DNA from: an uncultured Porphyromonadaceae bacterium
GTDB lineage: Bacteria > Bacteroidota > Bacteroidia > Bacteroidales > Muribaculaceae
Reading direction: 5' to 3'
Assembly (NCBI GenBank): GCA_900548705.1
Contig: URLF01000001.1
Location: 5,550-69,549, forward strand
Length of the DNA stretch: 64,000 nucleotides
The translations under genes were made by a program, and so were the position numbers. The notes beneath the pieces are model-generated. The model saw only the letters and a list, made by a program, of their open reading frames with translations, made no database searches and had not been told where the DNA came from. Of this stretch, positions 1-64,000 are shown piece by piece; within the stretch, counting starts at the first letter, position 1; the number at the start of each line of letters is the position of its first letter.

Positions 1-141
1 ATCTTCCACCCGATAATACCTGCGGTTGGAACCGGCTCCCGCCAACGGGAGGACTTTCCCAGGAGGATTGCCGAACCTCCGGATATATAAATCACTGATT
101 TTGTCCATGTCGGTCGCCCGACCATTGGTTTTGTCTGACAT
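1..141 (-). CDS. 5' part of a phosphotransferase-family (AmgK/APH-like) kinase gene, truncated by the window edge
   Basis: Reverse-strand translation from ATG at 141-139: MSDKTNGRATDMDKISDLYIRRFGNPPGKVLPLAGAGSNRRYYRVED. The G-x-S-x-RRYYR motif resembles anomeric sugar kinases / aminoglycoside phosphotransferase-fold proteins. Only 47 aa are visible. Confidence 0.4.
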   Translation of the reverse strand, partial: MSDKTNGRATDMDKISDLYIRRFGNPPGKVLPLAGAGSNRRYYRVED

Positions 142-250
142 TTTCTTTATTATATATCTGCAAATTTAGCTATTTTCATCGGTTCCCACCCCCTGCGAGT
201 CACGGATTTTTCGTAACTTCGCGGAAAAATCCACGATACCATATCACCGT

Positions 251-1360
251 ATGGCAGAAAACACCCTTCTTGACCGCCTCGACGGCATAGAATCACGCTT
301 CGAGGAGGTTTCCACTCTGATAACCGACCCGGCTGTAATCGCCGACATGAAGCGCTATGTGCGCCTCAATAAGGAATACAAAGACCTTGAACGTCTGACC
401 GCAGCCACACGCCGTTACCGGTCGCTGATTGACAATATCGCCGAATCCAAGGAGATACTTGAGACCGAGAATGACGATGAGATGCGTTCGATGGCCCGCG
501 AACAGCTTGACGAGGCCAACGCAGCCCTTCCGTTGCTTGAGGAGGAAATCAAGATCATGCTTATTCCCGCAGACCCGGAGGATGGCAAAAACGCCATCGT
601 GGAAATCCGTGGTGGCACCGGTGGCGACGAGGCGGCACTCTTCGCCGGAGACCTTTTCAAGATGTATTCCAAATATTGCGAATCCAAGGGGTGGCAGGTT
701 GCCGTCACAAGCTTCTCCGAGGGTACCGCCGGCGGTTTCAAGGAGATTGTCTTCGCAGTCACAGGAGACAACGTTTACGGCACCCTGAAATATGAAAGCG
801 GGGTACATCGTGTGCAACGCGTGCCTGCCACGGAGACCCAGGGGCGCGTGCATACCTCGGCAGCCACTGTCGCCGTATTACCCGAGGCCGAGGCTTTCGA
901 CGTGGAAATCAATGAAGGTGAAATCAAATGGGAGACCTTCCGAAGCGGAGGAGCGGGTGGCCAGAACGTCAACAAGGTCGAATCCGGGGTGCGCCTGCGA
1001 TATATGTGGCGCAATCCGGTCACAGGCCAGACCGACGAGATTCTTATCGAATGTACCGAGACCCGCGACCAACCCAAGAACAAGGAACGTGCCCTGAGTC
1101 GTCTGCGCACATATATCTATGACCGCGAACATCAGAAATATGTCGATGATATCGCCTCGCGCCGCAAGACGCTGGTCTCTACCGGTGACCGTTCAGCAAA
1201 GATCCGCACCTACAATTTCCCGCAGGGACGTATCACCGACCATCGTATCAACTACACCATCTACAACCTCCAGGCATTCATCGATGGCGATATCCAGGAT
1301 TGCATCGACCATCTGATTATCGCGGAAAACGCCGAAAAGCTAAAGGATGCCGAACTCTGA
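251..1360 (+). CDS. prfA: peptide chain release factor 1
   Basis: 369 aa. GGQ motif (SGGAGGQNVNKVESGVRL) and PxT-type decoding region (RVQRVPATETQGRVHTS) typical of RF1. Confidence 0.95.
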   Translation: MAENTLLDRLDGIESRFEEVSTLITDPAVIADMKRYVRLNKEYKDLERLTAATRRYRSLIDNIAESKEILETENDDEMRSMAREQLDEANAALPLLEEEIKIMLIPADPEDGKNAIVEIRGGTGGDEAALFAGDLFKMYSKYCESKGWQVAVTSFSEGTAGGFKEIVFAVTGDNVYGTLKYESGVHRVQRVPATETQGRVHTSAATVAVLPEAEAFDVEINEGEIKWETFRSGGAGGQNVNKVESGVRLRYMWRNPVTGQTDEILIECTETRDQPKNKERALSRLRTYIYDREHQKYVDDIASRRKTLVSTGDRSAKIRTYNFPQGRITDHRINYTIYNLQAFIDGDIQDCIDHLIIAENAEKLKDAEL

Positions 1361-1419
1361 CAATAGACCGTTGCCGGTCGCTTAATCAAACAGCATAAAC
1401 CAATACACAATTATATCAT

Positions 1420-2265
1420 ATGACAAGACAGGAAATCATCGACCACATCAAGGAGAAACGCTCATTCCTCTGTGTGGGACTCGATTCCGACATCAAAAAG
1501 ATGCCGCAATGGCTCGTGGAAGAAGCCGGAGGTGACACCTACAAGGCTTTGATGACATTCAACAAGGCAATCATCGATGCCACAGCTCCCTACTGCGTCG
1601 CTTACAAGCCCAATACCGCTTTTTATGAAGCATTTGGTGCAGAAGGCTGGAAAGCCCTTGCCGACACCATCGCGTATATCCGCGAGAACCATCCCCGCCA
1701 TTTCGTCATCGCAGACGCCAAGCGCGGAGACATCGGCAACACATCGGCGATGTATGCCCGTGCGTTCTTCAACGACCTCAAGGCCGATGCCCTCACTGTT
1801 GCTCCTTATATGGGAGAGGATAGCGTGAAGCCGTTCCTCGGCTATGAAGGGAAGTGGGTGATTCTGCTCGCCCTGACCTCCAACAAGGGAAGTATGGATT
1901 TCCAGCTCATCCGCGACGAGAATGGCAATCGCCTGTTTGAAAATGTGATAAGCAAATCACAGACATGGGGCTCCACCGACGAAATCATGTATGTGGTCGG
2001 TGCCACTCGCGGCCAGATGTTCGAGGATATCCGCGCTGTCGCACCCGACAATTTCCTGCTTGTGCCCGGAGTCGGCGCACAGGGGGGAAGCCTTGAGGAG
2101 GTTTGCCGATATGGTATGACCGACGATTGCGGACTGCTGGTCAACTCTTCACGCGCCATAATCTATGCCTCATCCGAGAGGAACTTCGCCGAAGCTGCCG
2201 GAGAAGCCGCCAAGGCAGTAGCCGCCGAGATGAAAGGATTTCTTGCCACTTATAGCAAAATTTAA
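1420..2265 (+). CDS. pyrF: orotidine 5'-phosphate decarboxylase (long/type-2 form)
   Basis: 281 aa. N-terminal FLCVGLDSD motif, catalytic [10 protein letters not shown], and PGVGAQGG near the C-terminus. Confidence 0.9.
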
Positions 2266-2360
2266 CGCACGAGGTTTCACCGCTTCACCGAAAAAGGCTA
2301 TATTTGTTGGCTGAAAACAAAAACGAGAAATTTAAACCCAAACATATCAAATCATCAATC

Positions 2361-3608
2361 ATGAAACTCGACGATTACAATTTTGCCGGTAAAAAGGCCA
2401 TTGTCCGCGTTGACTTCAACGTGCCTCTGGATGAGAACGGCAACATCACCGACGACACCCGTATCCGTGGCGCTCTCCCCACCCTCAAGAAAATCCTTGA
2501 GGCCGGTGGCAGCCTGATCATAATGTCCCATATGGGCAAACCCAAGGGTAAAGTAAACCCCAAACTCTCCCTGATTCAGATCAAGGACGCTGTGGCCAAG
2601 GCTCTCGGTCGCGACGTGAAGTTTGCTCCCGACTGTGCTGACGCATCCGAGGCAGCCGCAAACCTGCAGCCCGGTGAAGTCCTGCTCCTCGAGAACCTCC
2701 GCTTCTATCCCGAAGAGGAAGGCAAGCCCGTAGGTATCGACAAGGAAGATCCCGCATACGAGGCTGCCAAGAAGGAGATGAAGGAGAAGCAGAAAGAATT
2801 CTCCAAGAAACTCGCTTCCTACGCAGATGTTTATGTGAACGACGCATTCGGTACCGCTCACCGCAAGCACGCTTCCACCGCTGTCATCGCCGACTACTTC
2901 AAGCCCGAAGACAAGATGCTCGGCTACCTGATGGAGAAGGAGGTTGACGCCGTTGACAAAATCCTCAGCGACATCAAGCGTCCTTTCACCGCCATCATGG
3001 GTGGTTCGAAAGTGTCGACCAAAATCGGCATCATCGAAAACCTTATGGACAAGGTTGATAACCTTATCCTCTGCGGTGGTATGACCTATACCTTCGCCAA
3101 GGCACAGGGTGGCAAAGTCGGTGACTCTCTCTGCGAGAACGACAAGCTCGACCTGGCCCGCGACATTATGAAGAAAGCCCAGGAAAAGGGTGTCAACCTC
3201 GTGCTTGGTGTGGACTGCGTTGCAGCCGACGCTTTCAAGAACGACGCCAATACCCAGATCTGCTCGGTAATGGATGTCCCCGACGGATGGGAAGGTGTTG
3301 ACGCAGGTCCCGAGACCCGCAAAATTTTCGCCGATGCCATCAAGGGTGCCAAGACCATCCTCTGGAACGGTCCTGCCGGCGTATTTGAATTCGACAACTT
3401 CGCTGCCGGTTCACGCGCTATCGCCGAAGCTATCGTGGAGGCCACCAACAACGGTGCATTCTCTCTCGTAGGCGGCGGTGACTCAGTGGCATGTGTCAAC
3501 AAGTTCGGTCTCGCTGATGAAGTCAGCTACGTCTCCACCGGTGGCGGCGCACTCCTCGAAGCCATCGAAGGCAAGATTCTCCCCGGTATCGCAGCCGTCA
3601 AGGGCTGA
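2361..3608 (+). CDS. pgk: phosphoglycerate kinase
   Basis: Conserved PGK start [22 protein letters not shown] and hinge/ATP motifs. The ORF track's 2304 start adds 19 non-conserved residues, so ATG 2361 is the likely start. Confidence 0.93.
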
Positions 3609-3620
3609 TAGATAAACCAT

Positions 3621-3670
3621 AAACCATAAAGGAGACCGGAATCATTCGATTCCGGCCTCCTTTATGGTTT
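3621..3670. terminator. bidirectional intrinsic terminator between convergent pgk and ROK kinase
   Basis: About 19-bp imperfect stem (aaaccataaaggagaccgga ... tccggcctcctttatggttt) around a 10-nt loop, flanked by T/A runs on both strands. Confidence 0.6.
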
Positions 3671-3690
3671 ATCGCGTCAATTACGATTTT

Positions 3691-4731
3691 TTATTTGGCA
3701 GGCGTGGTGGTAGTGGGCACTGTCGCAGGAGTGGGAGCAACAGGAACAGCGGAAGGTGTGATGGGCTGGAATTTGGCTTCCCAACCGAGAGCGCTCGCGC
3801 CGAGAACGGCAGCATCAGCCTCCTTCAACTCAGAAAGCAATACCTTCACTTTCCCCTTCCAGATCGGCATCATATTCTTCTCCATAGACTCGCGCAGAGG
3901 CTTCATAAGAAGTTCGCCACTCTTTGCAAGACCTCCGAAGAGGATGAAGGCTTCCGGAGCTGAAAAGATGGTGAAGTCAGCGAGAGCCGCACCGAGGATG
4001 TCACCTGTGAATTCAAACACATCCTTTGCCAGTTTGTCACCTGCGATGGCTGCGTCATAGACATCCTTGGAGGTGATTTCATCGGTAGGCATATTGCGCA
4101 GGAGAGAAGGCTCATTACTGCGGGCCTCAAGGAATTCACGCGCTGTACGGGCGACCCCGGTAGCAGAGCAATAGGTCTCAAGGCAGCCATTGCGGCCACA
4201 ACCGCAAAGACGGCCATTGTTGCGTTTCACGATGAGGTGACCCAACTCGCCGGCAAAACCGTCATGGCCATACACGAGCTGGCCATTAATCACGATACCC
4301 GAACCGACACCGGTACCGAGGGTAATCATAATGAAGTCTTTGAGACCTCGGGCTGATCCGTAGGTCATCTCACCGATAGCTGCGGCGTTGGCGTCATTAG
4401 TGATTGACACGGGCACACCGAATTTCTCGCTGACCAGCTGTGCGAGGGGTATGGGGGTAGGCCAGGGGAGATTAACTCCGCTTTCAATTGTGCCAGTATA
4501 ATAGTTGGCATTGGGAGCGCCGATTCCGATACCATGGATTTTGTCTACGGCGTCATTGACCTCAAGGAGCTTGGTAAGCTCTGTGTGAAGCTCATCAAGA
4601 TATGCCTCAATTGTATTGTGTTTACGGGTCTTGATAGAGGAGCTGGCGATTACAACGCCACGGGCATCGACGATTCCGAAAACGGTGTTAGTACCGCCTA
4701 TGTCGATTCCGACTACATAAGGTTTGCTCAT
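3691..4731 (-). CDS. ROK-family sugar kinase (glucokinase / N-acetylglucosamine kinase-like)
   Basis: N-terminus MSKPYVVGIDIGGTNTVFGIVD matches the ROK/actin-fold ATPase motif. Zn-binding CGCGRNGCLE motif present. The 25-aa Pro/Thr/Ala-rich C-terminal tail is unusual. Confidence 0.8.
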   Translation of the reverse strand: MSKPYVVGIDIGGTNTVFGIVDARGVVIASSSIKTRKHNTIEAYLDELHTELTKLLEVNDAVDKIHGIGIGAPNANYYTGTIESGVNLPWPTPIPLAQLVSEKFGVPVSITNDANAAAIGEMTYGSARGLKDFIMITLGTGVGSGIVINGQLVYGHDGFAGELGHLIVKRNNGRLCGCGRNGCLETYCSATGVARTAREFLEARSNEPSLLRNMPTDEITSKDVYDAAIAGDKLAKDVFEFTGDILGAALADFTIFSAPEAFILFGGLAKSGELLMKPLRESMEKNMMPIWKGKVKVLLSELKEADAAVLGASALGWEAKFQPITPSAVPVAPTPATVPTTTTPAK

Positions 4732-4842
4732 TGTTTTTATTAGATATGGTAAGATTTTTATTTCGGTTGACAAGATAGAGGAGAGAGTCGTTTACTCAGG
4801 TTAGATTCTCCCGCAAAGTTATGAAAATAATTATATAATAGC

Positions 4843-4876
4843 AATGAAACCGGCCAAAAACTTGGCCGGTTTCATT
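4843..4876 (-). terminator. intrinsic terminator downstream of the MFS transporter gene
   Basis: Perfect 15-bp stem AATGAAACCGGCCAA-AAAC-TTGGCCGGTTTCATT, with an A/T-rich tract following on the minus strand. Confidence 0.6.
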
Positions 4877-4912
4877 GAATAATATCTAAAAAATGTAGCT
4901 TGCTTATAATTT

Positions 4913-6631
4913 TTATTCCTCGACAGCTTCAACCTCTGATTCAAGAATCTCGGTTTTCTCGCTCTTGATGTTGGGCTCTTCAAGGCCGAGACCCTTCTTG
5001 CGGTCGATTACCTTGAGGACAAGACCGAGCAGCAGGGCAGCCACACCAAGGAAGGCAAGCATCACCAACGGCCAGGTGTAGTTGTAGCTGATGGCGGCTG
5101 TTTCGGGAGTCATCGTGCCGTTGGCCACAGCCTTGGTAATCTGAGGATTGGTGTTGTCAAGCACCTTTCCGATAAGAAGCGGGAAGAGCCAGAGACCGAT
5201 ATTCTGAATCCAGAAAATCAACGCGTATGCCGAACCGATGATTTTGGCGTCGACAAGCTTTGGAACACTGGGCCAAAGAGATGCAGGCACCAGTGAGAAA
5301 GACGCTCCAAGCACGAGAATAGTGATATATGCCACACACACACCGGCAAGGTCGTTACCCTTGAACATCGGAAGGATGAACGCGAATGTCAGATGGCAGG
5401 CGATAAGCAGTATCGAGCCAAGCACGAGCATCGAAGCGGCTTTACCCTTGTAGTCGACAAACTTGCCGAGAATCGGGGTGATGCCGACGGCAAGAAGGGG
5501 GAAAACCGCGAAGATGGCTGCCGCGGACTGGCGCATATAACCCATCACACAGTACCCCACAAGAGCCACAATCGCTATAGCCAGGGTAGAGTAACGTACA
5601 ACCTTATTCTTGGAGAAATTGCTTGCAAAGGCCGCCGCGGCAACCACCAGCATAATGACATACTGGAGGACAGTCACAGTGTCAGTAGCCCAGAAAGAGG
5701 TCTCGTCGGGAGGGGTCAGAGTCAGGTTGCACTGAAGCATGTTGACGGCATACTTCTGGAAGGGGAAAATCGCTGAATAGTAAAGCACACAAAGGAGTGC
5801 TACCAGCCAGAAACCTGCGCTGGTCAGGATTTTGCCAAGGTCGCTGATTTTGAAAGGATCATCTTTCTCCTCCTCGGCGTGGGTCTGCTCGTCGAGTTTC
5901 TTGTCCATAAAGAAGTAAACGATGAACATAATCAGGGCAATCATCAGCAGCACCACTCCGAAAGCCACCGAACGGGCAACACTCACATGGCCGCCAAGCT
6001 CGGCAAACATCGGGGAGAAAATCATACATGTGGCCACACCGAGACGGGCAAGAGCCATTTCAGAACCCATAGCCAAGGCCATCTCACGACCCTTGAACCA
6101 TTTCACGATTCCTCGGCTCACTGTGATACCGGCCATTTCCACTCCGCAACCGAAAATCATGAATCCGACTGCCGAGAACTTGGCCGACGCGGGCATACCT
6201 TCATAGAATGGTGAGATGCCAAGCTCGTCAAACACCGGGATATAGTTGAGATGGTTGGTGAACCATACATCAAGCGAACTTCCCAGGAAGGCATCCGTGA
6301 GGGCATACCAGTTAATTGTCGCGCCGACAAGCATCACAGCTCCGGAGAGGATTGCCGTGAATCTCACACCCATCTTGTCGAGGATGATTCCCGCGAAAAT
6401 CAGGAAGAAAATAAAGACATTAAGAAATGTCTCCGAACCTTGCATCGTGCCGAACGCTGTAGAGTCCCATCCACGGGTAGACTGCAGCAAGTCTTTGATC
6501 GGCGACAAAATGTCCATAAAGATGTAAGAGCAGAACATCGCAAACGCGAGCAGCCCCAATGCTGTCCAGCGTGCCCAGCTCTTATCACTGAGAACGGCTT
6601 TTGTCTTGTTCAATTCAGTGGAAATTGCCAT
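4913..6631 (-). CDS. MFS-family transporter
   Basis: 572 aa, about 12-14 predicted TM helices, MFS-like repeat architecture, acidic C-terminal tail. Substrate unknown. Confidence 0.75.
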   Translation of the reverse strand: MAISTELNKTKAVLSDKSWARWTALGLLAFAMFCSYIFMDILSPIKDLLQSTRGWDSTAFGTMQGSETFLNVFIFFLIFAGIILDKMGVRFTAILSGAVMLVGATINWYALTDAFLGSSLDVWFTNHLNYIPVFDELGISPFYEGMPASAKFSAVGFMIFGCGVEMAGITVSRGIVKWFKGREMALAMGSEMALARLGVATCMIFSPMFAELGGHVSVARSVAFGVVLLMIALIMFIVYFFMDKKLDEQTHAEEEKDDPFKISDLGKILTSAGFWLVALLCVLYYSAIFPFQKYAVNMLQCNLTLTPPDETSFWATDTVTVLQYVIMLVVAAAAFASNFSKNKVVRYSTLAIAIVALVGYCVMGYMRQSAAAIFAVFPLLAVGITPILGKFVDYKGKAASMLVLGSILLIACHLTFAFILPMFKGNDLAGVCVAYITILVLGASFSLVPASLWPSVPKLVDAKIIGSAYALIFWIQNIGLWLFPLLIGKVLDNTNPQITKAVANGTMTPETAAISYNYTWPLVMLAFLGVAALLLGLVLKVIDRKKGLGLEEPNIKSEKTEILESEVEAVEE

Positions 6632-6771
6632 AAGCTAAATATGTGATATTGGTTTATAAATTCGCAACGATAGCTATTATCCTGCAAATGTAGCAAAAAA
6701 ATGCAATATAATCCCCCGCAAGTGGCGAAAACTATAGTTATGGCGATTTATGGCTTACCTTTGGTTTGTAT

Positions 6772-7581
6772 TCAACCTTGAGGTTGGGAAGATGTCGGGG
6801 AAGATGTCGCCGCGTCGGAGTCAGATGGGGTAGTGGAAGCGGTACTGTCCGTTGAATCGGACGCATTCCCTTTCTGTGAACCGATGACTGCATTTGTCAC
6901 ATAGACCGTGAATACCGGAAAGAGTATAAGACCTTCTCCCGACAGGATTATCGCAAGCACTTTTCCTGTCGCAGTCATCGGGGAAATCTCACAGCCGACG
7001 GTGGTGATGTTAAGCGCGGCCCACCAAAGGGCATCCCACCAAGACCCCACAAGAGGGTTGATGTAATGTTCCTCCACAAAGAACACAAGGGAACCGAAAT
7101 ACACCGAGGTTATCACCCATATGATATAAACTGACATCATGCTCAGTGCCTTGTTGGCCGAGAGTGCGCCGGAAATCATAGCCAGCACGTATCCGGCTCT
7201 AATCATGGGCACAAAACGCATAAGATAAGCCACCGGGGCAGACATATGGAGATGTAAGGCTTCCACGATATTCAGCCAAGGGATGCTGATAAGGATGAAG
7301 AAGATATTGGCCACCAGATATTTCAATTTCCTCGGAGCAAACAGCCACTCCACAGCTATGTCGAAAAGGAAAAGGAGACACACCCAGAACTGGAACCTCA
7401 TATACCCGGGCGCGGACAAAAATGACACATTGTCGATTGTCTCGCGGGTGATCCACACAATCATAATGACCGAAGCCGCCATCACCATCAGGTGGAGGGC
7501 GGTCACAAACCCGCGTTTGAGCGGTGTAAGCGTATGGTCATATAAAGTAGCCTGCATGATGTGACACAATAAGTTTGTCAA
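6772..7581 (-). CDS. 6TM ion-transport (voltage-gated-channel-like) protein with an atypical pore
   Basis: Six hydrophobic helices. S4-like RFVPMIRAGYV. Pore loop WWDALWWAALNITTVGCEISP in place of a canonical TVGYG filter. Ser/Thr/Asp-rich cytoplasmic tail. Confidence 0.55.
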   Translation of the reverse strand: MTNLLCHIMQATLYDHTLTPLKRGFVTALHLMVMAASVIMIVWITRETIDNVSFLSAPGYMRFQFWVCLLFLFDIAVEWLFAPRKLKYLVANIFFILISIPWLNIVEALHLHMSAPVAYLMRFVPMIRAGYVLAMISGALSANKALSMMSVYIIWVITSVYFGSLVFFVEEHYINPLVGSWWDALWWAALNITTVGCEISPMTATGKVLAIILSGEGLILFPVFTVYVTNAVIGSQKGNASDSTDSTASTTPSDSDAATSSPTSSQPQG

Positions 7582-7615
7582 CTTAGTTGTAAAACATCAT
7601 GCAGGCGCGTTTGGT

Positions 7616-8911
7616 TTATTTCACGTCGAAACCTGATTCGGTCACAGCCTTGACCACGGCGGATGAATCGAAATTGCCTTCGACAGTGGCAGATCCGGCG
7701 GAAAGGTCGACAACGACATTCTCCACTCCGGGGACAGCCGCGATAGCTTTCTCCACTGTCATGCGGCAATGGTTGCATGACATACCTTCAATTTTGAATA
7801 TTTCAGTCATATCTGTTGATTTTGAGTATGAGTGATTATGATGATGCCTGGTGGCAAAGAATGAATAAACAAGGAGGAAGAGGAGAAGGGCTGTGCAGGA
7901 GGTCTCGAACCACCCGAACGAATGATGGCAGGCATGAGCCATCTCTCCGGTATTATGGCCCAACAAACCGAACCATTCCGCCGGAAGGAGGTAATCGACC
8001 ATCAGTCCGAAGAAGAGGGCGGTGACCACGACCGACATCACATATATCGCTGTCGCTTTCTTACCGATAGCACGGCCAAGAACCATCATTGAAGCGAAAT
8101 TCGCGGCAGGACCGGCCATCAGCAACACGAAAGCAGCCCCTGGATTGAGTCCTTTAAGCACCAATGACATGGCGATAGGTATCGAGCCTGTGGCACATAC
8201 ATACATCGGCACCGCAATGACAATCATCGCCAGCATTGCCAGCAATGGCCTGTCGCTCAACGAGACGAGGAATTGGTCAGGCACATAAACCGTAATCAAT
8301 GCGGCGACAATCAGGCCTATCACAAGCCATTTGCCGACACTGGCGACCATATCAACCAGACCATATTTAACAGCCGCTCCCAGGCGGGATATCAAAGAAG
8401 CCCCTGCTCCTTTCGGTTCGGTATGACAACAGCTGTCGTCACAATGGATATCCTTGACAGGTTGTGAGGCGGATGAGGAGATTTGAGGTTCCCTTCCACT
8501 TCCATTGTCGGAAGCATTCACCCACACGCCACCGACAAAGCCACCGACAAGCGCGGCAATCGGGCGCAGTATGGCCATCGGAAGCCCCAACAGGGAATAT
8601 GTGGCGGCAATGCTGTCTACACCTGTCTGAGGAGTTGCAATCAGGAATGATGTCGTGGCTCCTTTTGAAGCCCCCTGACGATGCAACCCGACGGCTGTCG
8701 GTAACACTCCACAGGAACAGAGGGGGAGAGGCACACCGAACATTGCGGCTTTCACCACCGGTTTCCACCCTTTTCCGGCCAAATGGCGGCTCATCGTCTC
8801 AGGTTTGACAAATTCGTGGAGAATCCCGGCAATCAGGAAGCCCAGAAGAATATATGGAGACATCTCATTTAGGATGTCAAGTAATGACGAAAAAAATACA
8901 GTGAAATCCAT
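7616..8911 (-). CDS. SO_0444/DUF318-type metal permease with C-terminal HMA (heavy-metal-associated) domain
   Basis: Multi-TM permease with a CSC motif in TM2, His-rich loop HHHNH and CDDSCCH cluster, and a C-terminal ferredoxin-like HMA domain with GMSCNHC. Confidence 0.75.
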   Translation of the reverse strand: MDFTVFFSSLLDILNEMSPYILLGFLIAGILHEFVKPETMSRHLAGKGWKPVVKAAMFGVPLPLCSCGVLPTAVGLHRQGASKGATTSFLIATPQTGVDSIAATYSLLGLPMAILRPIAALVGGFVGGVWVNASDNGSGREPQISSSASQPVKDIHCDDSCCHTEPKGAGASLISRLGAAVKYGLVDMVASVGKWLVIGLIVAALITVYVPDQFLVSLSDRPLLAMLAMIVIAVPMYVCATGSIPIAMSLVLKGLNPGAAFVLLMAGPAANFASMMVLGRAIGKKATAIYVMSVVVTALFFGLMVDYLLPAEWFGLLGHNTGEMAHACHHSFGWFETSCTALLLFLLVYSFFATRHHHNHSYSKSTDMTEIFKIEGMSCNHCRMTVEKAIAAVPGVENVVVDLSAGSATVEGNFDSSAVVKAVTESGFDVK

Positions 8912-9065
8912 ATTCCGTTATTGTTTTATGCAAAGTTAGCAACAAAATCCCTTTCGGGCGTTAAACAATTGCGGGATAAAATTGCATCATTCCCGATTCC
9001 ACACTCCACGAAAAGAGCCGGGCATAAGCCCGGCTCAGGTATGATTTATGTTGTGGAAGTGTATG

Positions 9066-10151
9066 TCAGAACAGAAGGCTGATACCTGTCGAGAACGCAC
9101 CGAAATCCATCCCCGTGGACTTTTTCAGCATATTCATCGGGGAATAGCGGGCATAAATCCCGACACCACTGTAATGAATGGCAAACAGCATATCTACTGT
9201 CACAGGCCGTTGTGAGATTTTTCCGGTTGTGATCTCATAGGATTTGTCTCCGATTTTGTATTGTGTCTTGAGATTGGCGGAAGTATTGAAATTAACCACC
9301 GGACCGGCGGTCACTCCCCATTGACGATGATGGCCGAAATTCAATGAACACAGCACCGGAATTTCGAGAGAGAACACATTGATTCTTGAACGCCGGTTGG
9401 TCATCTCCTCGGAATATGGCTCAAGGGTTATTCTGCCATCAGGATTCTTGGAGAAGAAACGGTCACCTTTTGTGACGAAATTCCGGGCATCGATGCCCAG
9501 ACCGGTAGCGATAGAGAATGAACGGTAGGTCATCTGCACACCCATCACCATAATCCAGGAGAGTTCGACGCTGCGCCCCATCGACGGTTCGAAATGGGGT
9601 GAGGCATTGATCGGGGTAACCCATCCGAGCGAAAGTCCCATAGTGACTATCTGCCATTTGACCGGCCGCTCACCCGAAAGATTGATGGCGAAGTCGCTCC
9701 AACGATTCCCGATATATGATTTCTGAGAACGGTTTTCGGGGTCGGGAAACAGAAAATTGTAATTGCGCAGATTCCCTTCCGCGTCCTTATAGGAGACATT
9801 CACATCCTTCTCGCTCTCCACCACCAGCACATCGCTTATATCATTGCATTGAATCTGAAAACGAGAAAACGCGGTGGTCTTTTTCCTGGCCTGCGTGTCA
9901 TAATAGAAGTTGTCTTCCGTGTCATCCAGGCTCCTGACAGTGATTTGAGTGGAAGAGCCATCCGAATTGATATCGATTGTCGATGCTTTGGAGACATTCA
10001 GCAATGTGTCGGCTGGCATAACGTTCACGGCAGGCACCGTGTCGGCAACTACACCGGATATACCGGCGGCAAATAGGGGAGTGGCAGAGAGGAGAAGTGA
10101 AGCGGAAATCAGAATCTTGCGTAACATAGGAGTGATGGATGTATGGGTCAT
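9066..10151 (-). CDS. outer-membrane beta-barrel protein (hypothetical)
   Basis: Signal peptide, alternating amphipathic beta-strand pattern, C-terminal ...STGISLLF ending in Phe. Its start overlaps the upstream gene's stop (ATGA). Confidence 0.5.
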   Translation of the reverse strand: MTHTSITPMLRKILISASLLLSATPLFAAGISGVVADTVPAVNVMPADTLLNVSKASTIDINSDGSSTQITVRSLDDTEDNFYYDTQARKKTTAFSRFQIQCNDISDVLVVESEKDVNVSYKDAEGNLRNYNFLFPDPENRSQKSYIGNRWSDFAINLSGERPVKWQIVTMGLSLGWVTPINASPHFEPSMGRSVELSWIMVMGVQMTYRSFSIATGLGIDARNFVTKGDRFFSKNPDGRITLEPYSEEMTNRRSRINVFSLEIPVLCSLNFGHHRQWGVTAGPVVNFNTSANLKTQYKIGDKSYEITTGKISQRPVTVDMLFAIHYSGVGIYARYSPMNMLKKSTGMDFGAFSTGISLLF

Positions 10152-10612
10152 TTTGATAATTTCTTTATAAGCTCTTCAGCCTGCATACGGGATAACGTAC
10201 CGTCGAAATATATCACCATTACTGACGGATTGGCCGACTTGGTGTTATATATGTAATATAGATAGCGGTTAAGTTTCTGACCATCGACTGTCAGAGGTTT
10301 CAGCATCAGAAAGGCATATTGCAGCTTACCATCTTTGTAACGGACATTACGTCCTATCGCTTTCGTGCCGTCGGCCAGCACCAACGGCTGTATTATGGAC
10401 GCATATGTTTTCGCGTCACCTTTGAATGTGGCGAAATTCGACAGTCGGTTGGCCCGGAGAAAGCGCTGCTCTCCGCTCATCATAGTTTCTGTTACCGATG
10501 GGTCATTGCCGTATTTGCCGCCGAAAATACGGTTTATCTGCAATCCGGTCTGGGCCGAAACTCCGATGGCGGTAATCAGCAACAGCAAGGTTATTGATAG
10601 GATACGTTTCAT
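10148..10612 (-). CDS. small secreted periplasmic protein (DUF4252-like), ECF operon member
   Basis: 154 aa with signal peptide MKRILSITLLLLITAIGVSAQ. Size and position match the third gene of Bacteroidetes ECF sigma/anti-sigma operons. Confidence 0.45.
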   Translation of the reverse strand: MKRILSITLLLLITAIGVSAQTGLQINRIFGGKYGNDPSVTETMMSGEQRFLRANRLSNFATFKGDAKTYASIIQPLVLADGTKAIGRNVRYKDGKLQYAFLMLKPLTVDGQKLNRYLYYIYNTKSANPSVMVIYFDGTLSRMQAEELIKKLSK

Positions 10613-10633
10613 AATACCTATGGATTGGGTTGT

Positions 10634-11131
10634 TTAGTTTTCAGTCATAAAATCAGATTCATAGCTGTCAATCATCGGAAAGGCCTCGTCAATCTCCGCC
10701 TGGATATCCTGTCTGACATCCACCGCGCAATCGCCGAATTCACGCATGTCTGAGGTGAGCTGACGCAACACGGCATCTTCATCCGTAACCTTTTTCCCGT
10801 TGATGTATGCTATGCAGGTCGAGTCAACCGCCAGACGAGGGGACAGGAAATGACTAAACCCTATTGTAGCCATCACGGCAATCGCGGCAGCCACACCGGC
10901 TGCGGGCCACCAGAGTTTACGCGTATCACGGCTTTTCACAGCTACCGCCGGTTTTTTGAATCCCATCAAGGCCCGGGCTTCATCAATGGCAGGATGATGA
11001 TAGCCGGTATGGGCAATCATATTCCTGAGCTGCAATTCCTCGCTATCGGAGAGCGAACAATCGAAATATCTGTCAATCAGCTCCAGCAGTCGGGGCAAAG
11101 TGGTGTTGCCGGTCTTCATAAGTTCAGACAT
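10634..11131 (-). CDS. anti-sigma factor (single-pass membrane)
   Basis: Sits immediately downstream of the ECF sigma and overlaps it. One TM segment (WWPAAGVAAAIAVMATIGF). Cytoplasmic N-terminal domain. Confidence 0.55.
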   Translation of the reverse strand: MSELMKTGNTTLPRLLELIDRYFDCSLSDSEELQLRNMIAHTGYHHPAIDEARALMGFKKPAVAVKSRDTRKLWWPAAGVAAAIAVMATIGFSHFLSPRLAVDSTCIAYINGKKVTDEDAVLRQLTSDMREFGDCAVDVRQDIQAEIDEAFPMIDSYESDFMTEN

Positions 11132-11627
11132 GATTTGTTTTACGGTAAAGTTCACGAATTGCCTTCCGGGCGCGGCTGAGTGTCATCCTGACATTCTCCT
11201 GACTCATCCCCAGGGTGGCGGCGATTTCGGGATAACCAATTCCTTCGATGTCATGGAGACGGAAAACCTGATACTGGGTATCATTCAGCACCTGTCGGCT
11301 GAGCCTGACTACTGCCTCATATGTCTCCTGTTGTTCCCTCTCCGCGTCTGAATCATCGATAGGGTCATTTTCCACACAGTCATCCATAGCGACATTGGGA
11401 TGGGCTCTTTTAGCCCGGAAGAAATCTATGGCATTGTTTCTGACAGCCGTGTAGCTCAGCTTCATCGCCTCAGATTCGTTCCTCACATCATGGTGTCTCG
11501 CCCATAGACGGCAAAATGCGTCGTGGAGTATATCCTCGGCATTGTCAGAACCGGCAATGCCGGCGGCAACGCCCCGTAGCGAAGCCCGGAAACGCATGAA
11601 TGTCGATGTGAGGATGTCGGATTTCAT
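11124..11627 (-). CDS. RNA polymerase ECF sigma-70 factor
   Basis: 167 aa. Sigma-70 region 2 (ILHDAFCRLWARHHD) and a region 4 HTH (YPEIAATLGMSQENVRMTLSRARKAIRE). Confidence 0.85.
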   Translation of the reverse strand: MKSDILTSTFMRFRASLRGVAAGIAGSDNAEDILHDAFCRLWARHHDVRNESEAMKLSYTAVRNNAIDFFRAKRAHPNVAMDDCVENDPIDDSDAEREQQETYEAVVRLSRQVLNDTQYQVFRLHDIEGIGYPEIAATLGMSQENVRMTLSRARKAIRELYRKTNHV

Positions 11628-11729
11628 TTCACCAATATAACGGGAGGACAGGCAATGTGTAACAGCCCAAGTATGTTTTTCTGTAAAAAATATCCCCCTC
11701 GACTTTATTAGCCTGGGGGATAAGCATTA

Positions 11730-12290
11730 TCAGACTTGTGTTATGGGGGTGCGGTCGTTCTGTCCTTGGCGCAGGTATTGTGACGGAGTCAGGCCGGTGA
11801 CCTCCTTGAACTGGCGTGACAGATGCGAGACGGAGGAGTAACCTGTAAGGTCTGCGATTTCACTGACGCTCATCTGGTTGTAGCTCATCAATTCCTTCAC
11901 AAGCTCAATCTTTTGGGCGATGAAATATTTTTCAATCGTCCGGCCCTCCTGGGCGGAGAAAATGCGGCTGGCTGTGTCATAGGTAATGTCCATATGCTTC
12001 TCAAGACAGGCTGAGAGATTTAGCGGACAATCGCGTTCGATACGGACATGACGTATGATGGTCTTCTTGATATTCTCGACAATCATTGCGTTGCGGTCTG
12101 AAATCCTTTCGAAACCATCCGCCTCAAGTTCGCTGTCAAGTGCGTCAAGGGAAATTTTCTTGAACTCATCATCCGGGATCCTCACAGACCCGAGCATCAC
12201 CTCGGCATTCTGAATTCCAAGTTTTTTCAAAATGGTTTCCACAGCCCTCATACAATGGCGGCACACCATATTCTTTATCATTATTTCCAT
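11730..12290 (-). CDS. AraC-family transcriptional regulator with N-terminal HMA metal-binding domain
   Basis: N-terminal MVCRHCM (MxCxxC) followed by a ferredoxin-like fold. C-terminal AraC HTH (SVSEIADLTGYSSVSHLSRQFKEVTGLTPSQY). Confidence 0.75.
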   Translation of the reverse strand: MEIMIKNMVCRHCMRAVETILKKLGIQNAEVMLGSVRIPDDEFKKISLDALDSELEADGFERISDRNAMIVENIKKTIIRHVRIERDCPLNLSACLEKHMDITYDTASRIFSAQEGRTIEKYFIAQKIELVKELMSYNQMSVSEIADLTGYSSVSHLSRQFKEVTGLTPSQYLRQGQNDRTPITQV

Positions 12291-12382
12291 AGTAACGGGA
12301 ATGTGAATGGGTAAAATTCAGGGACATCGCCGGGCGCCCGGCGATGTCCCTGAAAAAAGGTTGACGGAAAAATCCCGACAGA

Positions 12383-13594
12383 TTACATAGCTCTCACGCG
12401 CTCAAGATTGGCTTCGTCACCAACCTTGTAGTAAATCGAGCGGAGAAGAGTCAGGCAATCAGTAAGATTCTCGTTGATTTGGTAAGCCTTTTCAAGATAA
12501 CCTGCGGCCTCACGGTAGAGGGGGAAGGTACGTTCCTGACAGAACTTCTCATATTCGGCCTGCGAGACATTCGCGCCCTCGTTCTGGTCGATGGCATCAG
12601 CTTCCTGGCAAAGCTTGTAGGCATACTGGAAGAGAGCGTTGGCATTGTTGGCATCGAGGTCGATAGCTTTCTTGTAGAGAGCCTTGGCCTCGTCAGACTT
12701 GCTCTGCTGATCAAGTATGATACCCTTCAGGAAATAAACCTGGCCGTTGTTGGGATCCTTGGCGATGTATGGCTCAAGGAGTTCGGAAGCCTTGTCATAT
12801 TCCTTCTTGTCGAGGTAGTTGTTGATCATGGTGCCGAGGTAGCTGTTCTCGGGATATACCTCATAAGCAGCCTGCGCGATTTCAGCCGCCTTGGCGAGGT
12901 CCTTCATCTGGGTCGCGGAAGTGATGGCGTAGTCATAGGCTTCTTTCTTGTTATAACCCAGCTTGATAGCCTCCAGGAAGCTGTCAAGGGCAGGCGCGGG
13001 ATTGTTGGCCAGAGAGTAGGCGCAACCGGTGTAGAACTCATACATGCCGACGATGGTATCAGGCTGAGCCTTGAGGCCGGCTTTCGCGAAACGCTCATCC
13101 TTGGGGAGATTGATGAACAAAGTCCATGCCTCGGCAGCCTTGGCGTAATCGTGGGCATCATTGTAGAACCACTGGCCGGCATCTGCTGTCAGGGTATAGT
13201 TGTTGACAATCTGCTTGAGAATATCTTTGGAGTATTTGGTCTTGACCTTACCTTTGGCATCGGCCACAGAATCGAGAGGGAGAGCCTTCTGGAGGTACTC
13301 GAAACCGTCAAGCACGAACTGGGCAGCCTGGGGGGCATTGAGCTCGCCGGTAACGCGCTGCATCGCGGCTGCGTTGTTGACAAAATCCAGGGCGCCCTTT
13401 CCGGCCACATACCAGGTCTGGGCCTGATTGGCGGATTCCGGATTGGTGAATGCCGGTGTCAGGGTCTCGATAGCCTTCGGATACGAGGCCACATCTCCTT
13501 TGAGCTGATGCTCCACATCCTTGACGACCTGCATCTGGGCTGACATGGAACCCACTGCAAGACAGGCAAGACCTAAGATGCTTATTTTCTTCAT
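12383..13594 (-). CDS. TPR-repeat lipoprotein / secreted protein
   Basis: Signal peptide MKKISILGLACLAVGSMSAQ. Repeated A/Y/L-rich 34-residue-type helical repeats (AxxxYxxAIxLD). Confidence 0.65.
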   Translation of the reverse strand: MKKISILGLACLAVGSMSAQMQVVKDVEHQLKGDVASYPKAIETLTPAFTNPESANQAQTWYVAGKGALDFVNNAAAMQRVTGELNAPQAAQFVLDGFEYLQKALPLDSVADAKGKVKTKYSKDILKQIVNNYTLTADAGQWFYNDAHDYAKAAEAWTLFINLPKDERFAKAGLKAQPDTIVGMYEFYTGCAYSLANNPAPALDSFLEAIKLGYNKKEAYDYAITSATQMKDLAKAAEIAQAAYEVYPENSYLGTMINNYLDKKEYDKASELLEPYIAKDPNNGQVYFLKGIILDQQSKSDEAKALYKKAIDLDANNANALFQYAYKLCQEADAIDQNEGANVSQAEYEKFCQERTFPLYREAAGYLEKAYQINENLTDCLTLLRSIYYKVGDEANLERVRAM

Positions 13595-13627
13595 GACGAA
13601 AAAGTTTTATGATATGTATAAGGTAAT

Positions 13628-16219
13628 TTATTCTTCGTTGTCCTCGTCGTTAACAACATCGTCGGTGTCGTCAATGTTCTCATCCACCTCATCTTCATCG
13701 ATATCGTCGATAGAATTGTCTACCGGCTCATCAAGAATCTCCGGATTCTCGATGGCTTCCAGAGCCTCCTCCTCGGGATCTGTATCGACGCAGCAAACTG
13801 AGGCAATCTCGTCGCCACGTTTGTCGAGGTTGATGATGCGGACACCCTGTGTGGCGCGACCCATCACACGGATATCGGCAACACGGATACGGAGAGTGAT
13901 GCCCGAACGGTTGATAATCATCAGGTCGTTCTCGTCGGTCACGCTCTTGATGGCCACCAGTTTGCCGGTCTTTTCGGTGACATTCATCGTCTTGACACCC
14001 TTTCCGCCACGGTTTGTTATACGGTAGCCTTCGATGTCAGAACGTTTGCCATATCCGTTTTCTGAAACGACCATCACTGTATGGTTGTCATCGGGAGCCA
14101 TGCAGACCATTCCGATCACTTCATCATCGCCGCCATCGAGACGCATGCCACGGACACCGCCGGTGACACGTCCCATCTGACGGACGGTAGACTCGTTGAA
14201 GCGGATGGCACGTCCGTTGCGGTTGGCCATCAGTATCTCGCAGTTGCCGTCGGTCAGCTCCACTCCGATAAGCTTGTCCTCTTCGCGGAGGATAATGGCT
14301 TTCTTACCCTTGATGTTGATGCGGGCATACTCGGTAAGCGAAGTCTTTTTGATTTGTCCGAGACGGGTGGCGAACACAAGGTTGTGGGACGCGGTGAACT
14401 CGGTATCGTCGAGATTCTTGATTTTGATGAATGCGTTGACCGAATCTCCCGGCTCGATATTGAGCAGATTCTGAATGGCACGTCCCTTGGTATTCTTGGC
14501 TCCTTCGGGAAGCTCGTAGACCTTCATCTTGTAGACCATACCCTTCTGGGTGAAGAAGAGCAGATTGTTGTGCATCGACGCAGGGTAGATGTACTCGATG
14601 AAATCCTCTTCTCGGGTGTTTGAGCCGCGTGAACCCACGCCGCCTCTGTTCTGGGCGCGGAATTCCGAGAGGGGAGTACGCTTGATATAGCCGAGGTGGG
14701 AGATGGTGATAATCATCTCGTCATCGGCATAGAAATCTTCCGCGTTGAAATCGCCGGCGGCATATTCGATTTTAGTGCGGCGTTCGTTGCCGAAGCGGTC
14801 ACGGATTTCAAGCAGCTCATCCTTGATGACATTGCGGCATACGGAGTCGTCGCTGAGGATAAGCTCAAGGCGAGCGATGAGCTGCTTCAATTCTTCGTAC
14901 TGGGCGTGGAGCTTGTCCTGCTCCAGGCCGGTAAGCTGACGAAGACGCATGTCGACGATTGCCTGGGTCTGGGGGTCGGTCAGTCCGAACCGTTCGGTAA
15001 GGGTCTGACGGGCCGCATCGGGGGATTCGGCATGACGGATTATACGGATAACCTCGTCTATGTTGTCACACGCGATGATGAGTCCTTCGAGGATATGAGC
15101 ACGTTCCTGCGCCTTCCGAAGCTCGAACTGAGTGCGGCGAATCACCACATCGTGACGATGGTCGACAAACGCGCCGACAATCTCTTTGAGGTTGAGCAGA
15201 CGGGGACGACCGTTAACCAAAGCCACATTGTTGACCGAGAAGGTGGACTGCATCGGTGTCATCTTGTAGAGCTTGTTCAGGACAACATTTGCGTTGGCGT
15301 CCTGACGGAGCTTGATGACGATACGCATCCCCTTGTAATCGCTCTCGTCATTGAGGTCGGCGATTCCTTCGAGTTTCTTCTCAGTTACAAGTTCGGCTAT
15401 ATATTTAATGAGTTCGGCCTTGTTGACACCATAGGGAATTTCGTGGACGACAATCACCTCGTGATCCTTCTCCTGCTCGATGTCAGCGTTGGCACGGATG
15501 ACGATACGACCGCGACCGGTCTCATAAGCCTCTTTCACGCCATTCGTTCCGAAAATCGTTCCACCGGTAGGGAAATCCGGAGCCGGAATCACCTTCATGA
15601 GGTCGGCAATCGAGATTTCTGGATTATCGATGTAGGCGACGCAGGCGTTGATTGACTCGGAGAGATTGTGGGTCGGCATATTGGTGGCCATACCTACGGC
15701 GATACCCGACGCTCCGTTGACCAGGAGGTTGGGGATACGGGTGGGGAGCACCACCGGTTCCTTTCGGGCATTGTCATATGTCGGCTGGAAATCGACGGTC
15801 TCGCTGTCAATGTCGCGGAGCATCTCCTCTCCGATTTTCTGGAGACGTACCTCGGTATAACGCATGGCCGCAGGGCCGTCGCCGTCAATCGAGCCAAAGT
15901 TGCCATGGCCGTCAACGAGGCATTCGCGCATCGCCCACCACTGGGCCATACGGACGATTGTGCCATAAATTGAGGAGTCGCCGTGGGGATGATATTTACC
16001 CATTACCTCTCCGACAGCGTTGGCGGCCTTCTTGTGGGCCTTATCTGAAGTGTTGCCCATAACGTTCATACCGTAAAGCACACGGCGGTGTACAGGCTTG
16101 AGTCCGTCACGGACGTCGGGAAGGGCACGCGAAACGATGACCGACATCGAATAATCGATGTAGGCCGACTTCATTTCGTTTTCGATGTTAATCTTGATAA
16201 TGCGGTCTTCGTCGAGCAT
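13628..16219 (-). CDS. gyrA: DNA gyrase subunit A
   Basis: Active-site region with DGLKPVHRR, the QRDR and catalytic Tyr context. GyrA C-terminal beta-pinwheel repeats. Acidic C-terminal tail. The likely start is MLDEDRIIK, not the longer ORF. Confidence 0.95.
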
Positions 16220-16508
16220 AATAATGTTAAAGCTGTATGAATTAGCGCTTTGTCCCGTCACGCGGGAGAAGGGAGAGATTCCGGGGGATGCGCCGCTCCG
16301 CCGAAATAACTTACAAAGATAGTCATTTTTCGCGAAAGAATTGTTATATTTGCATCAGAAATCATTTCCGATAAGTACGACACGTTTCATTTAAGGATTT
16401 TTAAGCCCGCGGGCGACCAAGTGGAATACAATTTGGCACACTCTTTGCCGTTAAGAAGTAACATATCCACGAAACAAAGAATCCATTTTCAATTAAGAAA
16501 GGAGATAA

Positions 16509-19121
16509 ATGGACATCAACTTCACCGAACAACTGAAAAACATCCTGGAACTCAGCCGTCAGGAGGCTGTGCGCCACAATAACGACATAATCAACCCGGA
16601 ACATATGTTTCTGGCGATACTCGGCGACACCGGCTCCAAGGTGTTTTCCCTTCTGGAGAAAATATCCCGGAATGTCTCCGTCTACCAGCTACGCCAACAG
16701 CTCGACGACTCACTCTTCGACACCTCGTCAGGCCGTATCGGTGGGGATGTGACCGCCAGCGACCTCTGCAACAGGCTCATAAAGCTGTCTGTGCTTGAGG
16801 CCCGTATGCTCAAAAGCGAATCTGTCGATTCCATCCATCTGCTGCTTGCCATATTGCATAATCCCGAAGTACAGAGGATGAACTTCATCGTCCCCTTCCG
16901 TCAGGCCGGGATTGACTATCCTTCACTGCTCGCATTGCTCCAGAACAAGGCTGACGCACCGCGTGGGGGAGCAGCATTCCCCGACGACGATGATGACGAG
17001 GAGGAGGAACACAACTCGGAGCCGACACCCAGGCAGCGTCCGGCTGAAGACCGAAGCGCACGTCAGGCCGCCAAAGCACGCGGGAACAATGACACTCCCA
17101 CACTTGACAAATTCGGCAACGACATGACCCGTGCCGCCGAGGATGGGAGACTTGACCCCGTGGTAGGCCGCGAGGTTGAAATCGAGCGTCTCGCCCAGAT
17201 TCTCAGCCGCCGAAAGAAGAACAATCCGGTTCTTATCGGAGAGCCTGGAGTCGGCAAGTCGGCCATTGTGGAGGGTCTGGCGCTCCGTATCGTGCAGCGC
17301 AAGGTTTCACGCATCCTCTTCGACAAGAGGGTAGTGTCGCTTGATATGGCCTCGCTTGTGGCCGGCACAAAATACCGTGGCCAGTTTGAGGAACGCGTCA
17401 AGGCGATTCTCAACGAGCTTTCGAAGAATCCCAATGTGATACTCTTCATCGACGAGCTCCACACAATCGTCGGAGCGGGTAACTCAGCCGGACAGATGGA
17501 TGCGGCCAACCTGCTCAAACCGGCTCTCGCACGCGGTGAAATCCAATGCATCGGAGCCACGACCCTTGACGAGTACCGCAAGAACATCGAGAAGGATGGC
17601 GCACTGGAGCGTCGTTTCCAGAAAGTGATGGTCGAGCCAACCACTCCCGAAGAGACCCTCCAGATTCTCAACAATATCAAGGACAAATATGAGGCTCACC
17701 ATAATGTGAACTTCACCGATGACGCGCTAAAGGCTTGTGTAAGCCTGACGGAGCGTTATATTTCCGACCGCAATTTCCCCGACAAGGCCATTGACGCGCT
17801 TGACGAGGCCGGTTCACGCGCCCACATAACCAATATCGTGGTTCCGCAGGAAATCGAGCAGCTCGAAAAGGAAATCGTCGAAGCCGGGGCATCGAAACTC
17901 GCTGCCGCGCAGTCACAGAATTTCGAGAAAGCAGCATCTTTCCGTGACAAGGAACAGACCCTCAAACAGCAACTCGCAGAAGCCAACGAGCGTTGGGAGA
18001 AACAGCTTGAGGCGGACAAGGTGACAGTCGACGAGGAGAAAGTGGCAGAGGTGGTAGCCATGATGACCGGCGTGCCGGTTCAGCGCATAGCCCAGGCCGA
18101 AGGTTCGCGCCTGCGGGAGATGGCCCCCAAACTCAAAGGGGACATCATCGGCCAGGATGGCGCGATTGACAAGATTGTGAAAGCCATCCAGCGTAACAGG
18201 GTAGGGCTCAAAGACCCCAACAAGCCGATAGGAACCTTTATGTTCCTCGGGCCGACCGGTGTCGGCAAGACCCACCTCGCTAAAAAACTGGCTGAATACC
18301 TGTTTGACAGCGCAGACACCCTTATCCGTGTCGACATGAGCGAATATATGGAGAAATTCACGGTCAGCCGCCTTGTCGGCGAGCCTCCGGGATATGTCGG
18401 CTACGAGGAGGGAGGCCAGCTGACCGAGAAGGTGAGACGCAAGCCTTACTCTGTGGTGCTTCTGGATGAAATCGAGAAGGCTCACCCCGATGTGTTCAAC
18501 CTCCTCCTGCAGGTATTGGATGAAGGCCGTCTGACCGACAGCCTCGGTCGTCATATCGACTTCAAGAACACCTTGATAATAATGACCTCCAATATCGGCA
18601 CCCGCCAGCTCAAGGATTTCGGAGCGGGGGTAGGTTTCGCCACCCGCGACGCGGTCAAGGAGAAGGAGCACAACGAATCCGTGATACAGAAAGCCCTCAA
18701 CAAGGCGTTCGCGCCCGAGTTCCTCAACCGTATCGATGACATCGTAATGTTTGACTCCCTTGACAAAGAAGCCATCTTCAAGATCATCGACATAGAGCTT
18801 CGTGGATTCCGCAACCGCCTTGAGATAATGGGCTACACCCTCGACATCTCCCCCGAAGCCAAGGAATTCATCGCCACCAAGGGCTATGACCAGCAATATG
18901 GCGCGCGTCCGCTGAAACGCTCTATCCAGAAATACCTTGAAGACCCGTTGGCCGAACTTATAATCAACTCCGAGCTTAAGCCCGGCGACACCATCAAAGT
19001 CGATTATGACAAGGAGACTGACAAAGTGCTGACCACAGTGGCAAAAGCGTTGCCCGCAGAAACCACTGCCACAGAGGCCTCCACGACGGCTCCGGCTGAA
19101 GAGGAGACTCCCCGCGACTGA
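16509..19121 (+). CDS. clpC: ATP-dependent Clp protease ATP-binding subunit ClpC (two-ring AAA+)
   Basis: Clp_N repeats. Two Walker A motifs ([16 protein letters not shown]). UVR-like linker ([28 protein letters not shown]). No ClpB-length middle domain. Acidic insert ([10 protein letters not shown]) after the N-domain. Confidence 0.88.
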
Positions 19122-19155
19122 CAGATCCACTGACACCGATTAACAATTATTATAG

Positions 19156-19189
19156 AAAAATGCCAATCTTCGCGATTGGCATTTTTTTT
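19156..19189 (+). terminator. rho-independent terminator of clpC
   Basis: AAAAATGCCAATC-TTCGC-GATTGGCATTTTTTTT: a 13-bp stem plus a T8 tract. Confidence 0.8.
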
Positions 19190-19259
19190 GCAGTTTGTTA
19201 TTATGGAGGGGAGAAACCACTCCGCCCTTAATGACAAAACTAAAAACTCGACATACAAA

Positions 19260-21308
19260 ATGGCAACAACAAAAGGCACTATCGGCGTAACAACCGAGAA
19301 TATCTTTCCCGTCATCAAGAAATTCCTTTACAGCGACCACGAAATATTCCTGAGAGAATTGGTCTCAAACGCAGTGGACGCCACCCAGAAAATCCGCACA
19401 CTTTCTTCGTTCGGAGAATTCAAGGGTGAACTTGGCGAACTGAAAGTCAAAGTGACAGTTGACAAAGAGGCTGGAACACTTACAGTATCAGACCACGGTA
19501 TCGGAATGACCGCCGAAGATATCGACAAATACATCAACCAGATTGCCTTCTCAGGCGCAGAAGACTTCCTGGCGAAATACAAGGACAACACCAACGCCAT
19601 CATCGGACATTTCGGACTCGGATTTTATTCGGCATTCATGGTGGCCAACAAGGTTGAGATTGTCTCCCTCTCATACAAGGATGGAGCTGAGGCTGTCCGC
19701 TGGGAATGCGACGGCTCTCCTGAGTTCACGATGGAAGCCGCCGACAAAAAGGAACGCGGCACAGACATCATCCTCCATATCGACCCTGAAAACGCCGAAT
19801 TCCTTGAGCAGGCCCGCATCGATACCCTCCTGAAAAAGTATTGCCGTTTCCTTCCCGTCCCCGTCATCTCCGGCAAGGAGCAGGAATGGAAGGATGGCAA
19901 GATGGTTGATACCGACCGTGACAAAGTGGTCAACTCCACCGAGCCTCTGTGGATGAAGAAACCGGTGGATCTCACCGACAAGGATTACATCGACTTCTAC
20001 CACGACCTGTATCCCGGCCAGGATGACCCGTTGTTCTGGATTCACCTCAATGTGGATTACCCCTTCAACCTGACCGGTGTACTCTTCTTCCCCAAAATCC
20101 ACAATAATTTCGAGGTCACAAAGAACCGTATCCAGCTCTACTGCAACCAGGTATTTGTCACCGATTCCGTGGAGGGAGTGGTGCCTGAGTTCATGATGCT
20201 TCTCCAGGGAGTGATAGATTCCCCCGACATCCCCCTGAATGTCTCCCGCAGCTACCTCCAGAGCGATTCAGCCGTCAAGAAAATCTCCGGCTACATCACC
20301 AAGAAGGTGGCATCACGCCTTGAAGACCTCTTCAAGACAGACCGTAAGGACTTCGAGGGAAAATGGGATGACATCCGCCTCTTCATCGAGTACGGTATGC
20401 TTACCGACGACAAGTTCCGCGACGCGGCAATGAAATTCTGCCTGCTCAAGGACACCGACGGCAAGTACTACACCATCGATGAATACAAGACCCTCATCGA
20501 GGCATCGCAGACTGACAAGGATGGCACACTGGTATTCCTCTACGCCACAAATCCCACCGAACAATACACTTACATCCAGGCTGCCAATGAAAAGGGCTAT
20601 TCGGTTCTGCTGATGGACGGCCAGCTTGACAGTCACTTTGTAGGGCTGCTTGAACAGAAAATCGAGAAGAGCCGTTTCGTCAGGGTTGACTCCGACGTGG
20701 TTGAAAACCTTATCCCCAAGGCTGACAAGAAGAGCGCCGACCTCTCGGCAGAACAGCGCGATATGCTGACCACCCTGTTCAACTCCCAGTTGCCGAAGGT
20801 AGAGAAGGCCCAGTTCTTCGTGACGTTCGAGGCATTGGGAGAAAACGGTGCGCCCATCGTCATCACCCAGAACGAATATATGCGTCGAATGAAGGAGATG
20901 GCCGCCATGCAGCCCGGTATGAACTTCTACGGAGAGATGCCCGACAGCTACAACCTGACCGTCAATGTGGACCAGCCTGTGGTAACCAAAATCACTGCTG
21001 CCGCAAAAGATGCACTGGAAAGCAAGCTGACTCCCCTCGCTACCGCTATCAACGAGTCAAATTCGAAGATAGAGGCGGTGAACAAGGAGGTCAAGGACAA
21101 CAAACCCACCGCTGAACAGGAGAAGCAGATTCAGGAACTGATGAGCGTAGTGGAGAAAGACCGCAAGGAACAATCAGAACTGATTTCTGGCTATGCGGCT
21201 ACCCAACCTGTTATCCGTCAGCTTGTAGACCTCGCGCTGCTTGGCAACGGTCTGTTGAAAGGTGCTGACCTGTCGGCATTCATCAGCCGTTCGGTCAAAC
21301 TCCTATAA
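19260..21308 (+). CDS. htpG: molecular chaperone HtpG (Hsp90)
   Basis: GHKL ATPase motifs (ELVSNAVDA, SDHGIGMT, GHFGLGFYSAFMVA) plus middle and C-terminal domains. Likely start MATTKGTIGV at 19260; the track's 19176 start is a TTG inside the terminator. Confidence 0.93.
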   Translation: MATTKGTIGVTTENIFPVIKKFLYSDHEIFLRELVSNAVDATQKIRTLSSFGEFKGELGELKVKVTVDKEAGTLTVSDHGIGMTAEDIDKYINQIAFSGAEDFLAKYKDNTNAIIGHFGLGFYSAFMVANKVEIVSLSYKDGAEAVRWECDGSPEFTMEAADKKERGTDIILHIDPENAEFLEQARIDTLLKKYCRFLPVPVISGKEQEWKDGKMVDTDRDKVVNSTEPLWMKKPVDLTDKDYIDFYHDLYPGQDDPLFWIHLNVDYPFNLTGVLFFPKIHNNFEVTKNRIQLYCNQVFVTDSVEGVVPEFMMLLQGVIDSPDIPLNVSRSYLQSDSAVKKISGYITKKVASRLEDLFKTDRKDFEGKWDDIRLFIEYGMLTDDKFRDAAMKFCLLKDTDGKYYTIDEYKTLIEASQTDKDGTLVFLYATNPTEQYTYIQAANEKGYSVLLMDGQLDSHFVGLLEQKIEKSRFVRVDSDVVENLIPKADKKSADLSAEQRDMLTTLFNSQLPKVEKAQFFVTFEALGENGAPIVITQNEYMRRMKEMAAMQPGMNFYGEMPDSYNLTVNVDQPVVTKITAAAKDALESKLTPLATAINESNSKIEAVNKEVKDNKPTAEQEKQIQELMSVVEKDRKEQSELISGYAATQPVIRQLVDLALLGNGLLKGADLSAFISRSVKLL

Positions 21309-21341
21309 TAATTTGTTTTATAGACCTTTCTGCTACAAATA

Positions 21342-21374
21342 CCTCCCTTTCCGCGACACACGCCGGAAGGGAGG
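21342..21374 (+). terminator. rho-independent terminator of htpG
   Basis: CCTCCCTTTCCG-(9 nt)-CCGGAAGGGAGG, a 12-bp GC-rich stem followed by TGTTTGTATATTTTT. Confidence 0.75.
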
Positions 21375-21435
21375 TGTTTGTATATTTTTCGCGAAATTAG
21401 TAACTTTGCCGCGAATTTGTCAACTTATCCATCGC

Positions 21436-22638
21436 ATGATCTCAACGAAATCATTGAGGAAATTCGTCACAAGCGTCTCATTGTGTGTGTCTGCCTGCGC
21501 GGCTTTCGCAGACAATGATGTCATGGAGCTTGCCGACACATGCACGACAGCACCCGGCGATACCATACTGATGGATAACAAGACTCATAAAAGGAACATT
21601 GTCCAGAAAATAATCGATTACTTCGGTCAGACCAACGCCGAAAAACCTGAGAAGAAATTTGATGTTTCTGTAATCGGAGGTCCGAGCTATTCCGCCGCCA
21701 CATCTTTTGAAATCGCCGGACTTGTCTCAGGGCTGTACAAATCGCGACGCGACTCCCTTACCCCCCGAAGCGATATCTCTATCTACGCCGAAGGCTCCGT
21801 AACCGGATTCTACAATTTCGGCATCAAGGGTAACCACATTTTTCCCGCCGACAAGATGAGAATCGTATATGATGCGAACTTTTGTCATTTCCCGTTGAAA
21901 TTCTGGGGGATAGGATACGAGAACGGCATCAATGAAGAAAACGAGAGCAAATACACCCTTCTGGAGTCGGCTGTGACCATGCAGTTCCTCTGGAAAGCTC
22001 CACACAGCATTTTCTTGGGACCATCAGTCAACTTCAATTACCAGAAAGCCACAAAAATAGAGCGTCCCGAATTATGGGAAGGGCAGGAGCAGAGGGTTTT
22101 CTGCTACGGACTTGGTATTGTGTTCTCAATCGATACCCGTGATTTGCCGACAAACGCCTCCAAGGGGTTTTATGTCGGAGTGCATCAACAATTCTTCCCC
22201 AAATTCATGGGCAACAAATATCCGTTTTCGATGACCGAAGTGTCAGCGATGTATTACCGGAAAGTGTGGCAGTCAGGGATTCTGGCATTCAGACTCCATG
22301 GAGCTGCCGCCTATGGTAATCCGCCATGGGGCATGTTGCCTACGCTTGACAACGGCAATGCCGTAAGAGGTTATTACGAGGGACGATACCGCGACAAGAA
22401 TGAAGCCGACATTCTCGTGGAACTGCGTCAGCATGTGTGGAGACGAAACGGCATCGTCGTGTGGGGTGGAGCAGGAACTGTGTTCCGGAAATTCAACCAA
22501 ATCGGTTGGCACACTCTTCTGCCGTCATATGGAGTAGGCTATCGCTGGGAATTCAAAAACAAAGTCAACGTCAGGGTAGATGTGGGTCTCGGTAAACATT
22601 CCAAATCCATAAGTTTTGGCATCAACGAGGCGTTCTGA
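21436..22638 (+). CDS. Omp85 (BamA/TamA)-family outer-membrane beta-barrel protein without POTRA repeats
   Basis: Signal peptide from MISTKSLRKFVTSVSLCVSACAAFA. C-terminal barrel signature ...RGYYEGRYRDKNEADILVELRQHVWRRNGIVVWGGAGTVF...GVGYRWEF...VDVGLGKHSKSISFGINEAF. Confidence 0.65.
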   Translation: MISTKSLRKFVTSVSLCVSACAAFADNDVMELADTCTTAPGDTILMDNKTHKRNIVQKIIDYFGQTNAEKPEKKFDVSVIGGPSYSAATSFEIAGLVSGLYKSRRDSLTPRSDISIYAEGSVTGFYNFGIKGNHIFPADKMRIVYDANFCHFPLKFWGIGYENGINEENESKYTLLESAVTMQFLWKAPHSIFLGPSVNFNYQKATKIERPELWEGQEQRVFCYGLGIVFSIDTRDLPTNASKGFYVGVHQQFFPKFMGNKYPFSMTEVSAMYYRKVWQSGILAFRLHGAAAYGNPPWGMLPTLDNGNAVRGYYEGRYRDKNEADILVELRQHVWRRNGIVVWGGAGTVFRKFNQIGWHTLLPSYGVGYRWEFKNKVNVRVDVGLGKHSKSISFGINEAF

Positions 22639-22685
22639 CCCCTGTATTACTATCACACATACCGAGTAAAGTAAAATCCAGTCCC

Positions 22686-24391
22686 GTGTCTTTAAAAAAC
22701 AACATAATCTACCCGCTGAGAAAATTCTTCGGGGACGCAAGATGGCTTGCGATATGGATTCCGCTTGTCCTGATTGTTCCCAATATCGCCTTGAGCATAA
22801 CCGAACCGGTTTCATGGCTCAGCGCGGTTGTCAACATATTGCTCCCATACGGAGTGTATATGTTAATCATGACCTTGTGGAAACGGACTGGAATTTCCGC
22901 TTTGATGACAATCCCCTTTATGTTTTTCGCGGGATTCCAGATTGTATTGCTATATCTCTACGGAGGGTCGGTCATCGCCGTCGATATGTTCCTCAATGTG
23001 GTGACAACAAATGTTTCGGAAGCGACCGAACTGCTTGGGAATCTGATGCTGGCTATGGGGGTGGTGATTATTCTGTATGTCCCGGCCATAATCTGGGGAG
23101 TATATGCCACTGTCAGGAAGTCGAAACTTCAGAAGTCATTTAGAAAGACACTCGCACAGACCGGCGGCATAATAACTGTGGTTGGCGGGTTACTGGCGAC
23201 TATCGCTGCGATGACAACAAGCGGATACAGCTTCATTCACGAGACATTTCCCTTGAATGCAATATCCAATATGATTGAAGCTTGCCACCGTTATGACGAG
23301 ACTGAACGGCACGAAGAGTTGTCTTCCGGGTTCACCTATGACGCACGTTTCACCGGGAATCCCGACGAAAGGGAGGTCTATGTGTTTGTCGTAGGCGAGA
23401 CTGCGCGAGGAGACAACTGGCAACTCGGGGGATATGAGCGCGAGACCAATCCGCTTCTCTCTAATGAGGAAGGGCTGGTATTCTTCAAAAAATCCATTTC
23501 GGAGTCAAACACGACGCATAAAAGCGTACCTATGCTGATAAGCTTCGCTAACGCGGAGAATTTTGATTCCATCGCCCATTACAAAAGTATCATCACAGCT
23601 TTCAAGGAGGCCGGCTTCTCGACAGCGTTCATCTCAAACCAGCTGCGCAATCGCTCATTCACAGAGTATTTCGGCAATGAAGCCGACACCACAATATATG
23701 TGACAGACACGAAGGCCAAAAACCATCCCTATGATGAAGCGGTCCTCCAGCCATTAAGCCGTCTGCTGTCTGATTCATCTGCCCGCAAGCAGCTGATTGT
23801 CATCCATACATACGGGTCGCATTTCAAGTATCTCGACAGATACACCGAATCATTCTCTTTCTTCACTCGGACCAGGCGATAGACGCGAGCCTATCAAATC
23901 GGGATCAGTTGATAAACGCGTATGACAACACCATACGTTACACCGACTTCATCCTCCATTCAATCATATCGACTCTGCGGGAGCAAGATTGCCGCGCCGC
24001 GCTGATTTATGCGTCTGACCATGGGGAAGACATCTTTGACGACGAGCGGCATCGTTTCCTCCACGCGTCGCCGGCCCCGACCTATTGGCAAATCCATCAG
24101 GCAAGTCTTGTATGGCTTTCACCCAAACTGACCCAGGATAATCCGGAGATGGCCATAGCGTTGAAGGATAATTCCCGCAAACGCATATCTCCCCAGAAAT
24201 CGCTTTTCCCGACCGCAATGCAGCTGGCATCGATTTCCTCCCCGTTGGTAGTGGATTCCCTGTCTCTGGTGTCGTCTCATTACCATCCGGCCCCTCCGGT
24301 CTACCTCAACGACCTGAATCAGCCGTTGCCCATCAACTCCTGCGGTCTCAAAGAAACCGACCTGAAAAAATTAACCCCGCTATTAAATTGA
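22686..24391 (+). pseudogene. phosphoethanolamine transferase (EptA/sulfatase-family, lipid A or core PEtN transferase) interrupted by a 1-nt frameshift near 23868
   Basis: ORF 22686-23882 encodes the 5-TM N-domain plus the sulfatase-domain start (YVFVVGETARGDNW, SVPMLISF, HTYGSHFKYLDRY). ORF 23909-24391 in another frame continues with INAYDNTIRYTDF...ASDHGE. Restoring one C in act-c(c)-gga reconstitutes ...FFTPDQAIDASLSNRDQLINAYDNT... colinear with EptA. Confidence 0.7.
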
Positions 24392-24400
24392 GAAAATAAC

Positions 24401-24435
24401 AACCGCGTCGCTGCAATCACTGCTGCGACGCGGTT
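24401..24435. terminator. bidirectional terminator between the EptA-like gene and the blaR1-tonB gene
   Basis: AACCGCGTCGC-(13 nt)-GCGACGCGGTT, an 11-bp GC-rich stem. Confidence 0.55.
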
Positions 24436-24454
24436 AAGGTATTAGTGTATGATG

Positions 24455-26161
24455 TTATTTCTTTTTTAGTTCGATGCGGATGACGGTTTCGGCCTTGTTG
24501 GACTTGTCTATCGACATTGATTCGATGTCGGTGGCCGGGATGGACTTGAGGTCACCTTCATATCGTTCGCCGTTGACATAATAGACCACATTGTCGGGCA
24601 TGCCGTCCGGACTTAACAGGAAATGGATTGTCTCACCATTCTGTTTCACCGAAACCCCAGACCAAGTGCTGGACTTCCCGGACTCATCTGTGCTTACAGA
24701 GGTTGAAACAGAGGTCGAGGTGGAGCCATCAGCGATTGCCTTGGTGTCATCCCCCACTGTACGGAAGTTGACCGGAAGCGCATACCAGACTGCGACAGGT
24801 TTCCCATTGGACATGCCGGGAGTCCATTTCGGGAAGGATTTCACCACTCTGATTGCTTCGGCGTCAAGACGGGAGTCAAGAGACCTGATAACCTGCACAT
24901 CGCCGATTGATCCGTCTTTCTCGACCACGAATTTCAGCACCACGCATCCATTGATGTCATCGGTGCCTTCGGGACGCTCGATGTTTGCGATGATATAATC
25001 CATCATCGCCCGCATCCCTCCGGGATATTCAGGCATCTGCTGGACAGCACTGGCAGTCTCGTCTGCTTTGTCTTCCTTGTCTGAATCAGAAGAGGAGGAT
25101 GCCATCTCAACCGTTGTCCCGGCTGCAGAGGAGCTTACAGTGGAGACAGTGACGGTATTCACTCGTCCCTTGACTGCCGGCAGAGGAATGACTGAGATTT
25201 GTCCGTCCGCAGGATTTTCATTAACTTTGTCAATGGATTCCAAGGAACCCAACTGCGTGGAGGATACGGCTGACAAAGCGGAGGCAACCGCCGGAAGCTG
25301 TGAAATCCAGAAAGCAGCCCCGAGAGCGGGGAGCAGAAGCAGGGGACGCAATGCCCTGCGACGCGATGTCTTTTGATTGTACATCATAGTGATACGTTTT
25401 TTAAGTTTACTGTGATTGAGGCTGTTGGCAAGTGACGGGAATCTCGCGCCGACAGCCTTTTTTATTAATAGCATCTGATATTCCTTAACATTCACGCCTG
25501 AAGAGATGACCCGGTCATCTGCCTGATACTCGTGGATGGTCTTGAGCTCCTCCCTCATCAGCCATGCGGCAGGATTGAACCACTGGAGCACGCATACGGC
25601 CTGGGCGAACAGCAAATCGAGCCAATGGCAGAATTCAACGTGACTCTTTTCGTGGAGCATTATCATCGGGCCATACTGCTCGAAATCCTTGCGGGGAATC
25701 ACTATCGTGCGGCAAAAGCTGAACGGAGCAATCGATTCATCTTCCGTCAGTATCACATCCCTGCCATCTATACTTATCTTCTCTCCGTTATGGATGACCT
25801 TATGAAGCCGTATGAAATTAAATACTGTCATTATTGTGACAACCGCCATACCGGCCATATAAACCCATACCAGAATGGAGAGACACACATCCCAGGGGGA
25901 AGATTGTTCCTCGACAAATTCCAGGGGAAATGCTTCAAGATTTATGTCTATCGCCATTGCGGAATCAACGGATTTGACGGAAAGAATTCCCGAAAGCCAT
26001 CTCCATAGAGAAGGAAAACCCATCGCGGCAATGTAAATCAACCACAACACAAGACGGTTGACCTTATGGTAATTTTCCGAAGACAAAACCCATTTGTAGG
26101 CGAGATACATACAAGCCAGCAATATGGATGATGTCAATGAATATGCGAGCAGCTGTCCCAT
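24455..26161 (-). CDS. BlaR1/MecR1-like M56 peptidase sensor fused to a TonB C-terminal domain
   Basis: Four N-terminal TM helices. HEXXH zinc motif (MLHEKSHVEFCHW). Ser/Thr/Asp-rich linker. C-terminal TonB-like domain (PEYPGGMRAMMDYIIANIERP...VLKFVVEKDGSIGDVQVIRSLD...PKWTPGMSNGKPVAVWYALPVNF). Confidence 0.8.
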   Translation of the reverse strand: MGQLLAYSLTSSILLACMYLAYKWVLSSENYHKVNRLVLWLIYIAAMGFPSLWRWLSGILSVKSVDSAMAIDINLEAFPLEFVEEQSSPWDVCLSILVWVYMAGMAVVTIMTVFNFIRLHKVIHNGEKISIDGRDVILTEDESIAPFSFCRTIVIPRKDFEQYGPMIMLHEKSHVEFCHWLDLLFAQAVCVLQWFNPAAWLMREELKTIHEYQADDRVISSGVNVKEYQMLLIKKAVGARFPSLANSLNHSKLKKRITMMYNQKTSRRRALRPLLLLPALGAAFWISQLPAVASALSAVSSTQLGSLESIDKVNENPADGQISVIPLPAVKGRVNTVTVSTVSSSAAGTTVEMASSSSDSDKEDKADETASAVQQMPEYPGGMRAMMDYIIANIERPEGTDDINGCVVLKFVVEKDGSIGDVQVIRSLDSRLDAEAIRVVKSFPKWTPGMSNGKPVAVWYALPVNFRTVGDDTKAIADGSTSTSVSTSVSTDESGKSSTWSGVSVKQNGETIHFLLSPDGMPDNVVYYVNGERYEGDLKSIPATDIESMSIDKSNKAETVIRIELKKK

Positions 26162-26172
26162 TGAAGTGATTA

Positions 26173-26595
26173 TTACAGATTGGAATCTTTGATATTGTCT
26201 GCGACTGAACGGCGTTCGACAATATCTATTATCTGACGCAACTCCTCGACTGAGATTTTCTCCTCCTCGACCAGTGCCGATACCGCCGACTTATATGAGT
26301 TATTGAAGAAATTGGCAACGAGGTCACGGAACGAGCGTTCACGGAATTGCTCCTGACGGGATATGGCGTAGTAACGATGTGACGCACCGATTACCTCGTG
26401 GCCGATATGTCCTTTCTCTTCAAGAATCCTGACGGTTGTGGATACGGTGTTGAAATGAGGTTTCGGTTCGGGATAAAATTCCAGCATCTCACGCACAAAC
26501 AGAGAGCCATGAGTCCAGAGGATTTTCATGACGGCCATCTCCTTCTCAGTCAGAAGGGCCGGCTTGCGTCCGGGTTTATTTCCAGAATTAGACAT
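26173..26595 (-). CDS. BlaI/MecI/CopY-family transcriptional repressor
   Basis: Winged-helix N-terminal domain (LTEKEMAVMKILWTHGSLFVREMLEFYPEPKPHFNTVSTTVRILEEKGHIGHE), about 140 aa. Its 3' end overlaps the downstream M56 gene start. Confidence 0.8.
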   Translation of the reverse strand: MSNSGNKPGRKPALLTEKEMAVMKILWTHGSLFVREMLEFYPEPKPHFNTVSTTVRILEEKGHIGHEVIGASHRYYAISRQEQFRERSFRDLVANFFNNSYKSAVSALVEEEKISVEELRQIIDIVERRSVADNIKDSNL

Positions 26596-26633
26596 AATCG
26601 TTGATTGACATTGATATTGATATGGCAAAGGTA

Positions 26634-26671
26634 AAACTAATTTTTTAGTTACGCAACTAAAAAATTAGTTT
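26634..26671. promoter_or_regulatory. perfect 17-bp inverted repeat (candidate operator) in the blaI-ahpC divergent intergenic region
   Basis: AAACTAATTTTTTAGTT-ACGC-AACTAAAAAATTAGTTT lies 6-40 bp upstream of the blaI start and about 120 bp upstream of ahpC. Confidence 0.5.
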
Positions 26672-26793
26672 TGTTGTGATTTTTTTGAAGTGCGGGGTAA
26701 GACAGAGGGATGGAGCATTAACTACCCACCCTGAACTTTTACCCTATATAATATGTTTAATGGGTGAAACAAAATTTCATAACACACAACAAC

Positions 26794-27360
26794 ATGGAAT
26801 CGATTATCAATACTCACATTCCCGAATTCAAGGTACAGGCCTTTCATAACGGGGAATTCAAGACTGTGACCGACAAGGATGTCCTCGGCAAATGGGCAAT
26901 CTTCTTTTTCTATCCCGCAGACTTCACTTTCGTGTGTCCGACCGAACTTGAAGATATGGCCGAAAAATACGAAGACTTCAAGAAACTCGGCGTGGAAGTC
27001 TACTCTGTCAGCACTGACTCCCATTTCGTACACAAAGCTTGGCACGATACGTCAGAAAGCATCAAGAAAATCCAATATCCCATGCTGGCCGACCCGACAG
27101 GTCTTCTCAGCCGCGCATTCGGCGTGATGATTGAAGAGGACGGCATGGCATACCGAGGCACTTTCGTCAGCAATCCTGAAGGAATTATCAAACTCGTCGA
27201 GATTCAGGACAACAGCATCGGGCGTAATGCCGAGGAGCTGCTCAGAAGGGTAGAGGCCGCGCAGTTCGTGGCAAGCCACGATGGCGAGGTTTGCCCCGCA
27301 AAATGGAAACAGGGTCAGGCCACACTGAAACCCAACATCGACCTTGTGGGTAAGATTTAA
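26794..27360 (+). CDS. ahpC: alkyl hydroperoxide reductase subunit C (2-Cys peroxiredoxin)
   Basis: Peroxidatic Cys context FTFVCPTEL, resolving Cys near the C-terminus (EVCPAKW). Likely start MESIINTHIPEF at 26794. Confidence 0.95.
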   Translation: MESIINTHIPEFKVQAFHNGEFKTVTDKDVLGKWAIFFFYPADFTFVCPTELEDMAEKYEDFKKLGVEVYSVSTDSHFVHKAWHDTSESIKKIQYPMLADPTGLLSRAFGVMIEEDGMAYRGTFVSNPEGIIKLVEIQDNSIGRNAEELLRRVEAAQFVASHDGEVCPAKWKQGQATLKPNIDLVGKI

Positions 27361-27412
27361 TTCTTCCGATGCGACCGGGTGTCGATAAACGCCCCCCGAG
27401 CATAAATGAATT

Positions 27413-27456
27413 AACCCGGATAATCAATCGTTTACGCGCACTGGATTATCCGGGTT
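27413..27456 (+). terminator. ahpC-ahpF intergenic stem-loop (partial terminator/attenuator)
   Basis: AACCCGGATAATC-(18 nt)-GATTATCCGGGTT, a 13-bp stem followed by ATTTTCC. Confidence 0.5.
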
Positions 27457-27485
27457 ATTTTCCATAATAAGCAAACCACACAACT

Positions 27486-29042
27486 ATGTTAGACAAAGAG
27501 ATACTTAACCAATTAAAGGGGATATTCGCCAATCTGGAATCTGACATCTCATTCCGTCTGGCGGTGAATGATTATTCATCTTTGGCAGAAGAGATGAAAT
27601 CCTTTCTGGAAGATGTAGCCTCAACATCCTCAAAGCTTTCAGTGGAGACAGTCGTCGCAGATGTCAATGCTCCAATGTTCGAGATATTCAAAAATGGGGT
27701 TCCAACAGGTGTCAGCTTCTGCGGCATTCCAAACGGCCATGAATTCTCAACCCTTTTGCTGGCCATATTGAATGCCGACGGTCAAGGGAAAAATCTTCCA
27801 GACGACACCCTTCGCCGCAGGATAGAGGCGTTGAACGGTCCCATAAAGCTCCGGACATTCGTCTCGCTTACGTGCACCAATTGTCCGGATGTTGCTCAGG
27901 CATTGAATGTGATTGCCCTGTTGAATTCCGGAGTTGAAAATGAGGTAATCGACGGGGCTGTAGTTCCGGAACTCGTCGAGTCGCTCAATATACAATCCGT
28001 ACCGACTGTCTATGCCGGTGACAATATTCTCAGTGTCGGCCGTTCGACATTGGGAGATCTGCTTGACAAGCTTGAATCCGCATATGGCTCCTCAAAGTCG
28101 GCCGGCGAGACTCCTGTGATGAGGGAATATGATGTGATTGTAGTCGGCGGTGGTCCTGCAGGCGCGACCGCCGCCATTTATTCCACAAGAAAGGGCTTCA
28201 ATACGGCGGTTGTCGCGAAAGCCATCGGCGGTCAAGTCAGGGAAACCACGGGCATACAGAATATCACCTCCGTGCCTGAGACAACCGGTACAAAACTTGC
28301 CTCGGACATCAGGCAGCATATATCGTCTTACCCCATCGACATTTTCGAAAACCGTTCTGTGGATTCTGTGAAAATCGAGGATGGGAAGAAGACTATTTCC
28401 TGTGGAAACGAAATCTTCTCGGCCCGCGCCTTGATCATTGCCACAGGAGCCGGTTGGCGCAAGCTGAATATACCCGGCGAAGAGGAACACATCGGAAAGG
28501 GTGTGGCATTTTGCACCCACTGCGACGGGCCATTTTACGCAGGGAAGAGGGTGGCAGTGGTCGGTGGAGGAAATTCAGGCATCGAAGCCGCCATAGACCT
28601 TGCGGGAATCTGTCCGTCTGTCGATGTTTTCGAATTTATGGATACCCTCAAAGCAGACGACGTATTGCGAGAAAAAGCAAAATCGCTGACCAATGTCACA
28701 ATCCACACCTCCACACAAGTTCTGGAGGTATTGGGGGATGCCACTTCCATCTCGGGTGTAAAGGTCAAGAATCGTCTGACGGATGAAGAGATAATTTATC
28801 CCGTCGAAGGGGTCTTCGTTCAGATTGGACTCAAGCCAAACAGTGTTCCCTTCAATGAGCTGTTACCGACGACCCCGGCAGGTGAAATCATTGTGGATGA
28901 ACGATGCCGCACCTCAGTCAAGGGGGTCTATGCGGCCGGTGATGTCACCACTGTCCCATACAAGCAAATTGTGATTGCGATGGGAGAAGGCGGGAAAGCA
29001 GCATTATCGGCATTTGAGGATGCCATGCGTGGCGAAATTTAG
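27486..29042 (+). CDS. ahpF: alkyl hydroperoxide reductase subunit F
   Basis: N-terminal thioredoxin-like domains with CTNCPD. FAD/NAD-binding Rossmann motifs (VVGGGPAGATAA, VVGGGNSGIEAA). Redox CTHCDGP. Confidence 0.95.
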   Translation: MLDKEILNQLKGIFANLESDISFRLAVNDYSSLAEEMKSFLEDVASTSSKLSVETVVADVNAPMFEIFKNGVPTGVSFCGIPNGHEFSTLLLAILNADGQGKNLPDDTLRRRIEALNGPIKLRTFVSLTCTNCPDVAQALNVIALLNSGVENEVIDGAVVPELVESLNIQSVPTVYAGDNILSVGRSTLGDLLDKLESAYGSSKSAGETPVMREYDVIVVGGGPAGATAAIYSTRKGFNTAVVAKAIGGQVRETTGIQNITSVPETTGTKLASDIRQHISSYPIDIFENRSVDSVKIEDGKKTISCGNEIFSARALIIATGAGWRKLNIPGEEEHIGKGVAFCTHCDGPFYAGKRVAVVGGGNSGIEAAIDLAGICPSVDVFEFMDTLKADDVLREKAKSLTNVTIHTSTQVLEVLGDATSISGVKVKNRLTDEEIIYPVEGVFVQIGLKPNSVPFNELLPTTPAGEIIVDERCRTSVKGVYAAGDVTTVPYKQIVIAMGEGGKAALSAFEDAMRGEI

Positions 29043-29079
29043 CAGCCCAAGTTATTCCTTTATCATTCCATATGATCAA

Positions 29080-29114
29080 GACGCGGCGTTGCACTTAAAT
29101 TTGCAAGCCGCGTC
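29080..29114. terminator. bidirectional terminator between ahpF and the convergent T9SS cargo gene
   Basis: GACGCGGCGTTGCA-(8 nt)-TGCAAGCCGCGTC followed by TTTCTATTTTATTTC. Confidence 0.6.
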
Positions 29115-29122
29115 TTTCTATT

Positions 29123-30757
29123 TTATTTCAAGTAGATTTTATGAGGAAAGCCATCAAGCATCAAGACATAGACGCCGGAATCCAGATGTCTCAGTGATAT
29201 GTTTTCTGTATGTTCCGGAAGAAGCTTTCCGGCATAAACAGTCACTCCGCTCATTGTTAATATTTTGATTTCTATTGAATTTTTGACATATGAGACAGTC
29301 AACACTTTGTCTTGGACTATGAAATCAAATCGGGATGCGTTATCCATTCCCGGGACTATCCCTGACGCGATTGGTTCATCAGCAAGAGATATGCGGTAGA
29401 CTCCAAGTATCGATCCAGGCATATAAGCATACACTGTGGTTGCTTGGGATTGAGCGGGTGTTTTGCTACCACCGGATGTCGCAGCTGTAGCCGGAACAGA
29501 TATGATTTTCGGACGCAAGTTCTGGTATATTGCCGGAGGATAGGGAAATTTATGCTCAGGAAACTGCCATAATGGCTTGAGTGAGGAGAAATCTGAAATG
29601 TCATTCCAATGGGCCACTTTAAAGATTGTGCCGTCATAGGAATTATATTTGTAAGGCAGAACAAGGAATGTTTCATCCGCGACCTTTACAGGGAATGCCC
29701 CGAAACAGTGGGTGTCGGCATATGACAGGTCAGGATTGGACAACATGCTTGTCTGATTGAGCATTGGATATTCCCCTTGGGCTGATACTGTATGCAGTTC
29801 ACCATTGTCTTTATATAATAGGAGAGGGGAGTGTTGCATCGGATGGTCAGTGGTGCCGAATCCTTGTACGATATGATGGGTTTCATCAATCTCTGCCACA
29901 TAGAACATCCCTTTCCAAGGAGAACCAGAGGAAGCATACGTGCGGGTGTCAAACGTATAGTCTACCGAATCATAACGGGTTATTTCAATTTCCGGCAGGG
30001 TTGCCCCTTTCGAGAAAATCAATTTACAACGTGAGGGGAAATAGGTATGCCCGGCGGTGTTTCCCCAGAAATGCCAGCAACCTATCGAAAACTGGAAGTC
30101 GCCCGACAGCAAATCTCCGGTCATTCCCAACCATTCGTAATCGGTCTGGAAGTGGTGACCAATCTCAGTGTCCTCAAATTCAGGGGCGATGGTAGTGATG
30201 TATTCAAGATTCCGGTCATATACTTGTATAAACAACGACATCTTTTTACCAGATGTTGTCGCCTTCAACCCGACCACCGCGATATGCCCTGCATCATCCG
30301 ACATCACATAGCGTTGGAGCGACGAATCGACAAGATCACCGGAGAAATCAGATTGCAAATCGGGAAGTGCCTCACCAGTGGAGGCGTTGAATCTTCTAAG
30401 GGTTATTGTTTCGCCGGGAGATTGATATTTCTCCACATACACATATACGATGTCATCTATGACAAAGATGTTGTGATTGTTTTGATTTGGGTCATTGATG
30501 CCATCGCCGCCTCCGGCTTTTGACATATCCATCTCCCATAAAGCCGTCATAGAGGCATATTTTTCCGTGGCACCTGAATTGCCGGACAATTGCATTTCGT
30601 TGAATGTCGAAAGCTCGTCCGGAGCGGCAAGCCCTTCAGCCGACTGGGAATATGTAGCCAATGAGATGCTAAGCATAAATCCTATAAGGGTTACCCTTAT
30701 GGCGCCAAAGGCGCCATAAGTTTTGCGGAAACCCTGCGATTGGAAAATTTTATTCAT
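29123..30757 (-). CDS. secreted protein with a type IX secretion (Por) C-terminal sorting domain; function unknown
   Basis: N-terminal signal peptide. The C-terminal 80 aa (...KVLTVSYVKNSIEIKILTMSGVTVYAGKLLPEHTENISLRHLDSGVYVLMLDGFPHKIYLK) match the T9SS CTD beta-sandwich pattern. Confidence 0.65.
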   Translation of the reverse strand: MNKIFQSQGFRKTYGAFGAIRVTLIGFMLSISLATYSQSAEGLAAPDELSTFNEMQLSGNSGATEKYASMTALWEMDMSKAGGGDGINDPNQNNHNIFVIDDIVYVYVEKYQSPGETITLRRFNASTGEALPDLQSDFSGDLVDSSLQRYVMSDDAGHIAVVGLKATTSGKKMSLFIQVYDRNLEYITTIAPEFEDTEIGHHFQTDYEWLGMTGDLLSGDFQFSIGCWHFWGNTAGHTYFPSRCKLIFSKGATLPEIEITRYDSVDYTFDTRTYASSGSPWKGMFYVAEIDETHHIVQGFGTTDHPMQHSPLLLYKDNGELHTVSAQGEYPMLNQTSMLSNPDLSYADTHCFGAFPVKVADETFLVLPYKYNSYDGTIFKVAHWNDISDFSSLKPLWQFPEHKFPYPPAIYQNLRPKIISVPATAATSGGSKTPAQSQATTVYAYMPGSILGVYRISLADEPIASGIVPGMDNASRFDFIVQDKVLTVSYVKNSIEIKILTMSGVTVYAGKLLPEHTENISLRHLDSGVYVLMLDGFPHKIYLK

Positions 30758-31214
30758 TGTGTGTAATTAAAATCTTAACTTGCCACGCGTAATTAATGTG
30801 AGGAAATGCCGCGTAGAAAATTCAGAATTGATTATTTCTGTAAATTTTCGATAAAATTAGGACAAATAATTGGTTCCACGAAATATTACACATTTTTTAA
30901 CATTAAAAACAGGATGAAATGGGCGTTACCGTCTGTATGTGGCGAAATATTTGATTATTTAGAATTTTGTTTGTAATTTTGCAGTCGCCTTAACTCTCTC
31001 AAATAAGAGATTGATATTATCTCTCTGATTTATTGACAATTAAGGCTAAGGTTGCCGACTGAGCCCATGTATTTGGAGATGACGGAGACCGGAATGAGAC
31101 CAACTTTGTCTTAGAACCGGTATCAATCAATATTATCCCTTCCCGGAGACAAAAACGTCGCAGGGAGGAGCTTGAGTATATTCCGTCGGCAACCGCAAAA
31201 AATGATTCCCTTAA

Positions 31215-31742
31215 ATGGATACCGCAGCTAATTGGTATGCTATAAAGACCCGAAGCGAGGCCAACACTCAGGCTTTCCTCGAAAGTATCGGGGTGAAAGT
31301 ATATGCTCCTCGCACGAATATGAGGAAAGCAGACCATAGTTCACAGATATCCAGACATTACATTATTCCACGGGTTTTGCTGATCGAAGCTTCTGAAGAG
31401 GAAGCCTTGCGCCTGGAGAAGGAAAGCAGGGGAGAGGAGCGTCCGGTTTCACCATTCTGGATTTACCGTCTACCCGGCTCAGACCATATTCAGCCTATAT
31501 CGGCAGAGGAGTTCAATCTTTTCCGGTTGCTAACAACCGATGATCCCGAAACCCAGTGTCAGATTTATTGTAAGACCGACTTCCATATCGGACAGCATGT
31601 ACGCGTGACCGCCGGCCCATTCGCTGGCTACACAGGCTACACCCGACGCATCCGCAACAACAAACATGTGGTTGTCGAAATCGAAGGCCTCTGCGCCATC
31701 GCCCTCCCCTTCATCCATCCCTCACTCCTCCAGCCTCTCTGA
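31215..31742 (+). CDS. UpxY-family (NusG/RfaH-like) transcription antiterminator, first gene of the CPS locus
   Basis: 175 aa. NGN domain start (NWYAIKTRSEANTQAFLES). C-terminal KOW-like segment (FHIGQHVRVTAGPFAGYTGYTRRIRNNKHVVVEIEG). Preceded by a roughly 450-bp leader. Confidence 0.8.
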   Translation: MDTAANWYAIKTRSEANTQAFLESIGVKVYAPRTNMRKADHSSQISRHYIIPRVLLIEASEEEALRLEKESRGEERPVSPFWIYRLPGSDHIQPISAEEFNLFRLLTTDDPETQCQIYCKTDFHIGQHVRVTAGPFAGYTGYTRRIRNNKHVVVEIEGLCAIALPFIHPSLLQPL

Positions 31743-31799
31743 TTTGCCGCAGGATACAGTAATATATATCTAACTCTTAAATTGTCTTGATTATATAGT

Positions 31800-32471
31800 A
31801 TGTTATTACAAATCCTGTTATTAATATTTCCTTGGTCTATCAGGAAACGAATTCTTCAGCGATTTTGCAATTTCGAAATCGGAAACGGAAGCACTATCGG
31901 GTTCTCTGTGATTAGAGCAAGAAAAGTAATAATAGGCACAAATTCACACATCGGTCATTTGAATTACTGTAAGGATATCGATAATTTAGAGATTGGTGAC
32001 AATTCTGTAATCGGAAACAATAACAGAATAACAGGCTTTTCAGTTGAGTCACCGACCGTAAAGTTATATGGGCATTTTTTACACATTATAAATCGAAAAT
32101 GCGAACTGGTCATAGGAGACAACGTCGGCATAACGTCAAATCATTATTTTGATTGTAATGGAGGTATTTATGTCGATGATTATGCGGAAATAGCTGGTCT
32201 GGACTCTATTTTTATGACCCATAGTATTGATTTAAAAGAATGTAGACAGGATGCCGAAGCGATTCATATTGGTAAATATTCATTTGTAGGCGCACGCGTT
32301 ACTATGCTTAAAGGAAGTTCAGTAGGTCATTGCTGCATTATTGCTGCTGGAGCAGTAGTTGATAAAGAGTTCAATGAAAATTACAGACTAATTGGAGGAG
32401 TCCCGGCTCACGACATCAAATCGGTGGAGGGTTATAAATTCTTTGAGCGCAGGGAGGCTTATGTAAGATAA
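31800..32471 (+). CDS. hexapeptide-repeat (left-handed beta-helix) acyl/acetyltransferase
   Basis: Repeated [LIV]GxxxxIGxN hexapeptides (IGTNSHIGHL, IGDNSVIGNN, IGDNVGITSN, IGKYSFVGARVTM). Confidence 0.7.
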   Translation: MLLQILLLIFPWSIRKRILQRFCNFEIGNGSTIGFSVIRARKVIIGTNSHIGHLNYCKDIDNLEIGDNSVIGNNNRITGFSVESPTVKLYGHFLHIINRKCELVIGDNVGITSNHYFDCNGGIYVDDYAEIAGLDSIFMTHSIDLKECRQDAEAIHIGKYSFVGARVTMLKGSSVGHCCIIAAGAVVDKEFNENYRLIGGVPAHDIKSVEGYKFFERREAYVR

Positions 32472-32479
32472 AAACGAAA

Positions 32480-33655
32480 GTGGCTATAACTTATGCGGTA
32501 AGCACCTCTGCAATTTTCATAAACAGCTTCAATATGTCAAATAATACGCAACCCACAAACGATTATAAGAATAATCTTAACGAATACTATAGCCGATACG
32601 GCGGCTTTTGGGTTTATCCCGAATTACTCGATTTCTGCTACCTTGTGAATCCATACTTCAAAAAATCAAAAATTATTGATGAAATGGAGGCTAATTTCAG
32701 AACTCTTGTATCTGAATATCCAGCCGGGATGACGGTAAACTCGGCTCTCGCTTCTGAGTGCTGGGGTATAAACTCCGAATATATAGTACCGGGGAACGGA
32801 GCAGCAGAGCTTATCAAAATCCTAATAGAGGACCTTGAGGGTAAATTAGGGATAATCCGACCAACGTTTGAAGAATATCCAAATAGGTTTGATAAAAACA
32901 GATTGGAGGTTTTCATTCCCAGCAACGAAGATTTCAGATATGATGAGAACGACCTAATAGATTATTTCGGCCGTCATCCCGTAGATACCATATTGTTAAT
33001 CAATCCGGATAATCCAAGCGGAAATTTCGTTTCCAAATCAGGACTCCTGACGTTGGCTGACTGGTGTCTGGCAAAAGGAGTTAAACTGATACTTGATGAG
33101 AGTTTTGTCGATTTCAGCGTCGGATTTGAGCATAACTCATGTCTATCAAATAAAATATTGGAGCGATATCATAATCTGACAGTAATAAAATCCATATCAA
33201 AAAGTTATGGTGTCCCGGGACTGAGACTTGGCATTCTATGCAGCTCTGATACAGACCTCATACACTCTATGAAAAAAAGGGTAAGCATATGGAATATCAA
33301 CTCATTTGCTGAATTTTTCATGCAAATATACCCTAAATATCGTCAGGACTATATATCGGCATGCAATCATTTCATAGAGACGCGTGACGAATTTGAACAT
33401 AACTTAAAGAAAATACCCTTTATAAGGGTAATGCCATCGCAGGCCAATTATTTTTTTATAGAAGTGTTGCCTCCATATAGCCCCACAGAGCTATGTGGAC
33501 GACTACTCAAAGAACACAATATCCTCGCCAGTGCCTGTCTAGCTAAAAAAGGGATTACCCCCGACAGGTACATGCGGATAGCCGTGCGGAATAAAGCGGA
33601 CAACAATCGATTGGCACAGGCTCTTATGTCTTTCTTTAATCACAAACATCTTTAA
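32480..33655 (+). CDS. class I/II PLP-dependent aminotransferase, HisC/CobD-like (histidinol-phosphate aminotransferase / threonine-phosphate decarboxylase family)
   Basis: Motifs VPGNGAAELI, INPDNPSGN, LDESFVDF and the PLP-lysine context IKSISKSYGVPGLRLGI. The start may instead be ATG 32534 (MSNNTQ...). Confidence 0.75.
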   Translation: MAITYAVSTSAIFINSFNMSNNTQPTNDYKNNLNEYYSRYGGFWVYPELLDFCYLVNPYFKKSKIIDEMEANFRTLVSEYPAGMTVNSALASECWGINSEYIVPGNGAAELIKILIEDLEGKLGIIRPTFEEYPNRFDKNRLEVFIPSNEDFRYDENDLIDYFGRHPVDTILLINPDNPSGNFVSKSGLLTLADWCLAKGVKLILDESFVDFSVGFEHNSCLSNKILERYHNLTVIKSISKSYGVPGLRLGILCSSDTDLIHSMKKRVSIWNINSFAEFFMQIYPKYRQDYISACNHFIETRDEFEHNLKKIPFIRVMPSQANYFFIEVLPPYSPTELCGRLLKEHNILASACLAKKGITPDRYMRIAVRNKADNNRLAQALMSFFNHKHL

Positions 33656-33721
33656 TATTGTGTAGCATTATCGCACAAGCTAAAAATATTCAATAACCCA
33701 AAAGATAAATCTACATCGATT

Positions 33722-34210
33722 ATGAAAATTCCAAAACTCATACGAAACACATCGATTTATAAGATAGTACGACAACTTTATGTTGCCCGTATAATTGGTA
33801 ATCAATTGATTAAAGCTGGAATTACAAAGTATTCGAAAATAAACCACCAATTGGTTCATTAAACGATTTTATCGATGCATCAGAAGAGACCTTGTGTCGT
33901 ATGACGAATTTTTTCATCAGTATAATTTTTATGAACGAACAGAATCAGAAAGAAAAGAATTTGTGTCTGATGTAATAATGACATTTATTACCACAGCTAT
34001 CTCACTGATAACATAAAGAGGATTTTATGGAATAAGGTAAACACACTCAAAACATTTCATTATCTGATATCGCGTAGATGGCTTCATGCAGGAGAAGCTT
34101 CTTATGTAGATTTCAAAAATCTTATAATGTAAATGATGTTATTGTCAAACCGATAGAATCAAGTTGTGGACACTGGTTTGACATTCCGTGGATTTATAAA
34201 TGTCTTTAAA
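33722..34210 (+). pseudogene. degraded remnant of a second sugar-transfer-associated ATP-grasp gene
   Basis: Three short frames with family-like fragments: MKIPKLIRNTSIYKIVRQLY.. (N-terminus); ..SYDEFFHQYNFYERTESERKEFVSDV.. (compare FYFMYGLDVKSDEERKEYMNYQ in the intact paralog at 36858); ..IVKPIESSCGHWFDIPW.. (ATP-grasp KPxxGSxG-like). The pieces are in different frames separated by stops. Confidence 0.4.
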
Positions 34211-34284
34211 GAAAGGGAATAAGACTAGATTACAACAGCTTTTAAGTTGAGATTGGTTTAGTTATATAAAGTACTCGAACATAT

Positions 34285-35733
34285 ATGTCTCATTCAAAAG
34301 TCTTTTCCGGAGTTATTTGGGCTTCTGTGCAAAGATTTGGGAATTTAGCAATCAGCTTTGTTTCCACAATGGTCATGGCAAGGCTCCTTTCGCCGAATGA
34401 ATTTGGAGTAATAGGCATGCTCATGTTTTTCTTGGCATTAGCTCAGACTTTTGTTGATAGTGGACTGGGGGCTGCACTGGTGCAGAAAAAAGAACTTGAT
34501 ATATTAGATACGAGCACGGCATTTTATATCAACATAATATTATCATCTGTACTATATTGTATTTTATTCTTATGTGCCCCGGCAATCTCAAGATTTTATA
34601 ATCTTGAGATTGTATGTCCTCTGCTTAGAGTGATGGGGCTGACACTATTTATTCAGGGGTTTACATTAGTCCAAACCTCACTATGTCAAAAGGAATTACA
34701 ATTCAAAACGCTTTCAATATGCAACCTGACCGGCTCAATCACATTAGCAATTATCGGTATATGTGCGGCTTTGGCAGGGTGTGGGGTCTGGAGTTTTGTC
34801 ATCCGGTCTTTGTCCGGCTCTTTAATATCATCCATTTTATTGTGGAAAGCCTCGAATTGGAGACCAAAATTCATTTTCAGCAGGGATAGAATGAAGCATC
34901 TATTTAATTTCGGAGGCTTTATGCTTTTATCGAGTCTGTGCATAACGATTTCTAACAATGTTCAGTCATTGGTTATCGGGAAAATGTTTTCGCCATCAAT
35001 TTTGGGCAAATTTACTCAGGCGAAAACATTAAGAAACATTCCTGCAGATAGCATCCAACAGGTAATCGGCCAAGTTTTGTTCCCTGAATTTTCCAAGCAT
35101 CAAGATCATGATGAAATAATTAAAGACAAACTTAACAAAAGTGTTTATATCCTTTCTTTTCTCGTAATTCCGATGATGTTGCTCTGCATAATTATTGCAA
35201 AACCATTGATTTTGTTTTTTTATGGAGAAAAATGGATTGAAGCTGTCCCCTATTTTCAAATTCTCTGCATAGGTGGAATCCCTTATTGTATACAAGATGT
35301 AAATATAAACGTAATAAAAGCCAAAGGCAAAAGCAGGATTCTGTTTTATCTTAATCTTGTAAAAGCCTTTGTGTTTTGTGGAATGACAATTGTAGGCGGT
35401 ATATATTATGGGTTGCAAGGACTTTTGTATATGGCCGTAATTTATAATGTCTTAGCTTATTTGTGCTTTGCTATAGTGGGCACCGGTATTATAAAGACAA
35501 ACATATGTGAACAACTAAAAGCTATTTCTAAATGCTTGTTTTACGCATGCATTCCATTTGTGGTATCAATGTATCTGAATAGCTATCTTGAAGCCTATAT
35601 GGCATTTATCCGAATCACAGTCATAAGCTTTATATATATTTCAATCTATTTATGTGTTTCTTGGATGTGTAAATCCGAGGCATTGAAATATTTGTTGCAT
35701 CAGGTCTCAATTACCCACAAAACATCAAATTGA
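34285..35733 (+). CDS. wzx: Wzx-type polysaccharide flippase (MOP/PST superfamily)
   Basis: 482 aa, about 12-14 TM helices. N-terminus VQRFGNLAISFVSTMVMARLLSPNEFGV is typical of PST-family flippases. Confidence 0.8.
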   Translation: MSHSKVFSGVIWASVQRFGNLAISFVSTMVMARLLSPNEFGVIGMLMFFLALAQTFVDSGLGAALVQKKELDILDTSTAFYINIILSSVLYCILFLCAPAISRFYNLEIVCPLLRVMGLTLFIQGFTLVQTSLCQKELQFKTLSICNLTGSITLAIIGICAALAGCGVWSFVIRSLSGSLISSILLWKASNWRPKFIFSRDRMKHLFNFGGFMLLSSLCITISNNVQSLVIGKMFSPSILGKFTQAKTLRNIPADSIQQVIGQVLFPEFSKHQDHDEIIKDKLNKSVYILSFLVIPMMLLCIIIAKPLILFFYGEKWIEAVPYFQILCIGGIPYCIQDVNINVIKAKGKSRILFYLNLVKAFVFCGMTIVGGIYYGLQGLLYMAVIYNVLAYLCFAIVGTGIIKTNICEQLKAISKCLFYACIPFVVSMYLNSYLEAYMAFIRITVISFIYISIYLCVSWMCKSEALKYLLHQVSITHKTSN

Positions 35734-35763
35734 TTGTAAGATATAATATAATTTGTAATTCAT

Positions 35764-36861
35764 ATGAAGATTGTTGCCGTTGGTGATATAATGCCAGGAG
35801 GCATTTTAAATATCAAAAAAAATGAATTTATATCTGACGAGCTCAGATGCATACTTCAACAGGGAGATATTCGAGTTGGGACACTTGAGACTGCAGTAGG
35901 AAATCGCCCTGAATTCAACGAAGAGAAAATGCGTCGCAAGGCAGATGTGATTTATGTCCGAGATGAGGATTTGGTCAGACTAAAAGACCTGGATATAAAC
36001 ATCGTATCACTTGCTAATAATCATTTTACTGATTTAGGAGAGATAGGAGCAAAGCATACTATTCGATTGCTTGACGAGATGGGGATACTTCACTGCGGGG
36101 CTGGAGATAACATCGAGAGCGCAAGTAAGCCCGCGGTAATATCCAAAAATGGGAAAACGTATGCATTCCTCGCGTTCTGTGATTGGCGTGATGAGACCGT
36201 AGGTTGGTGTCCATTTGCGACAAATAACAGCTACGGAGTCAATCCTATGACAGATGAATATGTCGTCTCCGAGATACAAAAATATAAATTGCAATATGAT
36301 TATGTAGTCGTGATTCCGCATTGGGGTATGGAATATATTATTCCTCCATCTCTAAACGCATATAGAATGGCTCAAAAGATGATTGAAGCTGGTGCTGATA
36401 TTATTCTTGGCGGGCATACTCATTGTATCCAACCAATTTGGAAATATCGAAACAGGCCTGTTGTATTCAGTATGGGTAATTTCCTATTTCCTGACAGGTT
36501 ACTTAACACCCCTCGTTCAACTTATTATCCTGATGGGGATATAAACATAGAGGAATTGCCCGTCACGTATGGCTATCCGAAATATGTCGACTGTATAACA
36601 TTCAAGAAATGGAATATGATGGCTCGTTACGGACTAATTGTCACCATTGACTTACTTGACAATTCATATTCAGTCTCAACCAACGTTTCATACCTCAGTG
36701 ATGATAATTATCTGACTTTATTCAATGAACAGATATATTATCATAAGAATATACGTCGAGCATCAAAGGCTCTTAACACAGGATTTTATCCTTTGATATA
36801 TACTACGATAACAAATCTCCTCAAGCTTAAGAATCATACCAAGAATTTGTTAAAACTATGA
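35764..36861 (+). CDS. CapA/PGA_cap-family protein (calcineurin-like metallophosphoesterase fold)
   Basis: Family motifs VAVGDIMPGG, GTLET, SLANNHFTD and IILGGHTHCIQP. Confidence 0.8.
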   Translation: MKIVAVGDIMPGGILNIKKNEFISDELRCILQQGDIRVGTLETAVGNRPEFNEEKMRRKADVIYVRDEDLVRLKDLDINIVSLANNHFTDLGEIGAKHTIRLLDEMGILHCGAGDNIESASKPAVISKNGKTYAFLAFCDWRDETVGWCPFATNNSYGVNPMTDEYVVSEIQKYKLQYDYVVVIPHWGMEYIIPPSLNAYRMAQKMIEAGADIILGGHTHCIQPIWKYRNRPVVFSMGNFLFPDRLLNTPRSTYYPDGDINIEELPVTYGYPKYVDCITFKKWNMMARYGLIVTIDLLDNSYSVSTNVSYLSDDNYLTLFNEQIYYHKNIRRASKALNTGFYPLIYTTITNLLKLKNHTKNLLKL

Positions 36862-37982
36862 GCATCTTTGATAAAATAAAACGCACTTACGATTGGGCTA
36901 TATCCAATTTATATGTTAAACCATTGCTTCTTAAGAATTTACTCAGGAATAAGCATTTGTATGACTCTTCTTCATATTACCCTGATAAAGAAGCTCGAAG
37001 TAAACGTCAGAATTTTATTTTTCAGGTGGGACAAATCATAAAATACGGTCTTGCAAATGAATTTTATTTCATGTATGGTCTTGATGTCAAGTCAGATGAA
37101 GAGCGCAAGGAATATATGAATTACCAACCATTTATGATTCGACGGAATTATCTTAATTATGAGCATAATCCTCATAACAGCACATGTATACTCCGCAATA
37201 AATTATATTTTGATATTTTTGCGAACGCAATAGGCATAACGACACCAAAAATCAGAGCATATTACTCTAATGACACACTCTACATATGGAACGACGGATT
37301 TGTCAAAACATCATTTGATGAATTATTGAATTTTAATGATGTTGAGCTGTTTTGCAAGGAAACAGAAGGTGAATGCGGTGTAGGTATATTCAGACTTGTA
37401 ATCCGCAATAATAAAGCGTATATTGAGGGGTTAGAAATATCTCCAAAAGATCTCGAAACAAAAATAAAAGGATGTGAATATATTTTCCAAGAGACTGTGT
37501 GTCAGCACCCTGAAATGTCACGTCTCTATTCGGGGAGCATCAATACAATGCGTCTCGTAACGGTAAGAAGTCTTAAAGACGAGAAAATTCACATTATGCC
37601 GTCAATACTCCGCATAGGTGCGCATGGCAGCTTTGTGGATAACACCTCACAAGGAGGACTTGCTGTTGGATTCGATTTGAATACCGGCCAACTTCATAAA
37701 TATGGATTTTATAAGCCAAAATTCGGACTTAGAACAGAGGTCCACCCCGACAGTTTGGTGAGGCTGAATGAGTTCTACATACCGATGCTTAAAGATGCTG
37801 AAGAAAAGGCCATATATTTCCATACAATGCTTAAGGATGTCCACTCTATTGGTTGGGATATTGCAATTGGGAGAACCGGACCTATATTCATTGAAGGTAA
37901 TGACAATTGGGAAATCAATGGCCCTCAGGTTGGCAATCATGGTTTGAAGAAAGAGTTTGAAGAGTATTTTTTTGAAAAATGA
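36858..37982 (+). CDS. sugar-transfer-associated ATP-grasp (ATPgrasp_ST-like) amidoligase
   Basis: N-terminal F..Y.......SEERKEY signature (FYFMYGLDVKSDEERKEYMNYQPFMIRR). ATP-grasp core (IHIMPSILRIGAHGSFVDNTSQGGLAVGFD, IGWDIAIGRTGPIFIEGN). A 4-nt overlap with capA suggests translational coupling. Confidence 0.6.
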   Translation: MSIFDKIKRTYDWAISNLYVKPLLLKNLLRNKHLYDSSSYYPDKEARSKRQNFIFQVGQIIKYGLANEFYFMYGLDVKSDEERKEYMNYQPFMIRRNYLNYEHNPHNSTCILRNKLYFDIFANAIGITTPKIRAYYSNDTLYIWNDGFVKTSFDELLNFNDVELFCKETEGECGVGIFRLVIRNNKAYIEGLEISPKDLETKIKGCEYIFQETVCQHPEMSRLYSGSINTMRLVTVRSLKDEKIHIMPSILRIGAHGSFVDNTSQGGLAVGFDLNTGQLHKYGFYKPKFGLRTEVHPDSLVRLNEFYIPMLKDAEEKAIYFHTMLKDVHSIGWDIAIGRTGPIFIEGNDNWEINGPQVGNHGLKKEFEEYFFEK

Positions 37983-38947
37983 AGATAATAACGCATCAAC
38001 AGATTAAATCTCTTGGCATAACGCCTCGTCAATGTGTCGAGTGGATTTATGAAAGTTTCTTTAATAAGAATCAGGCTCAGTTGCCGGCAAAAATAAGCGT
38101 CCACCCGAGCGACACCGATTTTTTCACATCGATGCCATGTCTGTTGCCGGAATCAGACAATCTTGAAAGCCCCCGGTATTTCGGCATCAAAGAAGTCCAC
38201 CGCATAGCGGGTGCCACTCCAAGTCTCGGGAGCGATATGATGCTTTATAATGCGCGAAATGGCGAATTATTGGCCCTTGCGGATTGCGATTGGGTTACTA
38301 CAATGCGTACAGGAGCCGTAGCTGCCGTGACAGCAAAGGCACTTCGCAAGGATGGTGCGGATGTATATGGTTTTATCGGGCTTGGCAATACTGCTCGTGC
38401 CACACTGTTATGTGTTTTGGAAGCGGAGACTCAGAAACACTTTAAAATAAAGCTTTTGAAGTATAAGAATCAGGCAGACATATTTATTGAAAGATTCCAA
38501 GCCTACAATAATGTCACATTTGATATTGTAGATACAAAGGAAGAACTTGCCGAAAAATCTGATGTACTAATAAGCTGTATCACAAGTGCTGACGGGCTGC
38601 TGTTTGAGGATGAAAGGATTTTCAAACCCGGCATAACTATAATTCCGGTTCACATGAGGGGATTTCAGAACTGTGACACGGTTTTTGATCGTGTGTTCGG
38701 TGATGACACTGACCATGTCAAAAATTTTAAGTATTTCGGAAAATTCAAGGACTTCAATGAAATAGGAGAAGTGCTTGCCGGACGTGATAAAGGACGCAAA
38801 TCTCAGCTACAAAGAATATTAGCCTACAATTACGGGCTCGCGTTACACGATGTAATATTTGTCTCAAAGATATATGAACTTGTATCTGACAGGTATGACA
38901 TCAGAGACATCGAGACAAACAAGCCAACAGATAAATTTTGGATTTAG
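37979..38947 (+). CDS. ornithine cyclodeaminase / mu-crystallin (OCD)-family NAD(P)-dependent enzyme
   Basis: Conserved OCD pattern: FTSMPCLLP, WVTTMRTGAVAAVTAKAL (T..RT.A) and Rossmann GFIGLGNTARATL. 322 aa. Overlaps the upstream ATP-grasp gene by 4 nt. Confidence 0.6.
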   Translation: MKIITHQQIKSLGITPRQCVEWIYESFFNKNQAQLPAKISVHPSDTDFFTSMPCLLPESDNLESPRYFGIKEVHRIAGATPSLGSDMMLYNARNGELLALADCDWVTTMRTGAVAAVTAKALRKDGADVYGFIGLGNTARATLLCVLEAETQKHFKIKLLKYKNQADIFIERFQAYNNVTFDIVDTKEELAEKSDVLISCITSADGLLFEDERIFKPGITIIPVHMRGFQNCDTVFDRVFGDDTDHVKNFKYFGKFKDFNEIGEVLAGRDKGRKSQLQRILAYNYGLALHDVIFVSKIYELVSDRYDIRDIETNKPTDKFWI

Positions 38948-38948
38948 G

Positions 38949-40100
38949 ATGGCGCATTTGAAAACCTCAAATGGTTTTATAAAGTATCATAACCATTTGC
39001 TCTATTTCGGCAAAAAGGTGATGAATACTAATATTATGATTGAGAATCTCAGGATTCTGTCGGTATATCTTGATAAGATAGACATCAACTGGGGTCCATG
39101 CTTCGGCACACTGATAGGGATTATCCGAAACGATGACTTCCAGCCATGGAAACCTGCATTTGACGTATATATACTCAAGGAGGACGAAGAACGTTTCAAA
39201 GACATTCTGTCGATGCTGAAAGACGAGGGGTTCAGCCTTATGCGCTATGAGCGCAGGGGACTATACTATCTCGAACGCAGGATGGAATACATCAAAGTAT
39301 TTGTACTTCATAAGATAAGCAGCGACATAAGGCACACAGGAGGCTCGGATTTCATTCATGAGAAATATCTTCAGGACACGGTTAAATGGAATTTCAAAGA
39401 CATTGAACTGAATGTTCCGGCCGAAGTCGACGAATATCTGGAATTTCAATACGGAAGTGATTGGATCGTGCCTAAACAGACCGTGTTTTACCGGCTCAAC
39501 ACATTGTCAAAATGGCTACACTGGGGCGAAACATGGATTCAGGACCATCTTCCCGATAGCATATATTACAAGTGGCTACAATATCATCGAGGCAATGATT
39601 TAAGACGATTCAAAGTCAGATGTGCTGACAATGGTTTGCCACTGCCGTCAAACGTGCAGCTCGCCAATCAAAAACCACGGAAATACCGCAGAGTGCTGAC
39701 TGTCGGAGTCTATGACTTGCTCCACAAAGGGCATGTCGAGCTTTACAGACGTGCGCGCGGGCTGGGCGATTATCTGATAGTGGCAGCCCAAGACAGTGAT
39801 TATATCCTAAAGTATAAGCCAGATGCCAAAGTGCTCAACTCGACCGATGACCGTAAGTACATGATAAAAGCCATCCGGTATGTCGATGAGGTAATCACTT
39901 ATGACGACGTGGATAAAATCGTAAAAGATGTTGATTTTGACGTATTCGTCACAGGTCCGGACCAATGCCATGCCGGATTTCAGCGTGCTATAGAATGGTG
40001 TGAAAGTCATGGACGTGAACATATAGTACTCTCTCGCACCGATGGCGTGAGCAGCAGCGAACTCAAAGCTAAAATAGCTGCCAAGACAGCAAAAAAATAA
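38949..40100 (+). CDS. fusion protein: N-terminal LicD-like domain (acidic DDD motif degenerated) plus C-terminal TagD-like cytidylyltransferase
   Basis: N-domain: GPCFGTLIGIIRNDDFQPWKPAFDVYILKEDEERF. In canonical LicD this stretch reads GTLLGAVRHGG[FY]IPWDDDIDI.MPRE, so WDDDID has become WKPAFD. C-domain: (H/T)xGH nucleotidyltransferase motif GVYDLLHKGHVELYRRA plus VFVTGPD / RTDGVSSSELK. The track's 38859 start overlaps the OCD gene, so ATG 38949 is the likely start. Confidence 0.6.
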   Translation: MAHLKTSNGFIKYHNHLLYFGKKVMNTNIMIENLRILSVYLDKIDINWGPCFGTLIGIIRNDDFQPWKPAFDVYILKEDEERFKDILSMLKDEGFSLMRYERRGLYYLERRMEYIKVFVLHKISSDIRHTGGSDFIHEKYLQDTVKWNFKDIELNVPAEVDEYLEFQYGSDWIVPKQTVFYRLNTLSKWLHWGETWIQDHLPDSIYYKWLQYHRGNDLRRFKVRCADNGLPLPSNVQLANQKPRKYRRVLTVGVYDLLHKGHVELYRRARGLGDYLIVAAQDSDYILKYKPDAKVLNSTDDRKYMIKAIRYVDEVITYDDVDKIVKDVDFDVFVTGPDQCHAGFQRAIEWCESHGREHIVLSRTDGVSSSELKAKIAAKTAKK

Positions 40101-40109
40101 GCAACGACG

Positions 40110-40910
40110 ATGAGACAGATAACAGATGTAGCCGAACTCAGAGAACTGCAGATGCAAGTACTTGATGCTATCGATGCATATTGCCATGACAACAATCTGA
40201 CTTATTTCATATCAAGCGGCACATTACTCGGAGCCGTCCGTCATGGCGGATATATTCCGTGGGATGACGATATTGATATTTATATGCCACGAGAAAGTTA
40301 TGAGCGCATACGCCGTGGCTTCAATGATGCAAACGGCCGATATAAGCTTATTGACGGATATAATACTCCCGGCTATCACTATACATTTACAAAAATCGTG
40401 GACACCGAGACCATTCTCATCGAAGGAGAACATCCCGACCGGCAAATAGGAATATATGTAGACATCTTTCCGATAGACTACGTGCCTGAGGATTATGCTC
40501 AGCTGGAAGCTATTTTCAAGAAAAAACAGAGGCTTGATCACCTGCTCATAGCACGCCAATGTCCCATATTATGCACCAAGAGTATCGGAGGGATACTATA
40601 TCGGCTCTATTCTCGTCTAACCACCACTCGTCTCGGGCTACTGCGCAAATATGACTCATTAATCAAAAATGACAGACAGTCATCCCTGGTGTGCAATATG
40701 ACCGATGCCGGGCCAAAATCGCCCAAATCGGCATTCCGGGCCGAAGCCATCGCATCGGATGTGGATATAAAATTCGAGAACAGAACTTACAAAACCATGG
40801 TAGGTTATATGGAATATCTCGAGCACACTTACGGCGACTATATGACGCTTCCTCCCGTTGACAAACGCGTACATCACTCATTTACCGCATACATCAAAAA
40901 TGAACGATAA
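40110..40910 (+). CDS. licD: LicD-family phosphotransferase (canonical)
   Basis: LTYFISSGTLLGAVRHGGYIPWDDDIDIYMPRESYERI and downstream DIFPIDYVP motifs. 266 aa. Confidence 0.7.
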   Translation: MRQITDVAELRELQMQVLDAIDAYCHDNNLTYFISSGTLLGAVRHGGYIPWDDDIDIYMPRESYERIRRGFNDANGRYKLIDGYNTPGYHYTFTKIVDTETILIEGEHPDRQIGIYVDIFPIDYVPEDYAQLEAIFKKKQRLDHLLIARQCPILCTKSIGGILYRLYSRLTTTRLGLLRKYDSLIKNDRQSSLVCNMTDAGPKSPKSAFRAEAIASDVDIKFENRTYKTMVGYMEYLEHTYGDYMTLPPVDKRVHHSFTAYIKNER

Positions 40911-41922
40911 TCCCCTCATATCCATAGTCATCCCAGTCTATAAGGTCGAAAAATATGTAGGCAAATGCATCGAAAGCGTCATTGCCCAGACCTTTGATGA
41001 CTGGGAATTACTTCTCATTGATGACGGCTCTCCGGATTCAAGCGGAGATATATGTGACCACTATGCGGAAACAGACCATCGCATACGTGTGTTCCATATA
41101 CCCAACGGAGGCGTAAGCGCCGCCCGCAATCTCGGAATTGACAACGCTCGCGGCCGCTGGATAACATTCATCGACAGTGACGATTGGGTGGAACCGGAGT
41201 ATCTCGCAGATTTTATGAAACGAAATCCCACACCAAAATCTATAGTGGTGAGTGGATTAAAAACACATACTCCTCAAAGAATCTATGAGTCGTTCAGATA
41301 CGAAGATCATAGTACCGTCAATGGTGTTAAAGCCTCTAATCTAATTGTTGTGTGTGACTTATTCCGAGATGGGGGGCCTGTAAATAAATTATTCGATTTG
41401 AATTTAATAAAACAAAACAATCTTAAATTTCGCAGAGACTTATCATTTCATGAAGACCACATTTTTGTGTACTCTTATTATTTGTTAATCGAAAATATAA
41501 TTACTTCAAGATACTGCGGATACCATTATATGTATTATGGAGAGCAGTCAAAAGATTCGTTGTCCAGATTAGGGAAGAAGAATATTAATGGTTTATTGAA
41601 GGCATCTGACATTTTTCTTGATCTTATGCCAAAATTATTTGGATACTTTAATATATCTGATAACGAGTACCAATCTAAGGCAATTACTCTGACCGGATAT
41701 TCACAACGTATTTTGGCCATATATAACGCCTGTTTTATTTCTGATGACCGGACGTATAAAATCGTACTAAAAAATGAAAGGTCTAACATTCGGATTATAC
41801 GGAAGAAATATTATAACCCGTCATTAAAGAGACGTGTGTTCATGTTTTTAGCTTCTCTTCCATTAGGATTGGGGAGATTTAGTATCGGCTCTATTAGATG
41901 TATTTTTAATTTATTAAAATAA
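40900..41922 (+). CDS. family 2 glycosyltransferase
   Basis: ISIVIPVYKVEKYVGKCIESVIAQTFDDWELLLIDDGSPD and the DxD context FIDSDDW. Its start ATGAACGATAA overlaps the licD stop. Confidence 0.8.
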   Translation: MNDNPLISIVIPVYKVEKYVGKCIESVIAQTFDDWELLLIDDGSPDSSGDICDHYAETDHRIRVFHIPNGGVSAARNLGIDNARGRWITFIDSDDWVEPEYLADFMKRNPTPKSIVVSGLKTHTPQRIYESFRYEDHSTVNGVKASNLIVVCDLFRDGGPVNKLFDLNLIKQNNLKFRRDLSFHEDHIFVYSYYLLIENIITSRYCGYHYMYYGEQSKDSLSRLGKKNINGLLKASDIFLDLMPKLFGYFNISDNEYQSKAITLTGYSQRILAIYNACFISDDRTYKIVLKNERSNIRIIRKKYYNPSLKRRVFMFLASLPLGLGRFSIGSIRCIFNLLK

Positions 41923-41925
41923 CTT

Positions 41926-42535
41926 ATGGATACGGAATACACAAGGCGAGTAACATCGAAATCGTTGATTCGTTTCTTAGTTGGAATATTAATACGCGTG
42001 CCGTCTTTTATAAAATACAGGTATTCGGCTTGGATTGGTAGACGACGCGGTGCCAAGATTGGGAACAATGTTACCTGTTTCAGTCGCTAAACAGATAGAT
42101 GGAATGACCACGATTGAGAGCTACGTGTCAATAAGTCATAGCGTGGAGTTTACGTCGATGAAATATCCTTTTGTAATCAAAAATAATTCTATAATTGGAG
42201 AAAATGTGATGTTTATATTAAGCACACATGACATAGACTCTTCTGAATGGACTCACATTCAATCGCCAAGCAAAGAGGGGAATGGTTTAGTAATAGAACC
42301 GTATGTCTGGATATGTCCACATTCAATTATATTACCCTCGGTTAAGAAAATTGGATATGGTGCGGTAATTGGAGCCGGGAGTGTGGTTACCAAAGATGTG
42401 CCGCCAATGGCTGTTGTCGGTGGTAATCCGGCAAAATTTATTCGCGAAAGAAAGACAGTGCATAAAGATTTGTGCGTTGAGAGCCTGCTTGGAGGCGACC
42501 TAATAACATATATAAGAACATACCTGGATAAATGA
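41926..42535 (+). pseudogene. WcaF-like hexapeptide O-acetyltransferase, apparently frameshifted near 42080-42090
   Basis: Frame A (41926-42090): [54 protein letters not shown]. This matches the WcaF-type N-terminus YRWRAFLLRLFGAKIGKNV and the paralog at 47204 (LRLFGAKIGRGV). Frame B (to 42535) carries the rest of the beta-helix (...STHDIDSS...[49 protein letters not shown]). Confidence 0.5.
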
Positions 42536-43671
42536 AAATTGCGGTAGTTACTCCTGGCCGTGCACATCTGCTCGATATGGCAATTCAACTACTTAATAAC
42601 GGGCATGATGTGAAATTGTATACAATGGTATCCAAAAAGCGTTGTGAATCTTTTGGATTTCCTGCTGAAAGGGTTATCTCTTTTTTTGCCTTATGTGCGC
42701 CATTGATGCTCATTTTCAGGAAAGTAAAATTACCGGGGGACTATAATCGTCATCTCTACTACTACATAGTCAGACTTGTTGACAAACTGTCAAGTATCTT
42801 TCTGGATAAATGTGACCTACTTATAGGTATCAGTGGATGTGCCATAATAAGCGCTAAGAAAGCCCAAGATAAATATGGTGCACAATTCTTTTGTGATAGA
42901 GGGTGCCGTCACATATTGTCACAGGATGAGATATTAAAGGCAATACCTACCGCAGAGCAGGTATATACCAAGGATATAAAAAACGAATTAGAACAATATA
43001 GAATCGCAGATAAGATAATTTTGCCATCACAACACACGCAAGAGAGTTTTGAAGAAAAAGGATTTGTATCTGACAAGTTGTTTGTAAATCCATATGGGGT
43101 AAATATCTCGATGTTCCGGCCGACAATATTGTCACAGGATTCTTTTGATATTATTTTCGTAGGCAATTGGTCATATCAAAAAGGTGTGGATATATTGGTT
43201 GAAGCGTGTCGCAAAGGCGGTTTTTCGTTATTACACGTTGGAGCAATTGCTGATTGCCCGTTTCCGGCAAATGAGAGTTCACAGTTTTGCCATGTGGAGC
43301 CTGTAAATCAGCCTGAGCTAACTAAATACTACTCCAAGGCCAAAGTATTATGTCTGCCATCCCGGCAGGACGGTTTTGGACTAGTTCTTTTCCAAGCAAT
43401 GGCCTGTGGTTTACCGCTGGTTTATTCGCACACGACAGGTGGACCTGATTTGAAAAAATTAGTCAATAACAGTGATTATCTGTTTGAGACGCCGTTAGAG
43501 ACTGCTGATTCTGTACGCGAAACTTTGCAAAAGGCTTTACAAAAAGCAAGACAGCAGACTGTAGGGAAGCCGCGCAAATATCTTCCAGATGAATCTCTTG
43601 CCAATATTTCATGGGAAGCATATGGCAAGCGATATAATGATTTCCTCCAACAACAAATGTCATACAAATGA
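42532..43671 (+). CDS. family 4 (GT-B) glycosyltransferase
   Basis: C-terminal GT4 sugar-donor domain with [23 protein letters not shown] (EX7E-type). 4-nt overlap with the upstream gene. Confidence 0.75.
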
Positions 43672-44939
43672 ATCAGTGCTTGACTTTGTTTTTCGTTTAT
43701 ATTTTCCTTGAAGGTGTTTTAAGGAAATGGATTTTACCCGGAGTACCGGGTTCATTGCTTTATGGCATAAAATACCTGTTACTTTTAGCTATCATAGGAA
43801 TCTATTTATCTAAGAACAAATCCGAATCACAACCGATTGTTACTCCTGCAAGCAGGGCTTACAAAATATATGCCTTCATTGTCATATTATCTGCACTTAC
43901 AATAACAGGGGCGACAAACGGCTTTGCAGCGGGTATAATAACAATTGTTCAGTATACATCGCCAATAATACTTATAAGTGTTATACCAATATGGCTTGAC
44001 TCTCCGAGGAAACTTAAGCAATTTTTGATATACGGGTGTTTCATATCATTTATAGCCCTTATTCTTGCAGTGGTTCAGTATTCGAGCTCTCCGACAGCAT
44101 TAATAAACAAGTATGCAACGGATATGGATACTGGCATTGCAACAGTAGGAGGTGCCGCTAGAGTGTGCAGTGTGTTTTCATATCTTACGCCATTTGGAGA
44201 TTTATGCCTTGTCATTTTGTCTTTTTCGGCCATGCTACTGTCATTAAGGTGGGAAAAAATGACGAGGTGGGTGTTGATAACATTGTTGTTGCTGTCGTTG
44301 CTCGGATGTCTGATGACCGGCTCGCGAAGCGTAGTGCTTTTAGGTTGCGTCTATCTTGTTTGTATCGCGTTGTATCAAGGTTTTTATAAACAGAGATGGC
44401 ATCTGATATATATCATAGCATTGGTTGCAGTAGGAGGATATTTTTATTATAATGCTTACGGTATTGAGGCAATTGATAATTTTATATCCCGGGTTAATCA
44501 TGCTTCACATGATGTTGATACGCGCATAACACGTCAATTCGACATAACTCGAATGTTCGATTATTCAGGGGCGTTTGGGAATGGTGCCGGCATTGCAAAC
44601 ATCTCGACACAGCCGTTCCTGGTTCATAAATCCGAGGTCGACTGGGAAGAGGAAATAGGTCGGGTGATGATTGAATTCGGATTTGTGGGATTTCTTATTG
44701 TTACCGGTATTAGGATATTCGTGTGGTGTTATATGGTTAGACTCAGCAGGTCTATTAAGGACAGCTATCTGTCTGTCATTTCATGGGCATCGATTCTTGT
44801 AATAACCCCAATGACATTCTATGCGCAGCTGTGTCTCTACAATTGGTTTGCATATATAGTATACTTCACTATGATAGGCCTGAATATAGCGGTAGCACAA
44901 ATGGATATGCGACGTAAATATTCAGCGAATCGTCCATAA
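43668..44939 (+). CDS. wzy: Wzy-type O-antigen/CPS polymerase (O-antigen ligase-like family)
   Basis: 423 aa, about 10-11 TM helices. MTGSRSVVLLG motif. Large periplasmic loop (NHASHDVDTRITRQFDITRMFDY...). 4-nt overlap with the upstream GT4. Confidence 0.65.
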   Translation: MNQCLTLFFVYIFLEGVLRKWILPGVPGSLLYGIKYLLLLAIIGIYLSKNKSESQPIVTPASRAYKIYAFIVILSALTITGATNGFAAGIITIVQYTSPIILISVIPIWLDSPRKLKQFLIYGCFISFIALILAVVQYSSSPTALINKYATDMDTGIATVGGAARVCSVFSYLTPFGDLCLVILSFSAMLLSLRWEKMTRWVLITLLLLSLLGCLMTGSRSVVLLGCVYLVCIALYQGFYKQRWHLIYIIALVAVGGYFYYNAYGIEAIDNFISRVNHASHDVDTRITRQFDITRMFDYSGAFGNGAGIANISTQPFLVHKSEVDWEEEIGRVMIEFGFVGFLIVTGIRIFVWCYMVRLSRSIKDSYLSVISWASILVITPMTFYAQLCLYNWFAYIVYFTMIGLNIAVAQMDMRRKYSANRP

Positions 44940-44961
44940 AATTAAAGAAGTATTAACGATT

Positions 44962-45948
44962 ATGAAGGTTGTTATATTTATTCGTAAAAAACGGGAGAAT
45001 GATAATAGCATTGAGGAGATATTTCATCTCCTTATGCAATATATGGGCACAGATGTTGAGCTTGTAGAATTGCCGTATGGGGATGCGAGTTTCAGCTCAA
45101 TTATAAAAAATATATTGTATGCACGCAGATTTCGCGGAGACGTGAATCATATATCGGGGGAAGTCCATTATATCGCGTTAGGAACCGGACGTAATACCGT
45201 GATAACAGTTCATGACGTATGGACAATTCTCAGAGGAGGCACATTGTCACGCTATTTGAAAAAATTGTTGTTCTTTACCCTGCCTATGAAAATTGCCAAC
45301 AGAATAACTGTGATAAGTAACTTCACAAAAAGAGAAGTGCTTGCAGTCTGTCCATGGGCCTCTGATAAGATTCGAGTTATAGGCAATCCAATAGCTTTAT
45401 CATTGACTACACAACCTTTTGCATCAAAACACAAGAATAAGACATCAATTGTCTTGCATGTAGGCACCCGGCCTCATAAGAATCTTGAAAGTGTGATGAA
45501 GGCCATACATAATTTAGATGTCAGGTTGGTAGTTATTGGACGAATGACACAAGAACAGATTGATATTGCAGAATCTTATGGGCTGAATCTGACGAATTAT
45601 TATAATCTGGAGTATCAGGAAGTGCTGAACTGGTATAGAAAAGCAGATATTGTGACATTTCCATCTTTCAAAGAGGGCTTTGGAATGCCTCTATTGGAAG
45701 CAAACCTGATGGGGACACCAATTATCGCAAGTGATATTGACGTTCTGCATGAGGTGGCTGGTGATGCGGCTTATTATATTGATCCTAACTCGGCAGAAGA
45801 CATAAGGGCAGGTATAATCAAGTTGCTCGGTGATAAAGAATTATACGTAAAACTGATAGGGAACGGATATAAAAACATTCGACGATTTGCTCCTGATTAT
45901 ATAGCAGGACAATACAAGACTGTATACAATGAGATTACTAACAGTTGA
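44962..45948 (+). CDS. family 4 glycosyltransferase
   Basis: FPSFKEGFGMPLLEANLMGTPIIASDIDVLHEV. Confidence 0.75.
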   Translation: MKVVIFIRKKRENDNSIEEIFHLLMQYMGTDVELVELPYGDASFSSIIKNILYARRFRGDVNHISGEVHYIALGTGRNTVITVHDVWTILRGGTLSRYLKKLLFFTLPMKIANRITVISNFTKREVLAVCPWASDKIRVIGNPIALSLTTQPFASKHKNKTSIVLHVGTRPHKNLESVMKAIHNLDVRLVVIGRMTQEQIDIAESYGLNLTNYYNLEYQEVLNWYRKADIVTFPSFKEGFGMPLLEANLMGTPIIASDIDVLHEVAGDAAYYIDPNSAEDIRAGIIKLLGDKELYVKLIGNGYKNIRRFAPDYIAGQYKTVYNEITNS

Positions 45949-45962
45949 TTTTTATTGATAAT

Positions 45963-47135
45963 ATGAAAGTCATCCAGACAATATCAGATTTTGGAAAACA
46001 TAGCGGGGGCACCACCACAGCGACATATGATCTGCTATCGGCATTATCAAATCTTGAATCGGCCATAGATGTTGAGCTTATGTCTCCGGATGTCAGGGAT
46101 AAGAGAGACACCGTAATAGGTAATGGTGAGAACTGGATTAATATTTCGTCTAATGACAGATTTTCGCCTCTTGAGTATACCATGGCATTCAAAACAGCCT
46201 TGAATGAATCTGATGCTGATATATACCATACTAATGGAGTATGGTTGTATGTCAATCATGTCACATGTTCTATTGCACGTGCCAAAAATAAACCATATGT
46301 GATAACCCCGCACGGAATGCTTTACCCTGAGACCATACACAGAAGCTATTGGAAAAAATGGCCTATGTGGAAACTATGGTTCAAAAAAGATATTATGGAG
46401 GCGTCATGTATACACGTCAATTGTCTGAAAGAAATGAACCACATCAGAGACCTCGGCTATAGTGGCCCAGTAGCTGTGATTGCCAATCCAGTACCTGTGT
46501 CAGATGATATAACTCGAATATATGAGAACCGAAGCCTAATTATACGTGATGATATAACCAAAGAACATTCAATAGGCTACCTCGGGCGACTCCATCCGCG
46601 TAAGCATGTTGAGCGAATAATTCAGGCATTGGCTATATCAAGCCACAAGGATGTGGTTCTAAAAATAATGGGCATCGGCTCAACTGACTATGAGGAGTTT
46701 CTGAATAAAGAGACTGAGAGGCTTAGCATTAGTGACCGGGTACACTTTCTCGGCTTTGTTTCCGGCAGGGATAAATATGAGAATCTTGCTAAATTATCAG
46801 CTCTATTTGTTGTTAGTGACATGGAAAATTTCGGGATGATTGTTCCGGAGGCGTTGTTAGTGGGTACTCCGGTGATGGCAAGCTTAGGAACTCCTTGGAA
46901 AGATCTTGAGGATTATAACTGCGGCTGGTGGAGGGATAATTCTCCCGAATCAATCGCTAAGGTTATTGATGAGGTTGTGGAAACACCGCCGACAGAACTG
47001 TTGCGGATGGGAATGCGGGGACGCGACCTTGTGCTTGACAAATATGAATCCTCCAAAGTCGCTGCCAAAATGCTTCAACTTTATTCCTGGTTGCTCGGTC
47101 AAGGGCCGAAACCGGAATTTGTTTATTTGTCCTGA
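45963..47135 (+). CDS. family 4 glycosyltransferase
   Basis: GYLGRLHPRKHVERII...FVVSDMENFGMIVPEALLVGTPVMAS. Likely start MKVIQTISDFGKHSGG at 45963. Confidence 0.7.
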   Translation: MKVIQTISDFGKHSGGTTTATYDLLSALSNLESAIDVELMSPDVRDKRDTVIGNGENWINISSNDRFSPLEYTMAFKTALNESDADIYHTNGVWLYVNHVTCSIARAKNKPYVITPHGMLYPETIHRSYWKKWPMWKLWFKKDIMEASCIHVNCLKEMNHIRDLGYSGPVAVIANPVPVSDDITRIYENRSLIIRDDITKEHSIGYLGRLHPRKHVERIIQALAISSHKDVVLKIMGIGSTDYEEFLNKETERLSISDRVHFLGFVSGRDKYENLAKLSALFVVSDMENFGMIVPEALLVGTPVMASLGTPWKDLEDYNCGWWRDNSPESIAKVIDEVVETPPTELLRMGMRGRDLVLDKYESSKVAAKMLQLYSWLLGQGPKPEFVYLS

Positions 47136-47203
47136 AAAAGACATCAATTGAAAAGCCTCCAACCAATCCAATCGCGTATTTCTGTCACCCCTGACACCTT
47201 CCT

Positions 47204-47740
47204 ATGACTGACTTAAGCAAATATGACAATTCTTGGTATAATCCCGGGGGGAATGCGTTGAAACGATTTCTGTGGTATTTCGTCAACGCGTTGGTCATCA
47301 AGAACCACCTTAACCCCATATCGGGTATAAGGGTCAAGGCTCTTCGGCTGTTCGGAGCGAAGATAGGCAGGGGAGTGGTAATCAAGCCGGGGGTCAATGT
47401 CAAATATCCCTGGTTGCTGACGGTGGGCGACTATTCCTGGATCGGGGAAGATGTATGGATTGACAATCTCGCCGAAGTCTCGATAGGTTCCAATTGCTGC
47501 CTGAGCCAGGGGGCAATGCTGCTTTGCGGCAATCATAACTATCGTCTCCCGACATTTGACCTAATGGTCAAACCCATAATTGTCGAGGATGGAGCCTGGG
47601 TAGGAGCGAAAAGCGTGGTATGTCCGGGCGTGACCGTGGGCCGCGATTCAATTCTGACCGTAGGCTCGATGGCAACCTCCAATCTTGAAACGGGGAAAAT
47701 CTATCAAGGTATTCCTGCCGTGGTAAAATCTGTCAGATAA
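47204..47740 (+). CDS. WcaF-like (colanic-acid-type) polysaccharide O-acetyltransferase
   Basis: Colinear with WcaF: ...ALRLFGAKIGRGVVIKPGVNVKYPWLLTVGDYSWIGEDVWI...CGNHNY...PIIVEDGAWVGAKSVVCPGVTVG. Confidence 0.8.
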   Translation: MTDLSKYDNSWYNPGGNALKRFLWYFVNALVIKNHLNPISGIRVKALRLFGAKIGRGVVIKPGVNVKYPWLLTVGDYSWIGEDVWIDNLAEVSIGSNCCLSQGAMLLCGNHNYRLPTFDLMVKPIIVEDGAWVGAKSVVCPGVTVGRDSILTVGSMATSNLETGKIYQGIPAVVKSVR

Positions 47741-47758
47741 GCCCCCGAATATTACACG

Positions 47759-49201
47759 ATGCAAGACCATCTAATTCCCGGCAAAGGAATCATCAGCGGA
47801 ATCTCCTGGAGCGCGTTCGAACGGCTTTCGGTTCAGGGGATTCAGTTTGTGGTCTTCGTGCTGATGGCAAGAATACTGGTGCCGACCGATTACGGTCTGG
47901 TCAGCATGCTCGCCTTCTTCATTGTCATCGCCCAGCTCATAGCGGAGGGAGGCCTTTCCCAAGCCATCATCCGCAAACTTGACCGCACCGACGAGGATTG
48001 CTCGACTGCTTTTTGGGTCAATCTTGCCATCGGTATCGGCCTATATCTGATTTTATTCGTCGCCGCACCATTGGTCTCATGGTTCTATGAGGAGGCCGCG
48101 CTCACCAACCTGTTACGGGTTCTCGCGCTTTGCATTGTGATACAGTCCACATTGGTTGTCCACCGAGCGATACTGACTTCTCGTCTCGATTTCAAAACAC
48201 AGGCGAAATCGACTCTTGTCGGCGCATTGATGTCGGGACTTGTCGGGCTCATCATGGCTTACAATGGTTTCGGTGCATGGGCACTTGTCGGGTTGCAGCT
48301 CACCAATCAGGTAGCCACAGCTGCCACACTATGGATTGTCACCGACTGGCGTCCTAAATGGCAATTCTCCAGCTGCGCATTCCGCGATTTGTTCGGGCTC
48401 GGTTCAAAACTGCTTGCCTGCAACGTTCTCGACAGTCTGTTTCAGAGCCTCTACACACTCACTATCGGAAAAGTATTTTCCGCTTATGCTCTCGGATGTT
48501 ACAGTAACGCGAGACAATTGGGAAGCATTACTTCGGAAAATCTCTCCCGCGTCGTTCAACGCGCCACATATCCGATGTTCTGCAATTTCCAGAACGACAT
48601 AGAACGTCTGCGCAACGGTGTCAGGGCATATCTGCGTCTCGCTACATTCTTCATCGCTCCCCTGATGTTAGGGCTGGCGGCGATTGCCGAGCCTCTGACC
48701 TTGGCCTTGATTGGCCCACAATGGCTATATACCGCACGGCTGTTAAGGATTCTTTGTTTTTCTTTCCTGTTTTTCCCTTTGAATTCCATCAACTATATGA
48801 TACTGGAAATAAAAGGGGAGGGAGGCACATATCTGAAGTTGCAGACCTTCAGTGTGGTCTCCGGACTCGTGATTCTGTTCGTGATGTTGCCTTTCGGACT
48901 GTCAGCGGTCTGCTGTGGCCTGTTCGCAAATTCAGCTATCGGATATATGGTCAACTCCCGGGTCGCAGGTGCAAAAATAAATCTCGGATTCATAAGACAA
49001 GTCAAAAGCATATTGCCAATATTAATCAACGCCACTATCATGGGAATAGTGGTGTATGGCGTGCAGACCATTCTTTTCGGAGAATGGCTCAGAGTGGGGG
49101 TGGGCATACTTGTAGGCCTCCTCTCATACATTGGTCTGTCTGTGGTTTTCCAGACCTCCACTTGTGAACTTGTCGTCGAGCTGTTGCGCAAGAAGAAATG
49201 A
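47759..49201 (+). CDS. wzx: second Wzx-type flippase (WzxC-like, MOP/PST superfamily)
   Basis: 480 aa, about 12 TM helices. N-terminus WSAFERLSVQGIQFVVFVLMARILVPTDYGLVSM is typical of PST flippases. Confidence 0.75.
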   Translation: MQDHLIPGKGIISGISWSAFERLSVQGIQFVVFVLMARILVPTDYGLVSMLAFFIVIAQLIAEGGLSQAIIRKLDRTDEDCSTAFWVNLAIGIGLYLILFVAAPLVSWFYEEAALTNLLRVLALCIVIQSTLVVHRAILTSRLDFKTQAKSTLVGALMSGLVGLIMAYNGFGAWALVGLQLTNQVATAATLWIVTDWRPKWQFSSCAFRDLFGLGSKLLACNVLDSLFQSLYTLTIGKVFSAYALGCYSNARQLGSITSENLSRVVQRATYPMFCNFQNDIERLRNGVRAYLRLATFFIAPLMLGLAAIAEPLTLALIGPQWLYTARLLRILCFSFLFFPLNSINYMILEIKGEGGTYLKLQTFSVVSGLVILFVMLPFGLSAVCCGLFANSAIGYMVNSRVAGAKINLGFIRQVKSILPILINATIMGIVVYGVQTILFGEWLRVGVGILVGLLSYIGLSVVFQTSTCELVVELLRKKK

Positions 49202-50442
49202 TACAGCATAAGGTAAAAGCCGCATCTTTACCCAGCAAATTCAATTTTGCCCTGTGTGTCATGCTTTCTGCAGTGGTATGTCTCAGGCATGCTTTAGGCA
49301 TCTCAATACCATTACCGGTCGTATCATTGCTCTCCATTATAGTCGTGGCGACATCACTTACGGCAAAAATATCCGTATGTATGCCGGTCATATGTTTCAT
49401 CCTGATTTATGCACTAACCCTCATATTACATCCATCCCCGGAAACATGGCTGAGGACACAGCGATTCATAGCATTCGTCATCGGGATGACATGCTTTTCT
49501 CCGCTGATTATATCTGACACCCTAAAAAAATCACGGGAATGGATTGCGGCAAGCATGTATGTCATCCTCTCGCTGATGGTCATCCTGTCATTTGCGATAT
49601 GGGGGATATGTCTCATAATTTCCGGGCATGAAGGCATCTGGACACCCATATTCCATAATTATGGATTTTGTGGGGTATTCGAAATGGGTATGGTTTTGTC
49701 ACCAGTTGCAGCCATAACCGCCATCGTCACCGCATGGCTGCTTATTGACAAAACTCGGCGAATCAGTCCATTTTTGGGAAGCATACTTCTCGGAATCAGC
49801 ATAGTAATGTGTGCCGTCGGCGGTTCAAGGGCAGCATTAGGGGGAATGGCTCTTTCACTTCTTGCTCTCCTGTATCTGAACCGCAAGGCAATAATGTCTC
49901 GCTTGACAAAAAAAACAGCTATTCTGACTGCAATAGCAGGAATCCTGGTTCTGATTGCCGTCGTGCCGCCCGCCATGGCAATCATAAAACATAAGACTGC
50001 CATCAGTGAAAGTCACGGTTCATTGTTCTACTCCCGCAAAGAGTTATGGGACAACCGCATAAGAGAGTTCAAGTCATCTCCGCTGCTCGGCATTGGTTAT
50101 GCCAACGAATTGCCGTCCTCAAAAGATGCCCCGATAGACCTTACTGAAATAGAACCAGGATCGTCATGGCTGTCACTTCTCAGTTACGGCGGAGTAATAG
50201 GAACAGCCAGTTTCCTTGTGTTTGCAGCTGTTTTAATCAAACGTCTCGTAAATATCCGTCATAACCGCGACTTCCCCTTCTATCTCTCCCTCTTGCTTTT
50301 TATGACAGTCAATGCCTCGACCGAAGGCTGGCTGATGTTTGCCGGTTCGTTGATGTTCCCGATATTCTGGCTGACAGCCACTGCGATATGGACGACAGGA
50401 ACACCTGTAGCTCCCAACCAATTCCACACAAAAAATGAATGA
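49198..50442 (+). CDS. second O-antigen-ligase-family (Wzy_C) membrane protein: polymerase or ligase
   Basis: 414 aa multi-TM. AVGGSRAALGG motif. Periplasmic loop GIGYANELPSSKDAPIDLTEIEPGSSWLSLLSYGGVIG. 4-nt overlap with wzx2. Confidence 0.65.
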   Translation: MIQHKVKAASLPSKFNFALCVMLSAVVCLRHALGISIPLPVVSLLSIIVVATSLTAKISVCMPVICFILIYALTLILHPSPETWLRTQRFIAFVIGMTCFSPLIISDTLKKSREWIAASMYVILSLMVILSFAIWGICLIISGHEGIWTPIFHNYGFCGVFEMGMVLSPVAAITAIVTAWLLIDKTRRISPFLGSILLGISIVMCAVGGSRAALGGMALSLLALLYLNRKAIMSRLTKKTAILTAIAGILVLIAVVPPAMAIIKHKTAISESHGSLFYSRKELWDNRIREFKSSPLLGIGYANELPSSKDAPIDLTEIEPGSSWLSLLSYGGVIGTASFLVFAAVLIKRLVNIRHNRDFPFYLSLLLFMTVNASTEGWLMFAGSLMFPIFWLTATAIWTTGTPVAPNQFHTKNE

Positions 50443-51247
50443 ATTTTCCTTCAAAAAAAATCCTGTGAAGATTTCCGTGATCACTGCCGCATGGAATTCA
50501 GGCGAGACCATCGAAGATACCCTGCGGAGTGTATTAAACCAGACTTACGGGAATGTGGAGCATATCATCGTTGATGGAAACAGCGATGATCACACAATGG
50601 ACATAGTAAAAAAATACGCCGACCATTATCGCCAACGCGGTTTCAGCCTTAAATGGATATCAGAAACCGACGATGGAATCTACGACGCAATGAACAAAGG
50701 GATTTCCGTCGCCTCAGGAGATGTCGTGGGGCTGCTTAATTCCGATGATTTTTTCACGACAACATCCGTTTTGGAAAAAGTCGCTTCCGAATTTGCCGAT
50801 GTTGAAAATCCCGTTGATGCCGTATACGGTGACATTCATTATGTAAACCCAGACAGGCTTGACAAAACCGTCAGATATTATTGCTCGAAGAAATTCAAAC
50901 GGGAATGGATGAGGATGGGCTTTATGCCCGCCCATCCCTCTTTCTATTGTCGACGTGACATATACAAGAAATACGGACTGTTCGACACCACATTTAAAAT
51001 AGCAGCCGATTTCGAACAGCTGCTCAGGTTGCTTTACATCCATCAGATAAAGGCGAGGTATATATCTCTGGATTTTGTGACAATGCGCACCGGAGGAATT
51101 TCTACCTCTGGTTTCAGTTCTCACATACGCATATATTCAGAACATCGCAAAGCTTACAGAAAAAACGGAGTGTATTCAAATATCTTTCTTGAATCCGCAC
51201 GCTATATATACAAGATTATTCAAGTCTGCAAATCCACATTCAGTTGA
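50435..51247 (+). CDS. family 2 glycosyltransferase (WcaE/WcaA-like size)
   Basis: ISVITAAWNSGETIEDTLRSVLNQTYGNVEHIIVDGNSDD, DAMNKG, and NSDDFF (DxD). Confidence 0.8.
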   Translation: MNEFSFKKNPVKISVITAAWNSGETIEDTLRSVLNQTYGNVEHIIVDGNSDDHTMDIVKKYADHYRQRGFSLKWISETDDGIYDAMNKGISVASGDVVGLLNSDDFFTTTSVLEKVASEFADVENPVDAVYGDIHYVNPDRLDKTVRYYCSKKFKREWMRMGFMPAHPSFYCRRDIYKKYGLFDTTFKIAADFEQLLRLLYIHQIKARYISLDFVTMRTGGISTSGFSSHIRIYSEHRKAYRKNGVYSNIFLESARYIYKIIQVCKSTFS

Positions 51248-51580
51248 CAGATTGTTTTACAATTCTCGTGTATGGCAACAATGCCGACGGCTTTATTCAG
51301 CCCCGGCATTTTTCATATCACAACCACCGGAGCAAGACGCGCCATTTGCGCAACAGCAAATGCCCATAGTTGTCCAAAAAAAATCATAACTTCTTCGTTA
51401 CTAAATTAGTAACATTTTAGCACTATCAAAAAGTTTCCCAAAACTGAAAACTTTTATCAAATTTTCGTGCTTAAATATTGCTCATTTATCAAATTCTGAC
51501 TACCTTTGTCAGCGGTTTGAATGCCTGTTTTATGACATTCACCCCTTAATTGTTAACCTCCAGCTTATTACTCGGAAATC

Positions 51581-53788
51581 ATGATTCAGACAGTCCTCAA
51601 ACGCGATGGCCGCGTTGTCGGTTATAATGAAGAAAAAATAAAGGCCGCCATACGCAAAGCCATGCTCCAGACTCCTCTTGGCGAAGATGAGTCGTTGATT
51701 CACAAAATCACAGACCGCATCGGGGTCTCGGGCAAAGAGCAGATGACTGTGGAGGAAATCCAGGACCGTGTTGAGCTGGAACTTATGAAGTCAACCAGAA
51801 AAGAGGTGGCAAAAAAGTATATCGCGTATCGAGACCAGCGTAGCATAGCGCGCAGGGCAAAGACCCGCGACATTTTCCTTGAAATCATCGAGGCGAAAAA
51901 CAACGACATAACCCGCGAGAACGCCAATATGAATACTGACTCCCCCGCCGGCATGATGATGAAGTTCGCCTCCGAGACAACCAAGCCATTCGTTGACGAC
52001 TATCTCTTGTCGCCGGAAGCCCGTCAGGCTGTGAAAGACGGCTACCTCCATATCCACGACAAAGACTATTATCCCACGAAATCCCTCACCTGCGTACAGC
52101 ATCCCCTTAACAACATCCTGCAACATGGATTCATCGCAGGTCACGGAGAGTCCCGCCCGGCGAAACGCATCGAGACCGCCAGCGTAATCGCATGCATATC
52201 CCTTGAGACCGCCCAAAACGAGATGCACGGCGGCCAGGCTATTCCCGCCTTCGACTTCTATCTCGCCCCCTTCGTGCGCTCCTCATATATAGAAGAGCTG
52301 AAAAAGGCTGAGGCCATTACCGGAGAAGACCTTTCGGATATGTATAACGGCCATATAGACGACTATATCAAGCGGCCGCTTGACGGCCTCAAGGGGAAAG
52401 AACGCGCCTTGCAGCATGCGATGAACTGTACCGTCAGCCGAGTCCATCAGGCAATGGAAGCATTCATCCACAATATGAATACAATCCACTCCCGTGGAGG
52501 CAACCAGGTTGTGTTCTCTTCCATAAACTACGGCACCGACACTTCCGCAGAAGGACGCTGCGTGATTCGTGAATTGCTCCAGTCAACATACGAGGGGGTA
52601 GGCAATGGCGCCACCGCCATTTTCCCCATCCAGATTTGGAAGAAGAAGAGGGGTGTGAACTATGAAAAAGGTGATCCCAACTACGACCTCTACCATCAGG
52701 CCTGCAAAGTCACCGCACGCAGATTCTTCCCCAACTTCGTCAACCTGGACGCGACATTCAACCAGCACGAGAAGTGGAACGCCAACGATCCCGAACGCTA
52801 CCTTTATGAAGTAGCAACAATGGGATGCCGCACCCGCGTCTTCGAAAACCGTTACGGCGAAAAGACCTCAATCGGCCGTGGCAATATCAGCTTCTCCACC
52901 ATCAACATAGTCAGGATAGCAATCGAGTGCATGTCTATCCGCGACCAGAACGAACGTGTCGAACGCTTCTTCAAGAAGCTCGATGACGTGATGGGAATCA
53001 CAGCACGTCAGCTCAACGACAGATTCGACTTCCAGAAAACCGCCCTTGCCAAGCAGTTCCCGCTCCTTATGACACGCCTGTGGAACGGCTCCGAGAAGCT
53101 TGGCCGCAACGATACAATCGAACCGGTCATAAACCAAGGCACACTTGGTATCGGATTCATCGGATTGGCTGAATGCCTGGTGGCTCTGACAGGAAAGCAT
53201 CACGGCGAATCCGACGATTCCCAAAAGCTCGGACTGCGCATCATATCTCACATGCGTTCGCGTGCCAACGAGTTCTCGGAGACGTATGGCCACAATTTCT
53301 CAATTCTTGCCACCCCGGCGGAAGGACTTTCAGGCAAATTCACTGCCAAAGACCGCAAGACCTTCGGCATACTGCCTGGTATCACCGACAAAATCTACTA
53401 CACCAACTCCAACCACGTTCCTGTCTATTACAAATGCTCACCCCGTCACAAAGCCAAAATCGAGGGTCCCTATCATGAGCTCACCCGTGGAGGCCATATC
53501 TTCTATGTGGAAATCGACGGCGACGCAACCCATAACCCCCAGGCGATAGCCGACATCGTAGACCTGATGGACAAGAATAACATCGGCTACTGCTCGGTCA
53601 ACCACAACCGCAACCGGTGTATGGAGTGCGGCTATGAGGATGCCACTGAGAATCTTGATACTTGCCCCCACTGCGCCAGCCATGACATAGACAAGCTGCA
53701 GCGAATCACCGGTTACCTTGTCGGCACTACCGACAGATGGAATTCCGCCAAGCTTGCCGAACTGAAAGACCGCGTGATACACAAATAA
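51581..53788 (+). CDS. nrdD: anaerobic ribonucleoside-triphosphate reductase
   Basis: ATP-cone N-terminus. C-terminal Zn-ribbon CMECGYE..CPHC. Glycyl-radical loop RITGYLVG. Confidence 0.95.
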   Translation: MIQTVLKRDGRVVGYNEEKIKAAIRKAMLQTPLGEDESLIHKITDRIGVSGKEQMTVEEIQDRVELELMKSTRKEVAKKYIAYRDQRSIARRAKTRDIFLEIIEAKNNDITRENANMNTDSPAGMMMKFASETTKPFVDDYLLSPEARQAVKDGYLHIHDKDYYPTKSLTCVQHPLNNILQHGFIAGHGESRPAKRIETASVIACISLETAQNEMHGGQAIPAFDFYLAPFVRSSYIEELKKAEAITGEDLSDMYNGHIDDYIKRPLDGLKGKERALQHAMNCTVSRVHQAMEAFIHNMNTIHSRGGNQVVFSSINYGTDTSAEGRCVIRELLQSTYEGVGNGATAIFPIQIWKKKRGVNYEKGDPNYDLYHQACKVTARRFFPNFVNLDATFNQHEKWNANDPERYLYEVATMGCRTRVFENRYGEKTSIGRGNISFSTINIVRIAIECMSIRDQNERVERFFKKLDDVMGITARQLNDRFDFQKTALAKQFPLLMTRLWNGSEKLGRNDTIEPVINQGTLGIGFIGLAECLVALTGKHHGESDDSQKLGLRIISHMRSRANEFSETYGHNFSILATPAEGLSGKFTAKDRKTFGILPGITDKIYYTNSNHVPVYYKCSPRHKAKIEGPYHELTRGGHIFYVEIDGDATHNPQAIADIVDLMDKNNIGYCSVNHNRNRCMECGYEDATENLDTCPHCASHDIDKLQRITGYLVGTTDRWNSAKLAELKDRVIHK

Positions 53789-53807
53789 ACTATCCGTCTG
53801 ACCACAG

Positions 53808-54308
53808 ATGCACCAAAGCCAGAGATTGAGAGTGCTTGACATAATCCCCGGGACATCAGTTGATGGCCCGGGGTTACGCACCTCCATTTACTTCGCCGGA
53901 TGCGCCCATAAATGCCCGGGATGCCATAATCCCAAGTCATGGGACTTTTCCGCAGGACGCGATATGACCATTGAGGAAATCGTTGAGGAAATCGACCGTC
54001 ACGGTTTCAATGTGACATTTTCAGGTGGAGATCCGCTTTATCAGCTCGACGCATTGATTCCTTTGGCTGAATCCCTGACAAAAAAAGGATACACAATCTG
54101 GTGTTACACAGGCTTCAGGTATGAAGAGATATTGACCTTTCCTGACATTCAACGATTCCTTGGTTTAGTGGAGGTAGTTGTGGATGGCCCCTTTGTCGAG
54201 AGCCAAAAAGACCTGTCGCTTCTTTTCCGTGGCTCGTCAAACCAACGCCTGATTGAAACAAAAACATCCCTTGCGGGTGACATACATCATTGGAATCCAT
54301 CTTTTTAA
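53808..54308 (+). CDS. nrdG: anaerobic ribonucleotide reductase activating protein (radical SAM)
   Basis: GPGLRTSIYFAGCAHKCPGCHNP CxxxCxxC-type cluster motif. 166 aa. Sits immediately after nrdD. Confidence 0.9.
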   Translation: MHQSQRLRVLDIIPGTSVDGPGLRTSIYFAGCAHKCPGCHNPKSWDFSAGRDMTIEEIVEEIDRHGFNVTFSGGDPLYQLDALIPLAESLTKKGYTIWCYTGFRYEEILTFPDIQRFLGLVEVVVDGPFVESQKDLSLLFRGSSNQRLIETKTSLAGDIHHWNPSF

Positions 54309-54462
54309 ACGCCTAATTGTCACAGGAATCATGCTTATACCATAATTTTCACCGAACCATTTCCGATACCCGGTTGTTTAAAATTCGTGTAGATATTTGA
54401 AAGAATTTAAATCTGATTTCAGATTTCAACCTAATTTTTCACAACTCAAAAATCTTACGGAA

Positions 54463-54987
54463 ATGAAGAAGTATCTTTTATTGCTTGCCGTAGTAATCGC
54501 AACTGCCTTTGCCTCACAGGCTCAGAAGGCTGAACTCTACTTTGGATACGGCGGCTACACTCAAATGGATGCGACCAATATGCATGACGACTGGCATGGC
54601 GTCAACACCGCATGGGGTGCGGTCACAGTCGGTGTCAACTTCAATGTCGCCCCTAAATTCTGGCTTGGTCCCAGCTACTCAATATCCAGCACCACCACAA
54701 AAGGAGGTCCCGACCACTCATCGATTCTTTACAACGTCGTGATGCTTAACGGCCGGTATCAGTACTGGAGCAACCGAGTCGTCAAACTTTACGGTCATCT
54801 CGGACTCGGTGTCGAGATTTCCCATATGATGCCAAAGTATAACGATTCCTACAACAAAGCATATTTCGCATACCAGATTTCACCCCTGGGAGCCGAAGCG
54901 CAAATCGCAAGAAATGTAAGCCTCTACGGAGAACTCGGTTTCGGTGCTCAGGGTCTGTTGCAGGTCGGCTTCAGATTCGGACTCTGA
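54463..54987 (+). CDS. small outer-membrane beta-barrel protein (OmpW/OmpA-barrel-like)
   Basis: Signal peptide MKKYLLLLAVVIATAFASQAQ. Alternating aromatic beta-strands. C-terminal GLLQVGFRFGL. Confidence 0.6.
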   Translation: MKKYLLLLAVVIATAFASQAQKAELYFGYGGYTQMDATNMHDDWHGVNTAWGAVTVGVNFNVAPKFWLGPSYSISSTTTKGGPDHSSILYNVVMLNGRYQYWSNRVVKLYGHLGLGVEISHMMPKYNDSYNKAYFAYQISPLGAEAQIARNVSLYGELGFGAQGLLQVGFRFGL

Positions 54988-55058
54988 CCCACGTCAGTAA
55001 GCAATCCCGACTGGATTATCAGTTTGTAAAACTGGAAAAAAATATCTACCTTTGCAAG

Positions 55059-56288
55059 ATGGAATGGGCTATCCCGTTCCATCTTGATTTTATGAAAGAA
55101 AGCATCCCCGAAATAAAAAACATAGCCATACTTGGCTCCACAGGCTCAATCGGGCGACAGACATTGGAGGTCTGTGGTGAATACCCCGACCGGTTGCGCC
55201 CCGTGGTGTTGGTGGCAGGCCATAAAGTCGAGGAACTTGCAATGCAGGCCCTCAGATGGAAGCCAATCATGGCAGTCATCGCCGACACCTCGCTCGAAGG
55301 GAAACTCCGCGACCTGCTGGCAGGTTCAGGCATAAATGTCGCCTCCGGAGATCAAGCAGTGAAAGATGCCATGACGCTCGACGAGGTAGACATTGTCGTT
55401 ACCGCGACTGTCGGATACAGCGGACTCGCGCCGACGCTCTCAGCCATCGAAGCGGGCAAAGACATAGCCCTGGCCAACAAAGAGACCCTGGTTGTGGCCG
55501 GCGATCTCGTGACCCGGAAGCTGGCATCAAGTAAATCCAGAGTAATCCCTGTCGATTCCGAGCATTCCGCCATCTACCAATGTCTTGTCGGAGAAAGCCC
55601 TGAATCAATCAAAAAACTGATAATCACCGCTTCAGGAGGTCCATTCCGCACATGGTCACATGAGATGATAGCCTCGGCGACCCGTACGGATGCCCTGCGC
55701 CATCCCAACTGGTCCATGGGGGCGAAAATCACCATCGACTCCGCCACCATGGTCAACAAGGCATTCGAGATAATCGAAGCACGATGGCTATTCGGTGTGG
55801 CTCCTGAGAAAATCGAAGCCATAGTCCATCCCCAATCAATAGTCCATTCCATGGTGGAATTCGTCGATGGCTCGGTCAAAGCCCAGCTGGGCCAACCCGA
55901 TATGCGCGGGCCTATCCGTTATGCTTTGGCCGGGGCCACACGCCCGGCGACCACCAATCCAGGACTCGATTTCCGCACATTGTCGACCTTGACTTTCGAG
56001 CAGCCTGACGCAAGCCGGTTTCCCGGCATCACACTGGCTCATATAGCATTGGAGAGGGGAGGGCTTATACCGTGTGTGATCAACGCGGCCAATGAGATAG
56101 CCGTGTCGGCGTTCCTTCATGACAAAATCAGGTTCACCGACATATTTCCCCTGATAATGAAAGCCGTCGACACCTTAGGAGAGAATGTGTCTTCACCCTC
56201 TTATGAAGATTATGTGGAATGCAATCGTATGACAAGGGCCAAGACGGCCGAATTCATAGACCTCGGTTTGCCGTTCCACACTAAATAA
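55059..56288 (+). CDS. dxr: 1-deoxy-D-xylulose 5-phosphate reductoisomerase
   Basis: NADPH motif ILGSTGSIGRQTLEV and the DXR catalytic region (DSEHSAIYQC, NKAFEIIEARWLF). The start may be 55092. Confidence 0.93.
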   Translation: MEWAIPFHLDFMKESIPEIKNIAILGSTGSIGRQTLEVCGEYPDRLRPVVLVAGHKVEELAMQALRWKPIMAVIADTSLEGKLRDLLAGSGINVASGDQAVKDAMTLDEVDIVVTATVGYSGLAPTLSAIEAGKDIALANKETLVVAGDLVTRKLASSKSRVIPVDSEHSAIYQCLVGESPESIKKLIITASGGPFRTWSHEMIASATRTDALRHPNWSMGAKITIDSATMVNKAFEIIEARWLFGVAPEKIEAIVHPQSIVHSMVEFVDGSVKAQLGQPDMRGPIRYALAGATRPATTNPGLDFRTLSTLTFEQPDASRFPGITLAHIALERGGLIPCVINAANEIAVSAFLHDKIRFTDIFPLIMKAVDTLGENVSSPSYEDYVECNRMTRAKTAEFIDLGLPFHTK

Positions 56289-56307
56289 CCCACTACCACT
56301 GATTTAA

Positions 56308-57630
56308 ATGGAATCATTTCTCATAAAAGCCTTGCAACTTATAGCGGCGTTATCGCTGCTCGTCATAATCCATGAGTTCGGACATTTCCTGTGGGCCCGT
56401 ATATTCAAAATCAGAGTAGAGAAATTCTATCTCTTTTTCAACCCTTGGTTCTCCCTCTTTAAATGGAAACCGAAGAATAGCGACACGGAATATGGTATTG
56501 GCTGGCTTCCATTAGGCGGCTATGTGAAAATCGCCGGGATGATTGACGAGTCGATGGACAAAGAGCAGATGTCGCAACCCGCCAAGCCCGACGAATTCCG
56601 TGTGAAACCGGCATGGCAACGTCTTCTGGTGATGACCGGAGGTGTCCTAAACAATTTCATCCTGGCCATCATAATATACGCCGGGATAGCCTGGTACTGG
56701 GGGGAAAAGACAATCCCGTATGAAAACGCCTATGAGGGGATGGATTTCGCCCCTGCGGCAATCGAGATGGGTTTCCGGACGGGAGACATATTGCTGGCCG
56801 CAGACGGAGCTAAAATCGACCAGAAAGACCGCGCCCATCTTTTCAAACTGCTTGAATCCAAGAAAGTCACAGTGTTGCGCAATCATCGCGACACAATCGA
56901 TATCCTACTCCCAAAAAACGCGATTGAGAAACTCGATCCCGAACAAGGCTTCATGGGATACCGCATTCCTGTGTTTGTGAAGAATGTGGTCCCAGGCGAA
57001 CCCGCCGCCCACGCCGGCTTGCAGGCTGATGACCGCATAATCGCTGTCGGAGATTCCCTCACACCATCGTTCGGCGAACTCGCCCAAGCATTATACCTTA
57101 ATGGAAGACGCAAGACCACCGTCACTGTGCTTCGCGGCAATGACACCATCACTCTCGCCGCCACTCCGACTGCCGACGGCAAACTCGGGTTCGAGCTCAA
57201 ACGGCCTCTTGAGGTATTTGTGTGTGACACTACCCGTTACGGCTTCTTCCAGTCAATACCTGTTGGAGTCACAAACGGCACAGAAATGCTTGTCACCTAT
57301 GTCGGCTCATTGAAACATATTTTCAGCAAGACCGGTGCTCAATCCATCGGTGGATTCGGGGCAATCGGCAACATGTTCCCGGCCAAATGGAACTGGCGCA
57401 CCTTTTGGGAAATGACAGCATTCCTGTCAATAATCCTTGCATTTATGAACCTGCTGCCTATTCCCGCGCTTGATGGCGGACATGTGGCATTCCTGCTTTG
57501 GGAGGTCATCACCCGTCGCAAGCCTTCGGAGAAATTCCTGGAGAGAGCCCAACTTGCGGGAATGCTGTTCCTTATAGCACTCCTGCTGTATGCTAATTTC
57601 AATGACATATACAGGTTCCTGATTAAATAA
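56308..57630 (+). CDS. rseP: RIP metalloprotease (site-2 protease) RseP
   Basis: HEFGHFLWAR HExxH motif in TM1. PDZ domain. LDG motif region (LLPIPALDGGHV). Confidence 0.9.
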   Translation: MESFLIKALQLIAALSLLVIIHEFGHFLWARIFKIRVEKFYLFFNPWFSLFKWKPKNSDTEYGIGWLPLGGYVKIAGMIDESMDKEQMSQPAKPDEFRVKPAWQRLLVMTGGVLNNFILAIIIYAGIAWYWGEKTIPYENAYEGMDFAPAAIEMGFRTGDILLAADGAKIDQKDRAHLFKLLESKKVTVLRNHRDTIDILLPKNAIEKLDPEQGFMGYRIPVFVKNVVPGEPAAHAGLQADDRIIAVGDSLTPSFGELAQALYLNGRRKTTVTVLRGNDTITLAATPTADGKLGFELKRPLEVFVCDTTRYGFFQSIPVGVTNGTEMLVTYVGSLKHIFSKTGAQSIGGFGAIGNMFPAKWNWRTFWEMTAFLSIILAFMNLLPIPALDGGHVAFLLWEVITRRKPSEKFLERAQLAGMLFLIALLLYANFNDIYRFLIK

Positions 57631-57640
57631 AGCATCCTTC

Positions 57641-58822
57641 ATGAAGATACTCCGATTAAAAAAAGGAAAAGAAGAATCGCTCGACCGTTTCCACCCCTGG
57701 GTGTTTTCCGGAGCTTTGACCGAACCACTGCCTGAAAATCTTGAAGAGGGAGAGGTTGTCGGTGTGGAAAATTCAACAGGTCGTTTCATCGGCACCGGAC
57801 ATTTCCAGGTTGGCTCCATAGCTGTCAGGATTCTGGACTTCTCAGAGCGTGAGATTGACGCGTCCTTTTTCGCTGAACGGCTTCGAGAGGCTCTTGCCGT
57901 AAGGGAAACTCTCGGCTTGAGCCGTCCTGACAACAATGCCTTCCGTCTCGTCCATGGCGAAGGGGACTTCCTGCCCGGACTTGTCGTAGACATATATGGG
58001 CCGACCGCAGTCGTGCAAGCCCATTCACCTGGTATGCACTACTGTCGCGACATAATTGCCCGGGAGCTGGTGAATCTCAAGAACATCGACATAAAGAATG
58101 TCTATTACAAGTCTGAGACGACATTGCCTTTCAAAGCCCGGCTCGACCCTCAGAATGACTACCTGATAGGAGGCTTCGCCGGCAATGAGGCTGTCGAGAA
58201 CGGCTTGAAATTCAACATAGACTGGCTGCGAGGCCAGAAGACAGGCTTCTTTGTCGACCAAAGAGACAATCGTTCCCTACTTGAACATTACTCCAAAGGG
58301 CGGAAAGTTCTTAATATGTTCTGTTATACCGGAGGATTCTCTGTCTACGCTATGAGGGGAGGAGCCGAGCTGGTTCACTCGGTTGATTCTTCAGAAAAAG
58401 CCATCACATTGACAGATGCCAACATCAACCTGAATTTTCCCGGTGATGCCCGTCACAAGTCTTTCGCGGAAGATGCGTTCAAATATCTCGACCGGATGCA
58501 ACCGGGCGATTACGACCTTGTGATTCTCGATCCTCCCGCGTTCGCCAAACACCGGAGCGCGTTAAGGAATGCCCTGCGTGGTTACCAGAAACTGAACTTC
58601 AAGGCGATGGAGAAGCTCGCGCCGGGAAGTCTGTTGTTCACCTTTTCATGCTCACAGGCGGTCAGCCGTGAACAATTCCGTCTGGCGGTATTCTCAGCAG
58701 CCGCGCAATGCAGAAGGAAAATCCGAATCCTGCATCAGCTTACCCAACCGGCCGACCATCCCGTCAACATCTATCATCCGGAAGGGGAGTACCTCAAAGG
58801 TCTCGTCCTTTACGTCGAGTAA
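57641..58822 (+). CDS. rlmI: class I SAM-dependent rRNA (cytosine-C5) methyltransferase RlmI-like with PUA domain
   Basis: N-terminal PUA-like domain (HPWVFSGAL). Methyltransferase motifs (VLNMFCYTGGFSV, ILDPPAFAK). Confidence 0.8.
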   Translation: MKILRLKKGKEESLDRFHPWVFSGALTEPLPENLEEGEVVGVENSTGRFIGTGHFQVGSIAVRILDFSEREIDASFFAERLREALAVRETLGLSRPDNNAFRLVHGEGDFLPGLVVDIYGPTAVVQAHSPGMHYCRDIIARELVNLKNIDIKNVYYKSETTLPFKARLDPQNDYLIGGFAGNEAVENGLKFNIDWLRGQKTGFFVDQRDNRSLLEHYSKGRKVLNMFCYTGGFSVYAMRGGAELVHSVDSSEKAITLTDANINLNFPGDARHKSFAEDAFKYLDRMQPGDYDLVILDPPAFAKHRSALRNALRGYQKLNFKAMEKLAPGSLLFTFSCSQAVSREQFRLAVFSAAAQCRRKIRILHQLTQPADHPVNIYHPEGEYLKGLVLYVE

Positions 58823-58858
58823 GCCACATCATCAAGAAATCAACTGATACAATATAAA

Positions 58859-60904
58859 ATGAAACTCCATAAATCATTGGTCATTGCCACCGCATTGGCC
58901 ACCGCCACAACAACAATGGCAAACACTCTTGCCCCCAACAATCCTTCCGGCACCGTCGTTGACCGCTTCGCTGACATCGAGGTTCTTCGTTATGTGGTGC
59001 CCGGATTCCAGGATTTGACGCTCAATCAGAAGAAGCTTATCTACTTCCTGACAGAAGCCGCCATCCAGGGCCGCGACATCCTGTGGGATCAGAACGGCAA
59101 ATACAATCTTCCCTTGCGTCAACTGCTCGAAACCGTCTACACCAATTATGACGGTGACCGCGATTCGAAAGAATTCAAGGCCTTCGTGACTTATCTGAAA
59201 CAGGTTGAATTCGGCAACGGTGTCTATCATCATTATTCGATGGACAAATTTGTCCCCGGGTTCTCCAAAGCGTGGTTTGCCAACGAAGTGGCAAAACTTG
59301 TGAAAGCAAAACAGCTTACGGTAGCCCCCGAAAAACTCGACATCCTCGAAAAGGTAATCTTTGACCCCGAATTTATGCCAAAGAGGGTCAACCAAGCCGC
59401 CGGAGAAGATCTCATCCTCACCTCCGCCTGCAACCTGTATGACAATATCTCGCAACCCGAGGTGGAAGCATATTACGCGGCTCTCAAAGACACGACAGAC
59501 CTGACCCCGATTTCCTATGGACTGAACTCTCGCCTGGTCAAAACACCCGACGGCGTCATCAAAGAGGAGGTCTACAAGCTCGGAGGATACTACAGCGATG
59601 CAATAGCCCGTATTATCGAAAATCTTGAGAAAGCCCGCAAATATGCCGAATCCCCTCAACAAGCCGCTGTCATCGACGAACTTGTCAAGTTCTACCGCAC
59701 AGGTGACCTCAAGCTTTTTGATTCTTATTCCATCCTGTGGACAGAGGATACCGATTCCCAGGTTGACTTCATCAATGGATTCATCGAGAGCTACGGAGAC
59801 CCCCTCGGCATGACCGGTTCATGGGAGTCAATCGTCAATTTCCGTGACGAGAAAGCCTCGGCCCGCACCAAGACGTTGGCCGCCAACGCCCAGTGGTTTG
59901 AAAACAATTCTCCGGTTGACCCCCGTTTCCGCAAACCGGAAGTCAAAGGTGTGAGCGCCAAAGTAATCAACGCCGCGATTCTCGCGGGGGACGCTTATCC
60001 ATCGACACCCATTGGCATCAATCTCCCCAACGCCAACTGGATTCGCGCCGCACACGGCTCAAAATCCGTAACAATCGAGAATATCACCCGTGCATATGAT
60101 GACGCATCCCATGGCAACGGATTCAACGAGGAATTTGTCATCGACCAGCCCACCCGCGATCTTCTCGACAAATATCTCTTCATCACCGACAACCTCCATA
60201 CCGACCTCCACGAATGTCTCGGCCATGGCTCGGGGCGTCTGTTGCCCGGGGTTGACCCTGACGCGCTGAAAGCTCACGGTTCCACCCTTGAAGAGACCCG
60301 TGCCGACCTGTTCGCCCTCTACTATCTCGCCGATCCCAAACTCATCGAACTTGGACTCCTCGACAACCCCGACGCGTACAAGGCCGAGTATTACAAATAT
60401 ATGCTCAATGGCCTGATGACCCAGCTCATGCGTATCGAACCGGGCAAAGATGTGGAGGAAGCGCATATGCGCAACCGCAAACTGATAGCAGAATGGGCGT
60501 TTGAACATGGCAAGAAAGACAATGTCGTGGAATATGTCGTCAAGGATGGCAAAACCTTCGTGAAGATAAACGACTATGCCAAGCTTCGTGACCTCTTCGG
60601 CCAGCTGCTCAATGAAATCCAGCGCATCAAGAGCGAGGGAGATTACGCGGCGGGGGAAGCTCTGGTAGAAAAATACGCTGTCAAGGTTGACCAGCGTCTC
60701 CACAAGGAGGTACTTGACCGTTACGCCACTCTCGACATCGCTCCCTACAAAGGTTTTGTAAATCCTGTATATGTGGCAGTAGACGGCAACGGCAATCCCA
60801 CATCGGATGAAGATAAAATCACCGACGTGATTGTTACTTACGAAGAGGGGTACATTCCCCAGATGCTCCGTTATTCCAAGGATTATTCTCCCCTCACAAA
60901 ATAA
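58859..60904 (+). CDS. secreted dipeptidyl-peptidase III (M49 family)
   Basis: Signal peptide. HEXXGH zinc motif (HECLGHGSG) followed by EEXRAE-type second motif (EETRADLFALYY). Confidence 0.85.
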   Translation: MKLHKSLVIATALATATTTMANTLAPNNPSGTVVDRFADIEVLRYVVPGFQDLTLNQKKLIYFLTEAAIQGRDILWDQNGKYNLPLRQLLETVYTNYDGDRDSKEFKAFVTYLKQVEFGNGVYHHYSMDKFVPGFSKAWFANEVAKLVKAKQLTVAPEKLDILEKVIFDPEFMPKRVNQAAGEDLILTSACNLYDNISQPEVEAYYAALKDTTDLTPISYGLNSRLVKTPDGVIKEEVYKLGGYYSDAIARIIENLEKARKYAESPQQAAVIDELVKFYRTGDLKLFDSYSILWTEDTDSQVDFINGFIESYGDPLGMTGSWESIVNFRDEKASARTKTLAANAQWFENNSPVDPRFRKPEVKGVSAKVINAAILAGDAYPSTPIGINLPNANWIRAAHGSKSVTIENITRAYDDASHGNGFNEEFVIDQPTRDLLDKYLFITDNLHTDLHECLGHGSGRLLPGVDPDALKAHGSTLEETRADLFALYYLADPKLIELGLLDNPDAYKAEYYKYMLNGLMTQLMRIEPGKDVEEAHMRNRKLIAEWAFEHGKKDNVVEYVVKDGKTFVKINDYAKLRDLFGQLLNEIQRIKSEGDYAAGEALVEKYAVKVDQRLHKEVLDRYATLDIAPYKGFVNPVYVAVDGNGNPTSDEDKITDVIVTYEEGYIPQMLRYSKDYSPLTK

Positions 60905-60945
60905 CAAGGAGCATAAGCTAACATTAATCAACACCTGAACAAGAA

Positions 60946-61536
60946 ATGCTGACATACAATACTCGGCTCAAGCGACTCGCGATGCCGGAATATGGCCGGA
61001 ATCTCCAGCAGATGGTCGACCATTGCCTGACAATAGAAGACAGGGAGGAGCGTAACCTCTGCGCCCGCTCTATCATACGAGCAATGGAGCAGCTGTTTCC
61101 TGAACTGAAACTACCGGAAAACGCCCACAAAGTATGGGACCATCTGGCCATAATGTCTGACTTCAAGCTCGACATCGACTATCCGGAAGATGTTGTAAAA
61201 CCTGACGACCTGACCACAACCCCTGAAAAAGTACCCTATGACCAGGGAGTCATCCGTCAGCGCCATTACGGCAGAATCATCGAGCAGATGATTGCCAAGG
61301 CCGCGGCAATGGAGCCGGGAGAGGAACGTGACGATATCGTGATGCTGCTTGCCAACCATATGAAGAAGCAGATGCTGGCCCTCAATCCCGACGGGGTGGA
61401 TGACCGCAAGATTTTCGCGGATTTGGCCATGTACTCAAAAGGTGAACTGCGTCTTGATCCGGAGACCCACCGTCTGCATGAATTTCAGGAAATGCCCAAG
61501 CCTCAGACAGGGAAGAAAAAGAAAAAACGTAAATGA
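60946..61536 (+). CDS. conserved hypothetical protein (DUF4290-like), Lys-rich C-terminus
   Basis: 196 aa ending TGKKKKKRK. Syntenic position upstream of rimM, as in other Bacteroidales genomes. No catalytic motif recognised. Confidence 0.45.
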   Translation: MLTYNTRLKRLAMPEYGRNLQQMVDHCLTIEDREERNLCARSIIRAMEQLFPELKLPENAHKVWDHLAIMSDFKLDIDYPEDVVKPDDLTTTPEKVPYDQGVIRQRHYGRIIEQMIAKAAAMEPGEERDDIVMLLANHMKKQMLALNPDGVDDRKIFADLAMYSKGELRLDPETHRLHEFQEMPKPQTGKKKKKRK

Positions 61537-62069
61537 TTTCCGTCAACGACATACAACCGGTAGGGAAATTTCTCAAACCTCACGGGGTAAATGGAGAAAT
61601 CTCCATCTTGCGTGACAATGACATTGTAGATTTCAATGACTGTTCATGCATAATCGTCGATGTGGATGGCATCTTTGTGCCGTTCTTCCTCAATTCTGTC
61701 CGGCCCAAAGGGACTGACACCGACCTGGTGACCATTGACGGCATCACTGACGACCGTCAGGTGGCACGTTTCACAAACAAAACTGTCTATCTCCTACGCT
61801 CTGAGCTTACCGGTGAAGATGACGAGAATGAAGAAGATGGTTTTTATGCCGAGGACTTCGTGGGCTATGATGTCCTGATTGCCGGCAAAGGTAATGTCGG
61901 GAAAATAACCGGAATAGAGGACTCGACGGCCAACTATCTGTTTATAGTCGAAACCCCTGACGGGAAAAATTTGTTGATACCAGTAGCGGATGAATTCGTG
62001 ACAGATGTCAGCCCGGAACAGCATTCCATCGAAATGGATCTGCCCGAAGGACTGATAGAGATTCAGTAA
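61533..62069 (+). CDS. rimM: ribosome maturation factor RimM
   Basis: N-terminal beta-barrel (VGKFLKPHGVNGEISI). C-terminal PRC-barrel motifs (GKITGIEDSTANYLFIVETPDGKNLLIPVADEFVTDV...DLPEGLIEI). Confidence 0.8.
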   Translation: MISVNDIQPVGKFLKPHGVNGEISILRDNDIVDFNDCSCIIVDVDGIFVPFFLNSVRPKGTDTDLVTIDGITDDRQVARFTNKTVYLLRSELTGEDDENEEDGFYAEDFVGYDVLIAGKGNVGKITGIEDSTANYLFIVETPDGKNLLIPVADEFVTDVSPEQHSIEMDLPEGLIEIQ

Positions 62070-62126
62070 TGGCCATCCTGTCGTTTCCGCGCTGACCAGA
62101 TATTATAATTCAAAAAAACACCTGAT

Positions 62127-62426
62127 ATGGAATTTGATGAACTCAGAGCAGTAGCTTTCATAAATGACCGGCTTAAAGAAGCAGGCCGCCAGCCATATCC
62201 TGAAGACGAGGTCTTGAACGTCATCGATATGATATGGGATTTTTATGAGGAGAACGGTCTTCTCGATGTCGATGCTGATGACGATGACACCGACGACGAT
62301 ATCGAGCCGGATATGATTGATTACGTCACACGGATGTTGCGCAAAGACAAAGGCGCATCTATTGACGTGGCTGATGTGCCATTGATGGTACGCGCCGAAG
62401 TCGATTACGAAGACTCCGTGCTTTAA
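62127..62426 (+). CDS. small highly acidic hypothetical protein
   Basis: 99 aa with an Asp run (DVDADDDDTDDDIEPD). No recognisable motif. Confidence 0.35.
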   Translation: MEFDELRAVAFINDRLKEAGRQPYPEDEVLNVIDMIWDFYEENGLLDVDADDDDTDDDIEPDMIDYVTRMLRKDKGASIDVADVPLMVRAEVDYEDSVL

Positions 62427-62465
62427 AATCCTCATATCTCTCTATCCACATTTTTAAACAGTATC

Positions 62466-63104
62466 TTGATGAGGCCGATATACAAAAACATATTGGCGGC
62501 AGCAATTGTCGCGACAGGAAGCTGGCAGTTTGCCGCCGGTCAGGCAACCGCAGCCGCCACCCCTGCCCAGGAGGTTCCAGCCGAAGAGATGACCATCGAA
62601 CAGACTCTCACTGTCCCGGAGGTTCCCGCGAAGCTCAATCCATTTGTAAAAGGATATATGAAGCGGGAGGCACTTGCTCTTCACAAGGCCGGCTACAAGG
62701 TGGAAACAATGAGAAAGGGGGAGATTGTCATCGCGACCATCCCCACTGACAAGCTGTTCGAGCCCAATGACACGGTGTTGTCAAAATCCGCGTCTCAACT
62801 CCTGAGGCCATTTCTCCCTTATTTCAAAGTGCCCGGAAAATTCAAGGTAGTGTTGGCCATTCATACCGATGATTCCGGCTCGGATTCCTATCTGTCCTCT
62901 TTGTCTGAAAAAAGAATCGTGGCACTGTATGACTATTTCGACAACAACGCGTCATCCACCGACGCGCTGACCGGATATCCGATGGCTGCCAATGAACCAC
63001 TCAAAGAGAACAATTCTCGCGTAAACCGCGCGGAGAATCGCCGCCTTGAGATTTACATCGTTCCCGACACCGGCTTGATTGAGGAGATGAAAAAATCAAA
63101 GTGA
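62466..63104 (+). CDS. OmpA-family peptidoglycan-associated (lipo)protein
   Basis: Signal peptide. C-terminal OmpA-like domain (VVLAIHTDDSGSDSYLSSLSEKRIVALYDYF...NRAENRRLEIYIVP). Confidence 0.7.
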   Translation: MMRPIYKNILAAAIVATGSWQFAAGQATAAATPAQEVPAEEMTIEQTLTVPEVPAKLNPFVKGYMKREALALHKAGYKVETMRKGEIVIATIPTDKLFEPNDTVLSKSASQLLRPFLPYFKVPGKFKVVLAIHTDDSGSDSYLSSLSEKRIVALYDYFDNNASSTDALTGYPMAANEPLKENNSRVNRAENRRLEIYIVPDTGLIEEMKKSK

Positions 63105-63162
63105 GGCTTCCGAAGTCCGCAATCATTTGAAGATAAACCAATTTTTACTAACTTTGCGGTAA

Positions 63163-64000
<838 letters not shown>

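Follow-up and report, generated by a model that had tools for sequence, protein, structure and literature searches.

Several described systems bear on the chemistry encoded by this locus. In Campylobacter jejuni, an amidoligase couples a phosphorylated amine to chain-bound GlcA, and the phosphatase step comes later. The PLP enzyme SMUL_1544 determines the ethanolamine linker of norcobamides, while LicC and the AEP (2-aminoethylphosphonate) cytidylyltransferase Tde1415 both work on 2-aminoethyl-type phosph(on)ates. The OCD superfamily includes the tauropine and strombine dehydrogenases as well as enzymes that alkylaminate pyruvate, and Proteus O-antigens are known to carry N-[(R)-1-carboxyethyl]ethanolamine phosphate as a substituent. 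LysX/ArgX and RimK are amino-acid ligases working at terminal carboxylates. The only characterized PGA_cap relative, MslH, is a C-terminal-residue epimerase and not a phosphatase; its authors proposed that CapA is an epimerase, and a phosphatase role is known for no PGA_cap member.

The interval discussed here (32480-38947) lies in a 64 000 nt stretch of DNA from an uncultured human-gut member of the Bacteroidales (Muribaculaceae), the whole of which is referred to as the window. A preliminary description had taken four of its proteins to form one amidation unit. This fails, since the PLP and OCD genes co-vary with cytidylyl- or nucleotidyltransferases and CDP-alcohol phosphotransferases, and not with the ATP-grasp and PGA_cap genes. 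We consider it probable that the interval holds parts of two independent decoration modules, A and B, in a Wzx/Wzy capsule locus. Both modules are widespread in gut Bacteroidales and uncharacterized, and both occur in cultured strains, Muribaculum intestinale YL27 and B. cellulosilyticus DSM 14838 being carriers; the gene associations are found again and again, in dozens of independent loci, more than is expected by chance.

Gene content of the capsule locus

The four family assignments made previously (PF00155, PF09587, PF14397 and PF02423) all hold in Pfam profile searches, and the window ORF coordinates show both of the reported 4 nt overlaps to be real, one between the end of the PGA_cap gene and the start of ATPgrasp_ST (36858/36861) and the other between the end of ATPgrasp_ST and the start of OCD (37979/37982). 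The interval additionally contains a Wzx flippase gene, and two genes just past its end, the first of them tightly coupled, had been overlooked. The features are as follows.

31215..31742, + strand: UpxY/NusG-like antiterminator (weak NusG and KOW Pfam matches); Bacteroidales-type capsule locus start
32534..33655 (ORF from GTG 32480), + strand: CobD/SMUL_1544-like PLP enzyme, module A (PF00155, 2e-28)
33894..34209, + strand: ATPgrasp_ST paralogue remnant, N-terminal third only (tblastn)
34285..35733, + strand: Wzx-type flippase (PF13440, 1.3e-91)
35764..36861, + strand: CapA/PGA_cap-family protein, module B (PF09587, 2.8e-53)
36858..37982, + strand: ATPgrasp_ST ligase, module B (PF14397, 1.7e-45)
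37979..38947, + strand: OCD/mu-crystallin NAD(P) enzyme, module A (PF02423, 3.3e-27)
38949..40100 (from ATG), + strand: LicD-like::CTP_transf_like fusion, module A (PF01467, 3.5e-14; PF04991, 9.6e-8)
40110..40910, + strand: canonical LicD, module A (PF04991, 7.3e-43)
40858..47135, + strand: remaining low-GC capsule genes (Pfam: GT2, hexapeptide acyltransferase, GT4, Wzy-like polymerase, two GT4)

The GC content of the capsule locus is 0.37-0.45, compared with about 0.50 in the flanks. Related locus L008 has a NusG-like gene at the position equivalent to the antiterminator, and in most related loci (L001, L003, L008, L105 and L110-112) the flippase lies between the head-group genes and the ATP-grasp genes. 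Pfam searches identified no uronic-acid genes, including UDP-glucose dehydrogenase, across the 64 kb window, and an amide on a uronic acid, as originally envisaged, is therefore not supported.

For the decayed ATP-grasp copy noted previously at 33.7-34.2 kb, tblastn supports a span from about 33894 to 34129, and perhaps as far as 34209. It matches the ATPgrasp_ST paralogues of L010, L014 and L012 (E values of 2e-7, 1.6e-6 and 9.6e-6) colinearly over residues 68-133, is broken by stops and a frameshift into short ORFs, differs from sister strains L089 and L090 by a 1 nt indel, and has no Pfam match. These similarities support its origin as the N-terminal third of a divergent ATPgrasp_ST paralogue; duplication of the adjoining ATPgrasp_ST gene was rejected as a source (E value 0.08).

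Proposed head-group synthesis and activation by module A

The PLP enzyme most likely begins at ATG 32534 rather than GTG 32480, as the resulting 373 aa is the length of most database copies. That it belongs with enzymes making amino-alcohol phosphates, as first proposed, is borne out by its best NCBIfam and structure matches, which are of the CobD/SMUL_1544 type. The best NCBIfam model is CobD threonine-phosphate decarboxylase (TIGR01140, 159 bits), with hisC at 114 bits, both under cut-off; the best solved structures are 6OUX (SMUL_1544, 1.7e-41) and 1LC5 (1e-28); and scores against individual relatives are 146 bits for SMUL_1544, 104 for CobD and at most 73 for HisC. Its PLP lysine (in SKSYG) aligns, as does the C-terminal RYxRIAVR motif. 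We predict a phosphoserine (or phosphothreonine) decarboxylase producing ethanolamine phosphate, although the enzyme may have aminotransferase activity, for example in converting DHAP to serinol phosphate, given that it falls under the CobD cut-off and that HisC-type models score just moderately lower.

The genomic context of module A was surveyed in 35 unique OCD-containing loci, 32 of which are context-complete. A CobD-like PLP gene is present in 29 of these 32, mostly immediately upstream of OCD and often overlapping it, and across the 35 loci the PLP and OCD genes accompany a nucleotidyltransferase and a CDP-alcohol phosphotransferase. Where the PLP gene is not fused, its partner in all six loci is a LicD::CTP_transf_like fusion. 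An NTP_transferase::PLP fusion of about 603 aa is paired with a transferase that has no cytidylyltransferase domain (LicD, TagF-like or CDP-OH_P_transf) in at least 18 loci with zero exceptions, and the LicD::cytidylyltransferase fusion is missing wherever the PLP protein bears an NTP_transferase domain. The N-terminal domain of the PLP fusion is closest to LicC (1JYK, 2e-11) and Tde1415 (6PD1, 1.2e-10). Judged from these domain arrangements, nucleotidyl activation is integral to module A. About 13 of the 15 loci found with the OCD query alone contain no ATPgrasp_ST at all, and minimal PLP-OCD-LicD::cytidylyltransferase operons with neither ATP-grasp nor PGA_cap are found in L084 (whose OCD cluster comprises 817 sequences), Prevotella L099, Fibrobacter L086 and Muribaculum intestinale L105; in L103, OCD occurs on its own.

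In the present locus the LicD-like fusion gene begins 1 nt past the OCD stop. Its CTP_transf_like domain carries an HKGH motif and is best matched by TagD-type glycerol-3-phosphate cytidylyltransferase (72.8 bits, under cut-off), and its LicD-like domain has PWKPxFD in place of the canonical acidic motif PWDDDID, which is intact in the LicD encoded at 40110-40910. The substitution of LicD elsewhere by TagF-like Glyphos_transf (L107 and L028) or CDP-OH_P_transf (L110-112) indicates a CDP-alcohol donor, and LicD is predicted to move the phospho-head group from a CDP donor onto the repeat unit.

Locus L032 has exchanged the PLP domain for a complete AEP pathway (a cytidylyltransferase::PEP mutase, a TPP decarboxylase and a class-V aminotransferase) with retention of the NTP_transferase, OCD, ATP-grasp and LicD; the AEP swap that informs the ethanolamine-phosphate assignment is that of this single locus. 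A second candidate swap, in L096, was rejected, its genes being NifS/NifU.

From the co-variation of PLP, OCD, nucleotidyltransferase and phosphotransferase genes together with the AEP swap, the product of module A is most likely a phosphodiester-linked, ethanolamine-phosphate-type head group, rather than the amide of a dephosphorylated amine.

The AlphaFold2 (AF2) model of OCD has a TM score of about 0.8 to 6T3E, 1OMO, 4BV8 and 4M54, the fold relatives being Pyr2C reductase, archaeal AlaDH, CRYM and SbnB. Its best alignments are to archaeal AlaDH and Pyr2C reductase; the protein carries the Rossmann motif GLGNTA and, as in the AlaDH alignment, the carboxylate triad K38/K71/R110, and belongs to a highly conserved glycan-locus subfamily (about 70% across phyla). 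Opine-type chemistry had rightly been ascribed to the family, as illustrated by tauropine and strombine dehydrogenases and CRYM. Because the minimal triads give OCD no ligase partner, it must act on the head group or a precursor, and as the NTP_transferase is fused to PLP and not to OCD, it may use CDP-ethanolamine, the transferred group or a pre-PLP substrate. True Octopine_DH-family genes adjoin OCD in L109 and L011, which would be odd if OCD were itself the opine synthase.

It is worth considering, albeit as an unlikely alternative, that module A adds phosphoethanolamine or serinol phosphate as a plain head group, the PLP enzyme being an Ala/Glu-dependent aminotransferase of a phospho-carbonyl compound and OCD an archaeal-type AlaDH that recycles the donor from pyruvate, NH3 and NADH and leaves the head group untouched. 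The AlaDH-like alignment with its common Lys/Lys/Arg triad and the nearness of the HisC and CobD model scores are consistent with this, and the separate Octopine_DH genes could provide opine chemistry where needed. AEP transaminases use the alanine/pyruvate pair, so donor recycling would explain why OCD persists beside the PLP gene and beside the L032 AEP pathway alike. However, the characterized proteins to which the PLP enzyme is closest are decarboxylases, and dedicated recycling is unexpected because alanine and glutamate are abundant, particularly by an enzyme so conserved and translationally coupled.

Under the two-module interpretation, module A would make a small amino-alcohol phosphate, activate it as a CDP-alcohol and put it onto the repeat unit as a phosphodiester. 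We infer that the PLP enzyme would decarboxylate 3-phospho-L-serine to ethanolamine phosphate and that OCD would then modify the free amine, this being the least certain step; most simply, pyruvate or some other 2-oxo acid would be condensed reductively with the amine, using NAD(P)H, to give N-(1-carboxyethyl)ethanolamine phosphate. Domain logic indicates that the cytidylyltransferase would form the CDP derivative, from which LicD would transfer the phospho-head group.

The ATP-grasp/CapA pair of module B

The earlier identification of the ATP-grasp protein as a ligase is confirmed as to fold by PF14397 and by its AF2 model (pLDDT 91), whose top Foldseek matches are all ATP-grasp ligases (LysX/ArgX, RimK, Ddl and PurK); no PDB entry was matched by sequence. 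Residues K167, E172, E346 and N348 are invariant across 24 homologues. The adjoining PGA_cap protein has a calcineurin fold, with no N-terminal signal or transmembrane segment, as for a cytoplasmic protein. Its only PDB relatives by sequence are MslH entries (8GQ9 and others, 3e-10), and it conserves N86/H87/D90, H186 and GGHTH, with Gly at the equivalent of MslH H261, and keeps the GNH(D/E) and GHxH metallophosphoesterase motifs. It is thus a candidate either for an MslH-like C-alpha epimerase of a free-carboxylate residue or for a phosphoesterase.

Among 77 ATPgrasp_ST-seeded loci, 40 carry two to five ATPgrasp_ST genes, and 24 contain a total of 33 PGA_cap genes, 24 of which directly adjoin ATPgrasp_ST. 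PLP is present in six of these 24 loci, and the pairs occur without PLP or OCD in the other 18, which makes the proposed dephosphorylation of the PLP product by PGA_cap unlikely. ATP-grasp orthologues also lie beside CDP-polyol-type genes without an amine pathway (L012, L014 and L073). As modelled, the probable function of the pair is to attach an amino acid or amine to a repeat-unit carboxylate. Module B would then be a separate cytoplasmic pair in which the ATP-grasp joins an amine or amino acid to that carboxylate, which in this locus may be one created by module A, and the CapA-like partner would process the product, by epimerization of a free-carboxylate residue or as a phosphoesterase.

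An improbable arrangement follows the Campylobacter step order, with ATP-grasp ligating an amine that still bears its phosphate, be it the PLP product or phosphoserine, to a repeat-unit carboxylate, PGA_cap then dephosphorylating the amide, and module A supplying a separate phosphodiester. The order of the C. jejuni steps, the metallophosphoesterase fold and motifs of PGA_cap and its tight pairing with ATP-grasp, which suits two consecutive steps, all fit, but the C. jejuni amidoligase is in a different ATP-grasp family, 18 of the 24 PGA_cap loci lack a PLP gene to supply amine phosphate (although central metabolism could provide phosphoserine instead), and the gene for a uronic-acid acceptor is absent from the window.

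Comparison with known systems

The weakest alternative, and a very improbable one, is the single pathway first proposed, in which the PLP product is dephosphorylated by CapA and joined to a uronic acid by ATP-grasp, OCD contributes opine chemistry, and the LicD and cytidylyltransferase genes serve an unrelated purpose such as glycerol phosphate transfer: each family suits its proposed chemistry, the genes are translationally coupled, UGDH genes are found in related loci L003 and L107 and the cytidylyltransferase domain most resembles a glycerol-3-phosphate enzyme, but neighbourhood mining separates a PLP/OCD set from a PGA_cap/ATPgrasp_ST set, most OCD-seeded loci have PLP, OCD, nucleotidyl activation and LicD without the latter set, PLP and the nucleotidyltransferase form one fusion protein wherever the cytidylyltransferase domain is missing from LicD, and neither the PGA_cap precedent nor the gene content of the window favours it.

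The parallel drawn with C. jejuni is only partly right, for the protein families differ: Cj1438C is PF14305 (TupA-like), with no detectable similarity to the PF14397 ATP-grasp of this locus, and Cj1435 is a HAD phosphatase, whereas the candidate counterpart here is of the PGA_cap family. In module A, OCD possibly N-carboxyalkylates the head group to give an opine-type group like that of the Proteus O-antigens.

The capsule locus and its neighbours

The genes considered here lie in a Wzx/Wzy capsule locus at approximately 31.2-47.1 kb of the window, which is encoded entirely on the + strand, opens with an UpxY/NusG-like gene and has a GC content of 0.34-0.45, against about 0.50 in its flanks. 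The preliminary description combined four of its products into a single pathway for the amidation of a uronic acid. Pfam profile matches bear out all four family assignments, and the 4-nt overlaps of the ATP-grasp and OCD genes with their upstream neighbours are both present in the sequence. The features are as follows.

32480-33655, + strand: PLP enzyme (PF00155, E 2e-28)
35764-36861, + strand: PGA_cap (CapA-family) protein (PF09587, E 2.8e-53)
36858-37982, + strand: ATPgrasp_ST protein (PF14397, E 1.7e-45)
37979-38947, + strand: OCD/mu-crystallin protein (PF02423, E 3.3e-27)
38949-40100, + strand: LicD-like::CTP_transf_like fusion (383 aa)
40110-40910, + strand: canonical LicD
47204-51247: second polysaccharide set of hexapeptide acyltransferase, second Wzx flippase, second Wzy-like gene and GT2 (GC about 0.50, native)

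The last of these, a small gene set directly abutting the low-GC capsule locus, suggests by its layout a mosaic or partly replaced polysaccharide locus. About 9 kb upstream of the capsule locus (22686-23882) is an EptA/EptB-like phosphoethanolamine transferase with Sulfatase and EptA_B_N domains, a periplasmic, lipid-donor route for phosphoethanolamine that is distinct from the cytoplasmic CDP route proposed below. Between AhpF and the capsule locus a 544-aa ORF on the - strand (29123-30757) has no Pfam match; its C-terminus, judged by eye, resembles what we take to be a T9SS sorting tail.

Two genes immediately following OCD had been overlooked. The LicD-like::CTP_transf_like gene begins 1 base past the OCD stop codon, and the canonical LicD gene starts ten bases after it. 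The fusion matches PF01467 at 53.6 bits and has an HxGH motif (HKGH) at residue 259; LicD scores 147.7 bits and contains the acidic motif PWDDDID. Within the LicD-like domain of the fusion (38949-39660) this motif is replaced by PWKPxFD, and the domain is highly conserved among the fusions of the window and related loci (L003, L084 and L097-L099), so that it may be either catalytically altered or a scaffold.

By Pfam, neither UDP-glucose dehydrogenase nor any other uronic-acid gene is present in the locus or in the remainder of the window, which argues against a uronic acid as the target of amidation, and no ORF between 27 and 64 kb matches the HAD or UDPG_MGDP_dh families. PEP mutase and phosphonopyruvate decarboxylase are also absent from the window at the Pfam level, and were seen only in one related locus, L032. 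No kinase or transporter family corresponding to LicA/LicB (choline kinase and transporter) was found among the ORFs of the locus, which rules out imported choline as the head group.

An ATPgrasp_ST remnant lies in the 629 nt that separate the PLP gene from the flippase. The decayed ATP-grasp gene recognized there initially is genuine, being colinear with divergent paralogues present in other loci (E 2e-7 and 1.6e-6), but it is not a copy of the neighbouring gene, against which tblastn returned an E value of only 0.08. The relic peptides have no Pfam match because the stretch of similarity falls upstream of the PF14397 domain. Around 33988 the relic differs by a 1-nt deletion in a T-run from two otherwise identical sister contigs (L089 and L090), a strain-level polymorphism in a pseudogene.

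Two gene units in related loci

Related loci were collected as an ATP-grasp-seeded set of 77 species-level genome loci plus assembly contigs, and as an OCD-seeded set in which further contigs were added to these; a domain-restricted phmmer survey, from which the domain labels are taken, yielded 35 unique OCD-containing loci. A metagenome scan with the single OCD protein recovered 10 loci, two of them from the window's own species. Human-gut metagenomes contain contigs identical to the window, and these, with the name attached to one member of its NrdD 90% cluster, make a Muribaculaceae bacterium of the human gut the probable host. This neighbourhood survey does not support the grouping of the four proteins as one unit: PLP and OCD genes travel with a nucleotidyltransferase and a phosphotransferase, mostly without ATP-grasp or PGA_cap. 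We refer to the PLP, OCD, LicD-like::cytidylyltransferase and LicD genes as module A, and to the PGA_cap and ATPgrasp_ST genes as module B.

PLP and OCD are near-obligate neighbours, with both present in 29 of the 32 context-complete loci and PLP usually directly upstream, while ATPgrasp_ST is absent from about 13 of 15 unique OCD-seeded loci. Minimal PLP-OCD-LicD::cytidylyltransferase operons lacking both ATP-grasp and PGA_cap exist, some of them outside capsule loci; examples are found in an abundant Bacteroidota lineage (L084), in a Prevotella LOS-like locus (L099), in Fibrobacter (L086) and in cultured Muribaculum intestinale (L105). The nucleotidyltransferase step is always present, but the domains that perform it are non-homologous and strictly complementary in their occurrence. 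Where the PLP protein is unfused (365-396 aa), a CTP_transf_like domain is carried on the LicD-like protein (six of six loci, including the window); where PLP has an N-terminal NTP_transferase domain (about 603 aa), the transferase lacks the cytidylyltransferase domain (at least 18 loci, with no exceptions). The N-terminal domain of these PLP fusions has as its top matches LicC and the AEP cytidylyltransferase Tde1415, both of which activate 2-aminoethyl-type phosph(on)ates. That the cytidylyltransferase and LicD genes belong to an unrelated glycerol-phosphate system is considered unlikely, as this domain complementarity argues against it.

The phosphotransferase is interchangeable: the LicD slot may be taken by a TagF-like Glyphos_transf (L107:11378-12574; L028) or by CDP-OH_P_transf (L110-L112, at about 11382-11951 in L110), and all three families use CDP-alcohol donors. 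The amine-forming enzyme can also be exchanged. In a Bacteroides MAG (L032, 1213-6574) the place of the CobD-like PLP domain upstream of OCD is taken by a full AEP pathway, made up of a CTP_transf_like::PEP_mutase fusion together with a TPP decarboxylase and a class-V aminotransferase; OCD, the ATP-grasps, LicD and a stand-alone NTP_transferase are retained. This is the sole such exchange found; a second candidate, L096, was rejected since its class-V aminotransferase is followed by NifU and is thus NifS.

Module A is widespread. OCD orthologues number in the thousands at 65-73% identity, with one exact OCD sequence occurring in more than 1500 assembly-collection blocks, and hosts include Bacteroides, Prevotella, Muribaculaceae, Rikenellaceae, Fibrobacter and one Clostridia MAG. 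Among cultured organisms it is carried by Muribaculum intestinale (CP021421.1), whose PLP fusion and OCD have the accessions ANU63178 and ANU63179, and by B. cellulosilyticus DSM 14838, whose PLP fusion is EEF89355. The database names of these proteins are all generic, NCBIfam has no specific model for them, and our literature search found no paper linking the families of the two modules. A 320-aa OCD-like protein labelled 'Myoviridae sp. ctTrm2' (P0486), on contigs of up to 515 kb, is listed among the cluster members for a 602-aa NTP_transferase::PLP fusion of B. cellulosilyticus; its contig is probably mis-binned bacterial DNA, rather than the gene being of phage origin.

ATPgrasp_ST and PGA_cap behave as a unit of their own. 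Among the 77 ATP-grasp-seeded loci, 40 have between two and five ATPgrasp_ST genes and 24 contain a total of 33 PGA_cap genes, 24 of which directly adjoin ATPgrasp_ST. A PLP gene is present in only six of the 24 PGA_cap loci, and PGA_cap is therefore unlikely to be a dedicated phosphatase of the PLP product, the role first suggested for the CapA-family protein. Orthologues of the window ATP-grasp also occur where there is no amine pathway: in L012, L014 and L073 their neighbour is a CTP_transf_like::GFO_IDH_MocA oxidoreductase fusion (7848-9931 in L012), accompanied by two LicD genes, an SDR and an aldo-keto reductase, with neither PLP nor OCD, in what looks like a CDP-polyol system. In loci with both modules the ATP-grasp genes consistently have the head-group genes on one side and the phosphotransferase, of whatever family, on the other, which hints that module B is able to act on the product of module A.

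A proposed head-group pathway

We classify the system as a Kennedy/lic-type phospho-head-group decoration with an added OCD step, beside an ATP-grasp ligase/CapA pair; the amidation mechanism suggested initially is only partly supported. The top model for the PLP enzyme is CobD (TIGR01140), at 159.3 bits and under the curated equivalog cut-off of 290.55, with hisC second at 114.5 bits. Its nearest solved relatives are SMUL_1544 (6OUX, 1.7e-41) and the phospho-amino-acid decarboxylase CobD (1LC5, 1e-28). The PLP-binding lysine can be aligned (SKSYG in the window with LTKFY in CobD), as can the C-terminal phosphate-binding arginine motif (RYMRIAVR with RYYRVAIR). SMUL_1544 governs the ethanolamine linker of norcobamides, presumably as a phospho-amino-acid decarboxylase. 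The bit scores appear to favour a decarboxylase over an aminotransferase, although a transaminase giving serinol phosphate is possible, as the HisC models are only moderately behind CobD and all scores fall below the curated cut-offs.

Ethanolamine phosphate, of which AEP is the phosphonate analogue, would be the most economical product in view of the similarity to SMUL_1544 and CobD, the replacement by an AEP pathway in L032 and the LicC/PntC-like activating domain. By the logic of the gene context, module A probably makes ethanolamine phosphate, CDP-activates it and transfers it as a phosphodiester: the PLP enzyme would convert 3-phosphoserine to ethanolamine phosphate, and the ethanolamine-phosphate-type product would then be activated and transferred.

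The OCD protein scores 95.7 bits against PF02423 (cut-off 24), and its predicted structure (pLDDT 85) matches Pyr2C reductase, archaeal alanine dehydrogenase, mu-crystallin and SbnB with TM values of about 0.8 (including 6T3E, 1OMO and 4M54). The placement of this protein, which the preliminary description had singled out as open to refutation, is thus upheld, and so is that of the ATP-grasp protein by its own predicted structure. The Rossmann GxGxxA motif is GLGNTA at 134; K38, K71 and R110 align with the family positions of the Lys/Lys/Arg triad that binds the alpha-carboxylate, and invariant His and Arg residues specific to the subfamily occur in the region of the active-site loop VHMRGFQNCD. 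Members of the OCD/CRYM superfamily act on the C-N bonds of alpha-amino and alpha-imino acids, and include tauropine and strombine dehydrogenases as well as pyruvate-alkylaminating enzymes (CRYM/CpIM1).

The catalytic domains of the minimal operons are limited to PLP, OCD, nucleotidyltransferase and LicD-like; with no ligase there, OCD must work on the head group or a precursor of it. For the same reason we rejected a role for OCD in supplying proline or pipecolate to the ATP-grasp enzyme. The single likeliest function that we can suggest, by analogy and tentatively, is to condense pyruvate reductively with ethanolamine phosphate (or AEP), giving N-(1-carboxyethyl)ethanolamine phosphate. The main alternative is that OCD is an alanine dehydrogenase-like enzyme recycling the donor of an aminotransferase; archaeal alanine dehydrogenase is among the structural matches, and the bit scores, which appear to favour a decarboxylase, count against the aminotransferase. 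Caution in assigning opine chemistry to OCD comes from true Octopine_DH-family (PF02317) genes that adjoin it, one lying 1 nt after OCD in L109 (8001-9969) and another in L011 (4916-6001), an OCD locus without PLP. Such genes are also found in L019 and L020, ATPgrasp_ST/PGA_cap-rich loci without OCD, and opine-type chemistry may be common in related capsule loci.

The window ATP-grasp protein scores 155.8 bits against PF14397 (cut-off 31.4), covering 267 of 278 model positions. Sequence searches of the PDB gave no match, and the best 50 Foldseek PDB matches to its AF2 model (pLDDT 91) are all ATP-grasp enzymes, led by LysX/ArgX, RimK and Ddl. K167, E172, E346 and N348 are invariant among 24 homologues, and no paper on PF14397/ATPgrasp_ST was found in our literature search. 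The PGA_cap protein, at 181.4 bits against PF09587 (cut-off 27), has no membrane anchor. MslH, the only solved and characterized relative, epimerizes a C-terminal residue in a Ca-dependent manner, and its discoverers propose an epimerase activity for CapA too. Of the MslH catalytic and metal residues (D11, E44, N87, H88, D91, H259, H261 and H295), several align with N86/H87/D90, H186 and the second His of GGHTH in the window protein; Gly188 occupies the place of the metal ligand H261, and D8 and E42 are present as motifs outside the phmmer alignment. The protein is a candidate epimerase or phosphoesterase.

A more elaborate reading, which we think rather improbable, is that six contiguous genes equip the capsule with an 'opine-peptide' appendage anchored through a phosphodiester. 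Phosphoserine would be decarboxylated to ethanolamine phosphate, N-(1-carboxyethyl)ated by OCD, CDP-activated and transferred by LicD; ATPgrasp_ST would add an amino acid to the alanine-like carboxylate so formed, the cytoplasmic CapA-family protein would epimerize that amino acid to the D-form, and longer D/L-peptide stems on the polysaccharide would arise where a locus has two to five ATP-grasp/CapA pairs. Were this so, it would represent a new class of glycan decoration, and ATPgrasp_ST, the cytoplasmic CapA-like proteins and this OCD subfamily would each acquire a biochemical role for the first time.

Capsule chemistry shapes the dealings of gut Bacteroidales with phages, antibodies and host immunity and, to our knowledge, only a very small number of capsule structures have been determined for them. 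The pathway proposed for module A would lead in four steps from phosphoserine to a head group linked by a phosphodiester, and its cultured carriers make genetics and NMR feasible. The repeated ATP-grasp/CapA pairs pose a separate problem, bearing on the function of CapA-family proteins.

Comparison with known systems

The lic phosphocholine and PntC/AEP decorations use a LicC or PntC cytidylyltransferase and a LicD phosphotransferase in a Kennedy-like logic (Rice et al. 2019, PMC6697681). Module A would share the CMP/CDP activation of a 2-aminoethyl-type phosph(on)ate and its LicD-dependent transfer to a cell-surface glycan; the Tde1415 architecture, in which a nucleotidyltransferase is fused to a PLP enzyme, is mirrored in the related NTP_transferase::PLP fusions, and L032 itself uses an AEP pathway. 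The window differs in having no choline kinase, transporter or PEP mutase, in a phospho-amine maker that is a CobD-like class I/II PLP enzyme rather than a class V aminotransferase, and in a nucleotidyltransferase of the non-homologous CTP_transf_like type, which is joined to a LicD-like domain; an OCD-family enzyme is, in addition, almost always part of the system. The likeness to CobD and SMUL_1544 of cobamide linker synthesis lies in the best sequence matches and the two aligned motifs, whereas the context here is glycan biosynthesis, the score is below the CobD cut-off and the PLP enzyme of related loci is often fused to a LicC-like nucleotidyltransferase.

With the sponge tauropine and strombine dehydrogenases and CRYM/CpIM1, the window OCD shares its fold and carboxylate-binding triad, and an opine activity would follow superfamily precedent; AEP and ethanolamine phosphate have their sulfonate analogue in taurine, the substrate for tauropine. 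The product proposed here does occur on bacterial glycans, its N-[(R)-1-carboxyethyl] form being a documented substituent of Proteus mirabilis O-polysaccharides. The literature search found no paper linking OCD with LicD or with Proteus O-antigen clusters; module A may name candidate genes for this substituent.

RimK, LysX and ArgX, the closest solved folds to the window ATP-grasp, join an amino acid through its amine to the terminal carboxylate of a macromolecular acceptor, although TM values are only 0.35-0.5, identity is 13-16% and about 100 residues at the N-terminus of the window protein form a helical extension. MslH and CapA/PgsA resemble the window PGA_cap in family membership, in the N/H/D and His motifs and in genetic pairing with an ATP-dependent amide ligase, a likeness that suggests ligation followed by epimerization of a residue with a free carboxylate. 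The ligase partner is an ATP-grasp enzyme here and the Mur-ligase-like PgsB in poly-gamma-glutamate synthesis, and the substrate of the window protein, unlike those of MslH and CapA/PgsA, would be a glycan-linked residue.

In the C. jejuni HS:2 glucuronamide pathway, whose PLP enzymes are Cj1436 and Cj1437, a PLP enzyme provides an amine phosphate, Cj1438C then uses ATP to amidate GlcA already bound in the chain, and the last step falls to the HAD phosphatase Cj1435. Shared with the window are a capsule-locus PLP enzyme of the amino-alcohol-phosphate type, an ATP-grasp-type ligase and a phosphoesterase-fold protein paired with that ligase. The earlier remark that different protein families are involved holds for the ligase and the phosphatase: Cj1438C is not of the window ATP-grasp family but TupA-like (PF14305, 1.3e-37), with a BLASTP E value of 0.19 against the PF14397 protein, and the HAD enzyme is replaced here by PGA_cap. 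There is no UGDH in the window and no OCD partner in C. jejuni, and the PLP enzyme here is tied genetically to the cytidylyltransferase and LicD, not to the ligase. The resemblance to the Campylobacter pathway is one of partial logic, not of membership.
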